Shown in pieces: positions 1-64,000 of a stretch of DNA of 64,000 bases (position 1 is its first letter; each line of letters starts with the position of its first letter). Under the pieces are notes generated by a model. The model saw nothing but the letters and a program-made list of their open reading frames with translations, ran no database searches and was not told the DNA's origin. Location of the stretch: the IMG/VR virus record IMGVR_UViG_3300045988_160639. One strand, given 5' to 3'. The translations under genes and the position numbers were made by a program. The stretch comes from a virus.

Positions 1-124
1 TTACTTGAAGTAACGGTTGAGGAGACCCTGGAATGCCTTGCCGTGTCTTGCCTCAACATGATATCACATTTTAAAAAACGCATAAATAAAGGAAAAGGCT
101 AATGAAACAATGAAAATATTGTGC

Positions 125-187
125 AATTTCCCACTAATTTCCCACTAAAAATCTTCCCACAATGATTTGCTTAATTATGTGGGAAAG
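125..187. repeat. TTCCCAC repeat cluster (two tandem 11-bp units, a third copy and one inverted copy)
   Basis: ATTTCCCACTA at 126-136 and 137-147, TTCCCAC at 154-160, inverted GTGGGAA at 179-185. All lie in non-coding DNA beyond the last minus-strand gene. Confidence 0.6.
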
Positions 188-220
188 GGCAGCTTTGTCA
201 TATTAATTTTGAAAATCGTA

Positions 221-257
221 AAAAATAGGGATAACGAAATTCACTTCGTTATCCCTA
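221..257 (-). terminator. Intrinsic terminator-like hairpin downstream of 278-739
   Basis: 13-bp perfect stem TAGGGATAACGAA / TTCGTTATCCCTA (226-238 / 245-257). The A5 run at 221-225 gives a U-tract on the minus strand. Confidence 0.65.
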
Positions 258-277
258 AAATTATATCTCAAATAGAA

Positions 278-739
278 TTATCTTTTCTTAGGCAACCAAA
301 ACCATATTTTATTCTTAGCCACCTTATAATAAGCTCTCTTACCATCAAATAAATAATACTCAATGCTATCCCCAAGTAATATAGCTATAAAACATAATAT
401 TATCCAGATAAGACAAAAGAACACATTACACTGTCCCCAAAAGAATGTAAATGGCAATCTACTATAATCCCATACAGGGTTATATCCGTATATCATCACA
501 AGCATAAGTCCAGTGATACCTTCACAAAACGTAGCTATACCAGTTCCTATAGCCAACTGCCATTGAAGCAATATCTCAAATGAAAAAAGATTATTTACAA
601 GCGAAGCTAAAAGTCCAATAGCACCAGCACAAAAAAACATACTGAGTGATGTGTAGCCACGGTATAATAGCTCGATTATAATATAAACAATTCCACAGGC
701 AACAAAAATCGTACTATTTTTGATTATTTGTTTAATCAT
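278..739 (-). CDS. Multi-pass membrane protein (WDYS-motif family), last gene of the lysis/tail-fibre block
   Basis: 153-aa ORF with several hydrophobic helices and a 'NPVWDYSRLPF' motif. It overlaps the upstream gene by 8 nt, indicating an operon. Confidence 0.55.
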   Translation of the reverse strand: MIKQIIKNSTIFVACGIVYIIIELLYRGYTSLSMFFCAGAIGLLASLVNNLFSFEILLQWQLAIGTGIATFCEGITGLMLVMIYGYNPVWDYSRLPFTFFWGQCNVFFCLIWIILCFIAILLGDSIEYYLFDGKRAYYKVAKNKIWFWLPKKR

Positions 740-1295
740 AACTTATCTCTATCGCATCTACAGCTTCAATAGTTTCGCAATTTCTTATCTGAACTTCTAT
801 TGACTGCTGTTTGCTTACCTTGGGTGCAACATAAGCTGCAATGCTCAGACTCAAAGCAAGTAAGTCATTATAACCGAACTCGGTACACTCTGCTGTAGTT
901 GCATTCCACTTCAGAGGATACTCAACACCTATTACTTTGGCTCTTTCGTAAGATGCTAAATTTCCATTCAGGAGTGACTGCTTCTCCTCGGTGCAACTGT
1001 AATACTTGCCATCGCTGTACAGATACGGATGACTTGCAAGCCATTCAGATAACATTTTTTTAGACTGTGCAATTTTATCTTCCTTGATACCATCAAGCTC
1101 TTCCTTAGTAATCTTACCCTTTTTAACATCAATAAGCTTGCCGTCCTTGATTATAAGATCAAAATTAGGAGCATAGGATACTATTTTCTTACCAAGTTCC
1201 GAATCATCTGAAACAACCCAATCGGCATCTCCGAGCCAGTCTGTATCTGGGTATTCCATATTGATAATAAACCATTTGTTTTTATATACTATCAT
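732..1295 (-). CDS. Tail-fibre-associated protein, DUF4376-like C-terminus
   Basis: 187 aa. The C-terminal 'YERAKV..PLKWNATTAECTEFGYNDLLALSLSIAAYV' resembles the DUF4376 domain common next to phage fibre genes. It overlaps both neighbours. Confidence 0.5.
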   Translation of the reverse strand: MIVYKNKWFIINMEYPDTDWLGDADWVVSDDSELGKKIVSYAPNFDLIIKDGKLIDVKKGKITKEELDGIKEDKIAQSKKMLSEWLASHPYLYSDGKYYSCTEEKQSLLNGNLASYERAKVIGVEYPLKWNATTAECTEFGYNDLLALSLSIAAYVAPKVSKQQSIEVQIRNCETIEAVDAIEISYD

Positions 1296-1558
1296 TTGAG
1301 AATTACCCCCATCTGCTGCTCCTCTTTCCTAACCACAGGAATATCAAATTTTTTCAATTTCTCTTCCAGCTCGTTAATTTCGTCTCTTACCGCCTGACGT
1401 TTGGCGTTTAATTCGGTCATGTCATACGGTGCAGTCAGCCCCATCAGCGCATATTCATAGCACTTGGCTATTTTCCAGTCGCCTATGGGGCTGGCGCTAT
1501 CCGACAGCTTCCAGCGGCAGTCAGCAATTTTCTGCTGGATTTCATTGTATGTATCCAT
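1292..1558 (-). CDS. Small phage protein (coiled-coil C-terminus)
   Basis: 88-aa ORF translationally coupled to 732-1295 by a 4-nt overlap. No recognisable catalytic motif. Confidence 0.45.
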   Translation of the reverse strand: MDTYNEIQQKIADCRWKLSDSASPIGDWKIAKCYEYALMGLTAPYDMTELNAKRQAVRDEINELEEKLKKFDIPVVRKEEQQMGVILK

Positions 1559-1571
1559 TTGTCGTACCTCC

Positions 1572-2540
1572 TCAGCCTATGCAGAAACAGGGGCGAATAC
1601 CACTCACAGTCGAAGCACTGCTGTTGCCCGCATAACCATTGCCGCCCACAAACGCAAAGTCGCTCGACAAAGAGACTGCTCTTAGCCACCACCAACCACG
1701 ATTACAAATGCACTTTGGCGCTATTCTGAACAGTGGGAATTGACGATAATTTATACCTACATCATATTTTCCACCAAAACAGATGCCACCATACACCTCG
1801 GGTTCAGACATTAAATTGGTTTTTATATCAACCCATGACCGACCATTCGTAGAACCTCCTAATACACTATTAGATAGCATTTCACGATGCGACAACAGGT
1901 GATTATTTAATTTCGCTGAAAAATGTGTATCATACACAGGTAACACCGATGCAAACATGAAACTGCCAACATATCCGCCAGTAGTTACATTTGCACCATT
2001 CATTCGGTTATTTCCAATATTCTCATCAGGCACAATAACAGCATGATGCTGTGTAAACGCCGTATCACCTGTATTCAGGTATGTATCTATTCCAGCAATG
2101 CGGAATTTGGTATTGTATGTGACAGTCTGGGTCGATTCGACCAGCGTTTTTGTACCATCATCACCGGTCTGTTCCACAAAACAGGGGACATTCGCAATGT
2201 CTCCCGACAACGTGAAATAGTCACCGATATATATGTCTGAAAACGACCCGTCACTAATCATGGCGCAGATGTCGTCAATGGTGTATCCTTTGGCGAATAA
2301 ATCATCGCCACGAAAGATATTATTATGATTTTCTGCGATAGTCTGTGATAAAATGTCGGTTTTGTCTGCCTTGGTACTTTCATACCCATTCCACTTTGTC
2401 TTATCAGCTGCTGTTACATGAATATCTGTATCGGTAATATGATTATTTACTTCCTCAGTAAGAGAACTAATATTTCCATTACCCTTTGTTATCTTTTTGT
2501 TTAGAATAGTATACATTTCATCATTATTGAATGTATTCAT
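1572..2540 (-). CDS. Tail fibre / receptor-binding-like protein
   Basis: 322 aa. The C-terminal 'WWLRAVS...VSGIRPCFCIG' resembles the WWLR...GVRP motif (DUF6273-like) of Firmicute surface and fibre proteins. It sits in the fibre cluster. Confidence 0.5.
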   Translation of the reverse strand: MNTFNNDEMYTILNKKITKGNGNISSLTEEVNNHITDTDIHVTAADKTKWNGYESTKADKTDILSQTIAENHNNIFRGDDLFAKGYTIDDICAMISDGSFSDIYIGDYFTLSGDIANVPCFVEQTGDDGTKTLVESTQTVTYNTKFRIAGIDTYLNTGDTAFTQHHAVIVPDENIGNNRMNGANVTTGGYVGSFMFASVLPVYDTHFSAKLNNHLLSHREMLSNSVLGGSTNGRSWVDIKTNLMSEPEVYGGICFGGKYDVGINYRQFPLFRIAPKCICNRGWWWLRAVSLSSDFAFVGGNGYAGNSSASTVSGIRPCFCIG

Positions 2541-2549
2541 TTACTCACC

Positions 2550-2789
2550 TCATATCTTTTTCCAGCCAGAAGAGGTAAGAATGTATACCTCGGTTTCACC
2601 GTCATAATTACCAACAATACACGTTGATCTAAGTGCAGGAAATACATCAAAATCTGGATTACCTGCAAATGTTCCACTTGCCTTTTTAATAGTAGTAGGA
2701 AGTTGTGCTATCTCGGCTTCTGTATCAACATAAAAACTACATATACTTGTATTATAGTCACCACTTCTTGTGGAAAGATTTCCAGCCAT
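2550..2789 (-). CDS. Hypothetical small phage protein
   Basis: 79-aa ORF, co-oriented and tightly packed (9-nt gap to the next gene). Confidence 0.4.
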   Translation of the reverse strand: MAGNLSTRSGDYNTSICSFYVDTEAEIAQLPTTIKKASGTFAGNPDFDVFPALRSTCIVGNYDGETEVYILTSSGWKKI

Positions 2790-2856
2790 AAAACCATCCT
2801 TTCATTATATAAAATAAGACTGCTATACAATAAGTACAGCAGTCTTGTATATGCAA

Positions 2857-3288
2857 TTAATCATTCTTTACAGGCAATTCGTTAAGTTCATCATAGCAGT
2901 TATGCACAAATGAATTGCCCCCAAGTGAGGTGTAATTAGAATATAGCTTTGCAAGGTTTTCTTTTTCATACAAGGTTATATATCCTGCTTTCATTCTTGA
3001 ATTATATATAATAAGAATGCTGTTCCTTAAAGTACACTGTAAAGCGAGACTCTGCTTTTTGAGTTCAGTATTAATTTCCTCGTTCTGTTCAATCTGTTTC
3101 TGTACAAGTTCTGTAAGGTTATCAATCTTAGCATTGATACCGTCCCGATCACTTGTCTTGGTTATCCAAGTGACAAATTTTGTACGAATAGGTTTTACAA
3201 TAAGAATAACTAAAGCAATGATAGTTGAGACACTTCCGCAGTATGTAGCGATAGTATCTAAATTGAGGTTTTCCATAACCCACCTCAT
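2857..3288 (-). CDS. Membrane-anchored coiled-coil protein (lysis-cassette associated)
   Basis: 143 aa with an N-terminal TM helix 'YCGSVSTIIALVILIV' followed by coiled coil. Overlaps the holin gene by 4 nt. Confidence 0.4.
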   Translation of the reverse strand: MRWVMENLNLDTIATYCGSVSTIIALVILIVKPIRTKFVTWITKTSDRDGINAKIDNLTELVQKQIEQNEEINTELKKQSLALQCTLRNSILIIYNSRMKAGYITLYEKENLAKLYSNYTSLGGNSFVHNCYDELNELPVKND

Positions 3289-3629
3289 TCCGAGATTTCA
3301 GGCTTATAGTCCGTGATCTCCAGTATGTCGTTCATGTTCTTGACCGCATTTTCAATAGCAGCCTCTATTGCATCTGCCGAGAACTTTAGATGATGCTCCT
3401 CTGCGATTGCAGTGAGCTTCGCAATTACCCACTTCTTCTTATCCTTGCCAAGATTTGTTCCATTAAAGAGCATTTCCGCAGCCTTTACAAACACGACTGC
3501 ATACTCGTTAAGAGTATTCCACTGCTCATTGTTCAGCTTAGTCTTGATCCAAGGTATTACAATAACGGTAATAATTGTGCCGAGCAGGGCAATAACCAGC
3601 TCAATGATAGTTGTAATGTCGATTGTCAT
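3285..3629 (-). CDS. Holin (LL-H-like)
   Basis: 114 aa with the N-terminal TM helix 'IIELVIALLGTIITVIVIPWI'. Lies immediately downstream of the endolysin. Confidence 0.6.
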   Translation of the reverse strand: MTIDITTIIELVIALLGTIITVIVIPWIKTKLNNEQWNTLNEYAVVFVKAAEMLFNGTNLGKDKKKWVIAKLTAIAEEHHLKFSADAIEAAIENAVKNMNDILEITDYKPEISE

Positions 3630-3646
3630 AATAAAACTTCCTTTCG

Positions 3647-4882
3647 TTACATCTTGAAATAATCACGGAAAGACTTGTATCCAAACTTCGTGATACTGGG
3701 CGCTCCACTCTTGGTTTCATCGCCATACCACTGAGAAGCCTTGGGTCTCGTATCCACATGGACAGCCCGACTGTTGATATACCCTATGCCGTATATTCCG
3801 CCCATCTCTTCCAGCGTTACGCACACAATCTTAGCGTCGATTATCTTCTTGTTTTTGTCATAGCAGACAATATCCGCTGCTCTTCCGAGAACATGATATC
3901 CCAATCCGTTACCACCGACCGCTTTGTCATGCTCCGCAGTCCTGTAACCACTGTTGACTATAATCATCGAGCAGTCCAGTTTTGCATACAGGGCTTCCAG
4001 AATTTCAATCAGCTTGTTATGTATTTTGACTTTATCCGAATAGACCTTACTGCCCGATTTACTGGTAAACTCCTTGACCTTGAAATGGTCAGAAAGCTTG
4101 GTTTCGCCATATTTCTTCAGCGGATAAGTCGTTATCACATTCTTAAATGTCGGTACTTTAAATGTGATATTATCGGGAACAACATACTTTGACGATTTAA
4201 CCGTCTCAGCTTTTGCAACTGTACCCTTACCGGTATAATCCTTATAACAGTAATCCATATCGGTCTTAGAGGAGAAACCGCTCGGTCGTCCGACCCATGA
4301 ATACTGATGAATAACATACTTGCCTTTGTAGCTTGTCTTTTCCAGAGGATTTCCGTTGGCGTCTCTTACGTGAGCTACCCAAGTGTCATAGTTCTCTTTA
4401 ACCCTGTCATCGAAAAATGTGTTCAGGTAACTTACACTGTTGTAGTTGCCAACCTTGTACCCAGCCTGTCCGATAGTGTCCATAAATTCTACAGCCATAT
4501 CAGACACAAGCTTTTTGGTAGGTGTTATACCGTATGTTCGCTTTACGTAGTTGTAGCTGCCGTTCTCCCAGTCGAAAAACACAGGATAATTTATGTTCTT
4601 TCTGTAGGGCAATATCGTCTTGAGACAGAACTCTGCTTCCTTTTTCGCATCAGCCACACTTCCTGCATAGCTAAACCAGTATATCCCGATATCAAGTCCG
4701 CATTTTATAGCATTTTCAATGTAGGTCTCAAACATCGGGTCAACCGTGTTAAAACCAAATCCAGCTCTGATAATCACAAAGTTAACCTCGGTTTTCTTAA
4801 CTCTGTTCCAGTCAATGTTTCCATTGTGTTTAGAGATATCTGCACCTTTTGCAATCAATTCCATGTAATCACCGCCTGTCAT
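3647..4882 (-). CDS. Bifunctional endolysin: GH25 muramidase + M15 (VanY/YcbK-like) peptidase
   Basis: The N-terminus 'GADISKHNGNIDWNRVK..FVIIRAGFG..GIYWFSY..FFDWE' is GH25-like. The C-terminus 'SGYRTAEHD..GYHVLGRAADI..AVHVDTR' has the Zn-peptidase H/D/H pattern. The likely true start is the ATG at 4864 (GGCGGTGA Shine-Dalgarno). Confidence 0.85.
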   Translation of the reverse strand: MTGGDYMELIAKGADISKHNGNIDWNRVKKTEVNFVIIRAGFGFNTVDPMFETYIENAIKCGLDIGIYWFSYAGSVADAKKEAEFCLKTILPYRKNINYPVFFDWENGSYNYVKRTYGITPTKKLVSDMAVEFMDTIGQAGYKVGNYNSVSYLNTFFDDRVKENYDTWVAHVRDANGNPLEKTSYKGKYVIHQYSWVGRPSGFSSKTDMDYCYKDYTGKGTVAKAETVKSSKYVVPDNITFKVPTFKNVITTYPLKKYGETKLSDHFKVKEFTSKSGSKVYSDKVKIHNKLIEILEALYAKLDCSMIIVNSGYRTAEHDKAVGGNGLGYHVLGRAADIVCYDKNKKIIDAKIVCVTLEEMGGIYGIGYINSRAVHVDTRPKASQWYGDETKSGAPSITKFGYKSFRDYFKM

Positions 4883-5219
4883 ATTCGTCTAAAATATCTT
4901 CCACCGACATATCATCGGTGTCATATCGGTTTGAATAGTTTATCTCTTCCGGCTCTTCATCTGTAATTGCTTTGTCCATCTCATCTGTTGGAATGCCCCA
5001 CTTGCTGCCGGTATAGGCTCTCACGCCGTTAAGCCCCGCATAAAATACAAAGGACACTGCGGAAGTTCCCCACAGTGTCTCAATGATCGTTATGCTAAGT
5101 GTTTCTACGGCGTTCTTGTCGAACCACGCCAGAACGTATGAAGCCAACGTGAAGAATAGGCTAACGCAAATACAGCCTATAAGCCATTTCTTAGAAAATT
5201 CCATCTTACGCTTTTTCAT
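4869..5219 (-). CDS. Small membrane protein (holin-like), acidic C-terminal tail
   Basis: The ORF-track frame is 4869-5306. The start was moved to the ATG at 5219, which is preceded by GAAGGTGAG. Two TM helices ('WLIGCICVSLFFTLASYVLAW', 'LWGTSAVSFVFYAGL'). Confidence 0.5.
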   Translation of the reverse strand: MKKRKMEFSKKWLIGCICVSLFFTLASYVLAWFDKNAVETLSITIIETLWGTSAVSFVFYAGLNGVRAYTGSKWGIPTDEMDKAITDEEPEEINYSNRYDTDDMSVEDILDEYDRR

Positions 5220-5232
5220 TATATACTCACCT

Positions 5233-6762
5233 TCACCGCAAACTATCAACAATAGACAACTCGTTGATGATGTTGATGTCTTCATCAAAAAACATTGATA
5301 TTTCATTTATCATCGGATAGTTATTTGCAGACATGATATAGAACCTATAAGTCGTGTAGGCAGTGTTATTATTAACTTCAAATGTTTTACTGAATACTTC
5401 TATAAGATTTTCAGAGAAAACATAATTACCCAAATCAGTATAGGAAGAACCGTCATTGGAGCCTTGCAGAGTAAAGGCTTTTACGCAATCGTCATATTGT
5501 GTATGAGCCTTATACATAACAAAGCTTTTCAACGTTTTTGCTGTTGGAAATTGTATTTGCAGCCATGTTGGAGTAGTCTTATCATTTGCCAACCAGTAAC
5601 TACTTGTACTCGTTGAGCCATCAAAAGCATAATATGGATTACAGCCTGAACGATAGCTACCTGCGGAGGCTATTATATCACCCTCATCGGTTGTTGTCGT
5701 GTCAGCTGTCATACTCATAAAACCATCGGAATATACTCGTGAAATTCCAACATAGTAAGATGTTGATTTAATGACTACTTTTGCTTTAGAAATAGACAAA
5801 GCGAGGTCTGCTAAATCTATGACTACAGTATTATTGGTCACGGTGTCATAAGTGCCTTTTAATTCATCATTTATGTATAATTCAAAGGCAGGGACGGTAT
5901 CATATAGTGTCTTATATTCCACAATATATTTTGATGTGGCAGTTATATTTGCAGTAAAAGAAACAGTTGATTTTTCAACCGTAGCAGATGGTTTTTCTCC
6001 ACTGTCAATATCATCCGCATTGCCATTAACATACCTATATACGTCCCTGTTGTAGTTCTGAGTAATTTCATCAGCAGTTAGCACCTTATCATAAATAGCA
6101 GCCCTGTAGTAATAGCTCTGACCGCCAGCGTGTTCATTCTTTCCTCCTGCTTTAACGCCAAGACACGGGAATAAAGTATTTGTTATCTTATTTGTACAGC
6201 TTGCTTCAGATAAATAAATTCCATTTATATAGGACTTCAGCGAGCTACCGTCAAATGTCATTGCCACATAGACAATTTCACCTTTAGTATAGGTCGAAGA
6301 CATATTTTTCCAACCGCCTGAGTATGCCTGAAGCGTAATTTTTGTAGAGTTTTCCGCTGTAATACCGAACCCGCCGTAATTGTCACTTGCATAGGTATTG
6401 ATTATATCGCTCTGGTAACTATCCAAAGAAACAATCTTCACCACAGCTTCTACGGTAAAACTGCTGTAAGTTGACATATCTATCGGCAAGACAATACCGC
6501 CACTGGCTACGGCTGGCTTAATGTAGTAATCTATATCAATGTAGTCCTTGGCTTCAGTGTCTCCCATAGAAACTCGATAGGCACTCTTTTCATGCACCAA
6601 ATCAGTCCACGATGCACCATCGGAAACGTGTCCGTAAGGCGTGTTCCATCTGCCGTCAAAAAAGGCATTTGCCCCCGATACATAACCCAGTTTTTCAGGG
6701 GTAACTTTGCTTGAACTGCCTCCACTGTTTACATATCCTCTTCGTGTAATAAAACAATCCAT
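5233..6762 (-). CDS. Tail fibre/receptor-binding protein with LamG-like and F5/8 type C (discoidin)-like domains
   Basis: 509 aa. 'FTVEAVVKI...VYVAMTFDGSSLKSYINGIYL' is LamG_3-like. 'SYWLANDKTTPTWLQIQFPTAKTLKSFVMY..FTLQGSNDGSSYTDLG' is discoidin-like. Confidence 0.6.
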   Translation of the reverse strand: MDCFITRRGYVNSGGSSSKVTPEKLGYVSGANAFFDGRWNTPYGHVSDGASWTDLVHEKSAYRVSMGDTEAKDYIDIDYYIKPAVASGGIVLPIDMSTYSSFTVEAVVKIVSLDSYQSDIINTYASDNYGGFGITAENSTKITLQAYSGGWKNMSSTYTKGEIVYVAMTFDGSSLKSYINGIYLSEASCTNKITNTLFPCLGVKAGGKNEHAGGQSYYYRAAIYDKVLTADEITQNYNRDVYRYVNGNADDIDSGEKPSATVEKSTVSFTANITATSKYIVEYKTLYDTVPAFELYINDELKGTYDTVTNNTVVIDLADLALSISKAKVVIKSTSYYVGISRVYSDGFMSMTADTTTTDEGDIIASAGSYRSGCNPYYAFDGSTSTSSYWLANDKTTPTWLQIQFPTAKTLKSFVMYKAHTQYDDCVKAFTLQGSNDGSSYTDLGNYVFSENLIEVFSKTFEVNNNTAYTTYRFYIMSANNYPMINEISMFFDEDINIINELSIVDSLR

Positions 6763-6774
6763 GTTATCCCACCT

Positions 6775-8313
6775 TTACGCTAATGTCCAGTTTTTATTAG
6801 TAGCTATAGCTTTTTGTTCATCTGTAAGCTTTGCAAGGTTTGTACTGCCAAGAGTAAGTGTCTTTGCCGTTTCATCGGTCAGATTCTTCAGGTTGTTAAA
6901 CATAGCAACCATGCTTTCTACCGTAAGATTAGAGGATACGTTAAGGCGAAGACTCATGTTCCAGTCCGTGCCAACCTGAACGTCTTCAAGAGCTGTGCAG
7001 TTATAAAATACATAATAAGAATTATTTGTAGATGTCAAGCTTGAATTAGTTGCAGTTGTAATACTTGAGGGTAAATATACTTTCTTTAAGACCTTACAGT
7101 CATAAAAAACTTGCACACCTATTGTAGTTACGCCTTCTGCCAAAGTGACTTCCTCCAGCTTTGAACATCCTTTAAATACTTCATTTCCCATACTAAGTGT
7201 ATCAAGATAACCTGTTACATTCACTTTTACAAGAGAAGTGCAGCTATAAAAAGTTCCTGTTGAAATTTTAGGCACTTCCAATTCTGCTGGAAGTGAACTG
7301 CAACTTTGGAAAATATTAGTTCCAAGAGTAGTAGCGTGAGTAAGTATTTTTTTTACTAACTCTCCAGACGTAATGTTTTTATTATCGCTAAAGCAATAAC
7401 CTCCAAGAGAGTAAAACGCATTATCGTCAATAGTTAAATTACTTAATGCCCCACTTTGTCTAAAAGCGTATATATCAATTTTAGTTACACTACTTGGAAT
7501 GTTTAAAGTTGTTAGAGAGGTACATCCCGAAAAAGCATAATCGCCGATTTCTTGCACCGTGTTAGGAATAGTAAAAGAAGATAATTTTGTACACGAATTA
7601 AACGCTCCATACGCTATTTTTTGAACCTGTTGTTTATCCTCTGGTATGTCAAAGATAAATTCTTCCAATGCAGTGCAATTCTGAAAAGCATTTTGTCCAA
7701 AATGATATAATGTTTCACTGCTGGATTTTGTAGCTCCAGTCAAAGTTACTTTCTTTAAGTTCGTACAATTACCGAACATACCAAACCAGCATTTTGGAAT
7801 TACTATCTCTGTAATTGTGGTGGTATAATCAAACACATAACTACTTAAAGAGCCGGCATGATTGAGTATATTTGTCACATCTTCATTAGTAACACTTGTT
7901 CGGGAAAAACAACTTGAACCTAACGACATCTTCGTTCCTTCTGCAAGTGTGATATTAGAAACGCCAGAATAATTAAAAGCACTAACACCTATAGATGTAA
8001 CACTTGCAGGGATATAAACCGTAGATAGAGCAGCTGTATTATAAAAACAATTACTCGGTATGCTTGGCATACCATCCGGTATATTGACTGATTTTAGTTT
8101 AGTACAACCAGAAAAACACGACCCATCAAATTTTACGCAGGTTGTAGGCAATTTTACACTTGTGATGTTTTTATTGTTGTAAAAAATGTTTGGATTAAGA
8201 CTTGTCACCCCATCAGGTACAATAACATCACCTGTAGGCAATCCTGAACTGTCAATGGGGTATATACCTTTTTGCTTTCCACCGCCACCGCCATATGTAT
8301 TATTTCCTATCAT
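6775..8313 (-). CDS. BspA-type leucine-rich-repeat protein (tail fibre/adhesin)
   Basis: 512 aa of repeated 'IP..V..IG..AF..C..L..' units typical of LRR_5/BspA repeats. Confidence 0.75.
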   Translation of the reverse strand: MIGNNTYGGGGGKQKGIYPIDSSGLPTGDVIVPDGVTSLNPNIFYNNKNITSVKLPTTCVKFDGSCFSGCTKLKSVNIPDGMPSIPSNCFYNTAALSTVYIPASVTSIGVSAFNYSGVSNITLAEGTKMSLGSSCFSRTSVTNEDVTNILNHAGSLSSYVFDYTTTITEIVIPKCWFGMFGNCTNLKKVTLTGATKSSSETLYHFGQNAFQNCTALEEFIFDIPEDKQQVQKIAYGAFNSCTKLSSFTIPNTVQEIGDYAFSGCTSLTTLNIPSSVTKIDIYAFRQSGALSNLTIDDNAFYSLGGYCFSDNKNITSGELVKKILTHATTLGTNIFQSCSSLPAELEVPKISTGTFYSCTSLVKVNVTGYLDTLSMGNEVFKGCSKLEEVTLAEGVTTIGVQVFYDCKVLKKVYLPSSITTATNSSLTSTNNSYYVFYNCTALEDVQVGTDWNMSLRLNVSSNLTVESMVAMFNNLKNLTDETAKTLTLGSTNLAKLTDEQKAIATNKNWTLA

Positions 8314-9974
8314 GCGATTACCTCACTTTTTATCTTAACTGTAATATCCTCCGTAGGTATCTCACTGCAAGAAAATACAAACGCTGTATCAGTCTCCGCC
8401 GATAAATAAACACCATTTTCGGCATACGCTTTGAGAGACGCAGCGTCAGGAATAGGCGTGTTTAGCCTGCTCGTATCCACTGTTGCAGATACTGTGTTGG
8501 TCTTAGTCTCACTGTCCCAGCTTGCAGCACTCAGCGTAATACTTTGAGATATCTTGGTCTTTATAGCTTCCAGATCGCTCTTAGAAGCGAAATTGATACC
8601 CGATACATCACCTGATACCCTCATCTGTATGGTAAAATCCACAGTCGGCTTTTCTTTGCGGCAAACTGTCGTGATGCTGCCATTAGCAGTTGTTATCTTA
8701 GTCAGGCAGGCAAATGCCTTTTCCTCACTGTCCCAGTTATCCTCTGTGTCGGAATATTTCAAGTCCACAATAGGCATATTGTCTGCACTGATAGATGTTA
8801 CTGTTACAGTCTGCGTATAAGGAGCAGTATTACTCCAGCCGGATGCAGGAAGCGTTGCGTATAAAACAGCACAGTCAGTATTGATATCGACCTTGCCCTC
8901 GGCAATTACATTTGTGTCTTCTTCTCCAATTAGCCAGTGTTTTGTGTCTGAGTCGATAGACGGTACAGGTGCTTTCAGTGATAATAACCAGTCAGCTTCA
9001 CTGCCTGTATAACCCTTTGCTACCGCCAGTTCATACGCCGATTTTCCGTCATCTCCATTAGTACCGTTTGTACCATTGGTGATAGTAGCGCTCGTGGTTC
9101 CCGAGCCATCAGTCGCAGTTACCGTGCAGCCCGTTTCCGTCTGCGATACCGACAACATAGCAGATGTACCGTTGGATACATTTGCGGTCGTAGTGCCATT
9201 AGCATCAGTCACAGTTATGGTAGCTCCAAGGTCGGTCTGTGTAACTTTGGCAGTAGGGGAGACACCATCGGTGCCCTTGTCTCCCTTTTCACCCTGCTGA
9301 CCTGTCAAAGCAGTCCAATGAGTAGCATCAAACTCTGTTCCTGATGTGTGAGCTTCGGTACATTGATAAATAATTGTGCCGTAAACAACTAAATTATCAA
9401 CAACATACGCTGTATTTGCGACCCAGCTTGGGATAGCACTATCGTTAATACACGTGATTACACCCTCCGAGCTGACCTTAATGGTCTCACCGTCTGGCTT
9501 AACACCGCCCAAAATCGTAGTGGTTGCTACAGGCAACGTATAAGGCTGCGCTTCGCTGCCCTTTATAACGCCGTTACTGTCGATAGTAATAGTTGTTCCA
9601 TCGACTTTAACACCGCCAAGGACTGTAGTGCTTGCTGTTGGAAGCGTGTAAGTTGTTGCTCCGTGGATAGTACCATCTTCGTCAACAGTTATTGTACTGC
9701 CGTCAGGTTTAACTCCACCCAGAGCAGATGTAGTCGCTGCTGGGAGAGTATAATCGCTGCCCACTACCGTGTCTTCCCATGTTAATTTTCCTTCGCTATT
9801 CGTACCGAATTTATCAAGAATTTGCATATTTGTGTGTGTATGTACCTTGTCCAACATTTGATTAGACAGCATTTGCCAACTGATTTTTTTATCAACGTGA
9901 TTAGATGTATTCAGAATAAATACATCTGCATCATTTAAACTTGTAATAGGGTCTAAATCGTAAATATATGCCAT
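8310..9974 (-). CDS. Tail fibre with triple 31-aa repeat and short collagen-like tract
   Basis: Three repeats 'YTLP.A(T/S)T..LGGVK.DG.TI.V...G.I' followed by 'GQQGEKGDKGTDG'. 4-nt overlap with the next gene. Confidence 0.7.
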   Translation of the reverse strand: MAYIYDLDPITSLNDADVFILNTSNHVDKKISWQMLSNQMLDKVHTHTNMQILDKFGTNSEGKLTWEDTVVGSDYTLPAATTSALGGVKPDGSTITVDEDGTIHGATTYTLPTASTTVLGGVKVDGTTITIDSNGVIKGSEAQPYTLPVATTTILGGVKPDGETIKVSSEGVITCINDSAIPSWVANTAYVVDNLVVYGTIIYQCTEAHTSGTEFDATHWTALTGQQGEKGDKGTDGVSPTAKVTQTDLGATITVTDANGTTTANVSNGTSAMLSVSQTETGCTVTATDGSGTTSATITNGTNGTNGDDGKSAYELAVAKGYTGSEADWLLSLKAPVPSIDSDTKHWLIGEEDTNVIAEGKVDINTDCAVLYATLPASGWSNTAPYTQTVTVTSISADNMPIVDLKYSDTEDNWDSEEKAFACLTKITTANGSITTVCRKEKPTVDFTIQMRVSGDVSGINFASKSDLEAIKTKISQSITLSAASWDSETKTNTVSATVDTSRLNTPIPDAASLKAYAENGVYLSAETDTAFVFSCSEIPTEDITVKIKSEVIA

Positions 9975-11722
9975 TATTCCACCGCCCTTTCTAACAATTC
10001 GGTCTTGTGATTTTTAATAACTTCAATATACTTACCATCATTAGTCTTATAATATTTATCATCAACTGTTCCAACATCTACAACATAAGTGTTGCTCAAT
10101 AAGGACATTTCATATTGAGGATTATATAACTGTACACTAAATAAATAAGTTTGATTATCTTCTGGAATAGTATAAGTAATTACCTTATAAGCACCTTCAT
10201 TAAGCCACTCAAGATTAGCTGTTCCATCGGTATCAACGCTTTCTCCGATAAAGTTAGCTCTCATATATAACTTTACAAGAGATATTCCTATATCCTTGGA
10301 TTTTACATATAACTTAATTTTATTACCGTCAATTTCATGTTTGAATATAACTGGTTTTTCAAGCATATACTTGTTTCTTGTCTCAGAAGATAAATCCGTC
10401 TTTTCATCAGTATAATAAGGTCTGTAAATAGATAATCCCAAAGTCCATTCGTGATTTGAATAACCTATGCTTTTAATAGTATAAACATTGGTATCACCAT
10501 TCATAGTCGTGTACTCAATGCTTCTGCCAACAACCATAGAGGGATATTGAAACTGAGCAATGTAAATACCCACGAGAGTTATGTCAAAGGTCTCATGTCC
10601 GTATAGACCTTTGTAACATTCCCATCTTGCTCTGTTTCTGCATTTTTCATCAGTATCAAGCTCGGAACAATTAAATACTTTACTTCTAATAACATCGAAG
10701 TTATACATAGCCCAATCGCAATATCCATAATAGTTACCGTCTTTACCATAGACTTCTGCATAGCTTATAGTGTCACTGTCAGTATAGCTTGTTCCTTCAC
10801 TAATAATCAATCGGCTATAATCTCTGTAGTTTATAAGCAAATCTCCATATAATAGGGGAGACTTCTTTTGTATTCTTAGATTATCCTTTTCGTCTATCCA
10901 GTATGTGTAATTCTGCATACTATCTTCAAGAATACTATTTAAAATATCACTGACAGAACTGCCCTCTTCAAATTCATAATACTTTACCGTATCGTAGAAA
11001 TCTAAGCCATCTATGTAAATGTTTTTAACAGGAACTTCCGAATTGTTCTGTCTAAAAAACGTATTATTCTTTTCAACAAACTGACGTATAAAATCAGATG
11101 TAATAGGTGTATCATTTGCAATATGAATACCTAAAGGAAATCCTACTTCTCTTTGATTTCCCTCTTTGTCCGTTTCGAGATATCCTATCCTTGATGTAAC
11201 AAGGCTACCGCCATATTCAGACTTAAAACTTCCAGAACAACCAACCAAAGACATTGTGAATGTGCTTGTGGTCGCATCATAGTCATATTTATCATCTGTA
11301 GGAATAAAGAAGCCAAAATCAACTCGGTTCTTGGTTCCGTCAGGCAATTCAAAATCACACATCAAGCGGTACATTACAGGATTCCAACCTACGTTGATAA
11401 AAGAACCTAATTCATCATCATAACCTGCGTATTGTAAATGTTCTCTTCGCATGAACCACATTTTACTGTCTTTAGGAACATGAAGTGTCACATTTGCACT
11501 TTGACGTGATTCATTATCTACACTTGCAGAATAAGACCAATCCACAACATTAGGGGAGAAGTCCTCATATTTTGCACTATTTACAATATCAGAACTATAT
11601 TGATACACCCTGAATATAACGTGAGTTATAACATTGGAATTATATTCTTTGGGATTGAAATAGTTTTCTTTGACAGGCTGGGCAATATCATAATGTAAAT
11701 TAAAATTTTCTACAACACTCAT
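9974..11722 (-). CDS. Tail tip/baseplate structural protein
   Basis: 582-aa ORF in the post-TMP block, overlapping both neighbours. The call rests on position only. Confidence 0.45.
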   Translation of the reverse strand: MSVVENFNLHYDIAQPVKENYFNPKEYNSNVITHVIFRVYQYSSDIVNSAKYEDFSPNVVDWSYSASVDNESRQSANVTLHVPKDSKMWFMRREHLQYAGYDDELGSFINVGWNPVMYRLMCDFELPDGTKNRVDFGFFIPTDDKYDYDATTSTFTMSLVGCSGSFKSEYGGSLVTSRIGYLETDKEGNQREVGFPLGIHIANDTPITSDFIRQFVEKNNTFFRQNNSEVPVKNIYIDGLDFYDTVKYYEFEEGSSVSDILNSILEDSMQNYTYWIDEKDNLRIQKKSPLLYGDLLINYRDYSRLIISEGTSYTDSDTISYAEVYGKDGNYYGYCDWAMYNFDVIRSKVFNCSELDTDEKCRNRARWECYKGLYGHETFDITLVGIYIAQFQYPSMVVGRSIEYTTMNGDTNVYTIKSIGYSNHEWTLGLSIYRPYYTDEKTDLSSETRNKYMLEKPVIFKHEIDGNKIKLYVKSKDIGISLVKLYMRANFIGESVDTDGTANLEWLNEGAYKVITYTIPEDNQTYLFSVQLYNPQYEMSLLSNTYVVDVGTVDDKYYKTNDGKYIEVIKNHKTELLERAVE

Positions 11723-12249
11723 ACACTATTCACCAACTTAGTGCCACATTTCTGGCAATATATCGCAGTGGGTATAACAGTAGTATCGCATTTAGGACAG
11801 TGTAAAGGTTTTATATTATCCGATGTATAACGTTCTTCTGTCTGAACCCAACTACAAGACAATTTGTTATTATAAGCCACATCTACTGAGGTTTCACAAT
11901 TTAATTGTACCTCTGACTGGATTTCAACAGTCATTATCCAATCCTCAGAAAGTTTTAACTTCTTAGGCTTTCCGTTATGTAACCATTCTGCAAGAGCAAC
12001 TATCCAAGCTGTAGATGTATCAAGATTGAAGTCTTCTTTACAAGCTCCCTCTGAATTATCAAGCCATAATCCGTTTATTGTGCCAGTCCAATATGAAGCT
12101 TCGCCATCTCGGATAGCATAAGGAAATTTGTTATTCTTTGAGACTTTAACATCAACTGCCCTGTTATGAGTATTATCTTCACTGATTTCAACATCTGTGT
12201 AAAAGCAGAGACCAGTATCGTCCCAAATTTCAATTCCATTAAATTTCAT
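11719..12249 (-). CDS. Tail-associated protein with C-terminal zinc ribbon
   Basis: 176 aa ending 'HCPKCDTTVIPTAIYCQKCGTKL' (CxxC...CxxC). Confidence 0.45.
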   Translation of the reverse strand: MKFNGIEIWDDTGLCFYTDVEISEDNTHNRAVDVKVSKNNKFPYAIRDGEASYWTGTINGLWLDNSEGACKEDFNLDTSTAWIVALAEWLHNGKPKKLKLSEDWIMTVEIQSEVQLNCETSVDVAYNNKLSCSWVQTEERYTSDNIKPLHCPKCDTTVIPTAIYCQKCGTKLVNSV

Positions 12250-12265
12250 TTTTATTCACCGTCCT

Positions 12266-14233
12266 TTATTTAAGTTGTTCTTCATATAGCCTATGACGCA
12301 TTTCAGTCTGGAATTTGTTGAATTTTTCCTCATTCCAATCAGGGTCTTGCTTTACTTCTGCAGAAAGCATTGTATGATAGTTTTTGTATTGACGAAAGTT
12401 ATCCTCTGTTTCATCAGAATATATTAAATCATAACAAAAAACTGTGCCTGTATAATATTTTGACATATTCTCTATATCTGCATCTTCTGATTTATAATAA
12501 TCCAATACGATATTTATTACTGAATTATTCCAAAATGGCGAAGTAGAATTATTTAAAAGTTTTTGTTGGAAATCAAGTCCATGATAATCATACATATAAT
12601 AGGTTATTCCACCTTCATATGTAACATAATATTTCAAGTGTCCACCATCTTTTATAAACTCTTTTGCTTCACCTTCTTTAATATAAGTTTCATACCATTC
12701 AAGAGGTTCTTTTTTATTTATAGCTGCTGCTATTTCTCCCGCAGTCGGCGCATTTGTTAAAATATCATATTCGTTGCAATGATCGTCGTATGAATGTCCT
12801 TCTGAATACTGAGCGGTGTAATCAAAATACATATATTTTAAATCATAAAAATATGTTGACCCCGAACTAACATTTGTTCCTCTGTTTCCATCGTATGCTT
12901 TAATTCCCATTTTATTTATTTCTTCCGCAGTTAAAGGTCTTTTGTAATAGAAAGGAGTGCTGTACATACTGGATATAATAGTATTATCTGGGTAATCTAG
13001 AGGATAGTCAGGATGCTTTTCATTATAGACTCCAGCTGTTGTATAGAATTTCTTTATTTTTCCACCATAGTAAATAGTAATAAGAAATTTCTCACCAGTA
13101 GATGCCATGTATTCGCCTGGGATACCATTTATATTATTACTAGTACTATTGCAGCATTTTTGTCTTACCAATAAAGCATTGTCAGATAACCTATAAGTGT
13201 AGTTAATTATCTCCCAACCGCCTTGTGTTGAACTTTCATCTAAAAACCATTTATCATCCCAGCCTGTGTTCTGCGTTGCATATAATTCATGGTAACTGTC
13301 TTGACAATCAATACACTCAGACCTCATTATTGCACCGTTGAGGGTGGTTTTATAATATATTGTCCTATCTCCATTAACAGCTACTGTAATGGGCTTCATG
13401 ATTTCACAGCCTGTTGAAGCTACTATCTGCTTTATAGTATAAGTGCCTTTTTTTAATCTTAATGTAGGGACGGTAGAATTATTATAGTAATCTTTATATG
13501 GAGCATGATAATAATTAAAATTATTGGGAACTTTATTAGGAGTTAACCAATTATAGGATGCGTTATTAAGCCCAAAAGTGTAATACGTATCTTCGTCTTC
13601 AATTTTGAACTTATCCGTAGCGTAGTTATATTCTCCAACCTTTATGCTTTTATATACCCATTTTTTAGCTTCATTATCATAATAATCGGGCATAAATCTG
13701 TAAATATCACCAGAAGCTAAGATATATAAACAATAATACAGTTCGTGTGACATATCCTCAAAAACTGCATTAAGAGTATTAACATCAGCAATATTCTTAG
13801 CAATAAACAATGTTCTATATAATTCGGGTATTTTGGTCACAGAATACGTATCTAATGTATATCCGTTTTTTTCTTCCGTTGAGGTTGCCTCAGCAATAGA
13901 GAAAAAATCACGCCAAAGGGAACAATCTGCTATGTTTCCATTTTCATCATACGCAACAAAGAAAATACTCTCAGTATTATAATTTTGACCAATAGAACCA
14001 TACTTGATATTATTCTTATCAGTAGTCACATTTTCTTCATATTTTTCAAACATTTGTTTAATGGTCATATTCGTTAGTATCTTTTCATCAACCGTATCAA
14101 AATAATCCACCATCATATGAAATGTGATATTGTAATATTCATCATCGCTACTCTTCTTCGCAGGCACATAAAACAAACTCGGCTCCATGTACGCCCTTGA
14201 CCATCTTGTCAAAGTCTCCTTAACGTCCATCAA
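12266..14233 (-). CDS. Large tail structural protein (Tal-like by position)
   Basis: 655-aa Tyr/Asn-rich ORF, second gene after the TMP. Positional call. Confidence 0.45.
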   Translation of the reverse strand: MMDVKETLTRWSRAYMEPSLFYVPAKKSSDDEYYNITFHMMVDYFDTVDEKILTNMTIKQMFEKYEENVTTDKNNIKYGSIGQNYNTESIFFVAYDENGNIADCSLWRDFFSIAEATSTEEKNGYTLDTYSVTKIPELYRTLFIAKNIADVNTLNAVFEDMSHELYYCLYILASGDIYRFMPDYYDNEAKKWVYKSIKVGEYNYATDKFKIEDEDTYYTFGLNNASYNWLTPNKVPNNFNYYHAPYKDYYNNSTVPTLRLKKGTYTIKQIVASTGCEIMKPITVAVNGDRTIYYKTTLNGAIMRSECIDCQDSYHELYATQNTGWDDKWFLDESSTQGGWEIINYTYRLSDNALLVRQKCCNSTSNNINGIPGEYMASTGEKFLITIYYGGKIKKFYTTAGVYNEKHPDYPLDYPDNTIISSMYSTPFYYKRPLTAEEINKMGIKAYDGNRGTNVSSGSTYFYDLKYMYFDYTAQYSEGHSYDDHCNEYDILTNAPTAGEIAAAINKKEPLEWYETYIKEGEAKEFIKDGGHLKYYVTYEGGITYYMYDYHGLDFQQKLLNNSTSPFWNNSVINIVLDYYKSEDADIENMSKYYTGTVFCYDLIYSDETEDNFRQYKNYHTMLSAEVKQDPDWNEEKFNKFQTEMRHRLYEEQLK

Positions 14234-14703
14234 AATCCCTCCAAGTTCATAACACTGCCATCGGGGAAAGTGATCGCTGTGACTTCTTCCGATGAGCTAC
14301 CCTTATCCTTGACAGTCAGAGTAAATACCCTTGTCTCTTCTGTCTTGTCGGAAAGCAGCCAAGTCTCCGTTACTGTGCATTTCTCGGAGTCATATACTAC
14401 TTTTGACGGATGGTCAAACTCATAGTCGGTTATAACCTCTGCATAAACCATATCTCTCTGATTACTGGGTATAAACATTCTCACACGCTGACCTATTTCA
14501 GTCACGTTACAATTTTCAGCAAGCACATTAAAAGTAGAAGCGTTTGCGAATATTTGCCAACGTACTACTTTTTCATTATCATCTTTTATTGAACCTATTA
14601 CTTTACCAATATAGGTTTTATCAAAATCAGATTTGTTAATTTGTGAAGTAGTTCTATTTGTTATCTTATTAACAAAAGTGTCTAATGATTTTGTATAATC
14701 CAT
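14230..14703 (-). CDS. Distal-tail-protein candidate (first gene after TMP)
   Basis: 157-aa ORF directly downstream of the TMP. Positional call only. Confidence 0.4.
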   Translation of the reverse strand: MDYTKSLDTFVNKITNRTTSQINKSDFDKTYIGKVIGSIKDDNEKVVRWQIFANASTFNVLAENCNVTEIGQRVRMFIPSNQRDMVYAEVITDYEFDHPSKVVYDSEKCTVTETWLLSDKTEETRVFTLTVKDKGSSSEEVTAITFPDGSVMNLEGF

Positions 14704-14713
14704 ATTTCACCAC

Positions 14714-14754
14714 CTAAAAATACAATGCCCTCACCATAATTCAGGCGAGGGCAT
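14714..14754 (-). terminator. Hairpin/attenuator after the TMP
   Basis: Stem ATGCCCTC / GAGGGCAT (14725-14732 / 14747-14754) followed on the minus strand by TTGTATTTTT. Confidence 0.5.
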
Positions 14755-14761
14755 ATAATTT

Positions 14762-17700
14762 TTATATTTTAGTATTATCAAGCTTTCTGTTCAGCTGATT
14801 AAACGCATTCGTGATTTCTTTCGCAGCCACATCCCTAAATGCTTCAACAGTCTTTTTATCGGCACTACCTTCAACATTTACAGTAAGATTTACAACAGGT
14901 TTGTTATTTACGTTATTAACATTGCTGTTAGAAACATTGTTAATGGTATCACTCATAGACTTATTCATCTTATCAACAATAGGATTATAGTTACTATTGA
15001 ACGCATTAGTAATAGGACTAATATCCACTTTACCAGCCCTAACTGCTCTCATAAAGTCAATAAACGTGTCATAACCTGCAAAGCTTCCCTTGCTTGTCTT
15101 TTCACTGTTGTTATGTTCCTGCCATTCTTCCTTAGAAGTAGCATAGACCTTGTAACCTAATCCCTCAACAACTTCACCATTGATCATAACTTGCTTCTTA
15201 GTAAGTTTGCCTGTCTTGGGGTCAGCGACAAGATTAAAGCCACCTGCGACCATAGAATTATCAGTCTTATCCTTATTATCGGTATCAGCCTGAGTAACTA
15301 TGTCTTTAAGAATAGAAGTTAAATCCTGTGTAGCAAGTGTATTGTCATCTACCGTACTTGAATACTTTTCAAAGGCAGAATAATCAAAAGTATAATCACC
15401 GTTAGGCTGTACCTTGACAACACCTGTATCAATAACTTTCTGACGTTCAGTATCAGACAATTCAGACATTGCTTTAGATATATCACCTGACTTAGAAAGC
15501 TTTTTAACAAGTCCAGTATTAGAAGAAGTCTGTTTCTTGTCACCGCCAAGCTGCTCATAAATCTTTTCAACAGCTTCATAGGTTTTTTCACCCTGTGTTT
15601 TCTGTTTTTCAAGATTATCCTTTACGTTATCATAATAAGTTGTAGCAGCTTCTTTCTGCTCTTTGAGAACATTGATTTCTTCTTCACGATAAGCTTCTTC
15701 AAGGTCTTTTCTGCTCTCTTCAAGTTCTTGTTGAGCTTTCTGCTGATTTTCAGTCGATGTCTGAACAGACATTCCAGCGCCATCAAAGTAAACGTAATTG
15801 TTCTTAGCATCTTCACGTTTAGCTTCATCAAGAGCCTTTTCTTTTTCTTCGACTTCAAGTTGAGCATCTTTGATTTTCTTGATTCTGTCTTCTGTATCTT
15901 TGATTTTTTCAAGGGCATCTATTTGTTTGTCATAACTGTCTTCGATTTTATCAGAAAGTTCATCAACCTTATCAATACGCTCATCCATCATATCGGAATA
16001 ATCGTCTTTGAGTTCACTGATATAATCCTTTTCAGATTCGATTTCCTTCTTATTGATGTCGATAAGCTTGTCATTAAGACTGTCAAGGTCATCTATAAGT
16101 GCCTCTATATCGTCAGTATTTCCGCTTATAGTACCGTTTCTGATACCGTCAATTCTTGCCTGAGTTTCGGTAATAGCCTTGTTTATCTGGTCACGGGCAT
16201 AGTCAAAGCTTGCTGTAATTGTAAGCTTATTGCCGTCTCCGTCCTTATAGCTGTCAAGAGCCTTATCAGCAAGCTTTTCAAGGTTATCAATTTTCTTGTC
16301 AAAAAGCTCTTGCTCTTGCTCTTGTCTCCACTTGTAAACTTCTTCCTCGTGCTTCCAGAGTTCGTCTTGATAATCGGTAAGTTTACCATAAACACGCTGA
16401 CTTTCACTGTCAAGCCAATCATAATACTCTTGTGCTGAAATCTGTTCCATTTCAAGAAGATGTTTCTTTTCTTCATTATCTTTCTTGAATTGTTTTACAG
16501 CAGCAGGGTCGCCTGAATCAGTACCTGCTTTATAAATTTCATCTATTATTGTCTGATAACCAGCAATTTCAGTCTGTAAATTAGATATCTGTTCATCAAT
16601 AAAGGAAGTATCTAATCCACTTGCACTTCTTGATTCATTTATAAGCTGTAGTCTTGCGAGAAGAAGTTCTTTAGCAGAAATTTTGTTTTTGTATTCCTGT
16701 GCTTCAAGTTCTTTAAGCTTCTCAATATTAACCACAAGCTTACCATTCTGAACTTCAAGACATCCAGTAAAGTTACCACCCATTTCCTGCAATTCGGTAT
16801 ATGTAGATGAGGAAATATATCCGTTCTCATTCATATCTTTCATTGCAGTGGCTATAAGCTTTACTCTCTTAGACACATTATCTACAGTAGAAGCAAAGTT
16901 GTCCGCTGCTCCACTACACTCATCTAAGAGTAATGTGTTTTGAGCAATTACGTTATTCGCATCTTCGATATTTTGCCGTTCTGTCTTAATAGCGTTGTCA
17001 AGTTCTTTTTTACGATTAGCTGCATCACTGTTATGTTTAGCTGCTTCTGTAAGTAATTCTGACTCTTTTTGATAAGTATTTATGTTTTCCTCAGCTATAC
17101 TAATTGAAGATTTTGCACTATCAATATCTGCCTGAATACTATCTTTCGTAGATTTGATATACTCATAACGAGACTGGGTTAAATCCTTTATAGCAATAGT
17201 ATAGCCATCGGCTGTCTTAACAAATTTATCAGCAAGAGAGCTATCAAGATTAATCATTGACATAACGTCACTGAAATCAATAGCCTTACCATCTTGAATA
17301 GACTGAATAGCTTCATCAAAGATATTTGTATTCTTAAAAGTATCTTCGATTTTCTCCTTGACGGTATTTAAACTTTGTTTTAAGGCAGAAACATTAGTTG
17401 TTACAGTAGGGAATATTTCTACTTCAACTGGGATCGGCTCTGCTGTAAACTCATCAAAAATAGACATTCCTTCAAGAGTAGACTTAATGCTATTTTTAAT
17501 ATCGTCTTCGGAACCAATGAATTGATTTCTCAGTTCTGTTCCAGCCGTTGTTGCATCAGAAATCAGAGTGTTATAAAACTGTTTAAATTCCTCTTGTGTC
17601 TTTGGTAACTCTTTACCTTTAAGACTTTCAAGAACAGCAGTTTTAGCAGCATTTTGATTTAAAGCTGTTACTTCATCTGTATAGTTTTCATAAGCTGTTT

Positions 17701-18853
17701 TGAGTTCATTGAGACGAGAATTGATTTCTTGATATATTTTTAATTCTCCTGCTTTTTGAGAACCAAATTTAGAAACTAAAGCATCTTGCATTTCCATTAA
17801 GGTTTCATAATTTTGCTTGATGCCTTCGACCGTGCTTGTATCGCCCAACAGATTGAACACTGCGTTTGTTACATTATCATTTTTAGACAAACCAACATCT
17901 TTAAAGATTTTAAGATTACCAATATCCTTAAAAGCAGAAATAATTTTATCAATTTCTGTATCAAATTTATTGGGTTCAATCTTATAATTGGCTGTTTTAA
18001 ATTGATTTCCATCCCAAACGCTTTGTCCGATTTTTAAAAGTTCATCTTTGTAAACATCTACGCTTGCAACTAAATCATCGTGTGTACTTTTAAGAGATTC
18101 GATAGTAACATTAGAAATAGCCTTTTCAAGAGAACCATATTTTGAGGTTAATTCATCTACTGCTATTCCTTCAAGTCCTAAAGTTTTAAGAAGTTCATCT
18201 GTAGCAGAATTTAAATCTTCTTTGCTGCCAGTTCCATCGACAACAGCTTGATTAAGTTCAAGATATTTTGTGTAAAGATTAGATATTTCAACGGATGTTT
18301 GTTTTGCTTCGGTGGCTGTTTGTTTTGTCTGTTCAGCAAGTTCTTTTTGCCTATTGACAACTTTAGTAATTCCTGCTATAATAACATTAAAAGCAATCGT
18401 TACGATTGCCATTTTAGCAAGCTGAAAAGCAGTTGACATAACTTTTGTAACAGCCGTCAATGCTTTTTCTTTAATCGTTAAAGCCTGTGTTTCTACTCCT
18501 AAAGCAGCCATTCTTGCTCTTGTTGTATCTACACGAGTGTTATACTCTTCTTGTGTTATCTTACCGGCATTAAGCTGTGCATTATATCGTTTTAGATTAT
18601 TTTGGCATTTAATATAACTTAAAGCGTTCTGCTGTGCTGTTGAAGAAGCGTTTTTCATTACATTATTATAAGCTAAATGATAATCTGTACCTTTTTGTAA
18701 TTCCTGATTAAACTTTTGCAATGCAATAGTATCACTGCTTTTAAATAGTGTTGATACAATATTTCCACCAGATAATTTAAAATCTTTGATAGTAGATTCA
18801 AAAGATTTTCCAACAAGATTACCTAAACTTGTACCAAGTGTCTTAAATACCAT
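14762..18853 (-). CDS. Tape-measure protein, C-terminal 1363-aa segment (coiled coil, one hydrophobic segment)
   Basis: Very long K/E/Q/L-rich coiled-coil ORF with the TM-like 'MSTAFQLAKMAIVTIAFNVIIAGITKVV'. There is no Shine-Dalgarno upstream of its ATG (AAACGATAATTGTTTT-ATG) and the frame is open only 8 codons further upstream. Confidence 0.7.
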   Translation of the reverse strand: MVFKTLGTSLGNLVGKSFESTIKDFKLSGGNIVSTLFKSSDTIALQKFNQELQKGTDYHLAYNNVMKNASSTAQQNALSYIKCQNNLKRYNAQLNAGKITQEEYNTRVDTTRARMAALGVETQALTIKEKALTAVTKVMSTAFQLAKMAIVTIAFNVIIAGITKVVNRQKELAEQTKQTATEAKQTSVEISNLYTKYLELNQAVVDGTGSKEDLNSATDELLKTLGLEGIAVDELTSKYGSLEKAISNVTIESLKSTHDDLVASVDVYKDELLKIGQSVWDGNQFKTANYKIEPNKFDTEIDKIISAFKDIGNLKIFKDVGLSKNDNVTNAVFNLLGDTSTVEGIKQNYETLMEMQDALVSKFGSQKAGELKIYQEINSRLNELKTAYENYTDEVTALNQNAAKTAVLESLKGKELPKTQEEFKQFYNTLISDATTAGTELRNQFIGSEDDIKNSIKSTLEGMSIFDEFTAEPIPVEVEIFPTVTTNVSALKQSLNTVKEKIEDTFKNTNIFDEAIQSIQDGKAIDFSDVMSMINLDSSLADKFVKTADGYTIAIKDLTQSRYEYIKSTKDSIQADIDSAKSSISIAEENINTYQKESELLTEAAKHNSDAANRKKELDNAIKTERQNIEDANNVIAQNTLLLDECSGAADNFASTVDNVSKRVKLIATAMKDMNENGYISSSTYTELQEMGGNFTGCLEVQNGKLVVNIEKLKELEAQEYKNKISAKELLLARLQLINESRSASGLDTSFIDEQISNLQTEIAGYQTIIDEIYKAGTDSGDPAAVKQFKKDNEEKKHLLEMEQISAQEYYDWLDSESQRVYGKLTDYQDELWKHEEEVYKWRQEQEQELFDKKIDNLEKLADKALDSYKDGDGNKLTITASFDYARDQINKAITETQARIDGIRNGTISGNTDDIEALIDDLDSLNDKLIDINKKEIESEKDYISELKDDYSDMMDERIDKVDELSDKIEDSYDKQIDALEKIKDTEDRIKKIKDAQLEVEEKEKALDEAKREDAKNNYVYFDGAGMSVQTSTENQQKAQQELEESRKDLEEAYREEEINVLKEQKEAATTYYDNVKDNLEKQKTQGEKTYEAVEKIYEQLGGDKKQTSSNTGLVKKLSKSGDISKAMSELSDTERQKVIDTGVVKVQPNGDYTFDYSAFEKYSSTVDDNTLATQDLTSILKDIVTQADTDNKDKTDNSMVAGGFNLVADPKTGKLTKKQVMINGEVVEGLGYKVYATSKEEWQEHNNSEKTSKGSFAGYDTFIDFMRAVRAGKVDISPITNAFNSNYNPIVDKMNKSMSDTINNVSNSNVNNVNNKPVVNLTVNVEGSADKKTVEAFRDVAAKEITNAFNQLNRKLDNTKI

Positions 18854-18905
18854 AAAACAATTATCGTTTTGAAATAATTATTTTTACTTAGTAGGAGGTT
18901 TTATT

Positions 18906-19223
18906 ATGGCAAATATTGAAATACCAGATGAATTTGTAACCTGTATCGAATGTGGCGAATTTTATGATATAAATGAAATTCCATCACGAATCTGTCCCAA
19001 ATGTGGTGGAAAACTTTTGCCTGATAGTGAATATTTTGCAAGAGAGGTAGGATTTGTTGAACAACCCACTCCCCAAAACGTCCCCAAATGCCCCACTTGT
19101 GGAAGCACTAATGTAGAAAAAATATCTACAGCTCAAAAAGCTTTTGGTTTTGCTTTGGTTGGATTGTTTAGTAGTAATCTCGGTAAAACTATGCACTGTA
19201 AGAACTGCGGATATAAGTGGTAA
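18906..19223 (+). CDS. Double zinc-ribbon protein with a hydrophobic segment
   Basis: 105 aa. AGGAGG Shine-Dalgarno 8 nt upstream. 'CIECG..CPKCGG' and 'CPTCGS...[11 protein letters not shown]...CKNCGYKW'. Confidence 0.6.
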
Positions 19224-19244
19224 GGTAAAAAAGATAAACATATA

Positions 19245-19285
19245 AAAGAAATACCTGCTCTTTGGAGTAGGTATTTCTTTTATAA
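19245..19285 (+). terminator. Intrinsic terminator of the zinc-ribbon gene
   Basis: 12-bp perfect stem AAAGAAATACCT / AGGTATTTCTTT (19245-19256 / 19269-19280) followed by a T-rich tail. Confidence 0.7.
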
Positions 19286-19296
19286 TTATATATTGA

Positions 19297-19338
19297 CAAC
19301 ATAAACAAAATCACCCACCTTATTCAGATGGGTGATTT
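19297..19338 (-). terminator. Intrinsic terminator of the MazF-like gene
   Basis: Stem AAATCACCCA / TGGGTGATTT (19308-19317 / 19329-19338) followed on the minus strand by TTTTGTTTATGTT. Confidence 0.7.
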
Positions 19339-19467
19339 CCTACAATGAAACAGGCTAATTAAAGCCGCATCGGTATAAAACCGAACTACAATCAATGCTG
19401 TTAATTGATTACATTTAATAGTATAGCACATTACTTTACATTTGTCAAGAACTTTTTGTAAAATTTA

Positions 19468-20016
19468 TTATTTGTTAACTATTGGATGATAACTGTATTT
19501 CATTATACTATTATCAATATTCAGTAATGTTTGTTGATCAACATAAGCATTAGATAATTTTGTTAAGTCAACTCTGATTACACTAACAGTTGTAACTCTT
19601 AACGTATTAACCCATCGGGGACGGAATGACATATTATAAATATTAGAGATTTCTACCCAATATCCTTTTGTTTTTCGTTTATTTAATATTTTTTGATCTA
19701 TAGGAGAACTATCAAGTGGAATAACAGTTATTGCATCAGAACCAATAAATGTTCTAAGTATAATTGCAGGGTGTCTTCCACCAAACTCACTACCAATATT
19801 AAAGCCAAAATCCACCCAAACAATATTACCACGTTTTATCATTGATTTTTGCTCTTCAGATAAAACAAAATTCCTTTCCCTTTTAATAGAATCGATATGT
19901 TCAGATAATGCAGAAAGATAATTCTTAGTACGTTTTACATCTTTTGCATTGTTATTATCAGTATCATTAATTAAATCTTGTAATTTAGAATTAACTTCAT
20001 TTAATAAATTTTGCAT
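19468..20016 (-). CDS. MazF/PemK-family toxin-like protein with a ~60-aa helical N-terminal extension
   Basis: 'RGNIVWVDFGFNIGSEFGGRHPAIILRTFIGSDAITVIPLDSS' matches the PemK/MazF core signature (G.I..V.F....G.E..G.RPa.vl....v.v.P.ts). The start is set at the ATG at 20016, preceded by AAGGAAGTG. The ORF-track start at 20076 lacks a Shine-Dalgarno. Confidence 0.7.
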   Translation of the reverse strand: MQNLLNEVNSKLQDLINDTDNNNAKDVKRTKNYLSALSEHIDSIKRERNFVLSEEQKSMIKRGNIVWVDFGFNIGSEFGGRHPAIILRTFIGSDAITVIPLDSSPIDQKILNKRKTKGYWVEISNIYNMSFRPRWVNTLRVTTVSVIRVDLTKLSNAYVDQQTLLNIDNSIMKYSYHPIVNK

Positions 20017-20047
20017 ATTGACACTTCCTTGTTGATATACTATTAAA

Positions 20048-20076
20048 ATAATAGCATATTTACAAGTAAATGTCAA
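20048..20076 (-). promoter_or_regulatory. Sigma-A-type promoter of the MazF-like gene with a palindrome in the spacer
   Basis: On the minus strand: TTGACA (20076-20071), 17 nt, TATTAT (20053-20048). The spacer contains the palindrome TTTACTTGTAAA. Confidence 0.6.
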
Positions 20077-20155
20077 TATTTATAAAAAATAATATATAAT
20101 TATGTTAAAACAAGCATTTTAATTTTGTGCATTTTGCTAAAAGTAAAAATACGTA

Positions 20156-20191
20156 TTGACATACTACAATAATTGTAGTATTATTGTAGTA
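20156..20191 (+). promoter_or_regulatory. Sigma-A-type promoter plus operator of the RHH-BRO operon
   Basis: TTGACA (20156-20161), 17 nt, TATTAT (20179-20184). The palindrome TACTACAATAATTGTAGTA (20162-20180) overlaps it and ATTGTAGTA is repeated at 20183-20191. Confidence 0.65.
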
Positions 20192-20210
20192 ATGAATGGA
20201 GGTGGACATT

Positions 20211-20351
20211 GTGAATGATAAAGCTTTAAATATCAAAATACCACAAGAGCTATATGATAAACTTAAACAAGAAGCTGAAAGAAAACATATTTCACTTGCT
20301 TCATTAGTAAGACTTATTTGTTCTGAATATTTTGAGAAACAAAGCTTATAA
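20211..20351 (+). CDS. Ribbon-helix-helix (CopG/Arc-like) DNA-binding protein
   Basis: 46-aa ORF missing from the ORF track (below 60 aa). GTG start 6 nt after GGAGGTGG. 'NIKIPQELYDKLKQEAERKHISLASLVRLICSEYF' fits a beta-strand plus two-helix RHH pattern. Confidence 0.65.
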   Translation: MNDKALNIKIPQELYDKLKQEAERKHISLASLVRLICSEYFEKQSL

Positions 20352-27325: not shown

Positions 27326-29467
27326 ATCCAAAACTGCATTTAATTTCTCAATACTACCACCCAGATCATAGGCAGCATCGGTCGCTATAAGATAGTCGTT
27401 TGCAGCATCAGTTGTTAAATCACCAGCTGCTTGTGCAAGTATAGAAAGTTCAGACATTTCAGGAGCATTTTGGAAACCAGCTCTATACATTTCCTGCACA
27501 CCAGTTAAATAGTCACTTGCTTTTTTACCATACTTGCTTGCTGATTCAAATGATGTTTTGCCAAGTTTAGCGAGAGCCTCAGTTGTTAAATCAGAAGTCT
27601 TAGAAATCTCAGTTAAAATAGTATCTATTTCTTTTAGTTCTGTAATGGCATTTCTTATATCCATTACGAAAGTAGATACTAAGGAAGTTAAACTCATCCA
27701 AGATGAAAATTTCTTTAAGTTAGCCCAAAGCTTATCAAAAATAGTTCCACCTTCAAGACCTAAAGATTTAGCTTCTGCTTTAATGTTTCTAAAATTTGCG
27801 GCAATTTTTTGGAAATCATCATTATTAGCACAATGTGAAAGCTGTAAAAGCATATTCTCAATCTCTTGAGAAAAAGTTTTTCCATTTGATGTAAGCTGAT
27901 TGCTTTGTATTGCTTTTGAATTGGAGTCTTTATATGTATTGATTTCAGCAGTAAGTTTCTTTATACGTTGCGTAAGCAGTTCTGCCTGTTGTGCTTGTCT
28001 CTGCATTGAATTATCAGTTATCATTTGTTGATTTAATGCAGAAAATTTAGCTCTTGCAATGTCAAATTGATTAAGAAATTTGGTGAGACCTTCGGTATCA
28101 TTAATTCCAATATTTTGAATTGCTGCATTTAACTCATCAAGATCAGCTTTCATTTCTGATATAGGAACTTTACTGCCTTGAATTTTAGCTCCAAATTGAG
28201 CAAGTTTTTGAATATTTTCAGTTTTAATAGTCGAGACATCACGAGTTCTCAATTCTTCTGCTGCATTTTCAGCATTTCTGAAAGCACGCTCCAAATTCTG
28301 CAAAGTAGAGATTTCCTTTTCAGCATTTGCTTTCATTACGGCAAAAGTGGTACTATCGGCATTTTTAACTGTATCAATAGCTTGTTCTACTTTAATATAT
28401 TGTTCTGCTAATTTTTCTTTATTGCTTTCATTTTTTATAGGTTTCGAAGCATTTAAATCCTCTATACGGCTTTTTATTTTAGCATAAGTAGATTCAAGCT
28501 TAATTGCAGAAGCATTGGCTCTTTCTTGTGCTATAACCACTTTATTGATATTTTCAGAATAACGAATAACCTGTTCGTTATCTTCTGAATCATAAACTAT
28601 AGTTTTGCTTCTCCCAGTTGCTCTATCAGAATAAGTTTCAGTCTTTGCAAGTTGATTGTCAGAAGCATCAGTTATAACTGATTTTTTGGCTAATGCAAGG
28701 TCTTCATAGGCATCCGTTTGGATTTTTATAGCCTGCGTTTCCTTATCAATTATTTCTGTGGTAGCTTTAGTAACAGTTTGTGTTTCTTTAGCTGACCATG
28801 TAGCAGTCTGTTCAAGATTTTTATATTCAGTTGCAGCCTTATAAATCGAAGTAATGACATTATTTTCAAAATTCGCTCCATCAGTAATGTTTCCCATTCC
28901 CTTTGAAAGGAATGTACTTCTAATAGATTCTATAAGATTGCCGTAACTTTGAATAATAGCTGTCGTATCTTCTGGTTTTAGCCTTAAATTATTTATTAAA
29001 CTTGTAGCATCATCTGAAATTTCCTTACTTGATACTCCAAAAATATTTTTTAAATTGTCTTTGAACGTTTTTAAATCAATGTTATTTAACTGCTGTAATT
29101 TCCCAACAACCGCTTTGATAAGAGCATCAGTGTCCTCAATAATTTTGCCATCAACTGTAGGCTTAATAGTTAATCCATTATTAGTACCAATAACTTTATT
29201 CTGAACATTAGAAAGTGCTGTATTTAAACTACTTGTATCAATCTGACCAATATTCAGTTTTAAATTCTTACTAATAGTAGCTATCTGAGATTGTATAAGG
29301 GACTGTGTTTTATTTAAGTCAAGTCCACCGACAATCTTCACTCTTGCAGAATTATCATTGGCTAATTTAGCGTTAAGCTTTGCAATGTCTTCCTCTTTTA
29401 TTTTTTTATAAGTCCCGTCAATATCCAAACTTGCCGTTAAAAGCAGACCGTCAGTATCTTTAGCCAT
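27323..29467 (-). CDS. Tape-measure protein, N-terminal segment (exon 1)
   Basis: 714 aa. Long coiled coil, then the start of the TP901-type core ('LAKLGKTSFESASKYGKKASDYLTGVQEMYRAGF...AANDYLIATDAAYDLGGSIEKLNAVLD'). AAGGATGTGA Shine-Dalgarno. The stop codon is probably the first intron triplet. Confidence 0.8.
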   Translation of the reverse strand: MAKDTDGLLLTASLDIDGTYKKIKEEDIAKLNAKLANDNSARVKIVGGLDLNKTQSLIQSQIATISKNLKLNIGQIDTSSLNTALSNVQNKVIGTNNGLTIKPTVDGKIIEDTDALIKAVVGKLQQLNNIDLKTFKDNLKNIFGVSSKEISDDATSLINNLRLKPEDTTAIIQSYGNLIESIRSTFLSKGMGNITDGANFENNVITSIYKAATEYKNLEQTATWSAKETQTVTKATTEIIDKETQAIKIQTDAYEDLALAKKSVITDASDNQLAKTETYSDRATGRSKTIVYDSEDNEQVIRYSENINKVVIAQERANASAIKLESTYAKIKSRIEDLNASKPIKNESNKEKLAEQYIKVEQAIDTVKNADSTTFAVMKANAEKEISTLQNLERAFRNAENAAEELRTRDVSTIKTENIQKLAQFGAKIQGSKVPISEMKADLDELNAAIQNIGINDTEGLTKFLNQFDIARAKFSALNQQMITDNSMQRQAQQAELLTQRIKKLTAEINTYKDSNSKAIQSNQLTSNGKTFSQEIENMLLQLSHCANNDDFQKIAANFRNIKAEAKSLGLEGGTIFDKLWANLKKFSSWMSLTSLVSTFVMDIRNAITELKEIDTILTEISKTSDLTTEALAKLGKTSFESASKYGKKASDYLTGVQEMYRAGFQNAPEMSELSILAQAAGDLTTDAANDYLIATDAAYDLGGSIEKLNAVLD

Positions 29468-29492
29468 TAAATCACATCCTTTATACTATTTT

Positions 29493-30023
29493 TTATACTT
29501 TATATCCATTAGGTTTATGCACCTTTATCTTTATTCCATAAAGATTACTCATTTCAAAATCTGCTATACCATCTTCTATAAAATGCCCAGCTGGACGATA
29601 GCCAAAATAGGGGATATCTTTAAACCATACGTCCTCTTTTACCTCATAACCATAGTTAAGCAGATAAGCTGTGTTTACGGTTTCACCATTGCCGTCCCAA
29701 CCTTGGATACCATCACCAGACTGATGATATCCACTGTCATCGAAATAAATATCAAGACTCATGGTTTTACCGGTTACTTTAAGTTTTAAAATGTCATCGA
29801 CTTTTAATGAGTTCTGTAATGCCCCTGTACGTTTGTATGTTGGATTTGTATTGCTATACCTATATGGGTATGTTCTTAAATAATCATCAAGCCTTGCTTG
29901 AATACAGTCTCTAAGTCGATTAGTTTCTTCAACCATAACCTGACTATAAGTCTTACCATTTTTAAATTTAAGCTTAGTTACATCAATTCTCTTTAACTGT
30001 GATTTCAAATCCACATTAATCAC
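29493..30023 (-). CDS. HK97 gp10-like head-tail/tail-completion protein
   Basis: 176 aa. The 'YKRTGALQNSL' motif resembles the tG.Lr.S motif of the HK97 gp10 family. Confidence 0.45.
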   Translation of the reverse strand: MINVDLKSQLKRIDVTKLKFKNGKTYSQVMVEETNRLRDCIQARLDDYLRTYPYRYSNTNPTYKRTGALQNSLKVDDILKLKVTGKTMSLDIYFDDSGYHQSGDGIQGWDGNGETVNTAYLLNYGYEVKEDVWFKDIPYFGYRPAGHFIEDGIADFEMSNLYGIKIKVHKPNGYKV

Positions 30024-30282
30024 CCATCAGCAGTTCAATTACCTTATCCATATCATTCTCAGCACACTCCTGAGAAACAGAGCTATCAATACAAACGTCA
30101 AATCTATCGCCATTCATAATGTTAATACTGATAATGCCAAGAATTGACTTGGCATTTATCTCACGATTTCCCATTATAAAATATACATTTGATTTGATAT
30201 GCGTAATCTTTACAACAAAATTCTTAGCAAAACGTGGAGCAATATCCTTATTCGCTGTAATAGTTCTCTTTGTCGTAAACAT
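30016..30282 (-). CDS. HPr-fold protein, Crh-like (no His15, Ser46 retained)
   Basis: Aligns along its whole length with Bacillus HPr/Crh. 'DIAPRFAKNFV' corresponds to 'GIHARPATVLV' (His15 replaced by Ala). 'REINAKSILGIISINIMNGDRFDV' corresponds to 'KKVNAKSIMGLMSLAVSTGTEVTL'. The start is set at the ATG at 30282, after AAGGGTGA. Confidence 0.7.
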   Translation of the reverse strand: MFTTKRTITANKDIAPRFAKNFVVKITHIKSNVYFIMGNREINAKSILGIISINIMNGDRFDVCIDSSVSQECAENDMDKVIELLMGD

Positions 30283-30283
30283 A

Positions 30284-30871
30284 TTACTCATCACCCTTAC
30301 TTACAGAAATATTCCTTACAATTTCCTCATTCTCAGCTACCTCGGTAACAGTCTTAGGCTTCTTAGTAGCCTTCTTCTTACCTTTAATAACACCATTATC
30401 CACCATAGCCTTAATAAGACTGTCTGCTGTTACATTGTTTTTAAGTTTGCTCATAGCCTGTGCGATCGTCTTAACATCATCTGAATTTGTTTCACTATAA
30501 GCATTACCGAGAGCATTTACAAAATTAGAAAGCTTAGTAGCAAGATTTGCAATAGCATCATTAGCATCTGCCATAACCATACTTGCTGAAAGAAGCTTAA
30601 TTCTACGGTCAAGTTCCTCATTGATTGCATTTTCAATCATTTTAAGCTGACCTTTATTTATTGCATAATCACTATAAAGTTTTTCGTATTCATTATCATA
30701 AATCTCTGCAATGTCATCAGACTCAAATTCTATCTTACCATAAAACTTTGCTGTACAATACTGAATGAGAACTTCCTTATATCCCATATCATAAATAAGA
30801 GTATTATCTACTACATAATTAATAAACGCCTGCATCTCTGCAAATGTAAGTGTAATCATATCTGTTGCCAT
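30284..30871 (-). CDS. Tail assembly chaperone-like protein (by position and charge pattern)
   Basis: 195 aa with an acidic N-terminal two-thirds and a Lys-rich tail 'KGKKKATKKPK'. Positional call. Confidence 0.35.
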   Translation of the reverse strand: MATDMITLTFAEMQAFINYVVDNTLIYDMGYKEVLIQYCTAKFYGKIEFESDDIAEIYDNEYEKLYSDYAINKGQLKMIENAINEELDRRIKLLSASMVMADANDAIANLATKLSNFVNALGNAYSETNSDDVKTIAQAMSKLKNNVTADSLIKAMVDNGVIKGKKKATKKPKTVTEVAENEEIVRNISVSKGDE

Positions 30872-30885
30872 AAAAATTCTCCTTG

Positions 30886-31356
30886 TTACTTGTTTTTTAA
30901 TTTCTTTTCTGCCTTGCGTTTCTTTTCAAGCTCATCGTATATAATCCAATTATCACCATTGCCGTTTCCATGCTTTATACTACGACAATACCAATAAAAA
31001 GGAACGCTATTATATCGATATTCAAACAGCTTTTTCTTTAATTTTGCTATCGTGTCGGGTTGTCCTTTAACATCAACGACAATTTGCCTACCGTCAGCAA
31101 AATCAATAACATAATCTGCTATATATTTTATAGGCAATATTTTTTTACCCTCAAAATTCACAAATCCTTCTTGTAAAATATATGGAATTTGCATTTCATA
31201 CGAGACGATTTCGCCTGTATTAATCTTAGGCTCAATCCATTCAATAAGGAATTTCATTTCCGTCTCACTGTCAAAAACAATACCTTTATAAGTACGTTTT
31301 GCTTTACCTTTATCGGATAAATCAACATTATATTTAGATTTTTTCTTTTTTACCAT
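30886..31356 (-). CDS. DUF1064-family (RecU/restriction-endonuclease-like fold) nuclease
   Basis: 'YKGIVFDSETEMKF...GEIVSYEMQ...IKYIADYVIDFADGRQIVVDVKG..T..KLKKKLFEYRY' matches the DUF1064 pattern (FDSkkE..Y..L...G.I..l..Q...Y.aDF.....G...v.DvKG). The start was moved to the ATG at 31356. Confidence 0.65.
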   Translation of the reverse strand: MVKKKKSKYNVDLSDKGKAKRTYKGIVFDSETEMKFLIEWIEPKINTGEIVSYEMQIPYILQEGFVNFEGKKILPIKYIADYVIDFADGRQIVVDVKGQPDTIAKLKKKLFEYRYNSVPFYWYCRSIKHGNGNGDNWIIYDELEKKRKAEKKLKNK

Positions 31357-31442
31357 TAGCCACCACGTTTCCCATATAACGTAAAAAATAGGGAAGACAA
31401 CCACGTTCAACGGTTGTCGATAAATGGTTGTCCTCCCTGTAT

Positions 31443-31799
31443 TTACTTGTTTCTCTTTTTGCTCTTGTTTGTGAATTTAGGAATAAACTCAGTATTATAT
31501 GTCTGTGCATCACATTCAGATGTTGCCTCATCTTCTGTGAGGATTTCTTCAACAATGCCTTTTACATTGTCACAAAAATCAATATTCCCATAGGTATCAA
31601 TAGCATTCTGTAATTCTGACTTTGCAGTTTCCTTATTTATAACACCATTATGATATTCAATAATAGGCATATGAAAAGAAAAATGTTCAGGGCAACAGAC
31701 TACTCTGCGCCACTGAAGCATTTCGGGAATATTCTTCTGACAAGTATTGCAAGCTTTAAATTCTTTTCCACAAACAAGACAGTGCTTAATTACTTCCAT
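31443..31799 (-). CDS. Cys/His zinc-finger protein
   Basis: 118 aa. 'HCLVCGKEFKACNTCQK...RRVVCCPEHF'. Confidence 0.45.
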   Translation of the reverse strand: MEVIKHCLVCGKEFKACNTCQKNIPEMLQWRRVVCCPEHFSFHMPIIEYHNGVINKETAKSELQNAIDTYGNIDFCDNVKGIVEEILTEDEATSECDAQTYNTEFIPKFTNKSKKRNK

Positions 31800-31820
31800 A
31801 GGATTTTACCTACTTTATAA

Positions 31821-32621
31821 TTATGCCTTCTTGTAAACCTTGTAGTCCCAGAACTTGGAATCGCCATTGCCACACTTGTCAACAAGGCTCTTGAACTGGA
31901 ATGGGTGTTCTACACCATTGCCGCTAAGGTCGAAGTCAAAGTTAGCGTTCCAGTCGCAACGATAAATTTCAATCTGTACAAAGTAAACTTCATCGCAAGT
32001 ATTCTTGCCAAGACAGTTGATAAATGTATGAGTTGTCTTACCGTATGTATCAGAAGAGTTACCTACAGAAGCACCTTCCTTTTCATAATCATAAACTACT
32101 TCAATTGTACCTGCATCGGTTACATCAGTAGGAAGAGAAAGTTTCTTTGCTTCAGCAGCATAAGAGAAATGTGTGCCATCAGCAGCAGAAGCCTGTTCAT
32201 ACTTAGTTGTTGTATTATTAACTGTAATAAGAACACTAAGAATTTCAGAACCAGCAGTACCAACAGCAGTTTCAACTGTAGTTACTTCACCAGCATTTGC
32301 TTCAAAAGAAATTACTTCTCTCTTTCTGAACTTAATCTTGCCCTCTACAGCATCAGAACCCGTCTGAAGTGACATAAGCGAACCAGAAATATAACCCGAA
32401 GAACCAGAACCTTCAACAGCCTTACCCTTCTTGATTGTAAAGAGTGTAGCATCATTCTTACCAGTTACATCAGAACTGTTTTCTGTATTGGAAAGCTTTA
32501 CATTCTTGATCTCATCGAGAATATTAATACAAGTATCGTCTGTACGAGAATAGTTTTCAATTGTCTCTACAGATGTAATAGTCCAGTCTTCAAGCATAGT
32601 AATAATATTAGCCATAATCAT
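31821..32621 (-). CDS. Major tail protein candidate
   Basis: 266-aa Thr/Ser/Gly-rich beta-type protein in the tail module. The call rests on position and composition. Confidence 0.5.
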   Translation of the reverse strand: MIMANIITMLEDWTITSVETIENYSRTDDTCINILDEIKNVKLSNTENSSDVTGKNDATLFTIKKGKAVEGSGSSGYISGSLMSLQTGSDAVEGKIKFRKREVISFEANAGEVTTVETAVGTAGSEILSVLITVNNTTTKYEQASAADGTHFSYAAEAKKLSLPTDVTDAGTIEVVYDYEKEGASVGNSSDTYGKTTHTFINCLGKNTCDEVYFVQIEIYRCDWNANFDFDLSGNGVEHPFQFKSLVDKCGNGDSKFWDYKVYKKA

Positions 32622-32635
32622 CGTATCCTTTCTTT

Positions 32636-33421
32636 TTATAAAATTATTCTTTTTAACTTAGAGTCTGAAATCTTAGACAAATCAACGTTACCATACCAGT
32701 AACCCGTCATAAGACCATCAATCTCTTGGTTTTTATTTATCTGCTTAAATGAAGCATATAAATCATAAATACTCAATTCTTTTACTGTTTCAAAATTATA
32801 TTTAAAGGCATTATTATTGACTAAAAATAAAATAACTCCATCTAAAGCGGAAGATGAGGTTGTTTCTCTTTTATTATTTAATCTTTCTAAACGCCTTTTT
32901 CGTTTTAATCTTGCACGTTCAAGAATATATTTGCGAGTATCTATTTCTGGAACTTTTGCATATTCTCGATTTTTTGTTGTCAATAAAACAGCACAAAGCA
33001 AATCGGATATATAATTATATATTTGTTTATTAAATATAACATCTCCATTTGAATTTACAAAAACAAAATTATTTTCTGCGTCATCTGCTTTTAAGACAAT
33101 ATCTTTATAATCTAAATTGAGAAATAATGAGTTCCATTTGACGGGAAAATCGGGATTATTTATGTCAGACAAAAATGAACTCATTAGAATAATAAATAAA
33201 CTATACTCATCAACTTCAGTCCAATCTAATCCCATGTCGTCAAGTTCAATCATCATATCTGTAGGTGTTTGAGTAAATAATGATACCATACTTAAATAAT
33301 ATTTTTCGTATCTTTCATACTTGCTATCATTATCCCATATATCTCCTACTTTTGGAATGTTGATTGTTATATTATCATTTACTTCATAAGTGAATTTGTG
33401 TAATAAGCTGAAATTATTCAT
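32636..33421 (-). CDS. Hypothetical head-tail joining region protein
   Basis: 261-aa ORF, overlapping its neighbour by 8 nt. Confidence 0.4.
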   Translation of the reverse strand: MNNFSLLHKFTYEVNDNITINIPKVGDIWDNDSKYERYEKYYLSMVSLFTQTPTDMMIELDDMGLDWTEVDEYSLFIILMSSFLSDINNPDFPVKWNSLFLNLDYKDIVLKADDAENNFVFVNSNGDVIFNKQIYNYISDLLCAVLLTTKNREYAKVPEIDTRKYILERARLKRKRRLERLNNKRETTSSSALDGVILFLVNNNAFKYNFETVKELSIYDLYASFKQINKNQEIDGLMTGYWYGNVDLSKISDSKLKRIIL

Positions 33422-33911
33422 TTTTTAATCGTACCTTGTCAGACCAATCCGTTACCCTAAAGGTTAATAAGCGACCAGTATATTTATTTGAGATATTATA
33501 TTGAATACGATTGGATACAAAATGAATATTTGCAAGACCAAGTAAATCCTTCTCTGAAAACATATTCTTTATTTCTCTGACCAAAATATCATTACAAAGT
33601 CTACCTTTGTAAATAGGAGACTTTCTATGTGTAAATACCCAAAAATAAATAGGCAATTCAATATAAGTTTTGTCTTGTCGAGAAATGATATTTTCATCTA
33701 CGTCATAAAGAATATATGAGCCTGTGTCAGTGATAGTATCGGGAACATACTGTTGAGGGATTATCCTATCCCAAAGCAAGCTATCAGCATCTTCGATACC
33801 AAGAGTATCTTTGCTCAAAAGTGAAATTATCGTTTCATTTGATAACAGCGTGTTTGTTATGACATTACGATAATCTTCAATTAGGTTATCATATTTACCC
33901 ATATCAAACAC
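33414..33911 (-). CDS. Hypothetical head-tail joining region protein
   Basis: 165-aa ORF with overlapping starts and stops on both sides. Confidence 0.4.
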   Translation of the reverse strand: MFDMGKYDNLIEDYRNVITNTLLSNETIISLLSKDTLGIEDADSLLWDRIIPQQYVPDTITDTGSYILYDVDENIISRQDKTYIELPIYFWVFTHRKSPIYKGRLCNDILVREIKNMFSEKDLLGLANIHFVSNRIQYNISNKYTGRLLTFRVTDWSDKVRLKNE

Positions 33912-34920
33912 CTCCCGTTATAGTGATCTCAACCATTCCGATATTTTTATTTTTATCTGTGCAAGATAATGTAAATGTCTGATTTACAATATCCTCGTTG
34001 AAGACACATTTAATCTTACAAACATTACCGTTCAAAATAAGTGATATATTCCCATTAAAATCATTATCAACAGACCAAGTAACAGTTTCAGCAGTATTAG
34101 CAGTAAATGTTTTAGCAGACCCACCCACACGAATTATAGGATTACCTGTATATGTAATTTTAATGGACTGACTTGCTTTAGGCTTAAAATAATCACAAAG
34201 CCAATTTTCGATTGAATCAGTATCAGGATCATAAACATCTTCTGTAAATACAAGACAAATCACACGATTTTCACCATAGGATTCACTAACAGTATCTATT
34301 CTTGTAATTCTATACGGTAATGGATTTATGTCATTATAATCAATAAACATTCGTTTTGTACGATTAAGATATACTGTATTATCATCTAATGATGTATAAA
34401 CCAAAAGCTGATTATATCCAAGTGTAAGAATTTTATCTCCTTCTTCACCTGTATTATACTGAGAAGCATTTTCAACATGAAACGGCTGATAAATTATATT
34501 ACCATCGCCATCTTGCCATTTGGCTATGTAATTGCATAAATACAAAACAACTTTTTCATACACTTTGTTATTTGATGGCATAGTCATAATAAGCCAAATA
34601 TTCCATCGTTTATAATCTTCATCATATATCTTTACATATTTATAATCAGATATTGTTTTTAATCTCGTTAATAATTGACGTTGCCAACCTTTAGTTTGTG
34701 TTTCAGGAGACACTCCTTGCAGAATACCTTCTGTTTCGTATTCAAATTCAAATGATTTATCATCATTGTTAAATTTACCTTTGCAAAGAAAAATTTCACT
34801 CGATAGTGGTGTATCTGTTAAAAAATCATCTATACCTAAATCAGCGTTAAATCGGAAATCATTAGTTTCTGCACCTTCTGTGTAATGTGGTGAACTTATC
34901 AAATACCATTCTGCACTCAT
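33904..34920 (-). CDS. Structural protein with C-terminal Ig-like (Big_2-like) domain
   Basis: 338 aa. The C-terminal 'SIKITYTGNPIIRVGGSAKTFTANTAETVTWSV...FTLSCTDKNKNIGMVEITITGG' resembles bacterial Ig-like domains. Confidence 0.45.
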   Translation of the reverse strand: MSAEWYLISSPHYTEGAETNDFRFNADLGIDDFLTDTPLSSEIFLCKGKFNNDDKSFEFEYETEGILQGVSPETQTKGWQRQLLTRLKTISDYKYVKIYDEDYKRWNIWLIMTMPSNNKVYEKVVLYLCNYIAKWQDGDGNIIYQPFHVENASQYNTGEEGDKILTLGYNQLLVYTSLDDNTVYLNRTKRMFIDYNDINPLPYRITRIDTVSESYGENRVICLVFTEDVYDPDTDSIENWLCDYFKPKASQSIKITYTGNPIIRVGGSAKTFTANTAETVTWSVDNDFNGNISLILNGNVCKIKCVFNEDIVNQTFTLSCTDKNKNIGMVEITITGGV

Positions 34921-34929
34921 AAACTCACC

Positions 34930-35355
34930 TCAATTATAAGCAGTGGGCAACAGCTTATCATAAAATTCTGCTATCTTTGTATCAACGTAATCCAATTCTT
35001 CTTTTGCGTGTGCTTTATCAGCACTGGTATTATTAAGCGTTAAATCTTTTCCAATTATATTAGTACGCTTTATTATCCTATCATACTGACGTTCACAATA
35101 ATAACGCTTTATTGTGTAACCAAGTATTTGTATGTATAAATAAGGAAGTGGAATAAGATTTTCATTTTTATCATAATACAAAAATGAATCCGTGCCTTTA
35201 TCAAATACAAGAGGTTCTATTTCCCTTGAAAATTCCTCCACTGCCATACTAAACCATTGAAATACAAGGTCTGAATTAAGTTGAAATTTTTCTTGAAATG
35301 TGGCTTCAAAAACATTAACCACATCTATATATGTAGTGCTTGCTATTCTCACCAC
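34930..35355 (-). CDS. Head-tail connector candidate
   Basis: 141-aa ORF two genes after the capsid gene. Positional call. Confidence 0.35.
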   Translation of the reverse strand: MVRIASTTYIDVVNVFEATFQEKFQLNSDLVFQWFSMAVEEFSREIEPLVFDKGTDSFLYYDKNENLIPLPYLYIQILGYTIKRYYCERQYDRIIKRTNIIGKDLTLNNTSADKAHAKEELDYVDTKIAEFYDKLLPTAYN

Positions 35356-35365
35356 ATCCTTTCTT

Positions 35366-35902
35366 TTATACTGTCATTCCACAAAGAGCTTCACATTCTC
35401 TTATTTTATTGAAATCATTAAATCCACACTCTCTAATGAGTTTAATAAGAAGAACCTTTTCTGCCTGAGTAGTAAATGTTTTATATATTTCATTTCTAAA
35501 ATCATCAAGACCATTAATTGCAAAAATCTTCTTTACCTTATTCTTATCAATAAGTTCAGATGTGATGTCAAGATAATCTCTTGTTGCCTTATCGTCTATA
35601 TAAATAGTAGCGTGAGTACCATCACCATCACCACGCAGAAGCTTATTGCTGTTTTCATACTGAGAAATTACCTCTGCACGAGATACACGGACAGAACCGC
35701 CAGCATTAATATTTACTTCACCATTAGACTCAATCTTATTAAAGCCCACCATCCAATTAGCAAGATTTTTAAGTGTTATCTTTTCTTCCATACTAAGGGG
35801 CTTTGTTTCTGTAACTTCAACAGGGATTTCATTAGGAATTGTATTTTCAACAGTCTTTGCATTATTAGACGTTTTTGCCATATCTACAATATATCCTTTC
35901 AT
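35366..35902 (-). CDS. Hypothetical head-module protein
   Basis: 178-aa ORF downstream of the capsid gene. Confidence 0.4.
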   Translation of the reverse strand: MKGYIVDMAKTSNNAKTVENTIPNEIPVEVTETKPLSMEEKITLKNLANWMVGFNKIESNGEVNINAGGSVRVSRAEVISQYENSNKLLRGDGDGTHATIYIDDKATRDYLDITSELIDKNKVKKIFAINGLDDFRNEIYKTFTTQAEKVLLIKLIRECGFNDFNKIRECEALCGMTV

Positions 35903-35911
35903 ATATACTAA

Positions 35912-35939
35912 TTAAGGGCTGTTGATTGACAGCCCTTAA
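35912..35939 (-). terminator. Stem-loop after the capsid gene (possible terminator/attenuator)
   Basis: 11-bp perfect stem TTAAGGGCTGT / ACAGCCCTTAA with a 6-nt loop. The U-tract is weak. Confidence 0.45.
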
Positions 35940-35963
35940 CAGCATTAAATTTTATAATTTATA

Positions 35964-36025
35964 TTAAAGGTTTGTATCAGAAAGCATACCAATCTGGAAC
36001 TCTCTGCCCTTTGTAACATCAGTTG
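35964..36025 (-). CDS. Major capsid protein, exon 2 (last ~20 codons)
   Basis: On the minus strand GCA ACT GAT GTT ACA AAG GGC AGA GAG TTC CAG ATT GGT ATG CTT TCT GAT ACA AAC CTT TAA encodes ATDVTKGREFQIGMLSDTNL*. There is no start or Shine-Dalgarno of its own, and it lies directly 3' of the intron. Confidence 0.55.
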
Positions 36026-36379
36026 CACTATATTTTTATTCAACGAGGGACGCTAATCCTCGCCAGTTTTAAACTTCTTTATATTTCTATAAAGGATAGA
36101 CTATATCTTTACCCATTAAGGGCAAGCACCACTTCCATACGCTTGTATGTACTTCCTTACGGAATAGTCGTTGAACTTTACCTTTCGGTCTTAGCTGCTG
36201 ATTATCCATTGTTAAAGTGTTTAGGTTTTAACCTTGCACTATCTATTCAATTTTTTCTACTTTCGTAACATTCACGCTTATACCCTTTAAGGTATTACGT
36301 TGTAGTTTGAATAGTTTTAAGAGTTCCCAGCAATTCAATGCTTATTTTTACGCACATTTTTCAATATACGGAGTCTGCA
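36026..36379 (-). ncRNA. Group I intron in the major capsid protein gene
   Basis: On the minus strand the S element AAGATATAGTC (36099-36109) is identical to the classical group I S consensus. R is GTTCAACGACTAT (36164-36176), with P7 GACTAT/ATAGTC. A/T-rich P9 hairpins are present and a G at 36026 precedes exon 2. Boundaries are accurate to within a few nt. Confidence 0.7.
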
Positions 36380-37442
36380 AAATGTTAAACTCAATATCCA
36401 TACGAGTGAGTACATGACCGGTTGTTATATCATTACCACTGAATGTAGTCAGTCCACCTCTTGTCCAAGACTTAATAGGAGAACCGTACTGACCACCAGT
36501 AGGAACAACAATGGCAAGACCTGCATCGAGCATAGTATCAAAATTATCGCCAGTAGCATTGAGAGAAGAATAATCATAAGGATTTGTCATCTCTGCAAGA
36601 ATAGTTCCGTTATATGCACCGAGAATACCCTTTGTGCGAATATCTCTAAGGTCTTCTGCGGAAATGCCCTGTGTATAACCATATCTGGAAGAATTATATA
36701 CAAATTCAGAGTTATAACCTGCCCAAGGAGTAAACTGCTGAAGAAGTGCATAATCACCAATTACGGTAGCACCTGTGCCAAGTCTTCTTACCTTCTTGAG
36801 AACATCATCAACACCAGCCTTAGTGAGACCTGCACCCTCAAAGAAATACTTTACAGGAGTAGCGTTCTTAACAGCATTGTAAGCATTAGTTACAATAGCC
36901 TTCTTCATCTTATTGATAATATCAATTCTTACCTGATTCTTGCCTTCGTTCTCCTTAGACATATCACCAAGCATAAGTCTGCGGTAATCGGTAGCCCAAC
37001 CGCCAGAAATAGTCTTTGTGCCTACTGCATACTTGTCACCCGTAATTGCAGGGAAAATTACATCAGCGTTAAGTGCCTGCTCACGAGACTTGTCACCAAT
37101 AAACTTCCAAGACTCTACCTCAATAGACTCGTCATATCCAAGAGCTTCAAAATCACCGAATACAGCAAGATTCTGAATTTCTGCGGTAAGAAGAGGCTCA
37201 ACAGAATACTTTCTAATAGTGTTAAGTTCTGCAAGAGACTTAGGATCACCATTAGCAATACCTGCACCAAGTTCCTTGAGTCTATTTACAACAGCGTCTG
37301 TCTTCTTACCGTATTTAGACGTGTCCTTACCATCTGTAAGGGCGGAGAAAATTTCTACAATAGGAGAATTAGGCTTAATCTCATTTGTAAGAGTGACATC
37401 AGAATCACGTCTTACGTTGTTCATTTCAAAAGTCATATCCAT
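36348..37442 (-). CDS. Major capsid protein, exon 1 (the ORF's last ~10 codons are probably intronic)
   Basis: 364-aa ORF in the canonical position after the scaffold and decoration genes. It ends inside sequence that is homologous to the 5' ends of the TMP introns (AAATGTGCGTAAAAATAAG). Confidence 0.75.
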   Translation of the reverse strand: MDMTFEMNNVRRDSDVTLTNEIKPNSPIVEIFSALTDGKDTSKYGKKTDAVVNRLKELGAGIANGDPKSLAELNTIRKYSVEPLLTAEIQNLAVFGDFEALGYDESIEVESWKFIGDKSREQALNADVIFPAITGDKYAVGTKTISGGWATDYRRLMLGDMSKENEGKNQVRIDIINKMKKAIVTNAYNAVKNATPVKYFFEGAGLTKAGVDDVLKKVRRLGTGATVIGDYALLQQFTPWAGYNSEFVYNSSRYGYTQGISAEDLRDIRTKGILGAYNGTILAEMTNPYDYSSLNATGDNFDTMLDAGLAIVVPTGGQYGSPIKSWTRGGLTTFSGNDITTGHVLTRMDIEFNILQTPYIEKCA

Positions 37443-37468
37443 AATTATTATTCATCCTTTCTTATATC

Positions 37469-37939
37469 TTACTTTACAACAACTTCAACAAGCACGCCGT
37501 TACCATCAAAGTTAATCTTCTTAGCAACCTTGAAATATACACCACCGGAAGAAATACCGGTATTATTCTCTACAATCTTGAGATTACCGTCTGTACCGGC
37601 AGCCATAAGAGTTGTGCCAGCAGTAATAGAAGCATAAGTCTCGGAAGAACCGTATGTAATACTATCAGGAGAAACCTGAAGGAACTTACCCTTCCAAGCA
37701 GATACGTCCCAAGCTGTAACAAGCTCACCAGCAGGAGTAATAAAGTCCTTATAAGCATCATCACCCCTACCATAATTAGCAATGAGCTTAATACCAAGAC
37801 CTGTTGTAGGGGCAGAAGCAACTACACCATTTGTAACAGTGCCAAGATAAAAGTTTTTTGTACCACCAGCAGCAGCCTTTACAGTGCCGTCACCGATACC
37901 AGTCTTTTCAATCTGAGAGATTTCATATACCTTAATCAT
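37469..37939 (-). CDS. Head decoration/auxiliary capsid protein candidate
   Basis: 156-aa Gly/Thr/Ala-rich beta-type protein between the scaffold and capsid genes. Confidence 0.45.
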   Translation of the reverse strand: MIKVYEISQIEKTGIGDGTVKAAAGGTKNFYLGTVTNGVVASAPTTGLGIKLIANYGRGDDAYKDFITPAGELVTAWDVSAWKGKFLQVSPDSITYGSSETYASITAGTTLMAAGTDGNLKIVENNTGISSGGVYFKVAKKINFDGNGVLVEVVVK

Positions 37940-37962
37940 TTAAAATTTCCACCTTTCTTAAA

Positions 37963-39144
37963 TTAGTAAATAGAACCATCATCGTTACCATTCGCAGAAG
38001 TGTCATCTACGTCAGCAAAAATGTCAATTTTCTTAGAGTTCTGTTCTGCAATAATCTTTGCCTTTTCAGCCTCAGAAGCAATAGTAGCCTTGCCAATACC
38101 CTCATAAATCTTAGCGGTAATAGAATTGATTTCGGACTTGATAGGGTCAGCATTAAATGCTTCGATTTCAGCCTTTGCGTACTCCTTCTGTTCATCTGTA
38201 AAATTAGCAAGAGCGGTATTCATTTCAGCAAGTCTCTTCTCTGCCTTCAATGTACCAAGTTCTCTTTCAAGAGCATCTCTTTCTGCATAGAAACCTTCTC
38301 TTTCAGTTTCCATATCCTGAATTGCCTTCTGAAGCTTCTCTATTTTATCAGACAGGTCATTATTTTCGTTTGTCTTGATTTCGAGAGCAGAATTAAGCTC
38401 AGTAATCTTTGACTCAAACTCCTCATTCTTACTATTACACTCAGAAATAGTAGCCTTAATGGAATCTGTAATCATACCAAGTGTTTTTTCGTCCATCGTT
38501 ATGATTTCCTCCTCATTTTTATTATTTTTATTATTCAATTCAAGCAGTGAAGCTGTATGATCTGATGGCTGAACACCACAGCCAAGGAGAGCATATCCAG
38601 AAAATTCAAATTCAGTTGGTATTCTACCAATATCTTTATACCCATACAAATAAACCAATGCAGGATTATTTTCTGTTCTTACAATTTCCACACTGCCGTA
38701 AATTGTTTCATTATTAGACAGCTTTTCAGATAAAAGGTCAATACAATCAGAATATCTCATATAGTCTAATGTACCTTCGCCTACAAAAACTTTTTTAGTT
38801 TCTCCGTCATCATCTGTAACTTCGTCCATATAAGCCTTATCAAAATGACCTATCGTAGTGGCATTACTAAGTAGGGGAACACCATCTTTATATTCTCCTG
38901 TTTCACCGTGACCAAGAATATCTGTTTTGCTATCATCTGTAAATTCAACAGTAACACTTGAACCGATAAGAGTATCCTTTACATTTTCAACATATTCATC
39001 TATCCAAGTGATACCATTATCATTATATTTTGTGCCTGTTTCATCAACAATACAGGATTTATCATAAATTTCAGCAAGAATAAGTTTAAATCTCTTATAA
39101 CCTGTCTTTTTTTCCTGTTTATTGTTAATTTCAAAAAGTTTCAT
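37963..39144 (-). CDS. Scaffolding protein (N-terminal globular domain plus long C-terminal coiled coil)
   Basis: 393 aa. The C-terminal half is heptad-rich ('EFESKITELNSALEIKTNENNDLSDKIEKLQKAIQDMETEREGF..'). Lies between the portal and capsid genes. Confidence 0.55.
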   Translation of the reverse strand: MKLFEINNKQEKKTGYKRFKLILAEIYDKSCIVDETGTKYNDNGITWIDEYVENVKDTLIGSSVTVEFTDDSKTDILGHGETGEYKDGVPLLSNATTIGHFDKAYMDEVTDDDGETKKVFVGEGTLDYMRYSDCIDLLSEKLSNNETIYGSVEIVRTENNPALVYLYGYKDIGRIPTEFEFSGYALLGCGVQPSDHTASLLELNNKNNKNEEEIITMDEKTLGMITDSIKATISECNSKNEEFESKITELNSALEIKTNENNDLSDKIEKLQKAIQDMETEREGFYAERDALERELGTLKAEKRLAEMNTALANFTDEQKEYAKAEIEAFNADPIKSEINSITAKIYEGIGKATIASEAEKAKIIAEQNSKKIDIFADVDDTSANGNDDGSIY

Positions 39145-39164
39145 TATAAATCACCACCTTTCCA

Positions 39165-40736
39165 TCAACTTGTACTCGGTTTAGGCTGATTATTTGTATC
39201 ATTTCCTTGTGATATTAAAGTGTTATCATTGGTTACGTTTTCAACATTGGGTCTTCCACCCTTATCTTCTTCGTTTGAAATACCATCTCCTGATGAATTA
39301 TAAGATGTTGGATGAGGGGTGTACTTATCATCCCATTTTTCTGACTTTTCCATATCCATAAGTGATAGATAAGCATTTAAATCCCAGCCAACAGATGAAA
39401 TCCAAGCAGACTTGCTACCACTACCAGACATATAGAGTTCTTTATTCAAAGCAACAAATTTGTCTCTATTTACAAGACTTGTGGGTAAATAATAAATACT
39501 AATTTCATTATTTTTGTCTTTCACTATATTTTTGTTAATAACATAAGACAATTCATCTGCTATTTCAGTAACCCAAGTATAAATTTTGCTAAACAGAAGC
39601 TCAAGACTAAGCTGCTGAGATGAATAATTTCCACTTTCACCATCAAGAAGACCTAATGCAAAGCCTAAACCCATTGCAATATTTGAATTAAGTTTAGGTT
39701 CAATTTCTTCATTCAGAATATCAACACTTGTATCAACCGAATCAATCTTTGTACCAGCTGCAACCGTAAAGAATGATGTTCCTCCACGATTATTTTTTGT
39801 CATTACTGCACTTTTAACTGTATTATGCTGATTTTCCTGCTGGTCTTTTGTAAGACTGCATCTACCCTTTTCGCCCTCCGGCAACGTCTGATAAATAATT
39901 TTATTGTTCACTTCGCCAAGAACACTTCTTTTAGTAGTAGTAAGATAATCATTATAAAAAATATCAATTAAGGCAGAAATTGTTATAGGTCTTCCATAGG
40001 GTTCACGTTTATTACTTTTGATTTTATGTACAACTGTTTTATTATTATCTAAAACAATCCAATTACCAACAGTTTTACCATTATTCCATTTTTCATATCC
40101 ATTACGAATTTCAAAAGGATAACACTTTAACCTATTTGTCTTCTTCTTCTCATTAGTGAATTGATTGAAATAATCCAAATTAAAAGCAATAACAGGTCGA
40201 TTATTCTTATAACCTCTTATTTTTACATAGTCTACTGGAAGTGGAATCATAGCTACTGAAACATCAGAATTGTTCAGTTCCATAATGCTTGTAATTTCAT
40301 AATCTGAAACATATTTTGTATTATCAGGACTTTGTGCTTGAATATCAAAGTAATAATAGCAAGCTCCATCAAGACAATCCCTAAATAAAAAGTCTCGTAT
40401 GATATTCTTGTCGTGAATATCACATAAAATACTTTCTACCTTTTGCTTATTATCTTTGACTTTCTTTTTGCTTTTACCAGTTGAAGTAAGTATGTGTGAA
40501 AGGCAGGGGAGAGATACTATATAATCAACTGCATTTGACACAATAGGATTTGTATTATATACTCTACGACTAAGTTTTCTTATTTGCTCATTATTTGTAA
40601 TAGGATCGGATAGTATATCTTTGATTTGTTCAGGAGTATAACAAGAAAATAAATCGAAATTCATATTTGCATATACAATATTATTCCATTGTGAATTATA
40701 TTCATAAGAGGGTTCTTTGTTTTCTATATCACTCAT
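39165..40736 (-). CDS. Portal protein
   Basis: 523-aa ORF immediately downstream of the large terminase. The call rests on size and position. Confidence 0.65.
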   Translation of the reverse strand: MSDIENKEPSYEYNSQWNNIVYANMNFDLFSCYTPEQIKDILSDPITNNEQIRKLSRRVYNTNPIVSNAVDYIVSLPCLSHILTSTGKSKKKVKDNKQKVESILCDIHDKNIIRDFLFRDCLDGACYYYFDIQAQSPDNTKYVSDYEITSIMELNNSDVSVAMIPLPVDYVKIRGYKNNRPVIAFNLDYFNQFTNEKKKTNRLKCYPFEIRNGYEKWNNGKTVGNWIVLDNNKTVVHKIKSNKREPYGRPITISALIDIFYNDYLTTTKRSVLGEVNNKIIYQTLPEGEKGRCSLTKDQQENQHNTVKSAVMTKNNRGGTSFFTVAAGTKIDSVDTSVDILNEEIEPKLNSNIAMGLGFALGLLDGESGNYSSQQLSLELLFSKIYTWVTEIADELSYVINKNIVKDKNNEISIYYLPTSLVNRDKFVALNKELYMSGSGSKSAWISSVGWDLNAYLSLMDMEKSEKWDDKYTPHPTSYNSSGDGISNEEDKGGRPNVENVTNDNTLISQGNDTNNQPKPSTS

Positions 40737-40768
40737 AATTTCACCGCCTTTCTATTATTTTTAGATAC

Positions 40769-42427
40769 TTAGTTTATGAAAGTTGCATAATCATAATCAG
40801 AATTATCTATCTCTTGAGCAAATTTGTTTATATACCATAACATATAAATCATAGCAGATACTCGGTCTTTATCTATTTTTTTTACAACCTTATCAATAGT
40901 AATTCCACCATTATTAAGGTGCTTCATTTTTAGATTAGCTGCTTCTTCTATAAAGGCATCAGTTTCCATAAACGGTCTGACATTATCGTCAAATTTATCC
41001 CATTCGCTATCTTCAAAATCACAATCCTGACGTTTTTCAAGAAGTTTTAATTTTCCACTATCTACCATATCTATAAATATTGTTACTATTTCACTCTGAC
41101 AACTTTGTGCTTTGAGGTTATATAATACTTTTGGAGAATTAGGTATTTCTGGTGTGTTATCATCGTTCATTGTATCCCAACAACCTATGCTTTCTTCTGT
41201 TATAGGGTCAAACGATTCCTTCGACAACTCATCAATTAAACCTGCACCAAGACCATTACCATCTACAACAACAGCTTTGGCATTGTACTTTTTGAATATC
41301 TGTTTTACTTTAATTGCTTGTGCTGTGAAGTTTAATATATTAGGAATTTTAATAATATTTACAACATCAATAGATACAATTCTACTTTTATCAGCACTTC
41401 TTCTCACTTTACCAACAACAACAGACGATTGGTTATTTGATGTTTTCTGACTTCGTGCTACGTCAACTCCAAGATAATATTCATCTGTTTCGTTCTTTGA
41501 TTCTATCACTGCTTCCGTAAGAGTACGACAATTCATCAATCTATTTATATTTACTAATGCTCCATCAGAGCAACCAACCCATTCTTGTTCATAGTTTTGT
41601 GCAAAAGCAACAACTGATGAATTTTTCTTTTTTGAAAGTATTTTACTTTTGTTACTACCTCTTCCATACCAACACGGAAGTTGCCAGTTACTTCCAAGAA
41701 CAATTTTCCCCTTCAAATTTTCCATATCATCAATCATAGTAATACTACGTTGATATTCGTCAGAACCTCTAAATCCTGCTGTTGTGAAAAAATGAATTTG
41801 CTGATTTAACTCCATAGGGTCAACGATTGCCAGTTTTCCAACTGTAAGTCTGGGAACTTCAACAACAGGTTCAAGTGCATCTTGAAATAATACATTATTC
41901 AATAAAGCTGACTCCTCTATCTTTAAACGTCTACGTCGTTGTCCTTTAGTAGACTGAGCGTTAGCAATAGCATCAATAGTTGAACCATTCTTAAATTCAA
42001 TAAATGCGTTACCTTTAGAAAACTTGGGGTCATCTTGAAGTTCATTTTTTAATAATGGATATAATTTTGATATTTCATTCCATTTTGCTTTAAGCAAATC
42101 AGCAGCGTTCTCTTTTGTCTGTGCCGACAATGCTAATTCAATGTTAGGGAAAAGCATAGCTACAACAACCATTGATAAAACCTCATCAAATGTTTTACCA
42201 TAACCACGAGAAAATACCCCATACATACTCATAAATCTTACATCACAACGCAAAAAAATTCGTTGATCTAAATGTAGATTTATACCGCCTGTTTCGGGCT
42301 TCATTAAGTCCAAAAGTAAATCAGGATAGAATTTTGCCCAACTTATAAAATTATAATAGTTATGAAGATTTTTACCAAAGATACTATCACTATTTTTTTC
42401 AAACTCTTTTATTCTCTGCTCATTCAT
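40769..42427 (-). CDS. terL: Terminase large subunit
   Basis: 552 aa. Walker-A-like 'SRGYGKTF', an acidic 'RLKIEESA' Walker-B-like segment, and a C-terminal RNase-H-like segment 'YLGVDVARS...AVVVDGNGLGAGLID'. Confidence 0.75.
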   Translation of the reverse strand: MNEQRIKEFEKNSDSIFGKNLHNYYNFISWAKFYPDLLLDLMKPETGGINLHLDQRIFLRCDVRFMSMYGVFSRGYGKTFDEVLSMVVVAMLFPNIELALSAQTKENAADLLKAKWNEISKLYPLLKNELQDDPKFSKGNAFIEFKNGSTIDAIANAQSTKGQRRRRLKIEESALLNNVLFQDALEPVVEVPRLTVGKLAIVDPMELNQQIHFFTTAGFRGSDEYQRSITMIDDMENLKGKIVLGSNWQLPCWYGRGSNKSKILSKKKNSSVVAFAQNYEQEWVGCSDGALVNINRLMNCRTLTEAVIESKNETDEYYLGVDVARSQKTSNNQSSVVVGKVRRSADKSRIVSIDVVNIIKIPNILNFTAQAIKVKQIFKKYNAKAVVVDGNGLGAGLIDELSKESFDPITEESIGCWDTMNDDNTPEIPNSPKVLYNLKAQSCQSEIVTIFIDMVDSGKLKLLEKRQDCDFEDSEWDKFDDNVRPFMETDAFIEEAANLKMKHLNNGGITIDKVVKKIDKDRVSAMIYMLWYINKFAQEIDNSDYDYATFIN

Positions 42428-43527
42428 TCGTCATCACCGTTTTTATAATCCTTTGGTAATTTTATAAATGTTTCAACAGAAGGTCTGTTTTTTTTAGAGG
42501 TATCATCCGTAAAAATCCCATAGGGGTCTCCATATTGAGATAAATAATCATCTTTCATCTTATCATAAAAAGCATATACGTCTTTATATTCGCACAATGG
42601 AAGCCCTTTAAGCCTACGGCAATAGTTAATATAACACCAAATAATAAAATCTGGTGCATCATTGGGCTGGTATCTAAATCTTGGTAAGATTTCAACAATA
42701 TCTACTGCTTGCTCACAAGCTTTGGATATTTCGGAGATACAAGTTACACCACCTTGTAAATCAGCTTGTGTGAGTTGTTTGGGTGTAAGTTTTGCTTTAT
42801 CGGCAGCTTCTTGTGCTGCTTTGTTCCATTTGTCCGCAGATCCTACGTCCCCTTGTGCAGTGGCTTCCTCTTCTTTTACTTTAAAACGTACATATGTAGC
42901 GAGTGCTTCTTCGTGCAAATTTGTTTGTATAGAATAATTTTCTTTGAGTTTGTTGAACTTTTTAACCATTTTTCTATACTGCGTTTTTGTATATCCATCA
43001 CCAAACAAATCTAAAACATCATCGGTTACTACAAAGTCATCGACTTGCTTTACATACACTTCCTCATTCTTATTAACGGTCTTACCGGTTGTTGTAACTG
43101 CCGAAGAAACAGTTTTACCTTGAGATAAAAGATTTATAGAATCGAGAAATCCCAATTTTGAGTATTGCGGTAAAGTTCCTATATTTTTAAAATAACACCC
43201 TATAATATCAGTTCTACCTTTTCCAAGTTCAACCGATTTTTGTACTTCTTTTATAGCAGAGTCCAAAGCTTCTGGAACATAAGGCTTATCCATCAACATT
43301 AACTTCTGTTTAAACATTTCAACGTTTATAGTTCCATCTGAATTGCAAGACCCTGTTTTAATACAATTTTTACAAATATCGTAAGTTTTACCATCGCTTG
43401 AAACAGATGATATTTTGGAGGGCGATGATGAACTCACAACGTAGAATTGTGATAAATTTTTTTCTTTTCCACATTCTCGACATACTTTTTTTCCAACAGG
43501 TGCTTTAGCTCGTTTTTTTTGTGGCAT
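42424..43527 (-). CDS. Zinc-ribbon protein upstream of terL (small-terminase candidate by position)
   Basis: The start is set at the ATG at 43527, after GGAGGTGG. 'CRECGKEK...CKNCI' zinc ribbon. 4-nt overlap with terL. Confidence 0.4.
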   Translation of the reverse strand: MPQKKRAKAPVGKKVCRECGKEKNLSQFYVVSSSSPSKISSVSSDGKTYDICKNCIKTGSCNSDGTINVEMFKQKLMLMDKPYVPEALDSAIKEVQKSVELGKGRTDIIGCYFKNIGTLPQYSKLGFLDSINLLSQGKTVSSAVTTTGKTVNKNEEVYVKQVDDFVVTDDVLDLFGDGYTKTQYRKMVKKFNKLKENYSIQTNLHEEALATYVRFKVKEEEATAQGDVGSADKWNKAAQEAADKAKLTPKQLTQADLQGGVTCISEISKACEQAVDIVEILPRFRYQPNDAPDFIIWCYINYCRRLKGLPLCEYKDVYAFYDKMKDDYLSQYGDPYGIFTDDTSKKNRPSVETFIKLPKDYKNGDDE

Positions 43528-43589
43528 TATCCCACCTCCAATTTTTATTAATTTGGTCATCCTTAATTCCTAACACGGAACTTCAGATA

Positions 43590-43625
43590 TTAATAAAAGC
43601 ACCATTTTGTGATGAATGGTGCTTT
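43590..43625 (-). terminator. Terminator hairpin downstream of the integrase cassette
   Basis: 11-bp stem AAAGCACCATT / AATGGTGCTTT (43596-43606 / 43615-43625). A T4 run follows on the minus strand. Confidence 0.55.
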
Positions 43626-43804
43626 GCGGATTTTAGACGGTTTCCGTAACCCCTATATAAAACTGCTTTAGGTGCAGTAACCTTTACGGTTTTTAGTAGT
43701 ATCCTTCTACAATGGAATAGGTTTATTGTCTCTATTCCGACATTTCGTTTTATATTGTGTGGGTAAACCACTATGTCTTTTAATGTGTCTGCTGTGAGAC
43801 GATG

Positions 43805-44820
43805 TCATCCTTCAAATCCAAACATATCATTTATGACATCTTCATCTTTGTTCTTTAAGTATCCTTGGGTTGTTCCCACGTCTGTATGATGTGCCACTAC
43901 TCGGACGTGATCTAAATCAAACACCTTATTAGTTCCATCTGGATTTTTAAGCCTTTCATCCTGACCGGTAGATAAGCACTCCAAACGAGAATGTCTTATA
44001 CTATGTGGAAATATATTAACTTCTTCACCACGAATTTCAGATAATATCTTTGAGCATTTTAATATACGGTTGTAAAGGGCATCTTTGGTCACTTCCACCT
44101 TATTCTTACCGTGTCCGTTAATCCAAAGGCTTTCAATATCATCATTTCCACGTTCTTCAAGATATTGACGTATTAACTCTTTAGTGTCGTTTAGATAAAC
44201 AAGAGGAAATGTCTTGCCACGCTTTCCTTTAACAATATTTGTCTTGTTTCCATCAAGTAATCCTGCTTTCTTAACTTGGTATATTTCATTTCTTCTACCA
44301 GCAGAATCATAACTTAAACTCCATAAAACTGCTGTCTGTAAATCACCCATTTCAACAAGTTTATCTCTAACTGCTATAAATTCTTTAAACGTAAAGAAAA
44401 ATCGTCATCATTAGTTTTAACTCGTTCCCTCGGAAGACCTTTTACCTTTTTAGCATAATTGACATCATAATTGTATTCATCGTCCTCTTCGCAGTAAGTA
44501 AGCATACTGTTTACGGTCGCTTTAAGCCTATTTACTCTATTTGCCGACATATTACAATCTTCAGAAAGCCAAATACTCATATTTCTGAAATCTTTCTTGC
44601 TCATTTCAAGAATAGATTTATTTTTATGATGAAGTAATACATAAATTAAAATAAACCTTCCATCTTGAAAATAAGCTTCAATCGTAGAATTAGCTTTCTT
44701 TTGCTGTCTATATTCAGCGAGAAAATCTTCAAGTATAGCTTTATTTTCGGGATTTACTTGCTCCCAAAGTTCAGGAGTATAAACCCTATTATAAACACCT
44801 CTACTACGAGCCAATTTCAT
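43805..44820 (-). pseudogene. int: Tyrosine recombinase/integrase split by a frameshift in a T5 run
   Basis: ORF 44374-44820 is the N-terminal SAM-like domain. ORF 43805-44350 carries 'AGRRNEI', 'HSIRHSRL' and 'HHTDVGTTQGYL' (R..HxxR..H..Y). The second frame is open back to about 44403 ('FFTFKEFIAVRDKLVEMGDL'). The frames meet at GATTTTTCTTT (plus-strand A5 at 44397-44401). Confidence 0.75.
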
Positions 44821-45074
44821 CCCGTCCTTTCCAACTTTTAAATAATTATTTTCTCAGAACCATTATGGTAGGGTAGAGTTTAACGTCATTCCACCCTCGA
44901 CTGGACGTACCGTTTATTAAAAGAGTGTCGGTATTCACTTCATATGGGTGCGGAAGTTGGCTCTGCCCCAACGACCTCTTGCCTATGAAACAAGCGAGAT
45001 TCTGACTTCTCCATTCCGCAATAAAAAGACAGTGAGCTACTATTGCAACCCACCGTCTCAATGTTATTATTTAA

Positions 45075-45461
45075 TTATTCTTCAACAGAGAACACCGTTC
45101 CAAGACCATCAAGACACTTATACATATCTGTATTGACATCAGATGCTACATAATAGAAATCTGATTCACTGCCAAGATATCTCTTTGTTTCATCACTCCA
45201 AGCTTTCTCAACCCAGAGTTCAGGAATATTATCGTGCCAAGTGACACTTACATAATATTCGCCACCATAGTCAAAGTCATTATAATCAAGGAGCTGAATA
45301 TCTATATCATCGTCAATGTTCATCATTGCTTTGATAATAGGCTTTGCGATATCACCCTGTACTACTACAGATACATCAATCTTCTGCTTAACATCATCAA
45401 GTATATCACCAACTAACATTTCTGTTGTAGGATATGTATTATGGGACTTTACCTTTAACAT
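45075..45461 (-). CDS. Highly acidic hypothetical protein
   Basis: 128-aa Asp/Glu-rich ORF ('NIDDDIDIQLLDYNDFDYGGEYY'). Confidence 0.45.
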   Translation of the reverse strand: MLKVKSHNTYPTTEMLVGDILDDVKQKIDVSVVVQGDIAKPIIKAMMNIDDDIDIQLLDYNDFDYGGEYYVSVTWHDNIPELWVEKAWSDETKRYLGSESDFYYVASDVNTDMYKCLDGLGTVFSVEE

Positions 45462-45476
45462 ATAATTACCCCCGAA

Positions 45477-45758
45477 TTACTTACTTTCAGCAACTGTATC
45501 CTTGAACATCTTACCTGCCTTAAATGAAGGTACATTCTTCTCTGCTATTTCAATAGGCTTTCCGGTAGAGGGATTCACACCTGTTCTTGCAGTTCTCTTA
45601 TGCTTTTCAAAAGCACCAAAACCGACAAAATTTACTCTCTCACCAGCAGCAACACTATCAACAATAGTATCAAGAATCACTGTAAGCACCTCATCAATCT
45701 GTGCCTTAGAAAGCTCTGAGTTCTCTCTAACCTTTGTAATAAATTCAGCCTTTGTCAT
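45477..45758 (-). CDS. hup: HU-family DNA-binding protein
   Basis: 'MTKAEFITKV...LTVILDTIVDSVAAGERVNFVGFGAFEKHKRTARTGVNPSTGKPIEIAEKNVPSFKAGK' is a full-length HU/IHF signature. Confidence 0.9.
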   Translation of the reverse strand: MTKAEFITKVRENSELSKAQIDEVLTVILDTIVDSVAAGERVNFVGFGAFEKHKRTARTGVNPSTGKPIEIAEKNVPSFKAGKMFKDTVAESK

Positions 45759-45790
45759 ATATTTTAATTTCCTTTCAATATCAATAAATT

Positions 45791-46906
45791 TTAGTCTGCC
45801 ATCAGACTATAAATACACCTATCAGAACCGTCATAAACAATAAAGTTCTGACTTGGTTTTGTTATCTTACACAATGAAACGGCGTAATCGTCACTTCCAC
45901 ACAAATTACCATTAACAGTAACGAACACATCACAATCGTTTATATCCTTATAAGAATGTGTATGTCCAAGGTGAATTTCCTTTGGAAGTTTCTTATATAC
46001 ATTTGTAAAATCAGAAATTACAGTGGCAAGTTTATCATTCTGACCGTGTGCAACACAAATTAACTCACCATTGATTTCATATGATACAAAATCAAGACCG
46101 TGAGATGTAATGAGAGTTACACGCTTATCAAGTCTAAGCCTAAGAAATTCAGGAATAAGCATCTCGAAATTTTCAGATGTCGCACAAGCCTTCTTATCAG
46201 CGAAGCAACGACCATGATTGCCTAATGTGGTGACAACTTTAACATTCTCATAATATGGGATAAGCTTATTTATGACCTGTACAAGAAGTTCAGAAACACC
46301 TACTATCTGAGTGATAATATCAGCTTCTTCAACATTTCTTGACGATATATTTATAATACCGTCCAACATATCACCATTTATTTCAACAATAAGGTCTGTT
46401 ACACCGTGTTTCTTGCTCTTAGCAATAATCTTATCTACAATGATATTAGCACGTTCAACAGCAACATCTAAATCATAATAATTCCACTGATTATCTATTA
46501 GCTTGCCATAGTGCCAATCTGAAAACTGTGCAATACCATAAACTCTTTCTAATTTTATGCTTGACTTAAAATCATTCAACTTAATAGGTCTTAAATTCTT
46601 GATTTCTTCTTTGAGAACGTCTGTAAGTGTTTCAAATCTTGCTTCATCACGCAAAATTTTTCTCTTTTCTCTGAGAATGTCTGCATTTTTACAACGTTCT
46701 TTATATACTTCGTTTCTTAAAATTTCAAGACGTTCCTGTTCTTCAGTAGAACAACCCTCAGCAATCTTATTGACGAAATACTTATATACAGCATATCCAC
46801 CATAGCGACCGCCAGTAAATGATTTTCTAAGTACATCTGGATGAGTATTAGTGTTTAACTCATCAACCATATCCACCCAAGTTTTATTGTTCAGAGGATT
46901 ATCCAC
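45791..46906 (-). CDS. Calcineurin-like metallophosphoesterase
   Basis: Motifs 'FSDWHYG', 'INGDMLDG', 'TLGNHG' and 'LGHTHS'. The true start is probably upstream (in-frame ATA at 46954, 6 nt after AGGGAGGG). Confidence 0.75.
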   Translation of the reverse strand: MDNPLNNKTWVDMVDELNTNTHPDVLRKSFTGGRYGGYAVYKYFVNKIAEGCSTEEQERLEILRNEVYKERCKNADILREKRKILRDEARFETLTDVLKEEIKNLRPIKLNDFKSSIKLERVYGIAQFSDWHYGKLIDNQWNYYDLDVAVERANIIVDKIIAKSKKHGVTDLIVEINGDMLDGIINISSRNVEEADIITQIVGVSELLVQVINKLIPYYENVKVVTTLGNHGRCFADKKACATSENFEMLIPEFLRLRLDKRVTLITSHGLDFVSYEINGELICVAHGQNDKLATVISDFTNVYKKLPKEIHLGHTHSYKDINDCDVFVTVNGNLCGSDDYAVSLCKITKPSQNFIVYDGSDRCIYSLMAD

Positions 46907-46968
46907 CTTGTCTACAAGGTATTCAAGCTCCTCTTCATATGTAGAAAAATTTATATTAAGCCCTCCCT

Positions 46969-47151
46969 TTACAGTTTCTCACCATAAGAAACTGAAATCT
47001 TAACATCGGGCTTACCTACAAAATCCTTAATAAAGTCAGCAAGCACAACAGGCTCTTCCATATCTTCTACCTCGATAGTAATTATACCGTCATCAGTAGA
47101 AATAAGACCCTTTACGTCGCAACTATATTTTCTGTTAATTTTTGAAGCCAT
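46969..47151 (-). CDS. Small hypothetical protein
   Basis: 60-aa ORF in the operon between the PhoH and phosphoesterase genes. Confidence 0.4.
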   Translation of the reverse strand: MASKINRKYSCDVKGLISTDDGIITIEVEDMEEPVVLADFIKDFVGKPDVKISVSYGEKL

Positions 47152-47169
47152 TATAAATATCTCCTTGCA

Positions 47170-47871
47170 TTATTCTAATTCATCTGCATAGTTACTTATC
47201 CAACCACGATAATTATGCGTGAGCTGACACACAGCACACCTTTCATCTTTTGCAAAATGATTAAGATAACGTACAAACCCACTGTTCTGAGGGTTACTAT
47301 ATAAATCAATCTGTCCTGAATGACCTATAACAACCACCTTGCAATTATCGTGTATTCTTGTAAGCACCTTTTTCAATTCATCAGTGTAGTAATTCTGTGC
47401 CTCATCAACAATGACGATTTTATTTTCAAAATTACAACCACGCAAAAACGTGTGTGTCATACATTCTATATATGCAGTACCATTCTTTTCATTCATTATA
47501 TCTGAATACATAGCTGTATTTAGATTTACACCTATCTTTTCCAAAGCTTGATAAAAAGGCTCAAAATAGGGTTCACTTTTCTCTTCGATTGAGCCTTTAA
47601 GAAAACCCTGTTTCTGTTCTTGTGTAGGAGCAGCAATAAATACAATGCCATTATACCTTCCAAATTTAACAAGAAGGTCTGCTGTTGCAGTTGCTATTGT
47701 TGTTTTACCCGTTCCTGCTCTTGCATTACAAAATACTATAAGTTTATCTTTGTTCCAAATAGCATCTCTAAACGCCTTTTGCTCATCATCAAGTGTTAAT
47801 CCAAAGAAAGGATTGTCTTCTAATGTTTCCGGTGGATTATCATATGTAATAGAAATTGATTTTCTTCCCAT
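47170..47871 (-). CDS. phoH: PhoH-like ATPase
   Basis: 'CNARAGTGKTTIA' (Walker A), 'IVIVDEAQNY' (Walker B) and 'VVVIGHSGQIDL'. Confidence 0.8.
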   Translation of the reverse strand: MGRKSISITYDNPPETLEDNPFFGLTLDDEQKAFRDAIWNKDKLIVFCNARAGTGKTTIATATADLLVKFGRYNGIVFIAAPTQEQKQGFLKGSIEEKSEPYFEPFYQALEKIGVNLNTAMYSDIMNEKNGTAYIECMTHTFLRGCNFENKIVIVDEAQNYYTDELKKVLTRIHDNCKVVVIGHSGQIDLYSNPQNSGFVRYLNHFAKDERCAVCQLTHNYRGWISNYADELE

Positions 47872-47872
47872 A

Positions 47873-48496
47873 TTAAAGCACCTCGTCCAAGGAACAATCT
47901 ACACCAATAATATAGTCAGTAAAACCATATTTCTTTGCTTCATCAGCATAAGTGTAAAATTCTACACGATAATTTTCGTCATATTCCTTTTCAGTAAGGT
48001 TACTGTGTTCAAGAACATATTCCTTAATTCTCTGCTCACGTTTTTCTTGAAATTTAAGCTGGTCTTTACACTTTGCAGAGCTATCCCACACAAAATTCTG
48101 TCCATCGTGAAGAAGAAAAGTTGCATTTGGCATAGCATAACGTTTATGTCCTGCAAGACCAATAAGAAATCCCATACTATACTGGTATGCAAGATTTATC
48201 GTATACACTGGAGTTTTACTATTTGTAATGACATCTATAATTCCAAACCCGTCTATAACAGACCCTCCAACAGACGTACAATACAGAAAAATAGGCTTTC
48301 TATCAGCTACATCAATATCCTTATCTTCAACATTGAATCTCAAAATTTCATAGATTACATCGTGAGCTGAAATAGCTTCAATTTCATCATTGAGATAGAT
48401 TTTTCTCTCCGAATGCGAACTCATATCAAACAAGTCCATATATTCACAATTTACAGTGAGATTTGCATTTTCCAGAGGCTTCTTAACGTCAATCAT
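47873..48496 (-). CDS. clpP: ClpP-family serine protease
   Basis: 'IFLYCTSVGGSVIDGFGIIDVI', 'YQYSMGFLIGLAG' (catalytic Ser), 'FLLHDG' (His) and the C-terminal 'YADEAKKYGFTDYII'. Confidence 0.75.
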   Translation of the reverse strand: MIDVKKPLENANLTVNCEYMDLFDMSSHSERKIYLNDEIEAISAHDVIYEILRFNVEDKDIDVADRKPIFLYCTSVGGSVIDGFGIIDVITNSKTPVYTINLAYQYSMGFLIGLAGHKRYAMPNATFLLHDGQNFVWDSSAKCKDQLKFQEKREQRIKEYVLEHSNLTEKEYDENYRVEFYTYADEAKKYGFTDYIIGVDCSLDEVL

Positions 48497-48520
48497 ATTA
48501 AAATTTTCCTTAAAAATAAG

Positions 48521-48711
48521 TTACTGTCACACGACAGCCCTATGTTTTACATAGGATATTTGATTTTTTGTTACTGTCCCACAGCCGTACCTACTATAAG
48601 AAAAGGAGATAAAATATATTTTCAGGAGGTATATATTTATGAAAAGAGTTTGTAAAAGGAGATGAACCACAGTGGCTTGTGGATATAGTAGGTAGGGTTC
48701 TGGGACAGTAG
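48521..48711. repeat. TTACTGTC(A/C)CA-containing repeats: two direct copies plus one inverted 28-bp arm flanking a mini-ORF
   Basis: TTACTGTCACACGACAGCCCTATG at 48521-48544. TTACTGTCCCACAGCCGTACCTACTATA at 48571-48598. An imperfect inverted arm at 48684-48711. AGGAGG plus ATG at 48639 opens an 8-codon ORF (MKRVCKRR) between the arms. Confidence 0.6.
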
Positions 48712-48721
48712 GGATAGTTAG

Positions 48722-48916
48722 TTACTCAGTAATTGACCTAACATCAGTATTTCTGAGCTTCGCCAAAGCAATAAGATTTCTCTTTTCTTCAACAAGATAA
48801 TACTTTCCACGACCTGATTTAGTTCTGAGGGTCTTGTGGATTTCTACATTAGAAAGTATTTTTCTGAGTTCCTGCGCTTCGGCTTTTGAAATTGCGATCA
48901 AATTTTTAACCACCAT
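48722..48916 (-). CDS. Small basic hypothetical protein
   Basis: 64-aa ORF. Co-oriented. Confidence 0.4.
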   Translation of the reverse strand: MVVKNLIAISKAEAQELRKILSNVEIHKTLRTKSGRGKYYLVEEKRNLIALAKLRNTDVRSITE

Positions 48917-49025
48917 TCATAATAAATTTTTGTTTAATTTGTCAATTTACATTTGACTTATTGTGTGATATAGTATATACTAGGGGGCTTATTTAAAACT
49001 ATATCATATCATATATTAACAATAA

Positions 49026-49075
49026 TAGAAATCACCCACAAACCACATAGATACGTCATTTGTGGGTGATTTCTA
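49026..49075 (-). terminator. Terminator hairpin after 49097-49999
   Basis: 17-bp stem TAGAAATCACCCACAAA / TTTGTGGGTGATTTCTA with a 16-nt loop. Confidence 0.6.
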
Positions 49076-49096
49076 TATTAAATAAAAATACGGAAA

Positions 49097-49999
49097 TTAC
49101 TTCTTTTTTCTCTTTCTATCGTATTCCTTCACATATTTATCTTGACATTCATTACACCTCTTCTTATTTTTTACTATACCGACAACTTCAAACTCAGTAC
49201 CACAATCACAACAAACAATGGTTTTTATATTCTTTTTCTCATATCCTTGACATTTATCACAATATATCTGATGATTAGATTTCTTATAAAACACATTGCC
49301 ACACTTATTGCATTTTCTAATTTTCTTATTACCGTTATACCATTCAAACCAATATCCAATATTATTATAATTAATTATTTCAAACGCAACCTCGCCAAAA
49401 TCACCATTATAATCAATCTGCTCCATAAAGTTCATTCTGATACAACCGCGATTGTAAAGCTGTAAATAACCCCTCTTAGCAAGTTTTGAAATGAGGTCTA
49501 TATTTATATCTACCTTACTCGAAATATTACTTATTTTCTTCAGGTTAGAATATCTTGATGTTCCACCTTTAAAATAAATGTTATCATAAGGTTCATCTGG
49601 TTTCTTGATTTCAAAGTATTCTTTATTAAGTTTATAGACTATAAGCAATGTAAACAACAGTTTCTTTTCATCAAGAGTCAGTTCTGCACTATTGAAATAA
49701 TTAATCTCACACTTTAGAACAGGAACACTTTCTATTGTTATTAATTGATTTTTCTTACAAGTAGAATAATCTATCGCCTTATTAACCACCTTGTAGTATC
49801 TCATTCTGTGATAATCTTTGATATATTTCTTACAAATATTATGTAGTTCATTCTTTCTATCTTCCTTTTTTCTTATATCAAGAATATCACGAAGATAAAG
49901 TGCCACAAGTTTAATTTCTGTGTTAAAATACTTTTTAGAAAATCCGTGTTTAATTATATTTTCAGCATAATCTAAGTCTTTATATTTAAACTCATTCAT
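49097..49999 (-). CDS. Hypothetical protein with a C-terminal multi-CxxC zinc-finger cluster
   Basis: 300 aa. 'KCNKCGNVF..YCDKCQG...CCDCGTEF..RCNECQD'. Overlaps the upstream polymerase-like gene by 4 nt. Confidence 0.5.
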   Translation of the reverse strand: MNEFKYKDLDYAENIIKHGFSKKYFNTEIKLVALYLRDILDIRKKEDRKNELHNICKKYIKDYHRMRYYKVVNKAIDYSTCKKNQLITIESVPVLKCEINYFNSAELTLDEKKLLFTLLIVYKLNKEYFEIKKPDEPYDNIYFKGGTSRYSNLKKISNISSKVDINIDLISKLAKRGYLQLYNRGCIRMNFMEQIDYNGDFGEVAFEIINYNNIGYWFEWYNGNKKIRKCNKCGNVFYKKSNHQIYCDKCQGYEKKNIKTIVCCDCGTEFEVVGIVKNKKRCNECQDKYVKEYDRKRKKK

Positions 50000-52791
50000 A
50001 CTTCAACCTCCTGCACAGAATAGTTTTCACCCAAATATGTAACATTGCCGTTTTTATCAGGCATCGGAAACATCACTGTAGTTTTGTTCATTCTAAGTTT
50101 TTCATAAATATATCTACCTATTAACTCCCACATAACATCTTTACTTTTTTGAGGATTATTTATGTAAAAATAGTCAATTACATAATTAAACGCACAACAT
50201 ACGCTTCCGACAGAAGCTATAATATCATATGTATACTTTGAAAAATCAAATATGCCACGTTTATCCTTTTCTTTTTCTGCATTCTCAAACTGTAACTCTC
50301 TATAAAAAAGTAAACATTCATCAATAATTCCTGATACTTTTTTATAATCAGAATTATCATATTCAATATCGTATTTTAAATCTAATACAGCTTTATCAGA
50401 ACTTTCTTCTTTAATCTTTTTTGAAATTTCAAAGTTAATACCCTCTATGTATTTACAAAGCAAATTCATTGAACTATCGCTCATTGTAACAGGCATATAC
50501 TTATAATAATTATCTAAGAAAGTCATTTGTTCTGGGGTCTTTTGACTTAAATCAATTAAAGACTTTAAGGAAATACCAAAACGCTGTTTGCAAGCTGTTT
50601 CATTGCTATCAACATATTTATCATACTTCTTCTTACAATCAGGGTATCTGTATCTAAAGAAATATGGATATTTGTCAAGAAGAATACTATTATAAAACCT
50701 TATTTTCTCTATATCCTCTGGCGTATAGCTGTTCTTTTCAGCCGTTTTATCATCAGTTTTTCGATATTCAACCCATAATTTTGGAATACCCTTAACCTCT
50801 CGTCCCAGTTTAGTCTTATCAATCTGACAGCTCTGTGCTTTACAGCACTGGATTAACCTTGAATATGTAATTCTCCACATATCATTATCTTTGCCATATT
50901 TATCTTCAATTTCTTTAAGTAAAGCGTAAGCATTACTACTCTTATTTGTTATTTGACCAATAATTGAACCAAAACCAAACTTGTCGGCATTCTGAATATC
51001 TTCTTTTGTAAAAATTTTCTTTTCAGGCTTTGGAGCATCATACGTCATTGTTAATTCATTTCTGTAAACACCCTTAATAATTGTGGGGTCAGACGTTGTT
51101 GCTAAAATATCAAGATCAAAATCTGCACCCCCGAAATTCTGCACTGTATGACCAAACCAATTTATTATAATGCCAGTTTTGCAATACCTGTACCATTTCT
51201 CAGTTTCAGCATTCTTTTTTAAATTCATAACAACGTGTTCCGATCTGAAAGTGAGGGGAGACCTCATACCGTCTACCTGTGTTACGTTGCGCTCATTCCA
51301 ATAGTTTGAATAAAATTCATCTTTATCAAGTAATCCAGTTGGTTCAATACCACAAACGTGTTGCATATAAGCATATGGGTCAGATACTAAAGTCTGAAAA
51401 TTACCCTTGACATAAATATCACCCATGCAACCCTTTTTTATTTTATTCTTTATCAAATCCCTTATTTTTGTACGAATAAACTTATCATTCTTCAAATCGG
51501 GATTTACCACAAGTGACTTTAACCAATAATTATCACTACTTCTCAAAAAATTGTTTATGCTTTCTTCTGTATTATTTGCTCCAAGCAAAAACAGCAACAT
51601 ATATTCAAAGTTATCATATGAAACACCCGTTATCCAATCAACAAAAGGCTTGCATAGTTCCTTTATGTCAGTTTCGTTCAAGTTCAAAGTCTGTAAGAAC
51701 TGGTAATTCATCTTTAGAATGTTTTTACACTCTTTAGGTGCATACTGGGGAATACCCCATTTCAAACCGTTTTTGTGGCATTTTTCAAGGTAATCATCGA
51801 CACCATTATAACAATTCCAAAGCTTAAACTGCGATTCAGAAATAATAATGTCGTAATCTCGAAGATCAACTTTTATATAATTTCCACTTTCATCTTTATA
51901 AATCGTATCTACTATGTAATTGCCACCGTTTATTTCTTCACAAAATTCGTGAATGGGGAACGTACAAAGCATACCCTTTATAAAGCTTTGCCTTAATCCA
52001 AATTGTGAGGGTATATAATCTAATCCTAACTCATTAGCCCATTTCTTAGCCTGTCTTGGAGATATAAGTCCCATTCCGTCAGTTCTGTTAAAAGTCTGTG
52101 TAACGGTCTTATCTTCTACTAAATCATCGGTGTTTCCTGCTATCTCAGTTACAAAATGTACGTCAAAGGTATCGGTATTTTCAAAATCTTTAACTACAAT
52201 AAACTTTGGTTCACTTACAACCTGAGTTGCAGAACTGCTAAGTCCAAAATAGGCATTATATTTACTTGCAGCGAGAGGAATATTCTTGTTTCTGTCATTA
52301 TCAAGTCTGTGAATTACTTCATCAATAATATCATCTGGACAAACCACAATAGTTGATTTACGAGCTTGTCCAGCAGAACAACTCAACCTGTGATAAACCT
52401 TGCCGTTTATTTCAACGCCATTTTCACAAATATAATCATAATCTTTTGTGCTTTCCATAACGATAGTTACATAATCTTTTACATATAGCATATCGTCTAT
52501 TTCAGATTGTACTTTGTTTCTGTTAGCAACAATCTTTTCAATGTCATCTTTTCCAAGAGATTTTGAATTTGAAAGCTTTTTATCATAAATTTCTCTGTCT
52601 GTATATAATCCCTCAACCTTATCAAAATCAATAACCTGCCCACGGACTTCTCTTATTGTACGAAGCATCTGACTATCAGCCAATGCAATTACACATTTTA
52701 ATTTTTTAGCTTCATCAAATTCCATATTAATTTTATACCCAAATTCCTTCAGAAGCGAAGATTTAAATTTCAGTGTATATATCTGTCTCAT
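49996..52791 (-). CDS. RdRP-family / YonO-like single-subunit RNA polymerase candidate
   Basis: 931 aa. 'VDGMRSPLTFRSEHVV...IIINWFGHTVQNFGGADFDLDILATTSDP...FGFGSIIGQITNKSSNAY' parallels the RdRP-family (QDE-1/YonO) pattern 'v.RsP....d......vif......lsGGDxDGD......lG.i.n.h'. Confidence 0.55.
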   Translation of the reverse strand: MRQIYTLKFKSSLLKEFGYKINMEFDEAKKLKCVIALADSQMLRTIREVRGQVIDFDKVEGLYTDREIYDKKLSNSKSLGKDDIEKIVANRNKVQSEIDDMLYVKDYVTIVMESTKDYDYICENGVEINGKVYHRLSCSAGQARKSTIVVCPDDIIDEVIHRLDNDRNKNIPLAASKYNAYFGLSSSATQVVSEPKFIVVKDFENTDTFDVHFVTEIAGNTDDLVEDKTVTQTFNRTDGMGLISPRQAKKWANELGLDYIPSQFGLRQSFIKGMLCTFPIHEFCEEINGGNYIVDTIYKDESGNYIKVDLRDYDIIISESQFKLWNCYNGVDDYLEKCHKNGLKWGIPQYAPKECKNILKMNYQFLQTLNLNETDIKELCKPFVDWITGVSYDNFEYMLLFLLGANNTEESINNFLRSSDNYWLKSLVVNPDLKNDKFIRTKIRDLIKNKIKKGCMGDIYVKGNFQTLVSDPYAYMQHVCGIEPTGLLDKDEFYSNYWNERNVTQVDGMRSPLTFRSEHVVMNLKKNAETEKWYRYCKTGIIINWFGHTVQNFGGADFDLDILATTSDPTIIKGVYRNELTMTYDAPKPEKKIFTKEDIQNADKFGFGSIIGQITNKSSNAYALLKEIEDKYGKDNDMWRITYSRLIQCCKAQSCQIDKTKLGREVKGIPKLWVEYRKTDDKTAEKNSYTPEDIEKIRFYNSILLDKYPYFFRYRYPDCKKKYDKYVDSNETACKQRFGISLKSLIDLSQKTPEQMTFLDNYYKYMPVTMSDSSMNLLCKYIEGINFEISKKIKEESSDKAVLDLKYDIEYDNSDYKKVSGIIDECLLFYRELQFENAEKEKDKRGIFDFSKYTYDIIASVGSVCCAFNYVIDYFYINNPQKSKDVMWELIGRYIYEKLRMNKTTVMFPMPDKNGNVTYLGENYSVQEVEV

Positions 52792-52828
52792 ATGTTATCG
52801 TCTCCTCAAATTTAATAAAAATCTGTTT

Positions 52829-53578
52829 TCATACATTTGTATTCTTAATTCTTTCTTTAGCAATCTCAAAATATGTATTATCTAATTTAATCCCGATAAA
52901 TTTACGATTAAGATTCTTACAAGCTACTCCCGTTGAACCTGAACCCATTGTAAAATCCAATATAATGTCACTCTTATTGCTAAATGTCTTTATTAACTCT
53001 TCCAATAATGCAACTGGCTTTTGAGTTGGATGAAAATTAGATTTTAAACAATCTCTCTGAAACTTCCACACCTGAGTAGGATATCTCCACCCAGTATCTA
53101 TGTATTCTGTAACCTTATGTTCTTTATTGTCCGACAACTTACCGATAACACCATCTTTTACTTTGTTTGAGCGTGGCTTACCCTCATATTTAATCATCTG
53201 TGGATTATATGTAGGTTGTTTTTCATAAAATATAGATATAGTTTCTACCGTTTTACCAATTCTTCTTTTAACCTGCTGAATATTAGTTAATCTTTCCTTT
53301 TCCCAATAAATATCATATTTATAATCTTTTAGATTAGACATTCTCAACTCAGAGGCAAAAGGCTCTTGCCCAAATAATATAATCGGACTTGTGGATTTGG
53401 CTATTCTTTTCAGCTGCTTCCACATATTATCAAAAGGAATTATAATATCCCAAGAACAGGACGTAGAACCATAAGGCAAATCAGTAATTACACAATCAAT
53501 GCTTTTATTAGGGATATTCTTCATAAGTTCAAGACAGTCACCACACCAAAGAGTAACATCATTCATACTTGTCACCAT
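52829..53578 (-). CDS. N6-adenine/N4-cytosine DNA methyltransferase (beta class, orphan)
   Basis: 'IDCVITDLPYG' (motif IV) precedes 'HPTQKPVALLEELIKTFSNKSDIILDFTMGSGSTGVACKNLNRKFIGI' (motif I). No adjacent endonuclease. Confidence 0.85.
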   Translation of the reverse strand: MVTSMNDVTLWCGDCLELMKNIPNKSIDCVITDLPYGSTSCSWDIIIPFDNMWKQLKRIAKSTSPIILFGQEPFASELRMSNLKDYKYDIYWEKERLTNIQQVKRRIGKTVETISIFYEKQPTYNPQMIKYEGKPRSNKVKDGVIGKLSDNKEHKVTEYIDTGWRYPTQVWKFQRDCLKSNFHPTQKPVALLEELIKTFSNKSDIILDFTMGSGSTGVACKNLNRKFIGIKLDNTYFEIAKERIKNTNV

Positions 53579-53888
53579 CCTTACTACTCTGTATCAGTTT
53601 CCACAAATCCTCCAACGTTTCAGAAGGTACAACATTATTATTTACATCAGTAACTTCCATATCTTCCTTAGTTCCCCATTCTTTTTCGTATATGTACCAT
53701 TCTATCCAACTTTCATCGTCACCGATAATGTCAGAAATAGTCTTTATAATAGGAAACAATGATGTGTTGCCAATAAATTTATCACCAACATCTCCAAATA
53801 ACTCGTTGAATTTGTCGTATATACTTTCCAACGAGTAGTATCTTTCCTTTACAACTGTCATAAGTTTTATAAATTGTTCTTTAGTCAT
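53559..53888 (-). CDS. Hypothetical protein
   Basis: 109-aa ORF overlapping both neighbours. Confidence 0.4.
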   Translation of the reverse strand: MTKEQFIKLMTVVKERYYSLESIYDKFNELFGDVGDKFIGNTSLFPIIKTISDIIGDDESWIEWYIYEKEWGTKEDMEVTDVNNNVVPSETLEDLWKLIQSSKDGDKYE

Positions 53889-54310
53889 TTATTATCTTCC
53901 TTTCTTAACCTAACAGCAAAATTACCGCCCACAATATCATATGTAAAATCAATATTCTCAAATTTCATAACTTCCTGTATCTGTGACAGATGAAATAAAT
54001 AAGCTGTCTTACCTTTTCTAATCTCAGATAGTGTATCGTTTATCATTCCAACATAATACTTGTCCAAAGTGTCACCGTCACAAGTCATCTTATGTCTGTC
54101 ATCAACAGGTCTTCTTATAAGTCTCTTATCATGTGATTTACCAGTATTCATACGAAGATTGAACGAAATGCTATCCATAATTTTGCTCATATTCTTAGGG
54201 AAATAGTTGTCACAACAATAGGGAAGACCTCGGCTTGAACAGTTTCTAAATCCGCAAGTAGAACAATCGTAATGCAACCCTACAGAAGCAAATTCCTTGG
54301 CAAAGTTCAT
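53885..54310 (-). CDS. Cys-rich hypothetical protein
   Basis: 141 aa. 'DCSTCGFRNCSSRGLPYCCDNY'. Confidence 0.4.
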   Translation of the reverse strand: MNFAKEFASVGLHYDCSTCGFRNCSSRGLPYCCDNYFPKNMSKIMDSISFNLRMNTGKSHDKRLIRRPVDDRHKMTCDGDTLDKYYVGMINDTLSEIRKGKTAYLFHLSQIQEVMKFENIDFTYDIVGGNFAVRLRKEDNK

Positions 54311-55365
54311 ACTATACCACCTGCTTCCATAGTGCCAGTTTCCACAAGTTGATTTACAGCCTTGGTAAAATCACGTCTAATATCATCAAACTTGGTTACA
54401 AGGTTCTTCTTACTCTTACAATGTCTGCGTGTCATCAGAGCCTTCCAACTTCTATCGGAACGCATAACCTTATAAACTCTTCTATATGTATAGGCGTTGT
54501 TTACAGATGTGTCGTGATACAGATCAACAAGTGGTTTTATAATTTCTTCTACTGTAAGAGTAGAATAGTCTATGATTGAATTTGTCGTGTTAATGTTATT
54601 ATTTACTTCTGATTTTACAATCGAAGTATCTGAGGTAGTAGTATTCATTTCCAAGAGTTTATTAGCACTATCCATAAACATTCTTATATACTCATCAACA
54701 TCTGCCACAGCATCAATAGTTGAAACACTATCTACCTTATACTTATTACAAAATCTATTCATAGCATAAGACTGATTGAAACCTCTCAGAACCATATCAT
54801 CATAAATTACTTTATATGTATCAGCTATCGGCAGACCAAGAATATTAGATATTGTTTTTATAAGAGGTGTTGCAATGCTGTTCTTCCACAGGTAATAATT
54901 GCACTGTGTGGGAGTAACTAAAGATTTTATCTCCGCAACCTCCTGTCTGAGACTGGTTATCTCAGCAAATAACTCTGCGTTATTATTTGTAACACCATAA
55001 CCACCAGTTTTACGAATAGAGGGAAGAATTTCAGATGTTACCCAGTGTTTAAATTCTTTAGCTCTTGGAAGTTTGCTTGACAAGATAAGACTATAAAGAC
55101 CTGACTCATTGATAATGATGGTTTCCTTATCCTGATTACCATCAAAGATCATAACCTTATGTCTGTCCTCTTCATCTACATGACGGTTAATATCTCGACT
55201 ACCGTTTTGGTACCCGAGCTTGTTAGCCACGTCCTTCCCCACAAACCAAGGTTCTTCATCAATCATCATTGTTCTAATCTGACCAAAATTGGGGTTATTG
55301 AATAATACTATTTCTGTAGTATTTGAGCCTGCTGTATTTACTGTTACTACTGAATTTTCAGTCAT
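54307..55365 (-). CDS. BRO-N domain antirepressor-like protein
   Basis: 'FNNPNFGQIRTMMIDEEPWFVGKDVANKLGY...INESGLYSLILSSKLPRAKEFKHWVTSEILPSIRKTGGY'. The start is set at the ATG at 55365, after AAGGAGA. Confidence 0.8.
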   Translation of the reverse strand: MTENSVVTVNTAGSNTTEIVLFNNPNFGQIRTMMIDEEPWFVGKDVANKLGYQNGSRDINRHVDEEDRHKVMIFDGNQDKETIIINESGLYSLILSSKLPRAKEFKHWVTSEILPSIRKTGGYGVTNNNAELFAEITSLRQEVAEIKSLVTPTQCNYYLWKNSIATPLIKTISNILGLPIADTYKVIYDDMVLRGFNQSYAMNRFCNKYKVDSVSTIDAVADVDEYIRMFMDSANKLLEMNTTTSDTSIVKSEVNNNINTTNSIIDYSTLTVEEIIKPLVDLYHDTSVNNAYTYRRVYKVMRSDRSWKALMTRRHCKSKKNLVTKFDDIRRDFTKAVNQLVETGTMEAGGIV

Positions 55366-55629
55366 TTTTATTATCTCCTTTTTCACATTACATATAGTAT
55401 CGCCACTTAACTCATTACATCTCACTCAGAACCACATCGTCCATATCCTCTGAGCCAAGCCCCGTTTCAATAAATATGTTTCGAGCTGTCAGCAGAATAT
55501 AAGCATATAATTCTGAACTAATCTGAACTGATTTCAGCCACTTTAACTTTAATAGTATAATTTCACTTATAAAGGCGCAAAGTATCTGTATCGTGTGCAG
55601 AGTTGAGTATTTTAGTATCGAGTATCGTA

Positions 55630-55950
55630 TTAATAATTTTCTATTTTAGATAGAATTTCATCAAGCCTATTATTGATGTTATTCATATAACCAACAATAT
55701 CATCAATAGTGTCAAGACTACCATCGGACACCTTTTCTCTGATCATAATCTTACGACAACCTCTGATAAGAGCTTCAATAGAAGAATAGTAACCAATAAT
55801 ATCCTCATAGTCTATTATCTCACCAGTAGGCTTCCTTGTTTTACGGTCAATCTTTTCACGCTTACCACACTCTATAAGAATATACTGATCTGAATCAGCC
55901 GTAAAATAGAAATTATCTGTAATTTTAATTTTATTTGCCATTTTTAACAT
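55630..55950 (-). CDS. Hypothetical protein
   Basis: 106-aa ORF with an AAGGAGA Shine-Dalgarno and a sigma-A-type promoter upstream. Confidence 0.45.
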   Translation of the reverse strand: MLKMANKIKITDNFYFTADSDQYILIECGKREKIDRKTRKPTGEIIDYEDIIGYYSSIEALIRGCRKIMIREKVSDGSLDTIDDIVGYMNNINNRLDEILSKIENY

Positions 55951-56000
55951 CTCCTTTAATATGTGTATTTTAATTTTGAGCCTTCTCTGCTCCTAAGTAT

Positions 56001-56029
56001 AGTATATACTGAAAATTTTAGTCTGTCAA
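56001..56029 (-). promoter_or_regulatory. Sigma-A-type promoter upstream of 55630-55950
   Basis: On the minus strand: TTGACA (56029-56024), 17 nt, TATACT (56006-56001). Confidence 0.55.
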
Positions 56030-56062
56030 GTAATTTTCACAATAAATCTTATTATTTGCTTA

Positions 56063-56260
56063 TTATTTAGCAGGAGCAATTACAGAGGCAAACTCTTCAA
56101 CTCCGTATCTCTGTTTAAGTTCTTCCAGCAAAGCCTTAATGTTATTCTCAGCTTGGTCATTGGGAAGTACATATATATTAGGGACATTCCTTGGTTCACC
56201 GTCTATGTAACAACTGCCTGTAGTATATTTGATGAATAGGTTATTCAGCACTTTTATCAT
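56063..56260 (-). CDS. Small hypothetical protein
   Basis: 65-aa ORF whose start overlaps the end of 56241-57446. Confidence 0.4.
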   Translation of the reverse strand: MIKVLNNLFIKYTTGSCYIDGEPRNVPNIYVLPNDQAENNIKALLEELKQRYGVEEFASVIAPAK

Positions 56261-57446
56261 CGTTCTTCTTAGGGTTTACCTCTAATTCCTCAAAACGAAT
56301 ATTCAAAAGATAATCAGTTAATGCTATTTGAATCTCCACGTAATCAGACTTATACATAAATGGTTCTCTCTCAAAAGGATTATATTTACCCCATTCACCG
56401 TTTTCTTCTGCTTCAGCCTTATCACACTCATATTCAAAGAACCTTGCCTCAGCTTCTTTATATTTCTTTTCTGCCTGTGTATTAAGACATTTAATTATCT
56501 CTTCATTGAGCCGAGTTCTTTTGTCTTCAATAGAAAGCTTTTTTATCTCTTCTTCTTTAAGTGGTATTTGTTTAGCAATATCATCAATGTAAACAACTCT
56601 GAGCTGGGGATAACACTTTTCCCACCCATACTCTTCCTTGACATATTTATTAAACTTTTCATAAAAATCGTCACATTTATAACGGAGCATTATCTCTGTC
56701 ATATTATCATATCCCATTTCCTTGATGATTTTATTTTTTGCTTCAAGTATTATCTTATCTTCATAAGCATTTGACTCTCTATAATTAAGATACTGAGAAT
56801 CTTCATCATCGTCATACTCAGCTATAATATTGACTTTCTTATAATCAATAAGGAATCTATTTTTCATACTCCTAAGAGCTGAATAAAGTATCCTGTTGAG
56901 TTTCTGTTCTGCTCTGAAATAAAAGTTGTTTATATCAAAATTAGAAATCTTGGGACTATTTGTAAAAGCAAATTTATCCTCATTATTCATAATAGTCTGT
57001 CTTAATATCTCATTTGCCTTAGCAGAACCCATTCTGTTTCTAATATCATAACGGTCATTAGTCATACCGAGAATACGATACATTTCTTTGTTACCTAATG
57101 TTACTTTATAATCAACCTGTTTTGAAAGAAACTCTAAAAGCAGCAACTCTATGTACTTTACATAAAGACCTTCTCTGCGTTTACGAGCATCATCGGTAGG
57201 AAATGGTTCATCGTATATCTCATCAATAAAAAATTTCTGTCCTTCCTTATGAAACTCAAAATATCTTTTCCAACGATTAACCTGTGCTTTTTTTGAATTT
57301 CCTGTACACTCTTCTTCTCCAATGAGTTGACACATAATTTTATAATTCTTTATAGTATTATCTTCTTTTTCTTCTACATTGTTTTTTATATATTCTTTGA
57401 ATTTAGTAATATCCAAAGTATTCTTATTATAATCTGTATATACCAT
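56241..57446 (-). CDS. Hypothetical early protein (first gene of the leftward array)
   Basis: 401-aa ORF with a GTGAGGTAG Shine-Dalgarno. No motif recognised. Confidence 0.5.
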   Translation of the reverse strand: MVYTDYNKNTLDITKFKEYIKNNVEEKEDNTIKNYKIMCQLIGEEECTGNSKKAQVNRWKRYFEFHKEGQKFFIDEIYDEPFPTDDARKRREGLYVKYIELLLLEFLSKQVDYKVTLGNKEMYRILGMTNDRYDIRNRMGSAKANEILRQTIMNNEDKFAFTNSPKISNFDINNFYFRAEQKLNRILYSALRSMKNRFLIDYKKVNIIAEYDDDEDSQYLNYRESNAYEDKIILEAKNKIIKEMGYDNMTEIMLRYKCDDFYEKFNKYVKEEYGWEKCYPQLRVVYIDDIAKQIPLKEEEIKKLSIEDKRTRLNEEIIKCLNTQAEKKYKEAEARFFEYECDKAEAEENGEWGKYNPFEREPFMYKSDYVEIQIALTDYLLNIRFEELEVNPKKNDDKSAE

Positions 57447-57533
57447 TTTATATCTACCTCACTTTTGTCTGTTAAATTTGTACAAACCCGTTAATCCATA
57501 CTTAACTTATTACTTCGTGAAACTTATAAGTAT

Positions 57534-57601
57534 AAAAATTGTCCAATTATATGTTTTATATATACTATAATATACTATTATCTTAAATTTGGACAATTTT
57601 T
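57534..57601. repeat. 13-bp perfect inverted repeat upstream of the leftward array
   Basis: AAAAATTGTCCAA (57534-57546) and TTGGACAATTTTT (57589-57601), separated by 42 A/T-rich bp. Confidence 0.7.
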
Positions 57602-57665
57602 ATTATTCGTTTTTATCATCTCCTTTATTATTAGTAAAAGTTATAATTCGCCCTTTTTTCTTTTG

Positions 57666-57779
57666 CTACTTTTCTTTTTTGGGCGATAGTCGGCTATTTC
57701 ACATAGTTTTATGAGGCTTTGCGTAGCAAAGACCATAAAACGTGAAATGGACGAGTTTGTCAGCAAAAAAGAAAAGTAG
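57666..57779. repeat. ~114-nt imperfect long hairpin
   Basis: Outer arms CTACTTTTCTTTTTTG (57666-57681) and CAAAAAAGAAAAGTAG (57764-57779) are perfect. Inner arms CTATTTCAC/GTGAAATGG and GTTTTATGAGGCTTTGC/GCAAAGACCATAAAAC are near-perfect. The centre is at about 57722. Confidence 0.7.
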
Positions 57780-58022
57780 ATTTTCAAATCTTATTACTTA
57801 CTTATAATATATCCACAATACTATTATATCATATTTCATAAAAATGTCAAGCGCTTTTTTGTTTGATTGAATTTTATCTTTTACTTAAATATCTTAAATA
57901 TGATGCGTACAATGACCTGTAGCTTATAAAAGTTTATAAATTTTTCATAAAAACACAAGAAAACAATCTGTAATTTTTATAACCTTCGATTTATTTCTAT
58001 GAATTTATGATGTTTACTTGAT

Positions 58023-58470
58023 TTGAGATACTTCTGATATATTAAATATAGGTTTGATCTTTGATACTTTTGATTGATTTTTATAGTATTCGGAGAAAAT
58101 TTAGAATTTATCGGTGTTTGAGCGATTTAGATTTTGTGTTAATTTTTGAAGTGTTTGACATGTGATTTGAAGTGAATAGGTTGTATTTTGGGTTTAGAGT
58201 TGAGTGCAAATGAAGTATTGTGTATTATTCTTGAGATACTTGTATTAGGCTCTGTGATTAGATTTGAGAGGCATTTGTGTGGGTAGGATAATTTGTTGTT
58301 TGAAATGGTAAAGTGAGTGTAGAGTGTTCTGTGGTTTGTCTGAGAGTGCAGTGTGAGTATGGATTTTGAGTTCTTGAGATAGATATGTTTTGAGGTTGTT
58401 ATTGTTGGTCTGTAAGTGAGATAAATAGGGGAGTCAGCCGAAGAATAGTATCGAATGATTTTTGAGATAT
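58023..58470 (+). repeat. Dispersed TTGAGATA iteron-like repeats (4 copies)
   Basis: TTGAGATAC at 58023-58031 and 58231-58239, TTGAGATAG at 58374-58382, TTGAGATAT at 58462-58470. The first two share the 12-mer TTGAGATACTT. Confidence 0.55.
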
Positions 58471-58560
58471 TTTTGGAATATTTTTTTGGATTATGAGAAT
58501 GGATCATGAGAAAAAGAAATTATGGATGAGTGTCAATTTGGATTTTTAGACGTGTGAGTT
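58141..58560. other. C-depleted (G/T/A) block
   Basis: A hand count over 58141-58560 (420 nt) gives 122 G versus 19 C on the plus strand. Confidence 0.8.
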
Positions 58561-58779
58561 GAGTGGAACTACTATACTCTTCTAAGCAAATATTAACAAA
58601 CTTTTAAATGTAAACACACCCCCCCTGTACTGCCGATTCTATGTTATTTTTGTCCCAAAAGCAACATAGACAGTAATATTTTAGAAATATTTCTACTAAC
58701 ATTTCTTAATGAATTTTAAAGCTAATTTTATTAACATTTCTTGAATTTTTTATATAAATATTGTTGCCGGTAGCATTGA

Positions 58780-58829
58780 AAATAATGACTAACGGTCACT
58801 TTTTCAAATAATGACTAATGGTTACTTTT
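58780..58829 (+). repeat. Tandem ~26-bp direct repeat
   Basis: AAATAATGACTAACGGTCACTTTTT (58780-58804) and AAATAATGACTAATGGTTACTTTT (58806-58829). Confidence 0.7.
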
Positions 58830-58953
58830 AGTGGTTCGCTAACGTTGTTAATTTATTTAACACTGTTAAATAATTAAAACCAAATTAAAGCATAATAAAG
58901 AAAACAAGAGAAAATAAGAGAAAACAAAAGCTTACAAGAGATATTTTAAAAAA

Positions 58954-58990
58954 TACATCATAATACATCATAATATATCATAATACATAA
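58954..58990 (+). repeat. 10-bp tandem repeat (3.5 copies)
   Basis: TACATCATAA TACATCATAA TATATCATAA TACATAA. Confidence 0.7.
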
Positions 58991-59340
58991 GCCTATTTCT
59001 CTAATCGCCAATCCATAACAGCATTAAACTATACCACATTACTATAAATTACACCACATAACCATATATAACCACACCTAAACAGTACATAAATAACCAT
59101 CTTCAAATCTGCTCTGCTCTTCAGGTAAGCTCAACCTCTTCCGCTCAGGCACTTTCATATTTTGCAAAATAGCCAAATTTCACGTCCCAAAACTATGCAA
59201 TGTCACAACATAAATATATCTAACAAATCACATAATTATTACTAAATTATAAACGTCAATTATTGATTATCAATAACAAAATATCAATTCGCAATAAAAT
59301 TATATCAAATAACAATAAATCACGCACACGCCATTTTAAC
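58981..59340. other. G-depleted (A/C/T) block, compositional mirror of 58141-58560
   Basis: A hand count over 58981-59340 (360 nt) gives 87 C versus 22 G on the plus strand. Confidence 0.8.
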
Positions 59341-59565
59341 GCACCTGTTAGGGTAATTATACCACTATAAACAAAACGTCATACAGCGCATTGTAGCAGC
59401 ATTTACGACGATTTTATCCGCTTCCAGTCTGATTATACAATATGCACAATACACTGCCGTTATATTTATATATTATACCTATTGACATTTCAATATTGCA
59501 CGTTCTAATTGCATTTGGCTATTAGCTCCGACGCTTATACAAATACTTTATTGCGTTAAAATATA

Positions 59566-59748
59566 TCAATTAAGTATATTATTATCAATACAGTATGTTA
59601 TCATCGTTTCAATAGCTTCTTTTTTTGTAATATCATTTTGTTTACAGTAGTTAATAAATAATTCATATATTTCATTACTTATTGTAATGTTTAATTGTTT
59701 GTTTTTATTATAATAATTTGTTAATGCTTTTTTCACACTTTCTTTCAT
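59566..59748 (-). CDS. Ribbon-helix-helix-like regulator
   Basis: 60 aa from the ATG at 59748 (GAGGGGG upstream). 'QLNITISNEIYELFINYCKQNDITKKEAIETMITY' fits a strand plus two-helix pattern. Adjacent to an operator array. Confidence 0.5.
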   Translation of the reverse strand: MKESVKKALTNYYNKNKQLNITISNEIYELFINYCKQNDITKKEAIETMITYCIDNNILN

Positions 59749-59776
59749 ATCTAAATCAGCCCCCCTCAATTATAAT

Positions 59777-59945
59777 ATTTGTGCATTATTATATGCTATT
59801 TTTCAAAATTTGTGATTGTATTTCCTCAATTTGTGCAATATCACAACAAATATACACTATATACAGTATATTCAACTATTTATACGCTGTTTAATACTCA
59901 TATTTCATTGTCATTTTGCACAAATTCCGTTATATTGCACAAATT
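59777..59945. promoter_or_regulatory. Operator array of TTGCACAAATT motifs
   Basis: TTGCACAAATT at 59916-59926 and 59935-59945. Inverted AATTTGTGCAA at 59828-59838. Partial copies ATTTGTGCA at 59777-59785 and AATTTGTGA at 59808-59816. Confidence 0.6.
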
Positions 59946-59952
59946 GACTCGC

Positions 59953-59981
59953 TTTACATATTGCTAGGTATATGTTATAAT
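59953..59981 (+). promoter_or_regulatory. Extended -10 sigma-A-type promoter facing the rightward operon
   Basis: TTTACA (59953-59958), 17 nt, TGtTATAAT (TG at 59973-59974, TATAAT at 59976-59981). It lies immediately downstream of the operator at 59935-59945. Confidence 0.55.
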
Positions 59982-60076
59982 ATAATCAAGATAAGGGAAG
60001 GGAAAACAAAAGAAAACAAAATTCCCAACCTAAATAATATCATAAACCAACAAAAATGTCAAGCATATTTTTCAAC

Positions 60077-60105
60077 TTGACAAAATCGAAAGGAAGTTAT
60101 AAAAT
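60077..60105 (+). promoter_or_regulatory. Second sigma-A-type promoter of the rightward operon
   Basis: TTGACA (60077-60082), 17 nt, TAAAAT (60100-60105). This leaves a leader of about 220 nt before the ATG at 60334. Confidence 0.5.
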
Positions 60106-60333
60106 GACTACAATAAAAGCAACGTTCATTCAAGTGCTCTGTTTTAGGCTTTCCGAATTTTTCAGAAGGTCGCACAAAAAGCAGGTTACAAGAGCCTGCA
60201 CAATGGAATCAATTTAAAAGTAACGGCTTCAACGGCTGAACCAATAAATCAGCCGTCAATATCACGACAAAAAGGTAAATCCCTTCAAGCCGTGCCAAAG
60301 ATAAGCAAATAATAATTATGGAGGTTAAAACAT

Positions 60334-60708
60334 ATGAAAAGTTATATGGAAATAATGCAGACTCTTAAAAGTCAAAAAGCCCATTCAGCTTGGGAAAAGG
60401 GAGTAATAAACACAGCTATTGACCTTCTTGAAAACATTTCAGATTATGAAGTCAATGAAATTTCCAATTCTTCACTTCTTAAAAAGGCACTTTTGAACGG
60501 TGCTTCAAATTGGAGTGAATACAGTTGGGGAGGCTGTTATTTAATTTACAATAGCGATATTGCTGAAATGTTCTGTACACCTTCAGAGTTGAAGAAAACA
60601 CATAACGGTGAACGCAAGCCAAATAAAAATGAAGAATGGCTTGACGTTCAGGCAAGAGCATTAAATCAAGCTGCAAAAATGATTATAACAATAGCTTTTG
60701 AAGGATAA
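60334..60708 (+). CDS. Hypothetical early protein
   Basis: 124 aa. GGAGG Shine-Dalgarno. Contains 'NGASNWSEYSWGGCYLIYNSDIAEMFCTPSE'. Confidence 0.55.
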   Translation: MKSYMEIMQTLKSQKAHSAWEKGVINTAIDLLENISDYEVNEISNSSLLKKALLNGASNWSEYSWGGCYLIYNSDIAEMFCTPSELKKTHNGERKPNKNEEWLDVQARALNQAAKMIITIAFEG

Positions 60709-60710
60709 AC

Positions 60711-60775
60711 ATTTTTCAAGCTGTCAAACACAAGTAAATAATAAAATCTGTTTGACAGTTTCATAAAGTGCTTTA
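60711..60775 (+). promoter_or_regulatory. Conserved post-gene stem-loop element, copy 1
   Basis: ATTTTTCAAGCTG, then the stem AAGCTGTCAAACA / TGTTTGACAGTTT, then TCATAAAGTGCTT. It starts 3 nt after the stop codon. Confidence 0.55.
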
Positions 60776-61028
60776 TCTGCACAAATTAAAAAAATTTTGG
60801 GAGGTTAAAACAATTTTGAATTTGGTGCGTATGCGGTAGCAGAACATTAAACACGTCAGGGCGTGTATAAAAAGGCATTTAGGCTCTGAGCGTTTACGGG
60901 GATTTTTCCCCGTAAGGTATGCACAATAAGCATAACAGCACGGTTAAACGGCTGTAAGCCGTTAGTCTCTCGCAATAGTGGGAGACAGCTAAATAAATAA
61001 AACGTGTATTTGATAGGAGGGTTTTAAA

Positions 61029-61322
61029 ATGGATATAACCGTAAAATATAACCGCAAAAATTTTTTCAACTTAGAAGATTATACAGAGGATATAAAGAAA
61101 AATGCAGATTTTAATGATCTGAAAAAAGCGTTTTCAGCACTTAAAAAAGACCGTAATTTTGCAATTCAGATTGATAATTACTGCCTAATCTGGGATACAA
61201 TAGCAGACTTTGAACACGGTTCATTGACTTGCTATGAATACGAAGCTGCCAACAGTCGTAAAGAATATTTGTGGAGTTTTGAGAGCTGTAAAAAGCACTT
61301 TTATTCAATGTTTAAAGATTAA
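61029..61322 (+). CDS. Hypothetical early protein
   Basis: 97 aa. AGGAGGG Shine-Dalgarno. Confidence 0.5.
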   Translation: MDITVKYNRKNFFNLEDYTEDIKKNADFNDLKKAFSALKKDRNFAIQIDNYCLIWDTIADFEHGSLTCYEYEAANSRKEYLWSFESCKKHFYSMFKD

Positions 61323-61428
61323 TTGCAGAGCATTGCAGGCGGTGCAATTCCGCTTGTAATAATGCAGCTTAACGGAAACGTTAAAAGGTTGCAAGCCCTT
61401 AAAAATTGAATTGATGGAGGTTTTAAAT

Positions 61429-61710
61429 ATGGGAAATGTGGAAAAAGTAACATATAAAGAATTTTATTGCAGATTAATACCTGTGTTGATATGGGATGAA
61501 CAATTACAAACAGCAAAATCAAAAACCGCTGTTGATTTTTGCAGAATTAAGATAAATAATTCATTGGAGGAAAATAATATTGTAAATTTGCGCACAATGA
61601 ACGGGAAATATTTTCCCCAAAAATTAACGGAGATTATGAAGAAAGTCTATTGTAACGAAGAGTGTTGGGAAACACTTGAAACTATTGCTAAAAAATATAA
61701 TATTGATTAA
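61429..61710 (+). CDS. Hypothetical early protein
   Basis: The start is set at the ATG at 61429, after GGAGG. The ORF-track frame is 61411-61710. Confidence 0.5.
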   Translation: MGNVEKVTYKEFYCRLIPVLIWDEQLQTAKSKTAVDFCRIKINNSLEENNIVNLRTMNGKYFPQKLTEIMKKVYCNEECWETLETIAKKYNID

Positions 61711-61726
61711 TATTATATTTTCAAAT

Positions 61727-61785
61727 GTTTTTCAAGCTGCTGAAAGCTAAAGAGCGGATAATTTCAGCAGCTTCATAAAGCACTT
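61727..61785 (+). promoter_or_regulatory. Conserved post-gene stem-loop element, copy 2
   Basis: GTTTTTCAAGCTG, then a perfect 12-bp stem AAGCTGCTGAAA / TTTCAGCAGCTT (61734-61745 / 61762-61773), then TCATAAAGCACTT. The flanks match copy 1, while the stem interior differs but still pairs. Confidence 0.55.
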
Positions 61786-61978
61786 GAACTATATAACAGC
61801 ATATAGCAATGCAGAAATTGAATTTATACCCAAACGCATTATATGGTAATTCAACCATATTAATATCAGCGTGAAGAATAACCGCTTCCGCTGGAATATC
61901 TCCCGATCATCTGCATGAGGGTATGAGGGAGAGCCAAACGCCACAAGCGGAATAATACATATTATGGAGGTTTAAGCT

Positions 61979-62476
61979 ATGGATAATAACATTTTATCGG
62001 TATTTAAAACAAACGTGCAAACACACGCTGAGGAAATCAGAACGGCGCAAAAAGCCTATATCACAGCAAAAGCAGCCGAGGAAGCTATAAAGGGAATTGC
62101 TGAGGATATACAGCGGAAAATTCTTGCTGAAAATGTTTACATTATATCACCTGAATTTCAGAACAAAAGGGGTATTGGTGAACGTGTCACAGAACCTAAA
62201 CACACGTATTTAATGGACGAAGAAATATTCATCAATGACTTTCTTGAAAAGTGCTATGCAGAATATCAGAAGGCAGGGATAGCAGACAGCCGAGGAAAAG
62301 AGTATGTTCCTGAAGCCGTTGCAAGAGACACAAGACTTGAAGCGGAAAAAGCATTGATACAGCTTGCTGTTAACATACTGCCTGACATTCCCGAAAAGGA
62401 AACGTTAAAGAAAGCAACAACACATTGGAAATACAGAGACCAAATTCTTGATTTAATTTTGAGACTTGATGCTTGA
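61979..62476 (+). CDS. Hypothetical early protein
   Basis: 165 aa. GGAGG Shine-Dalgarno. Helical composition. Confidence 0.5.
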   Translation: MDNNILSVFKTNVQTHAEEIRTAQKAYITAKAAEEAIKGIAEDIQRKILAENVYIISPEFQNKRGIGERVTEPKHTYLMDEEIFINDFLEKCYAEYQKAGIADSRGKEYVPEAVARDTRLEAEKALIQLAVNILPDIPEKETLKKATTHWKYRDQILDLILRLDA

Positions 62477-62490
62477 GGAGGATTAAATAA

Positions 62491-64000: not shown

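Follow-up and report, generated by a model that had tools for sequence, protein, structure and literature searches.

The 64,000-nucleotide stretch of viral DNA analysed here (IMG/VR record IMGVR_UViG_3300045988_160639; hereafter the window) raises the question of whether a phage of this kind encodes its own RNA polymerase for late genes, and whether such an enzyme works alone or with a partner. No smaller relatives of cellular RNA polymerases are known than the YonO-type enzymes, which serve as models of the ancestral polymerase. A sequence-only reading of the window had proposed a 931-aa protein with RdRP/YonO-type motifs as a candidate, followed by a multi-zinc-finger gene that could specify a specificity factor. 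The polymerase gene and its active-site elements are as follows.

49996..52791, minus strand: gene for a 931-aa single-chain two-barrel RNA polymerase of the YonO family, '931-type' subfamily (ORF, PF05183, BLASTP, hhalign, AF2, Foldseek)
51976..52080, minus strand: first-barrel active-site residues D238, R267 and K272, invariant in the alignment and equivalent to QDE-1 D709/R738/K743
51256..51264, minus strand: R510-S-P512, the invariant R-x-P of two-barrel polymerases (invariant in the alignment; QDE-1 R962/P964)
51109..51123, minus strand: catalytic metal-binding triad D557-F-D559-L-D561 of the second barrel, aligned with YonO D-N-D-G-D, invariant in 63 sequences and equivalent to QDE-1 D1007/D1009/D1011

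By sequence homology, the 931-aa protein is a member of the YonO family. Its match to the Pfam family PF05183 scores 47.4 bits (E=1.6e-12; gathering score 23.8), with aa 116-681 aligned on profile positions 56-560 of 582. BLASTP relates it to SPbeta YonO at E=1e-26; hhalign against the YonO subfamily gives a probability of 100% (E=7.4e-46) over 658 aligned columns, placing aa 104-903 on YonO 112-793, which is almost the whole length. It is not a typical YonO: the 931-type forms a separate sequence subfamily with about 25% identity to YonO and without the C-terminal ribbon, so the earlier proposal of a YonO-type enzyme holds for the family and not for the type. The subfamily is large and widespread: it has 902 proteins at E<=1e-5 among 8,000 candidates scored, and is carried by gut and soil Bacillota phages and prophages. 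Carriers that can be cultivated include BUCT082 (grown on B. subtilis), PMBT24 (grown on Enterocloster bolteae) and prophages of Paenibacillus alvei TS-15, Virgibacillus profundi and Bacillus glycinifermentans GO-13. By megablast, the window matches none of the phage records. Among species-representative genomes, the closest is an Angelakisella MAG with a polymerase identity of only 60%; a gut Bacillota is the candidate host.

The 931-aa protein has no Pfam match to T7-like or multisubunit RNA polymerases. The expectation that the window holds no such gene is borne out among the ORFs scanned: no second polymerase is present among the nine others of at least 500 aa (all of that size were covered) or among seven shorter ones, a set which takes in sigma-sized small ORFs only partially. 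Three large ORFs of the window match no family in either library.

Two-barrel polymerases share eight invariant residues, which in QDE-1 are D709, R738, K743, R962, P964, D1007, D1009 and D1011 (Ruprich-Robert & Thuriaux 2010). All eight are present in the 931-aa protein (D238, R267, K272, R510, P512, D557, D559, D561) with QDE-1-like spacing; the intervals between D238, R267 and K272, 29 and 5, are identical to those in QDE-1. The three motif segments quoted in the sequence-only reading occur verbatim in the ORF and line up with YonO RSP, DNDGD and IGEYSN. Their likeness is not due to chance: R510-x-P512, D557-x-D559-x-D561 and G612/N616 are invariant, as are all eight superfamily residues, in a 63-sequence alignment that takes in both the 931-type and YonO subfamilies (21-25% identity).

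The site of the aspartate triad is also the exact insertion point of HNH-endonuclease inserts in relatives. Where relatives have an interrupted polymerase gene, the inserts contain ORFs for HNH or GIY-YIG endonucleases; group I introns were considered for them, and Rfam gives no match. The 625-aa YonO forms of B. velezensis are likewise endonuclease-ORF insertions and not natural subunit splits.

A PDB sequence search with the single protein returns no match, and the family profile reaches only about E 0.004, to RDR2; the structural assignment is hence based on Pfam and on fold search. The AF2 model has a pLDDT of 89.7 and a pTM of 0.85. In Foldseek against the PDB, its top 21 neighbours are all QDE-1 or RDR2 (probability 1.00; E from 2.6e-17 to 9e-14; TM 0.39-0.48 over about 900 columns), while likeness to beta' is marginal only (E about 0.06-0.2, at least 0.058). 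At the level of the whole model, the protein is predicted to be a single chain with the overall fold of the enzymes that bear both double-psi beta-barrels, as the sequence-only reading had anticipated. All the computational checks put forward in that reading (profile, YonO homology, fold) gave positive results. QDE-1 of Neurospora (2J7N, 7Y7T) and plant RDR2 (7W82, 7RQS) share this fold, the Pfam family and the eight residues. They differ from the phage protein in having only 12-15% identity to it, no ribbon partner and no phage context. Both copy RNA for silencing; QDE-1 also copies single-stranded DNA.

The second gene of the pair is described by three features.

49097..49999, minus strand: gene for a 300-aa basic partner protein with a helical N-terminal body (about aa 1-220), two Cys4 ribbons and a basic tail (ORF, linkage, AF2)
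49250..49312, minus strand: partner zinc ribbon 1, C230-x2-C233 ... SN-x3-Y-C247-x2-C250, common to the YonO C-terminus (conservation, hhalign)
49145..49213, minus strand: partner zinc ribbon 2, C263/C266/C282/C285, found in part of the family only (conservation)

The partner start overlaps the polymerase stop by 4 nt (ATGA), so that ATG and TGA share bases (junction GTATGAATG); the multi-zinc-finger gene and its overlap are thus as previously described. The protein has a pI of 9.3 and its AF2 model a pLDDT of 94.8. Among 26 homologs, the eight cysteines of its two ribbons (C230/C233/C247/C250 and C263/C266/C282/C285) are all invariant except C250, which is nearly so. Across 86 diverse homologs, C230, C233 and C247 remain invariant; ribbon 2 is invariant in the close family and not across the diverse one, and many partners of 240-270 aa fit the profile only to about position 250. 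Pfam identifies generic zinc ribbons only, and PDB profile matches are confined to the ribbon region. The model has no significant PDB neighbour in Foldseek (best E 0.88), and the N-terminal body has no likeness in Pfam, Foldseek or PDB profiles to known sigma-70 family members, TFB/TFIIB or any other transcription factor. The role of the partner is argued only from linkage and the ribbon because this body resembles no known factor.

Linkage is nearly complete. In each of 78 IMG/VR viral loci, with polymerase identities of 32-99%, the polymerase gene is directly adjoined by a partner homolog, and pairing by start/stop overlap persists from the top to the bottom of that range. A partner also lies directly downstream in 37 of 40 further 931-type loci; the exceptions are L116, L121 and L118, the last with only about 900 nt left after the gene. 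In the loci examined, the partner family is seen solely beside 931-type polymerases, and no partner homolog was found in YonO-type phages. Conversely, in 41 of 44 YonO-type genes the polymerase chain itself ends in a zinc ribbon with the partner's signature. A fused ribbon and a separate partner gene never co-occur in these loci.

YonO of the Bacillus subtilis prophage SPbeta (839 aa) resembles the 931-aa protein in its eight active-site residues, its single chain and both barrels. It differs in its fused zinc ribbon and basic tail (aa 794-839), its lack of a separate partner gene and the absence of the partner's helical body of about 220 aa; the 931-aa protein in turn has extra inserts, e.g. 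aa 723-763. The polymerase bodies align as far as YonO residue 793. The 931-aa protein then ends in a Cys-free acidic tail of 28 aa without a YonO-type ribbon, and polymerase and partner are complementary in charge. hhalign matches partner 225-300 to YonO 794-834 with a probability of 93.8% and E=1.7e-7, over only 41 columns; none of 20 unrelated ribbon ORFs used as a specificity control gives a match. The partner profile detects the ribbon in only 12 of the 41 fused enzymes. Homology of the whole partner to the YonO C-terminal region is ruled out, as only the ribbon and tail align. Since partner gene and fused ribbon are mutually exclusive, the 931-aa gene and its partner form, on comparison of sequences, a separate variant of the YonO polymerase, encoded by two genes and with the ribbon in trans.

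These sequence comparisons strongly support a functional tie between the zinc-ribbon neighbour and the polymerase; most likely, it is a tightly bound subunit or an initiation factor that touches DNA. The earlier idea of a specificity factor stands as far as this tie goes, given the strict linkage and the fused ribbon of YonO; the specific factor role is what we infer from it. The neighbour might instead have no part in the transcription machinery and share only the transcript, as a DNA-binding regulator in its own right or a degenerate nuclease of the HNH type. Zinc ribbons occur widely and in many roles, the N-terminal body is unlike any known transcription factor, and PHROGs gives a weak match to an HNH endonuclease family (E=7e-4). 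A bystander is nonetheless unlikely: the overlapping adjacency is kept down to 32% polymerase identity, partner gene and fused ribbon exclude each other, the ribbon homology with the YonO C-terminus comes with a clean control, and the family occurs only beside 931-type polymerases in the loci examined. Nuclease function is further opposed by the homolog alignments, which contain no conserved His/Asn catalytic residues between the cysteine pairs.

Three features outside the two genes bear on when the polymerase is made and what it transcribes.

57823..57850, minus strand: perfect extended sigma-A-type promoter, TTGACA-16-TATAAT with TG, 12/12 (consensus match)
49027..49074, minus strand: intrinsic-terminator-like hairpin with 16-bp arms and a T-rich tail, directly after the partner stop (sequence, folding, covariation)
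48497..49026, minus strand: candidate start region of late transcription, two conserved non-coding gaps around a conserved 64-aa ORF (conservation among relatives)

The sigma-A-type promoter lies ahead of an operon that begins at 57446 and ends with the partner gene; judged by consensus, it is the likely promoter from which host RNA polymerase would read the phage polymerase. The hairpin at 49027-49074 (-33.7 kcal/mol, z=-8.5) has a stem preserved by paired changes in one relative (L011), and is a candidate for the end of the polymerase-partner transcription unit. An Rfam search of 43000-49200 at E<=1 gives only spurious matches, to this hairpin. SPbeta has a stem-loop after yonO at the equivalent place.

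Synteny with SPbeta and Bacillus phage BUCT082 shows that the polymerase gene heads an SPbeta-like late block. The order is polymerase, HU, YonJ-like phosphoesterase, YonG_N, terminase and portal, and the downstream genes include terminase, portal, tape measure, tail and endolysin; in SPbeta, yonO likewise precedes HU and the late structural genes. Genes for HU, PhoH and a metallophosphoesterase are found near the polymerase. YonK homology of a 60-aa ORF at 46969-47151 was considered and set aside, as it has neither BLASTP nor Pfam support.

YonO of SPbeta is a proven DNA-dependent RNA polymerase in which the Asp triad is essential; it strongly prefers DNA templates, is highly processive and transcribes 37 SPbeta late genes, which are specifically silenced by yonO deletion (PMC5467207). 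By homology to YonO, the 931-aa protein is probably a DNA-dependent RNA polymerase of the same family which acts with its ribbon partner on late genes. Host sigma-A RNA polymerase would transcribe the polymerase gene in an early or middle operon between the promoter near 57850 and the terminator at 49027-49074, and polymerase and partner, whose genes overlap, would be co-translated. The two proteins would then transcribe, without recourse to host sigma-A promoters, the packaging, head, tail and lysis genes that extend from about 49 kb to 3.6 kb. Catalysis would involve the magnesium-binding triad D557/D559/D561 of one barrel and D238/R267/K272 of the other. The partner would give in trans the ribbon and basic tail that are fused in SPbeta YonO, and would add a helical body of about 220 aa.

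DNA-dependent activity is argued from YonO by homology, and the nearest solved structures, QDE-1 and plant RDR2, are RNA-dependent enzymes in a Pfam family named RdRP. The enzyme could accordingly be read as making double-stranded or antisense RNA from transcripts of phage or host, e.g. for regulation or counter-defence. 'RNA-dependent RNA polymerase' is the label given to the PMBT24 and Perkons homologs, and QDE-1 is reported to use both kinds of template (PMC9508822). These annotations, however, were carried over automatically from the name of the Pfam family. YonO, the one bacterial or phage member that has been characterised, has a strong preference for DNA and drives late transcription (PMC5467207), the gene takes the place of yonO in a late module like that of SPbeta, and copying of RNA would meet no known need of a tailed dsDNA phage; an RNA template is very improbable. 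Least probable of all is synthesis of primers or short RNAs, instead of mRNAs, on single-stranded DNA for replication or recombination: archaeal PolD is reported to use a two-barrel catalytic core as well, and the HU, PhoH and metallophosphoesterase genes are close by, but the gene borders the structural module instead of standing among replication genes, yonO deletion silences late genes specifically and YonO is highly processive (PMC5467207).

If late genes are read by the phage polymerase, their promoters need not follow sigma-A rules, as the sequence-only reading had suggested. This prediction has weak support in the window. In the 26 kb after the polymerase operon (49.1-23.2 kb), no intergenic sigma-A-like site on the coding strand reaches the threshold of at least 10/12, and several such sites lie upstream of that operon; on the other side, no alternative promoter motif was found. 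Motifs common to the 20 minus-strand intergenic gaps of the window are no better than those of shuffles, and the 1.5 kb past the partner in 37 non-redundant loci yields nothing but A-rich words and words that resemble ribosome-binding sites or reflect coding bias. From published primers, the SPbeta start site lies within positions 8943-9135 of locus L001. An element repeated twice at that site, TAAT-NN-TCATTTATGA-R-GGT, is also found in BUCT082 and two Bacillus prophage loci; it is absent from the window beyond chance-level matches with 2-3 mismatches. The gap at 48497-48721 folds at -59.1 kcal/mol (z=-6.95) and contains a stable long-range stem of about 140 nt at 48573-48710, with one compensatory pair in 7 sequences. 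GACAGTAAC was tried as a promoter word and rejected: two copies lie upstream of the ClpP gene, and it is not over-represented elsewhere. One copy is an arm of the long stem.

The YonO family itself was already known. What is new, from sequence comparison, is the constant zinc-ribbon partner of the 931-type subfamily as the equivalent of YonO's fused ribbon. Abutting partners also accompany the 931-type polymerases of BUCT082 (UAW07825/UAW07826; 45.6% identity), Enterocloster phage PMBT24 (WDQ45559/WDQ45558; 32%) and Clostridium phage c-st (CST179+CST178/CST177; 30%); in c-st, an insert interrupts the polymerase gene. The partner has a single ribbon in these phages, compared with two in the window. 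All are unstudied, and are annotated as hypothetical, 'RNA-dependent RNA polymerase' or 'YonO homolog (C-ter only)'. Multisubunit RNA polymerases with archaeal TFB or eukaryotic TFIIB also combine a two-barrel centre with a separate zinc-ribbon factor; this is an analogy only, as these factors have no detectable sequence or fold likeness to the partner and the domain order is reversed, the partner ribbon being C-terminal.

In PHROGs, the polymerase and partner families are without function or absent, and GenBank names the polymerases 'hypothetical' or 'RNA-dependent'. As a result, annotation pipelines currently overlook a transcription system that many gut phages encode.

Forrest et al. 2017 (PMC5467207) left undecided if YonO finds its promoters by itself or requires a factor. 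The partner ribbon offers a concrete candidate for the module, for initiation or DNA binding, that has been missing in YonO-type enzymes. Tentatively, and with the balance of probability somewhat against it, the partner family may be a previously unrecognised initiation or specificity subunit for single-chain two-barrel RNA polymerases, with a ribbon and basic tail that enable sigma-free promoter finding; if true, this would answer the 2017 question. A ready-made test pair is at hand. In the SPbeta-like phage BUCT082, a 931-type gene and its partner fill the yonO slot, and the adjoining late leader is 94.9% identical to that of SPbeta; the two phages thus offer a split and a fused enzyme on leaders that are 95% identical.

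The 931-aa protein encoded at 49996-52791 on the minus strand is almost certainly an active YonO-family polymerase of the two-barrel type; YonO is the 839-aa RNA polymerase of Bacillus subtilis prophage SPbeta. The coordinates, length and peptide segments quoted in the sequence-only reading are all correct, and the RdRP and YonO relationships it proposed are borne out. Pfam PF05183 (RdRP) matches residues 116-681 above its gathering score (47.4 bits against 23.8; E=1.6e-12). BLASTP aligns the protein with YonO directly (E=1e-26), pairing GGADFDLD with QFDNDGD and MRSPLTFRSEH with LRSPHLFR-EH, and profile-profile comparison of the two subfamilies, 931-type and YonO-type, joins residues 104-903 to YonO 112-793 (probability 100%, E=7.4e-46). 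The PHROGs match, phrog_8308, has no assigned function, and NCBIfam has no model for the protein. Sequence searches of PDB are weak or empty, so the assignment is carried by the Pfam profile, homology to YonO, invariant residues and fold. Eight residues are invariant across all two-barrel polymerases (Ruprich-Robert & Thuriaux 2010, PMC2919709). All are present in the window polymerase with spacing matching that of the eukaryotic RdRP QDE-1, and a 63-sequence alignment covering both subfamilies shows no variation at any of them:

QDE-1 D709, window D238
QDE-1 R738, window R267
QDE-1 K743, window K272
QDE-1 R962, window R510
QDE-1 P964, window P512
QDE-1 D1007, window D557
QDE-1 D1009, window D559
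QDE-1 D1011, window D561

The AlphaFold2 model built from this alignment is confident (pLDDT 89.7, pTM 0.85), and its predicted whole-chain fold matches two-barrel RdRPs, as had been anticipated. Its best 21 PDB neighbours are all cellular enzymes of this type (maize and Arabidopsis RDR2, and QDE-1 from two fungi; E 2.6e-17 to 9e-14, TM-scores 0.37-0.48, about 760-970 aligned columns); beta' subunits rank below them, as marginal matches only. No T7-like, multisubunit or other polymerase family was matched among the other window ORFs scanned, in agreement with the earlier statement that the window holds no T7-like or multisubunit RNA polymerase gene.

In tblastn against 50,697 phage records the polymerase matched 42. 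Bacillus phage BUCT082 comes first (45.6% identity over the full length), ahead of Clostridium phage c-st and Enterocloster phages (about 30-34%) and then SPbeta yonO (25.8%, E=2e-20). The best genome match is an Angelakisella MAG (60% identical), and among the carriers of the 931-type subfamily are Lachnospiraceae, Bacillus, Paenibacillus and Virgibacillus. Knowledge of YonO-like proteins in Firmicutes phages dates from Iyer et al. (2003), cited in PMC2919709, and that of YonO activity from 2017 (PMC5467207); a 2021 survey reports YonO-like enzymes in c-st and 0305phi8-36. A candidate non-canonical phage RNA polymerase is by itself of an already-known kind, which a routine Pfam scan would flag. 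In the literature searched, no description was found of a separate subfamily with an obligatory partner, or of the YonO C-terminal ribbon as the fused counterpart of a partner ribbon; for the ribbon similarity, the c-st record goes no further than the label 'YonO homolog (C-ter only)'.

The partner is a 300-aa protein encoded directly downstream (49097-49999, minus strand). Its coordinates, its overlap with the polymerase gene and its multi-zinc-finger label were given correctly; the partner ATG overlaps the polymerase TGA stop (GTATGAATG). It has two Cys4 ribbons (C230/C233/C247/C250 and C263/C266/C282/C285); across 26 homologs C250 is nearly invariant and the other seven cysteines are fully so. 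The partner has a basic pI of 9.3 and the polymerase an acidic one of 5.7; the Cys-free acidic tail of the polymerase (pI 4.05) sits where YonO has its ribbon. The partner model is confident (pLDDT 94.8); it has no significant PDB fold neighbour (best E 0.88) and shows weak local winged-helix resemblance only. Its only matches in a viral structure library are members of its own family from gut phage MAGs, whose automatic names are inconsistent. The family comprises 893 representative clusters at E<=1e-3; the best 150 of these are all stand-alone proteins of ~100-380 aa.

Linkage between the two genes was assessed in two sets. Firstly, the polymerase alignment retrieved 78 IMG/VR loci (polymerase identity 99% to 32%), and every one has a partner homolog directly downstream, its start typically overlapping the polymerase stop by a few bases. 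Secondly, among 40 931-type loci from species-representative genomes and three phage records, 37 have the partner and none carries a ribbon on the polymerase itself; the exceptions are L116, L118 and L121, and the L118 sequence ends ~900 nt after the gene. In contrast, 41 of 44 YonO-type genes encode a Cys4 ribbon in their last 90 residues and no full partner gene accompanies any of them; L153 has a 47-aa ORF 7 nt downstream that consists of the ribbon only. The partner profile aligns residues 225-300 with the YonO C-terminus (794-834; probability 93.8%, E=1.7e-7). Both share the signature CxxCG-x7-(S/N)N-x-(Q/K)-x-(Y/M/L)C-xx-C and, after it, a tail rich in lysine and arginine. This profile matches 12/41 fused polymerase C-termini and, as a specificity control, 0/20 unrelated ribbon ORFs of the same loci. 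With the BUCT082 partner as tblastn query, all phage records yielded BUCT082 itself and c-st only, and no homolog in YonO-type phages.

Strict linkage, translational coupling and the alternation of fused and split ribbons make it fairly probable that the partner associates physically with the polymerase, as a subunit or initiation factor. The earlier proposal of a specificity factor is strongly supported as regards the tie to the polymerase; no similarity to a known factor emerged, Pfam and PDB profiles returning generic ribbons only. A partner that is co-transcribed yet functionally unrelated is unlikely, being hard to square with the mutual exclusion of fused ribbon and partner gene.

About a dozen relatives have an interrupted polymerase gene; that of the window is uninterrupted. 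The interrupted loci are:

L047, 7689-8493
L054, 7716-9096
L003 (phage c-st), 7653-8022
further loci: L042, L048, L053, L056, L060, L061, L064, L069, L087

The first break falls within the Asp-triad codons (L047: ...GGADFD | GDIVASTD...). The inserts bear HNH homing-endonuclease ORFs (174 and 255 aa), and Rfam group I intron models do not match them. The B. velezensis YonO (L168 4878-6185) is split at ~aa 625 by a GIY-YIG endonuclease ORF. The window itself has RNA elements matched by Rfam:

36077-36397, minus: group I catalytic intron (RF00028, 69.3 bits, gathering score 50)
60851-60922, plus: Pistol ribozyme (RF02679, 67.5 bits)
61324-61400, plus: type-P5 twister ribozyme (RF02684, 39.6 bits, barely over gathering score)

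The intron, located in the head-gene region, shares bases with the 3' end of ORF 36348-37442; it probably interrupts a structural gene. About 400 nt separate the two ribozymes, which sit among short plus-strand ORFs in a presumed early region.

Identical or nearly identical polymerase copies occur on 69 metagenomic contigs, the largest of 394 kb; many are ~70-120 kb, as are SPbeta-like genomes. The window mirrors the SPbeta order yonO-yonN(HU)-yonK-yonJ-...-yonG-yonF-yonE, and in BUCT082 (classified Spbetavirus) the 931-type gene and partner occupy the exact yonO slot. The minus strand of the window reads:

401-aa ORF, 106-aa ORF
Bro-N anti-repressor-like protein
two small ORFs
N6/N4 DNA methylase
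polymerase, partner, hairpin terminator
64-aa ORF, ClpP-like protease, PhoH
60-aa ORF, YonJ-like metallophosphoesterase, HU
YonG_N, terminase large subunit, portal, tape measure, tail proteins
GH25/M15 endolysin

By homology to the characterised YonO and by this context, it is likely that the polymerase is DNA-dependent and serves the late genes. An RNA-templated role is highly improbable; only the family's name and the particular relatives with solved structures point to it. A primase-like role is still less probable, as it conflicts with the YonO knockout phenotype.

A perfect extended sigma-A-type consensus match (TTGACA-16-TATAAT with TG) lies upstream of the operon at 57850-57823, and several sigma-A-like sites of at least 10/12 occur upstream of the polymerase operon. 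A terminator at 49027-49074 follows the partner stop codon (16-bp-arm hairpin and T-rich tail, z=-8.5); paired changes preserve its stem in relative L011. From the terminator to 23.2 kb, no intergenic coding-strand site reaches 10/12. The suggestion that late genes may use promoters outside sigma-A rules gains weak support from this result; unbiased searches of the window and relatives gave no alternative promoter motif above background. Since the window is part of a genome and the scan took in its nine other ORFs of at least 500 aa and seven shorter ones, a phage sigma factor may be encoded elsewhere; phage PMBT24 is reported to encode one.

Upstream of the operon, the ORF-poor ~2.9 kb at 57450-60330 bears strong sigma-A-like promoters on both strands (e.g. 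60062-60034 minus, 60077-60105 plus) and is probably an early divergent control region. Inside the late block, 19400-23200 (minus) holds several non-coding gaps, the plus-strand ORF 20481-21416 and strong sigma-A-type promoters, four in number and all TG-extended:

20455: 12/12
23140: 11/12
20076: 11/12
19448: 11/12

It looks like an accessory ("moron") insertion between tail genes, expressed by host RNA polymerase.

Between the terminator and the ClpP-like gene lie conserved non-coding blocks and the conserved 64-aa ORF (48722-48916, minus; basic, pI 10.2), situated between the partner terminator and a structured gap. Substitutions in this ORF among relatives fall almost all at third codon positions, marking it as a real gene under purifying selection; no ribosome-binding site is recognisable, and the product could be another small DNA-binding factor. 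Upstream of the ClpP-like gene, the gap at 48497-48721 (minus) is conserved and non-coding, and it folds strongly (-59.1 kcal/mol, z=-6.95). Its long-range stem of about 140 nt (48573-48710; ~24 bp enclosing ~90 nt, then two small hairpins) is a candidate late-leader element. One compensatory pair occurs among seven close relatives, and the 5' C-rich arm is kept even in L012, despite diverged downstream sequence.

The late leader of SPbeta is situated between yonN and yonK and includes the interval bracketed by published primer-extension primers. A 20-nt element, TAATAGTCATTTATGAGGGT (form TAAT-NN-TCATTTATGA-R-GGT), occurs there twice (L001 8883-8902 and 9040-9059), one copy inside the bracketed interval and the repeat ~155 nt upstream. 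It is a possible YonO promoter element and is absent from the window. Orphan Rfam motifs downstream of polymerase modules may be parts of leaders of polymerase-dependent late transcripts; none occurs in the window:

L001 (SPbeta) 10018-10083: DUF3800-VIII, in the late leader
L047 12476-12629: drum and DUF3800-XI
L003 (c-st) 11941-12001: RAGATH-18, just upstream of the HU gene

The leaders of SPbeta (L001 8844-10351) and BUCT082 (L002 7447-8973) are 94.9% identical over 1,530 nt, and no nucleotide similarity is detectable between their polymerase genes. Consequently, fused YonO and the split polymerase and partner appear to serve essentially one late leader, which supports their functional equivalence. 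With function read from homology and context, it is likely that host RNA polymerase would express the polymerase and its partner from an early/middle operon, and that this pair would then transcribe the late block of packaging, head, tail and lysis genes.
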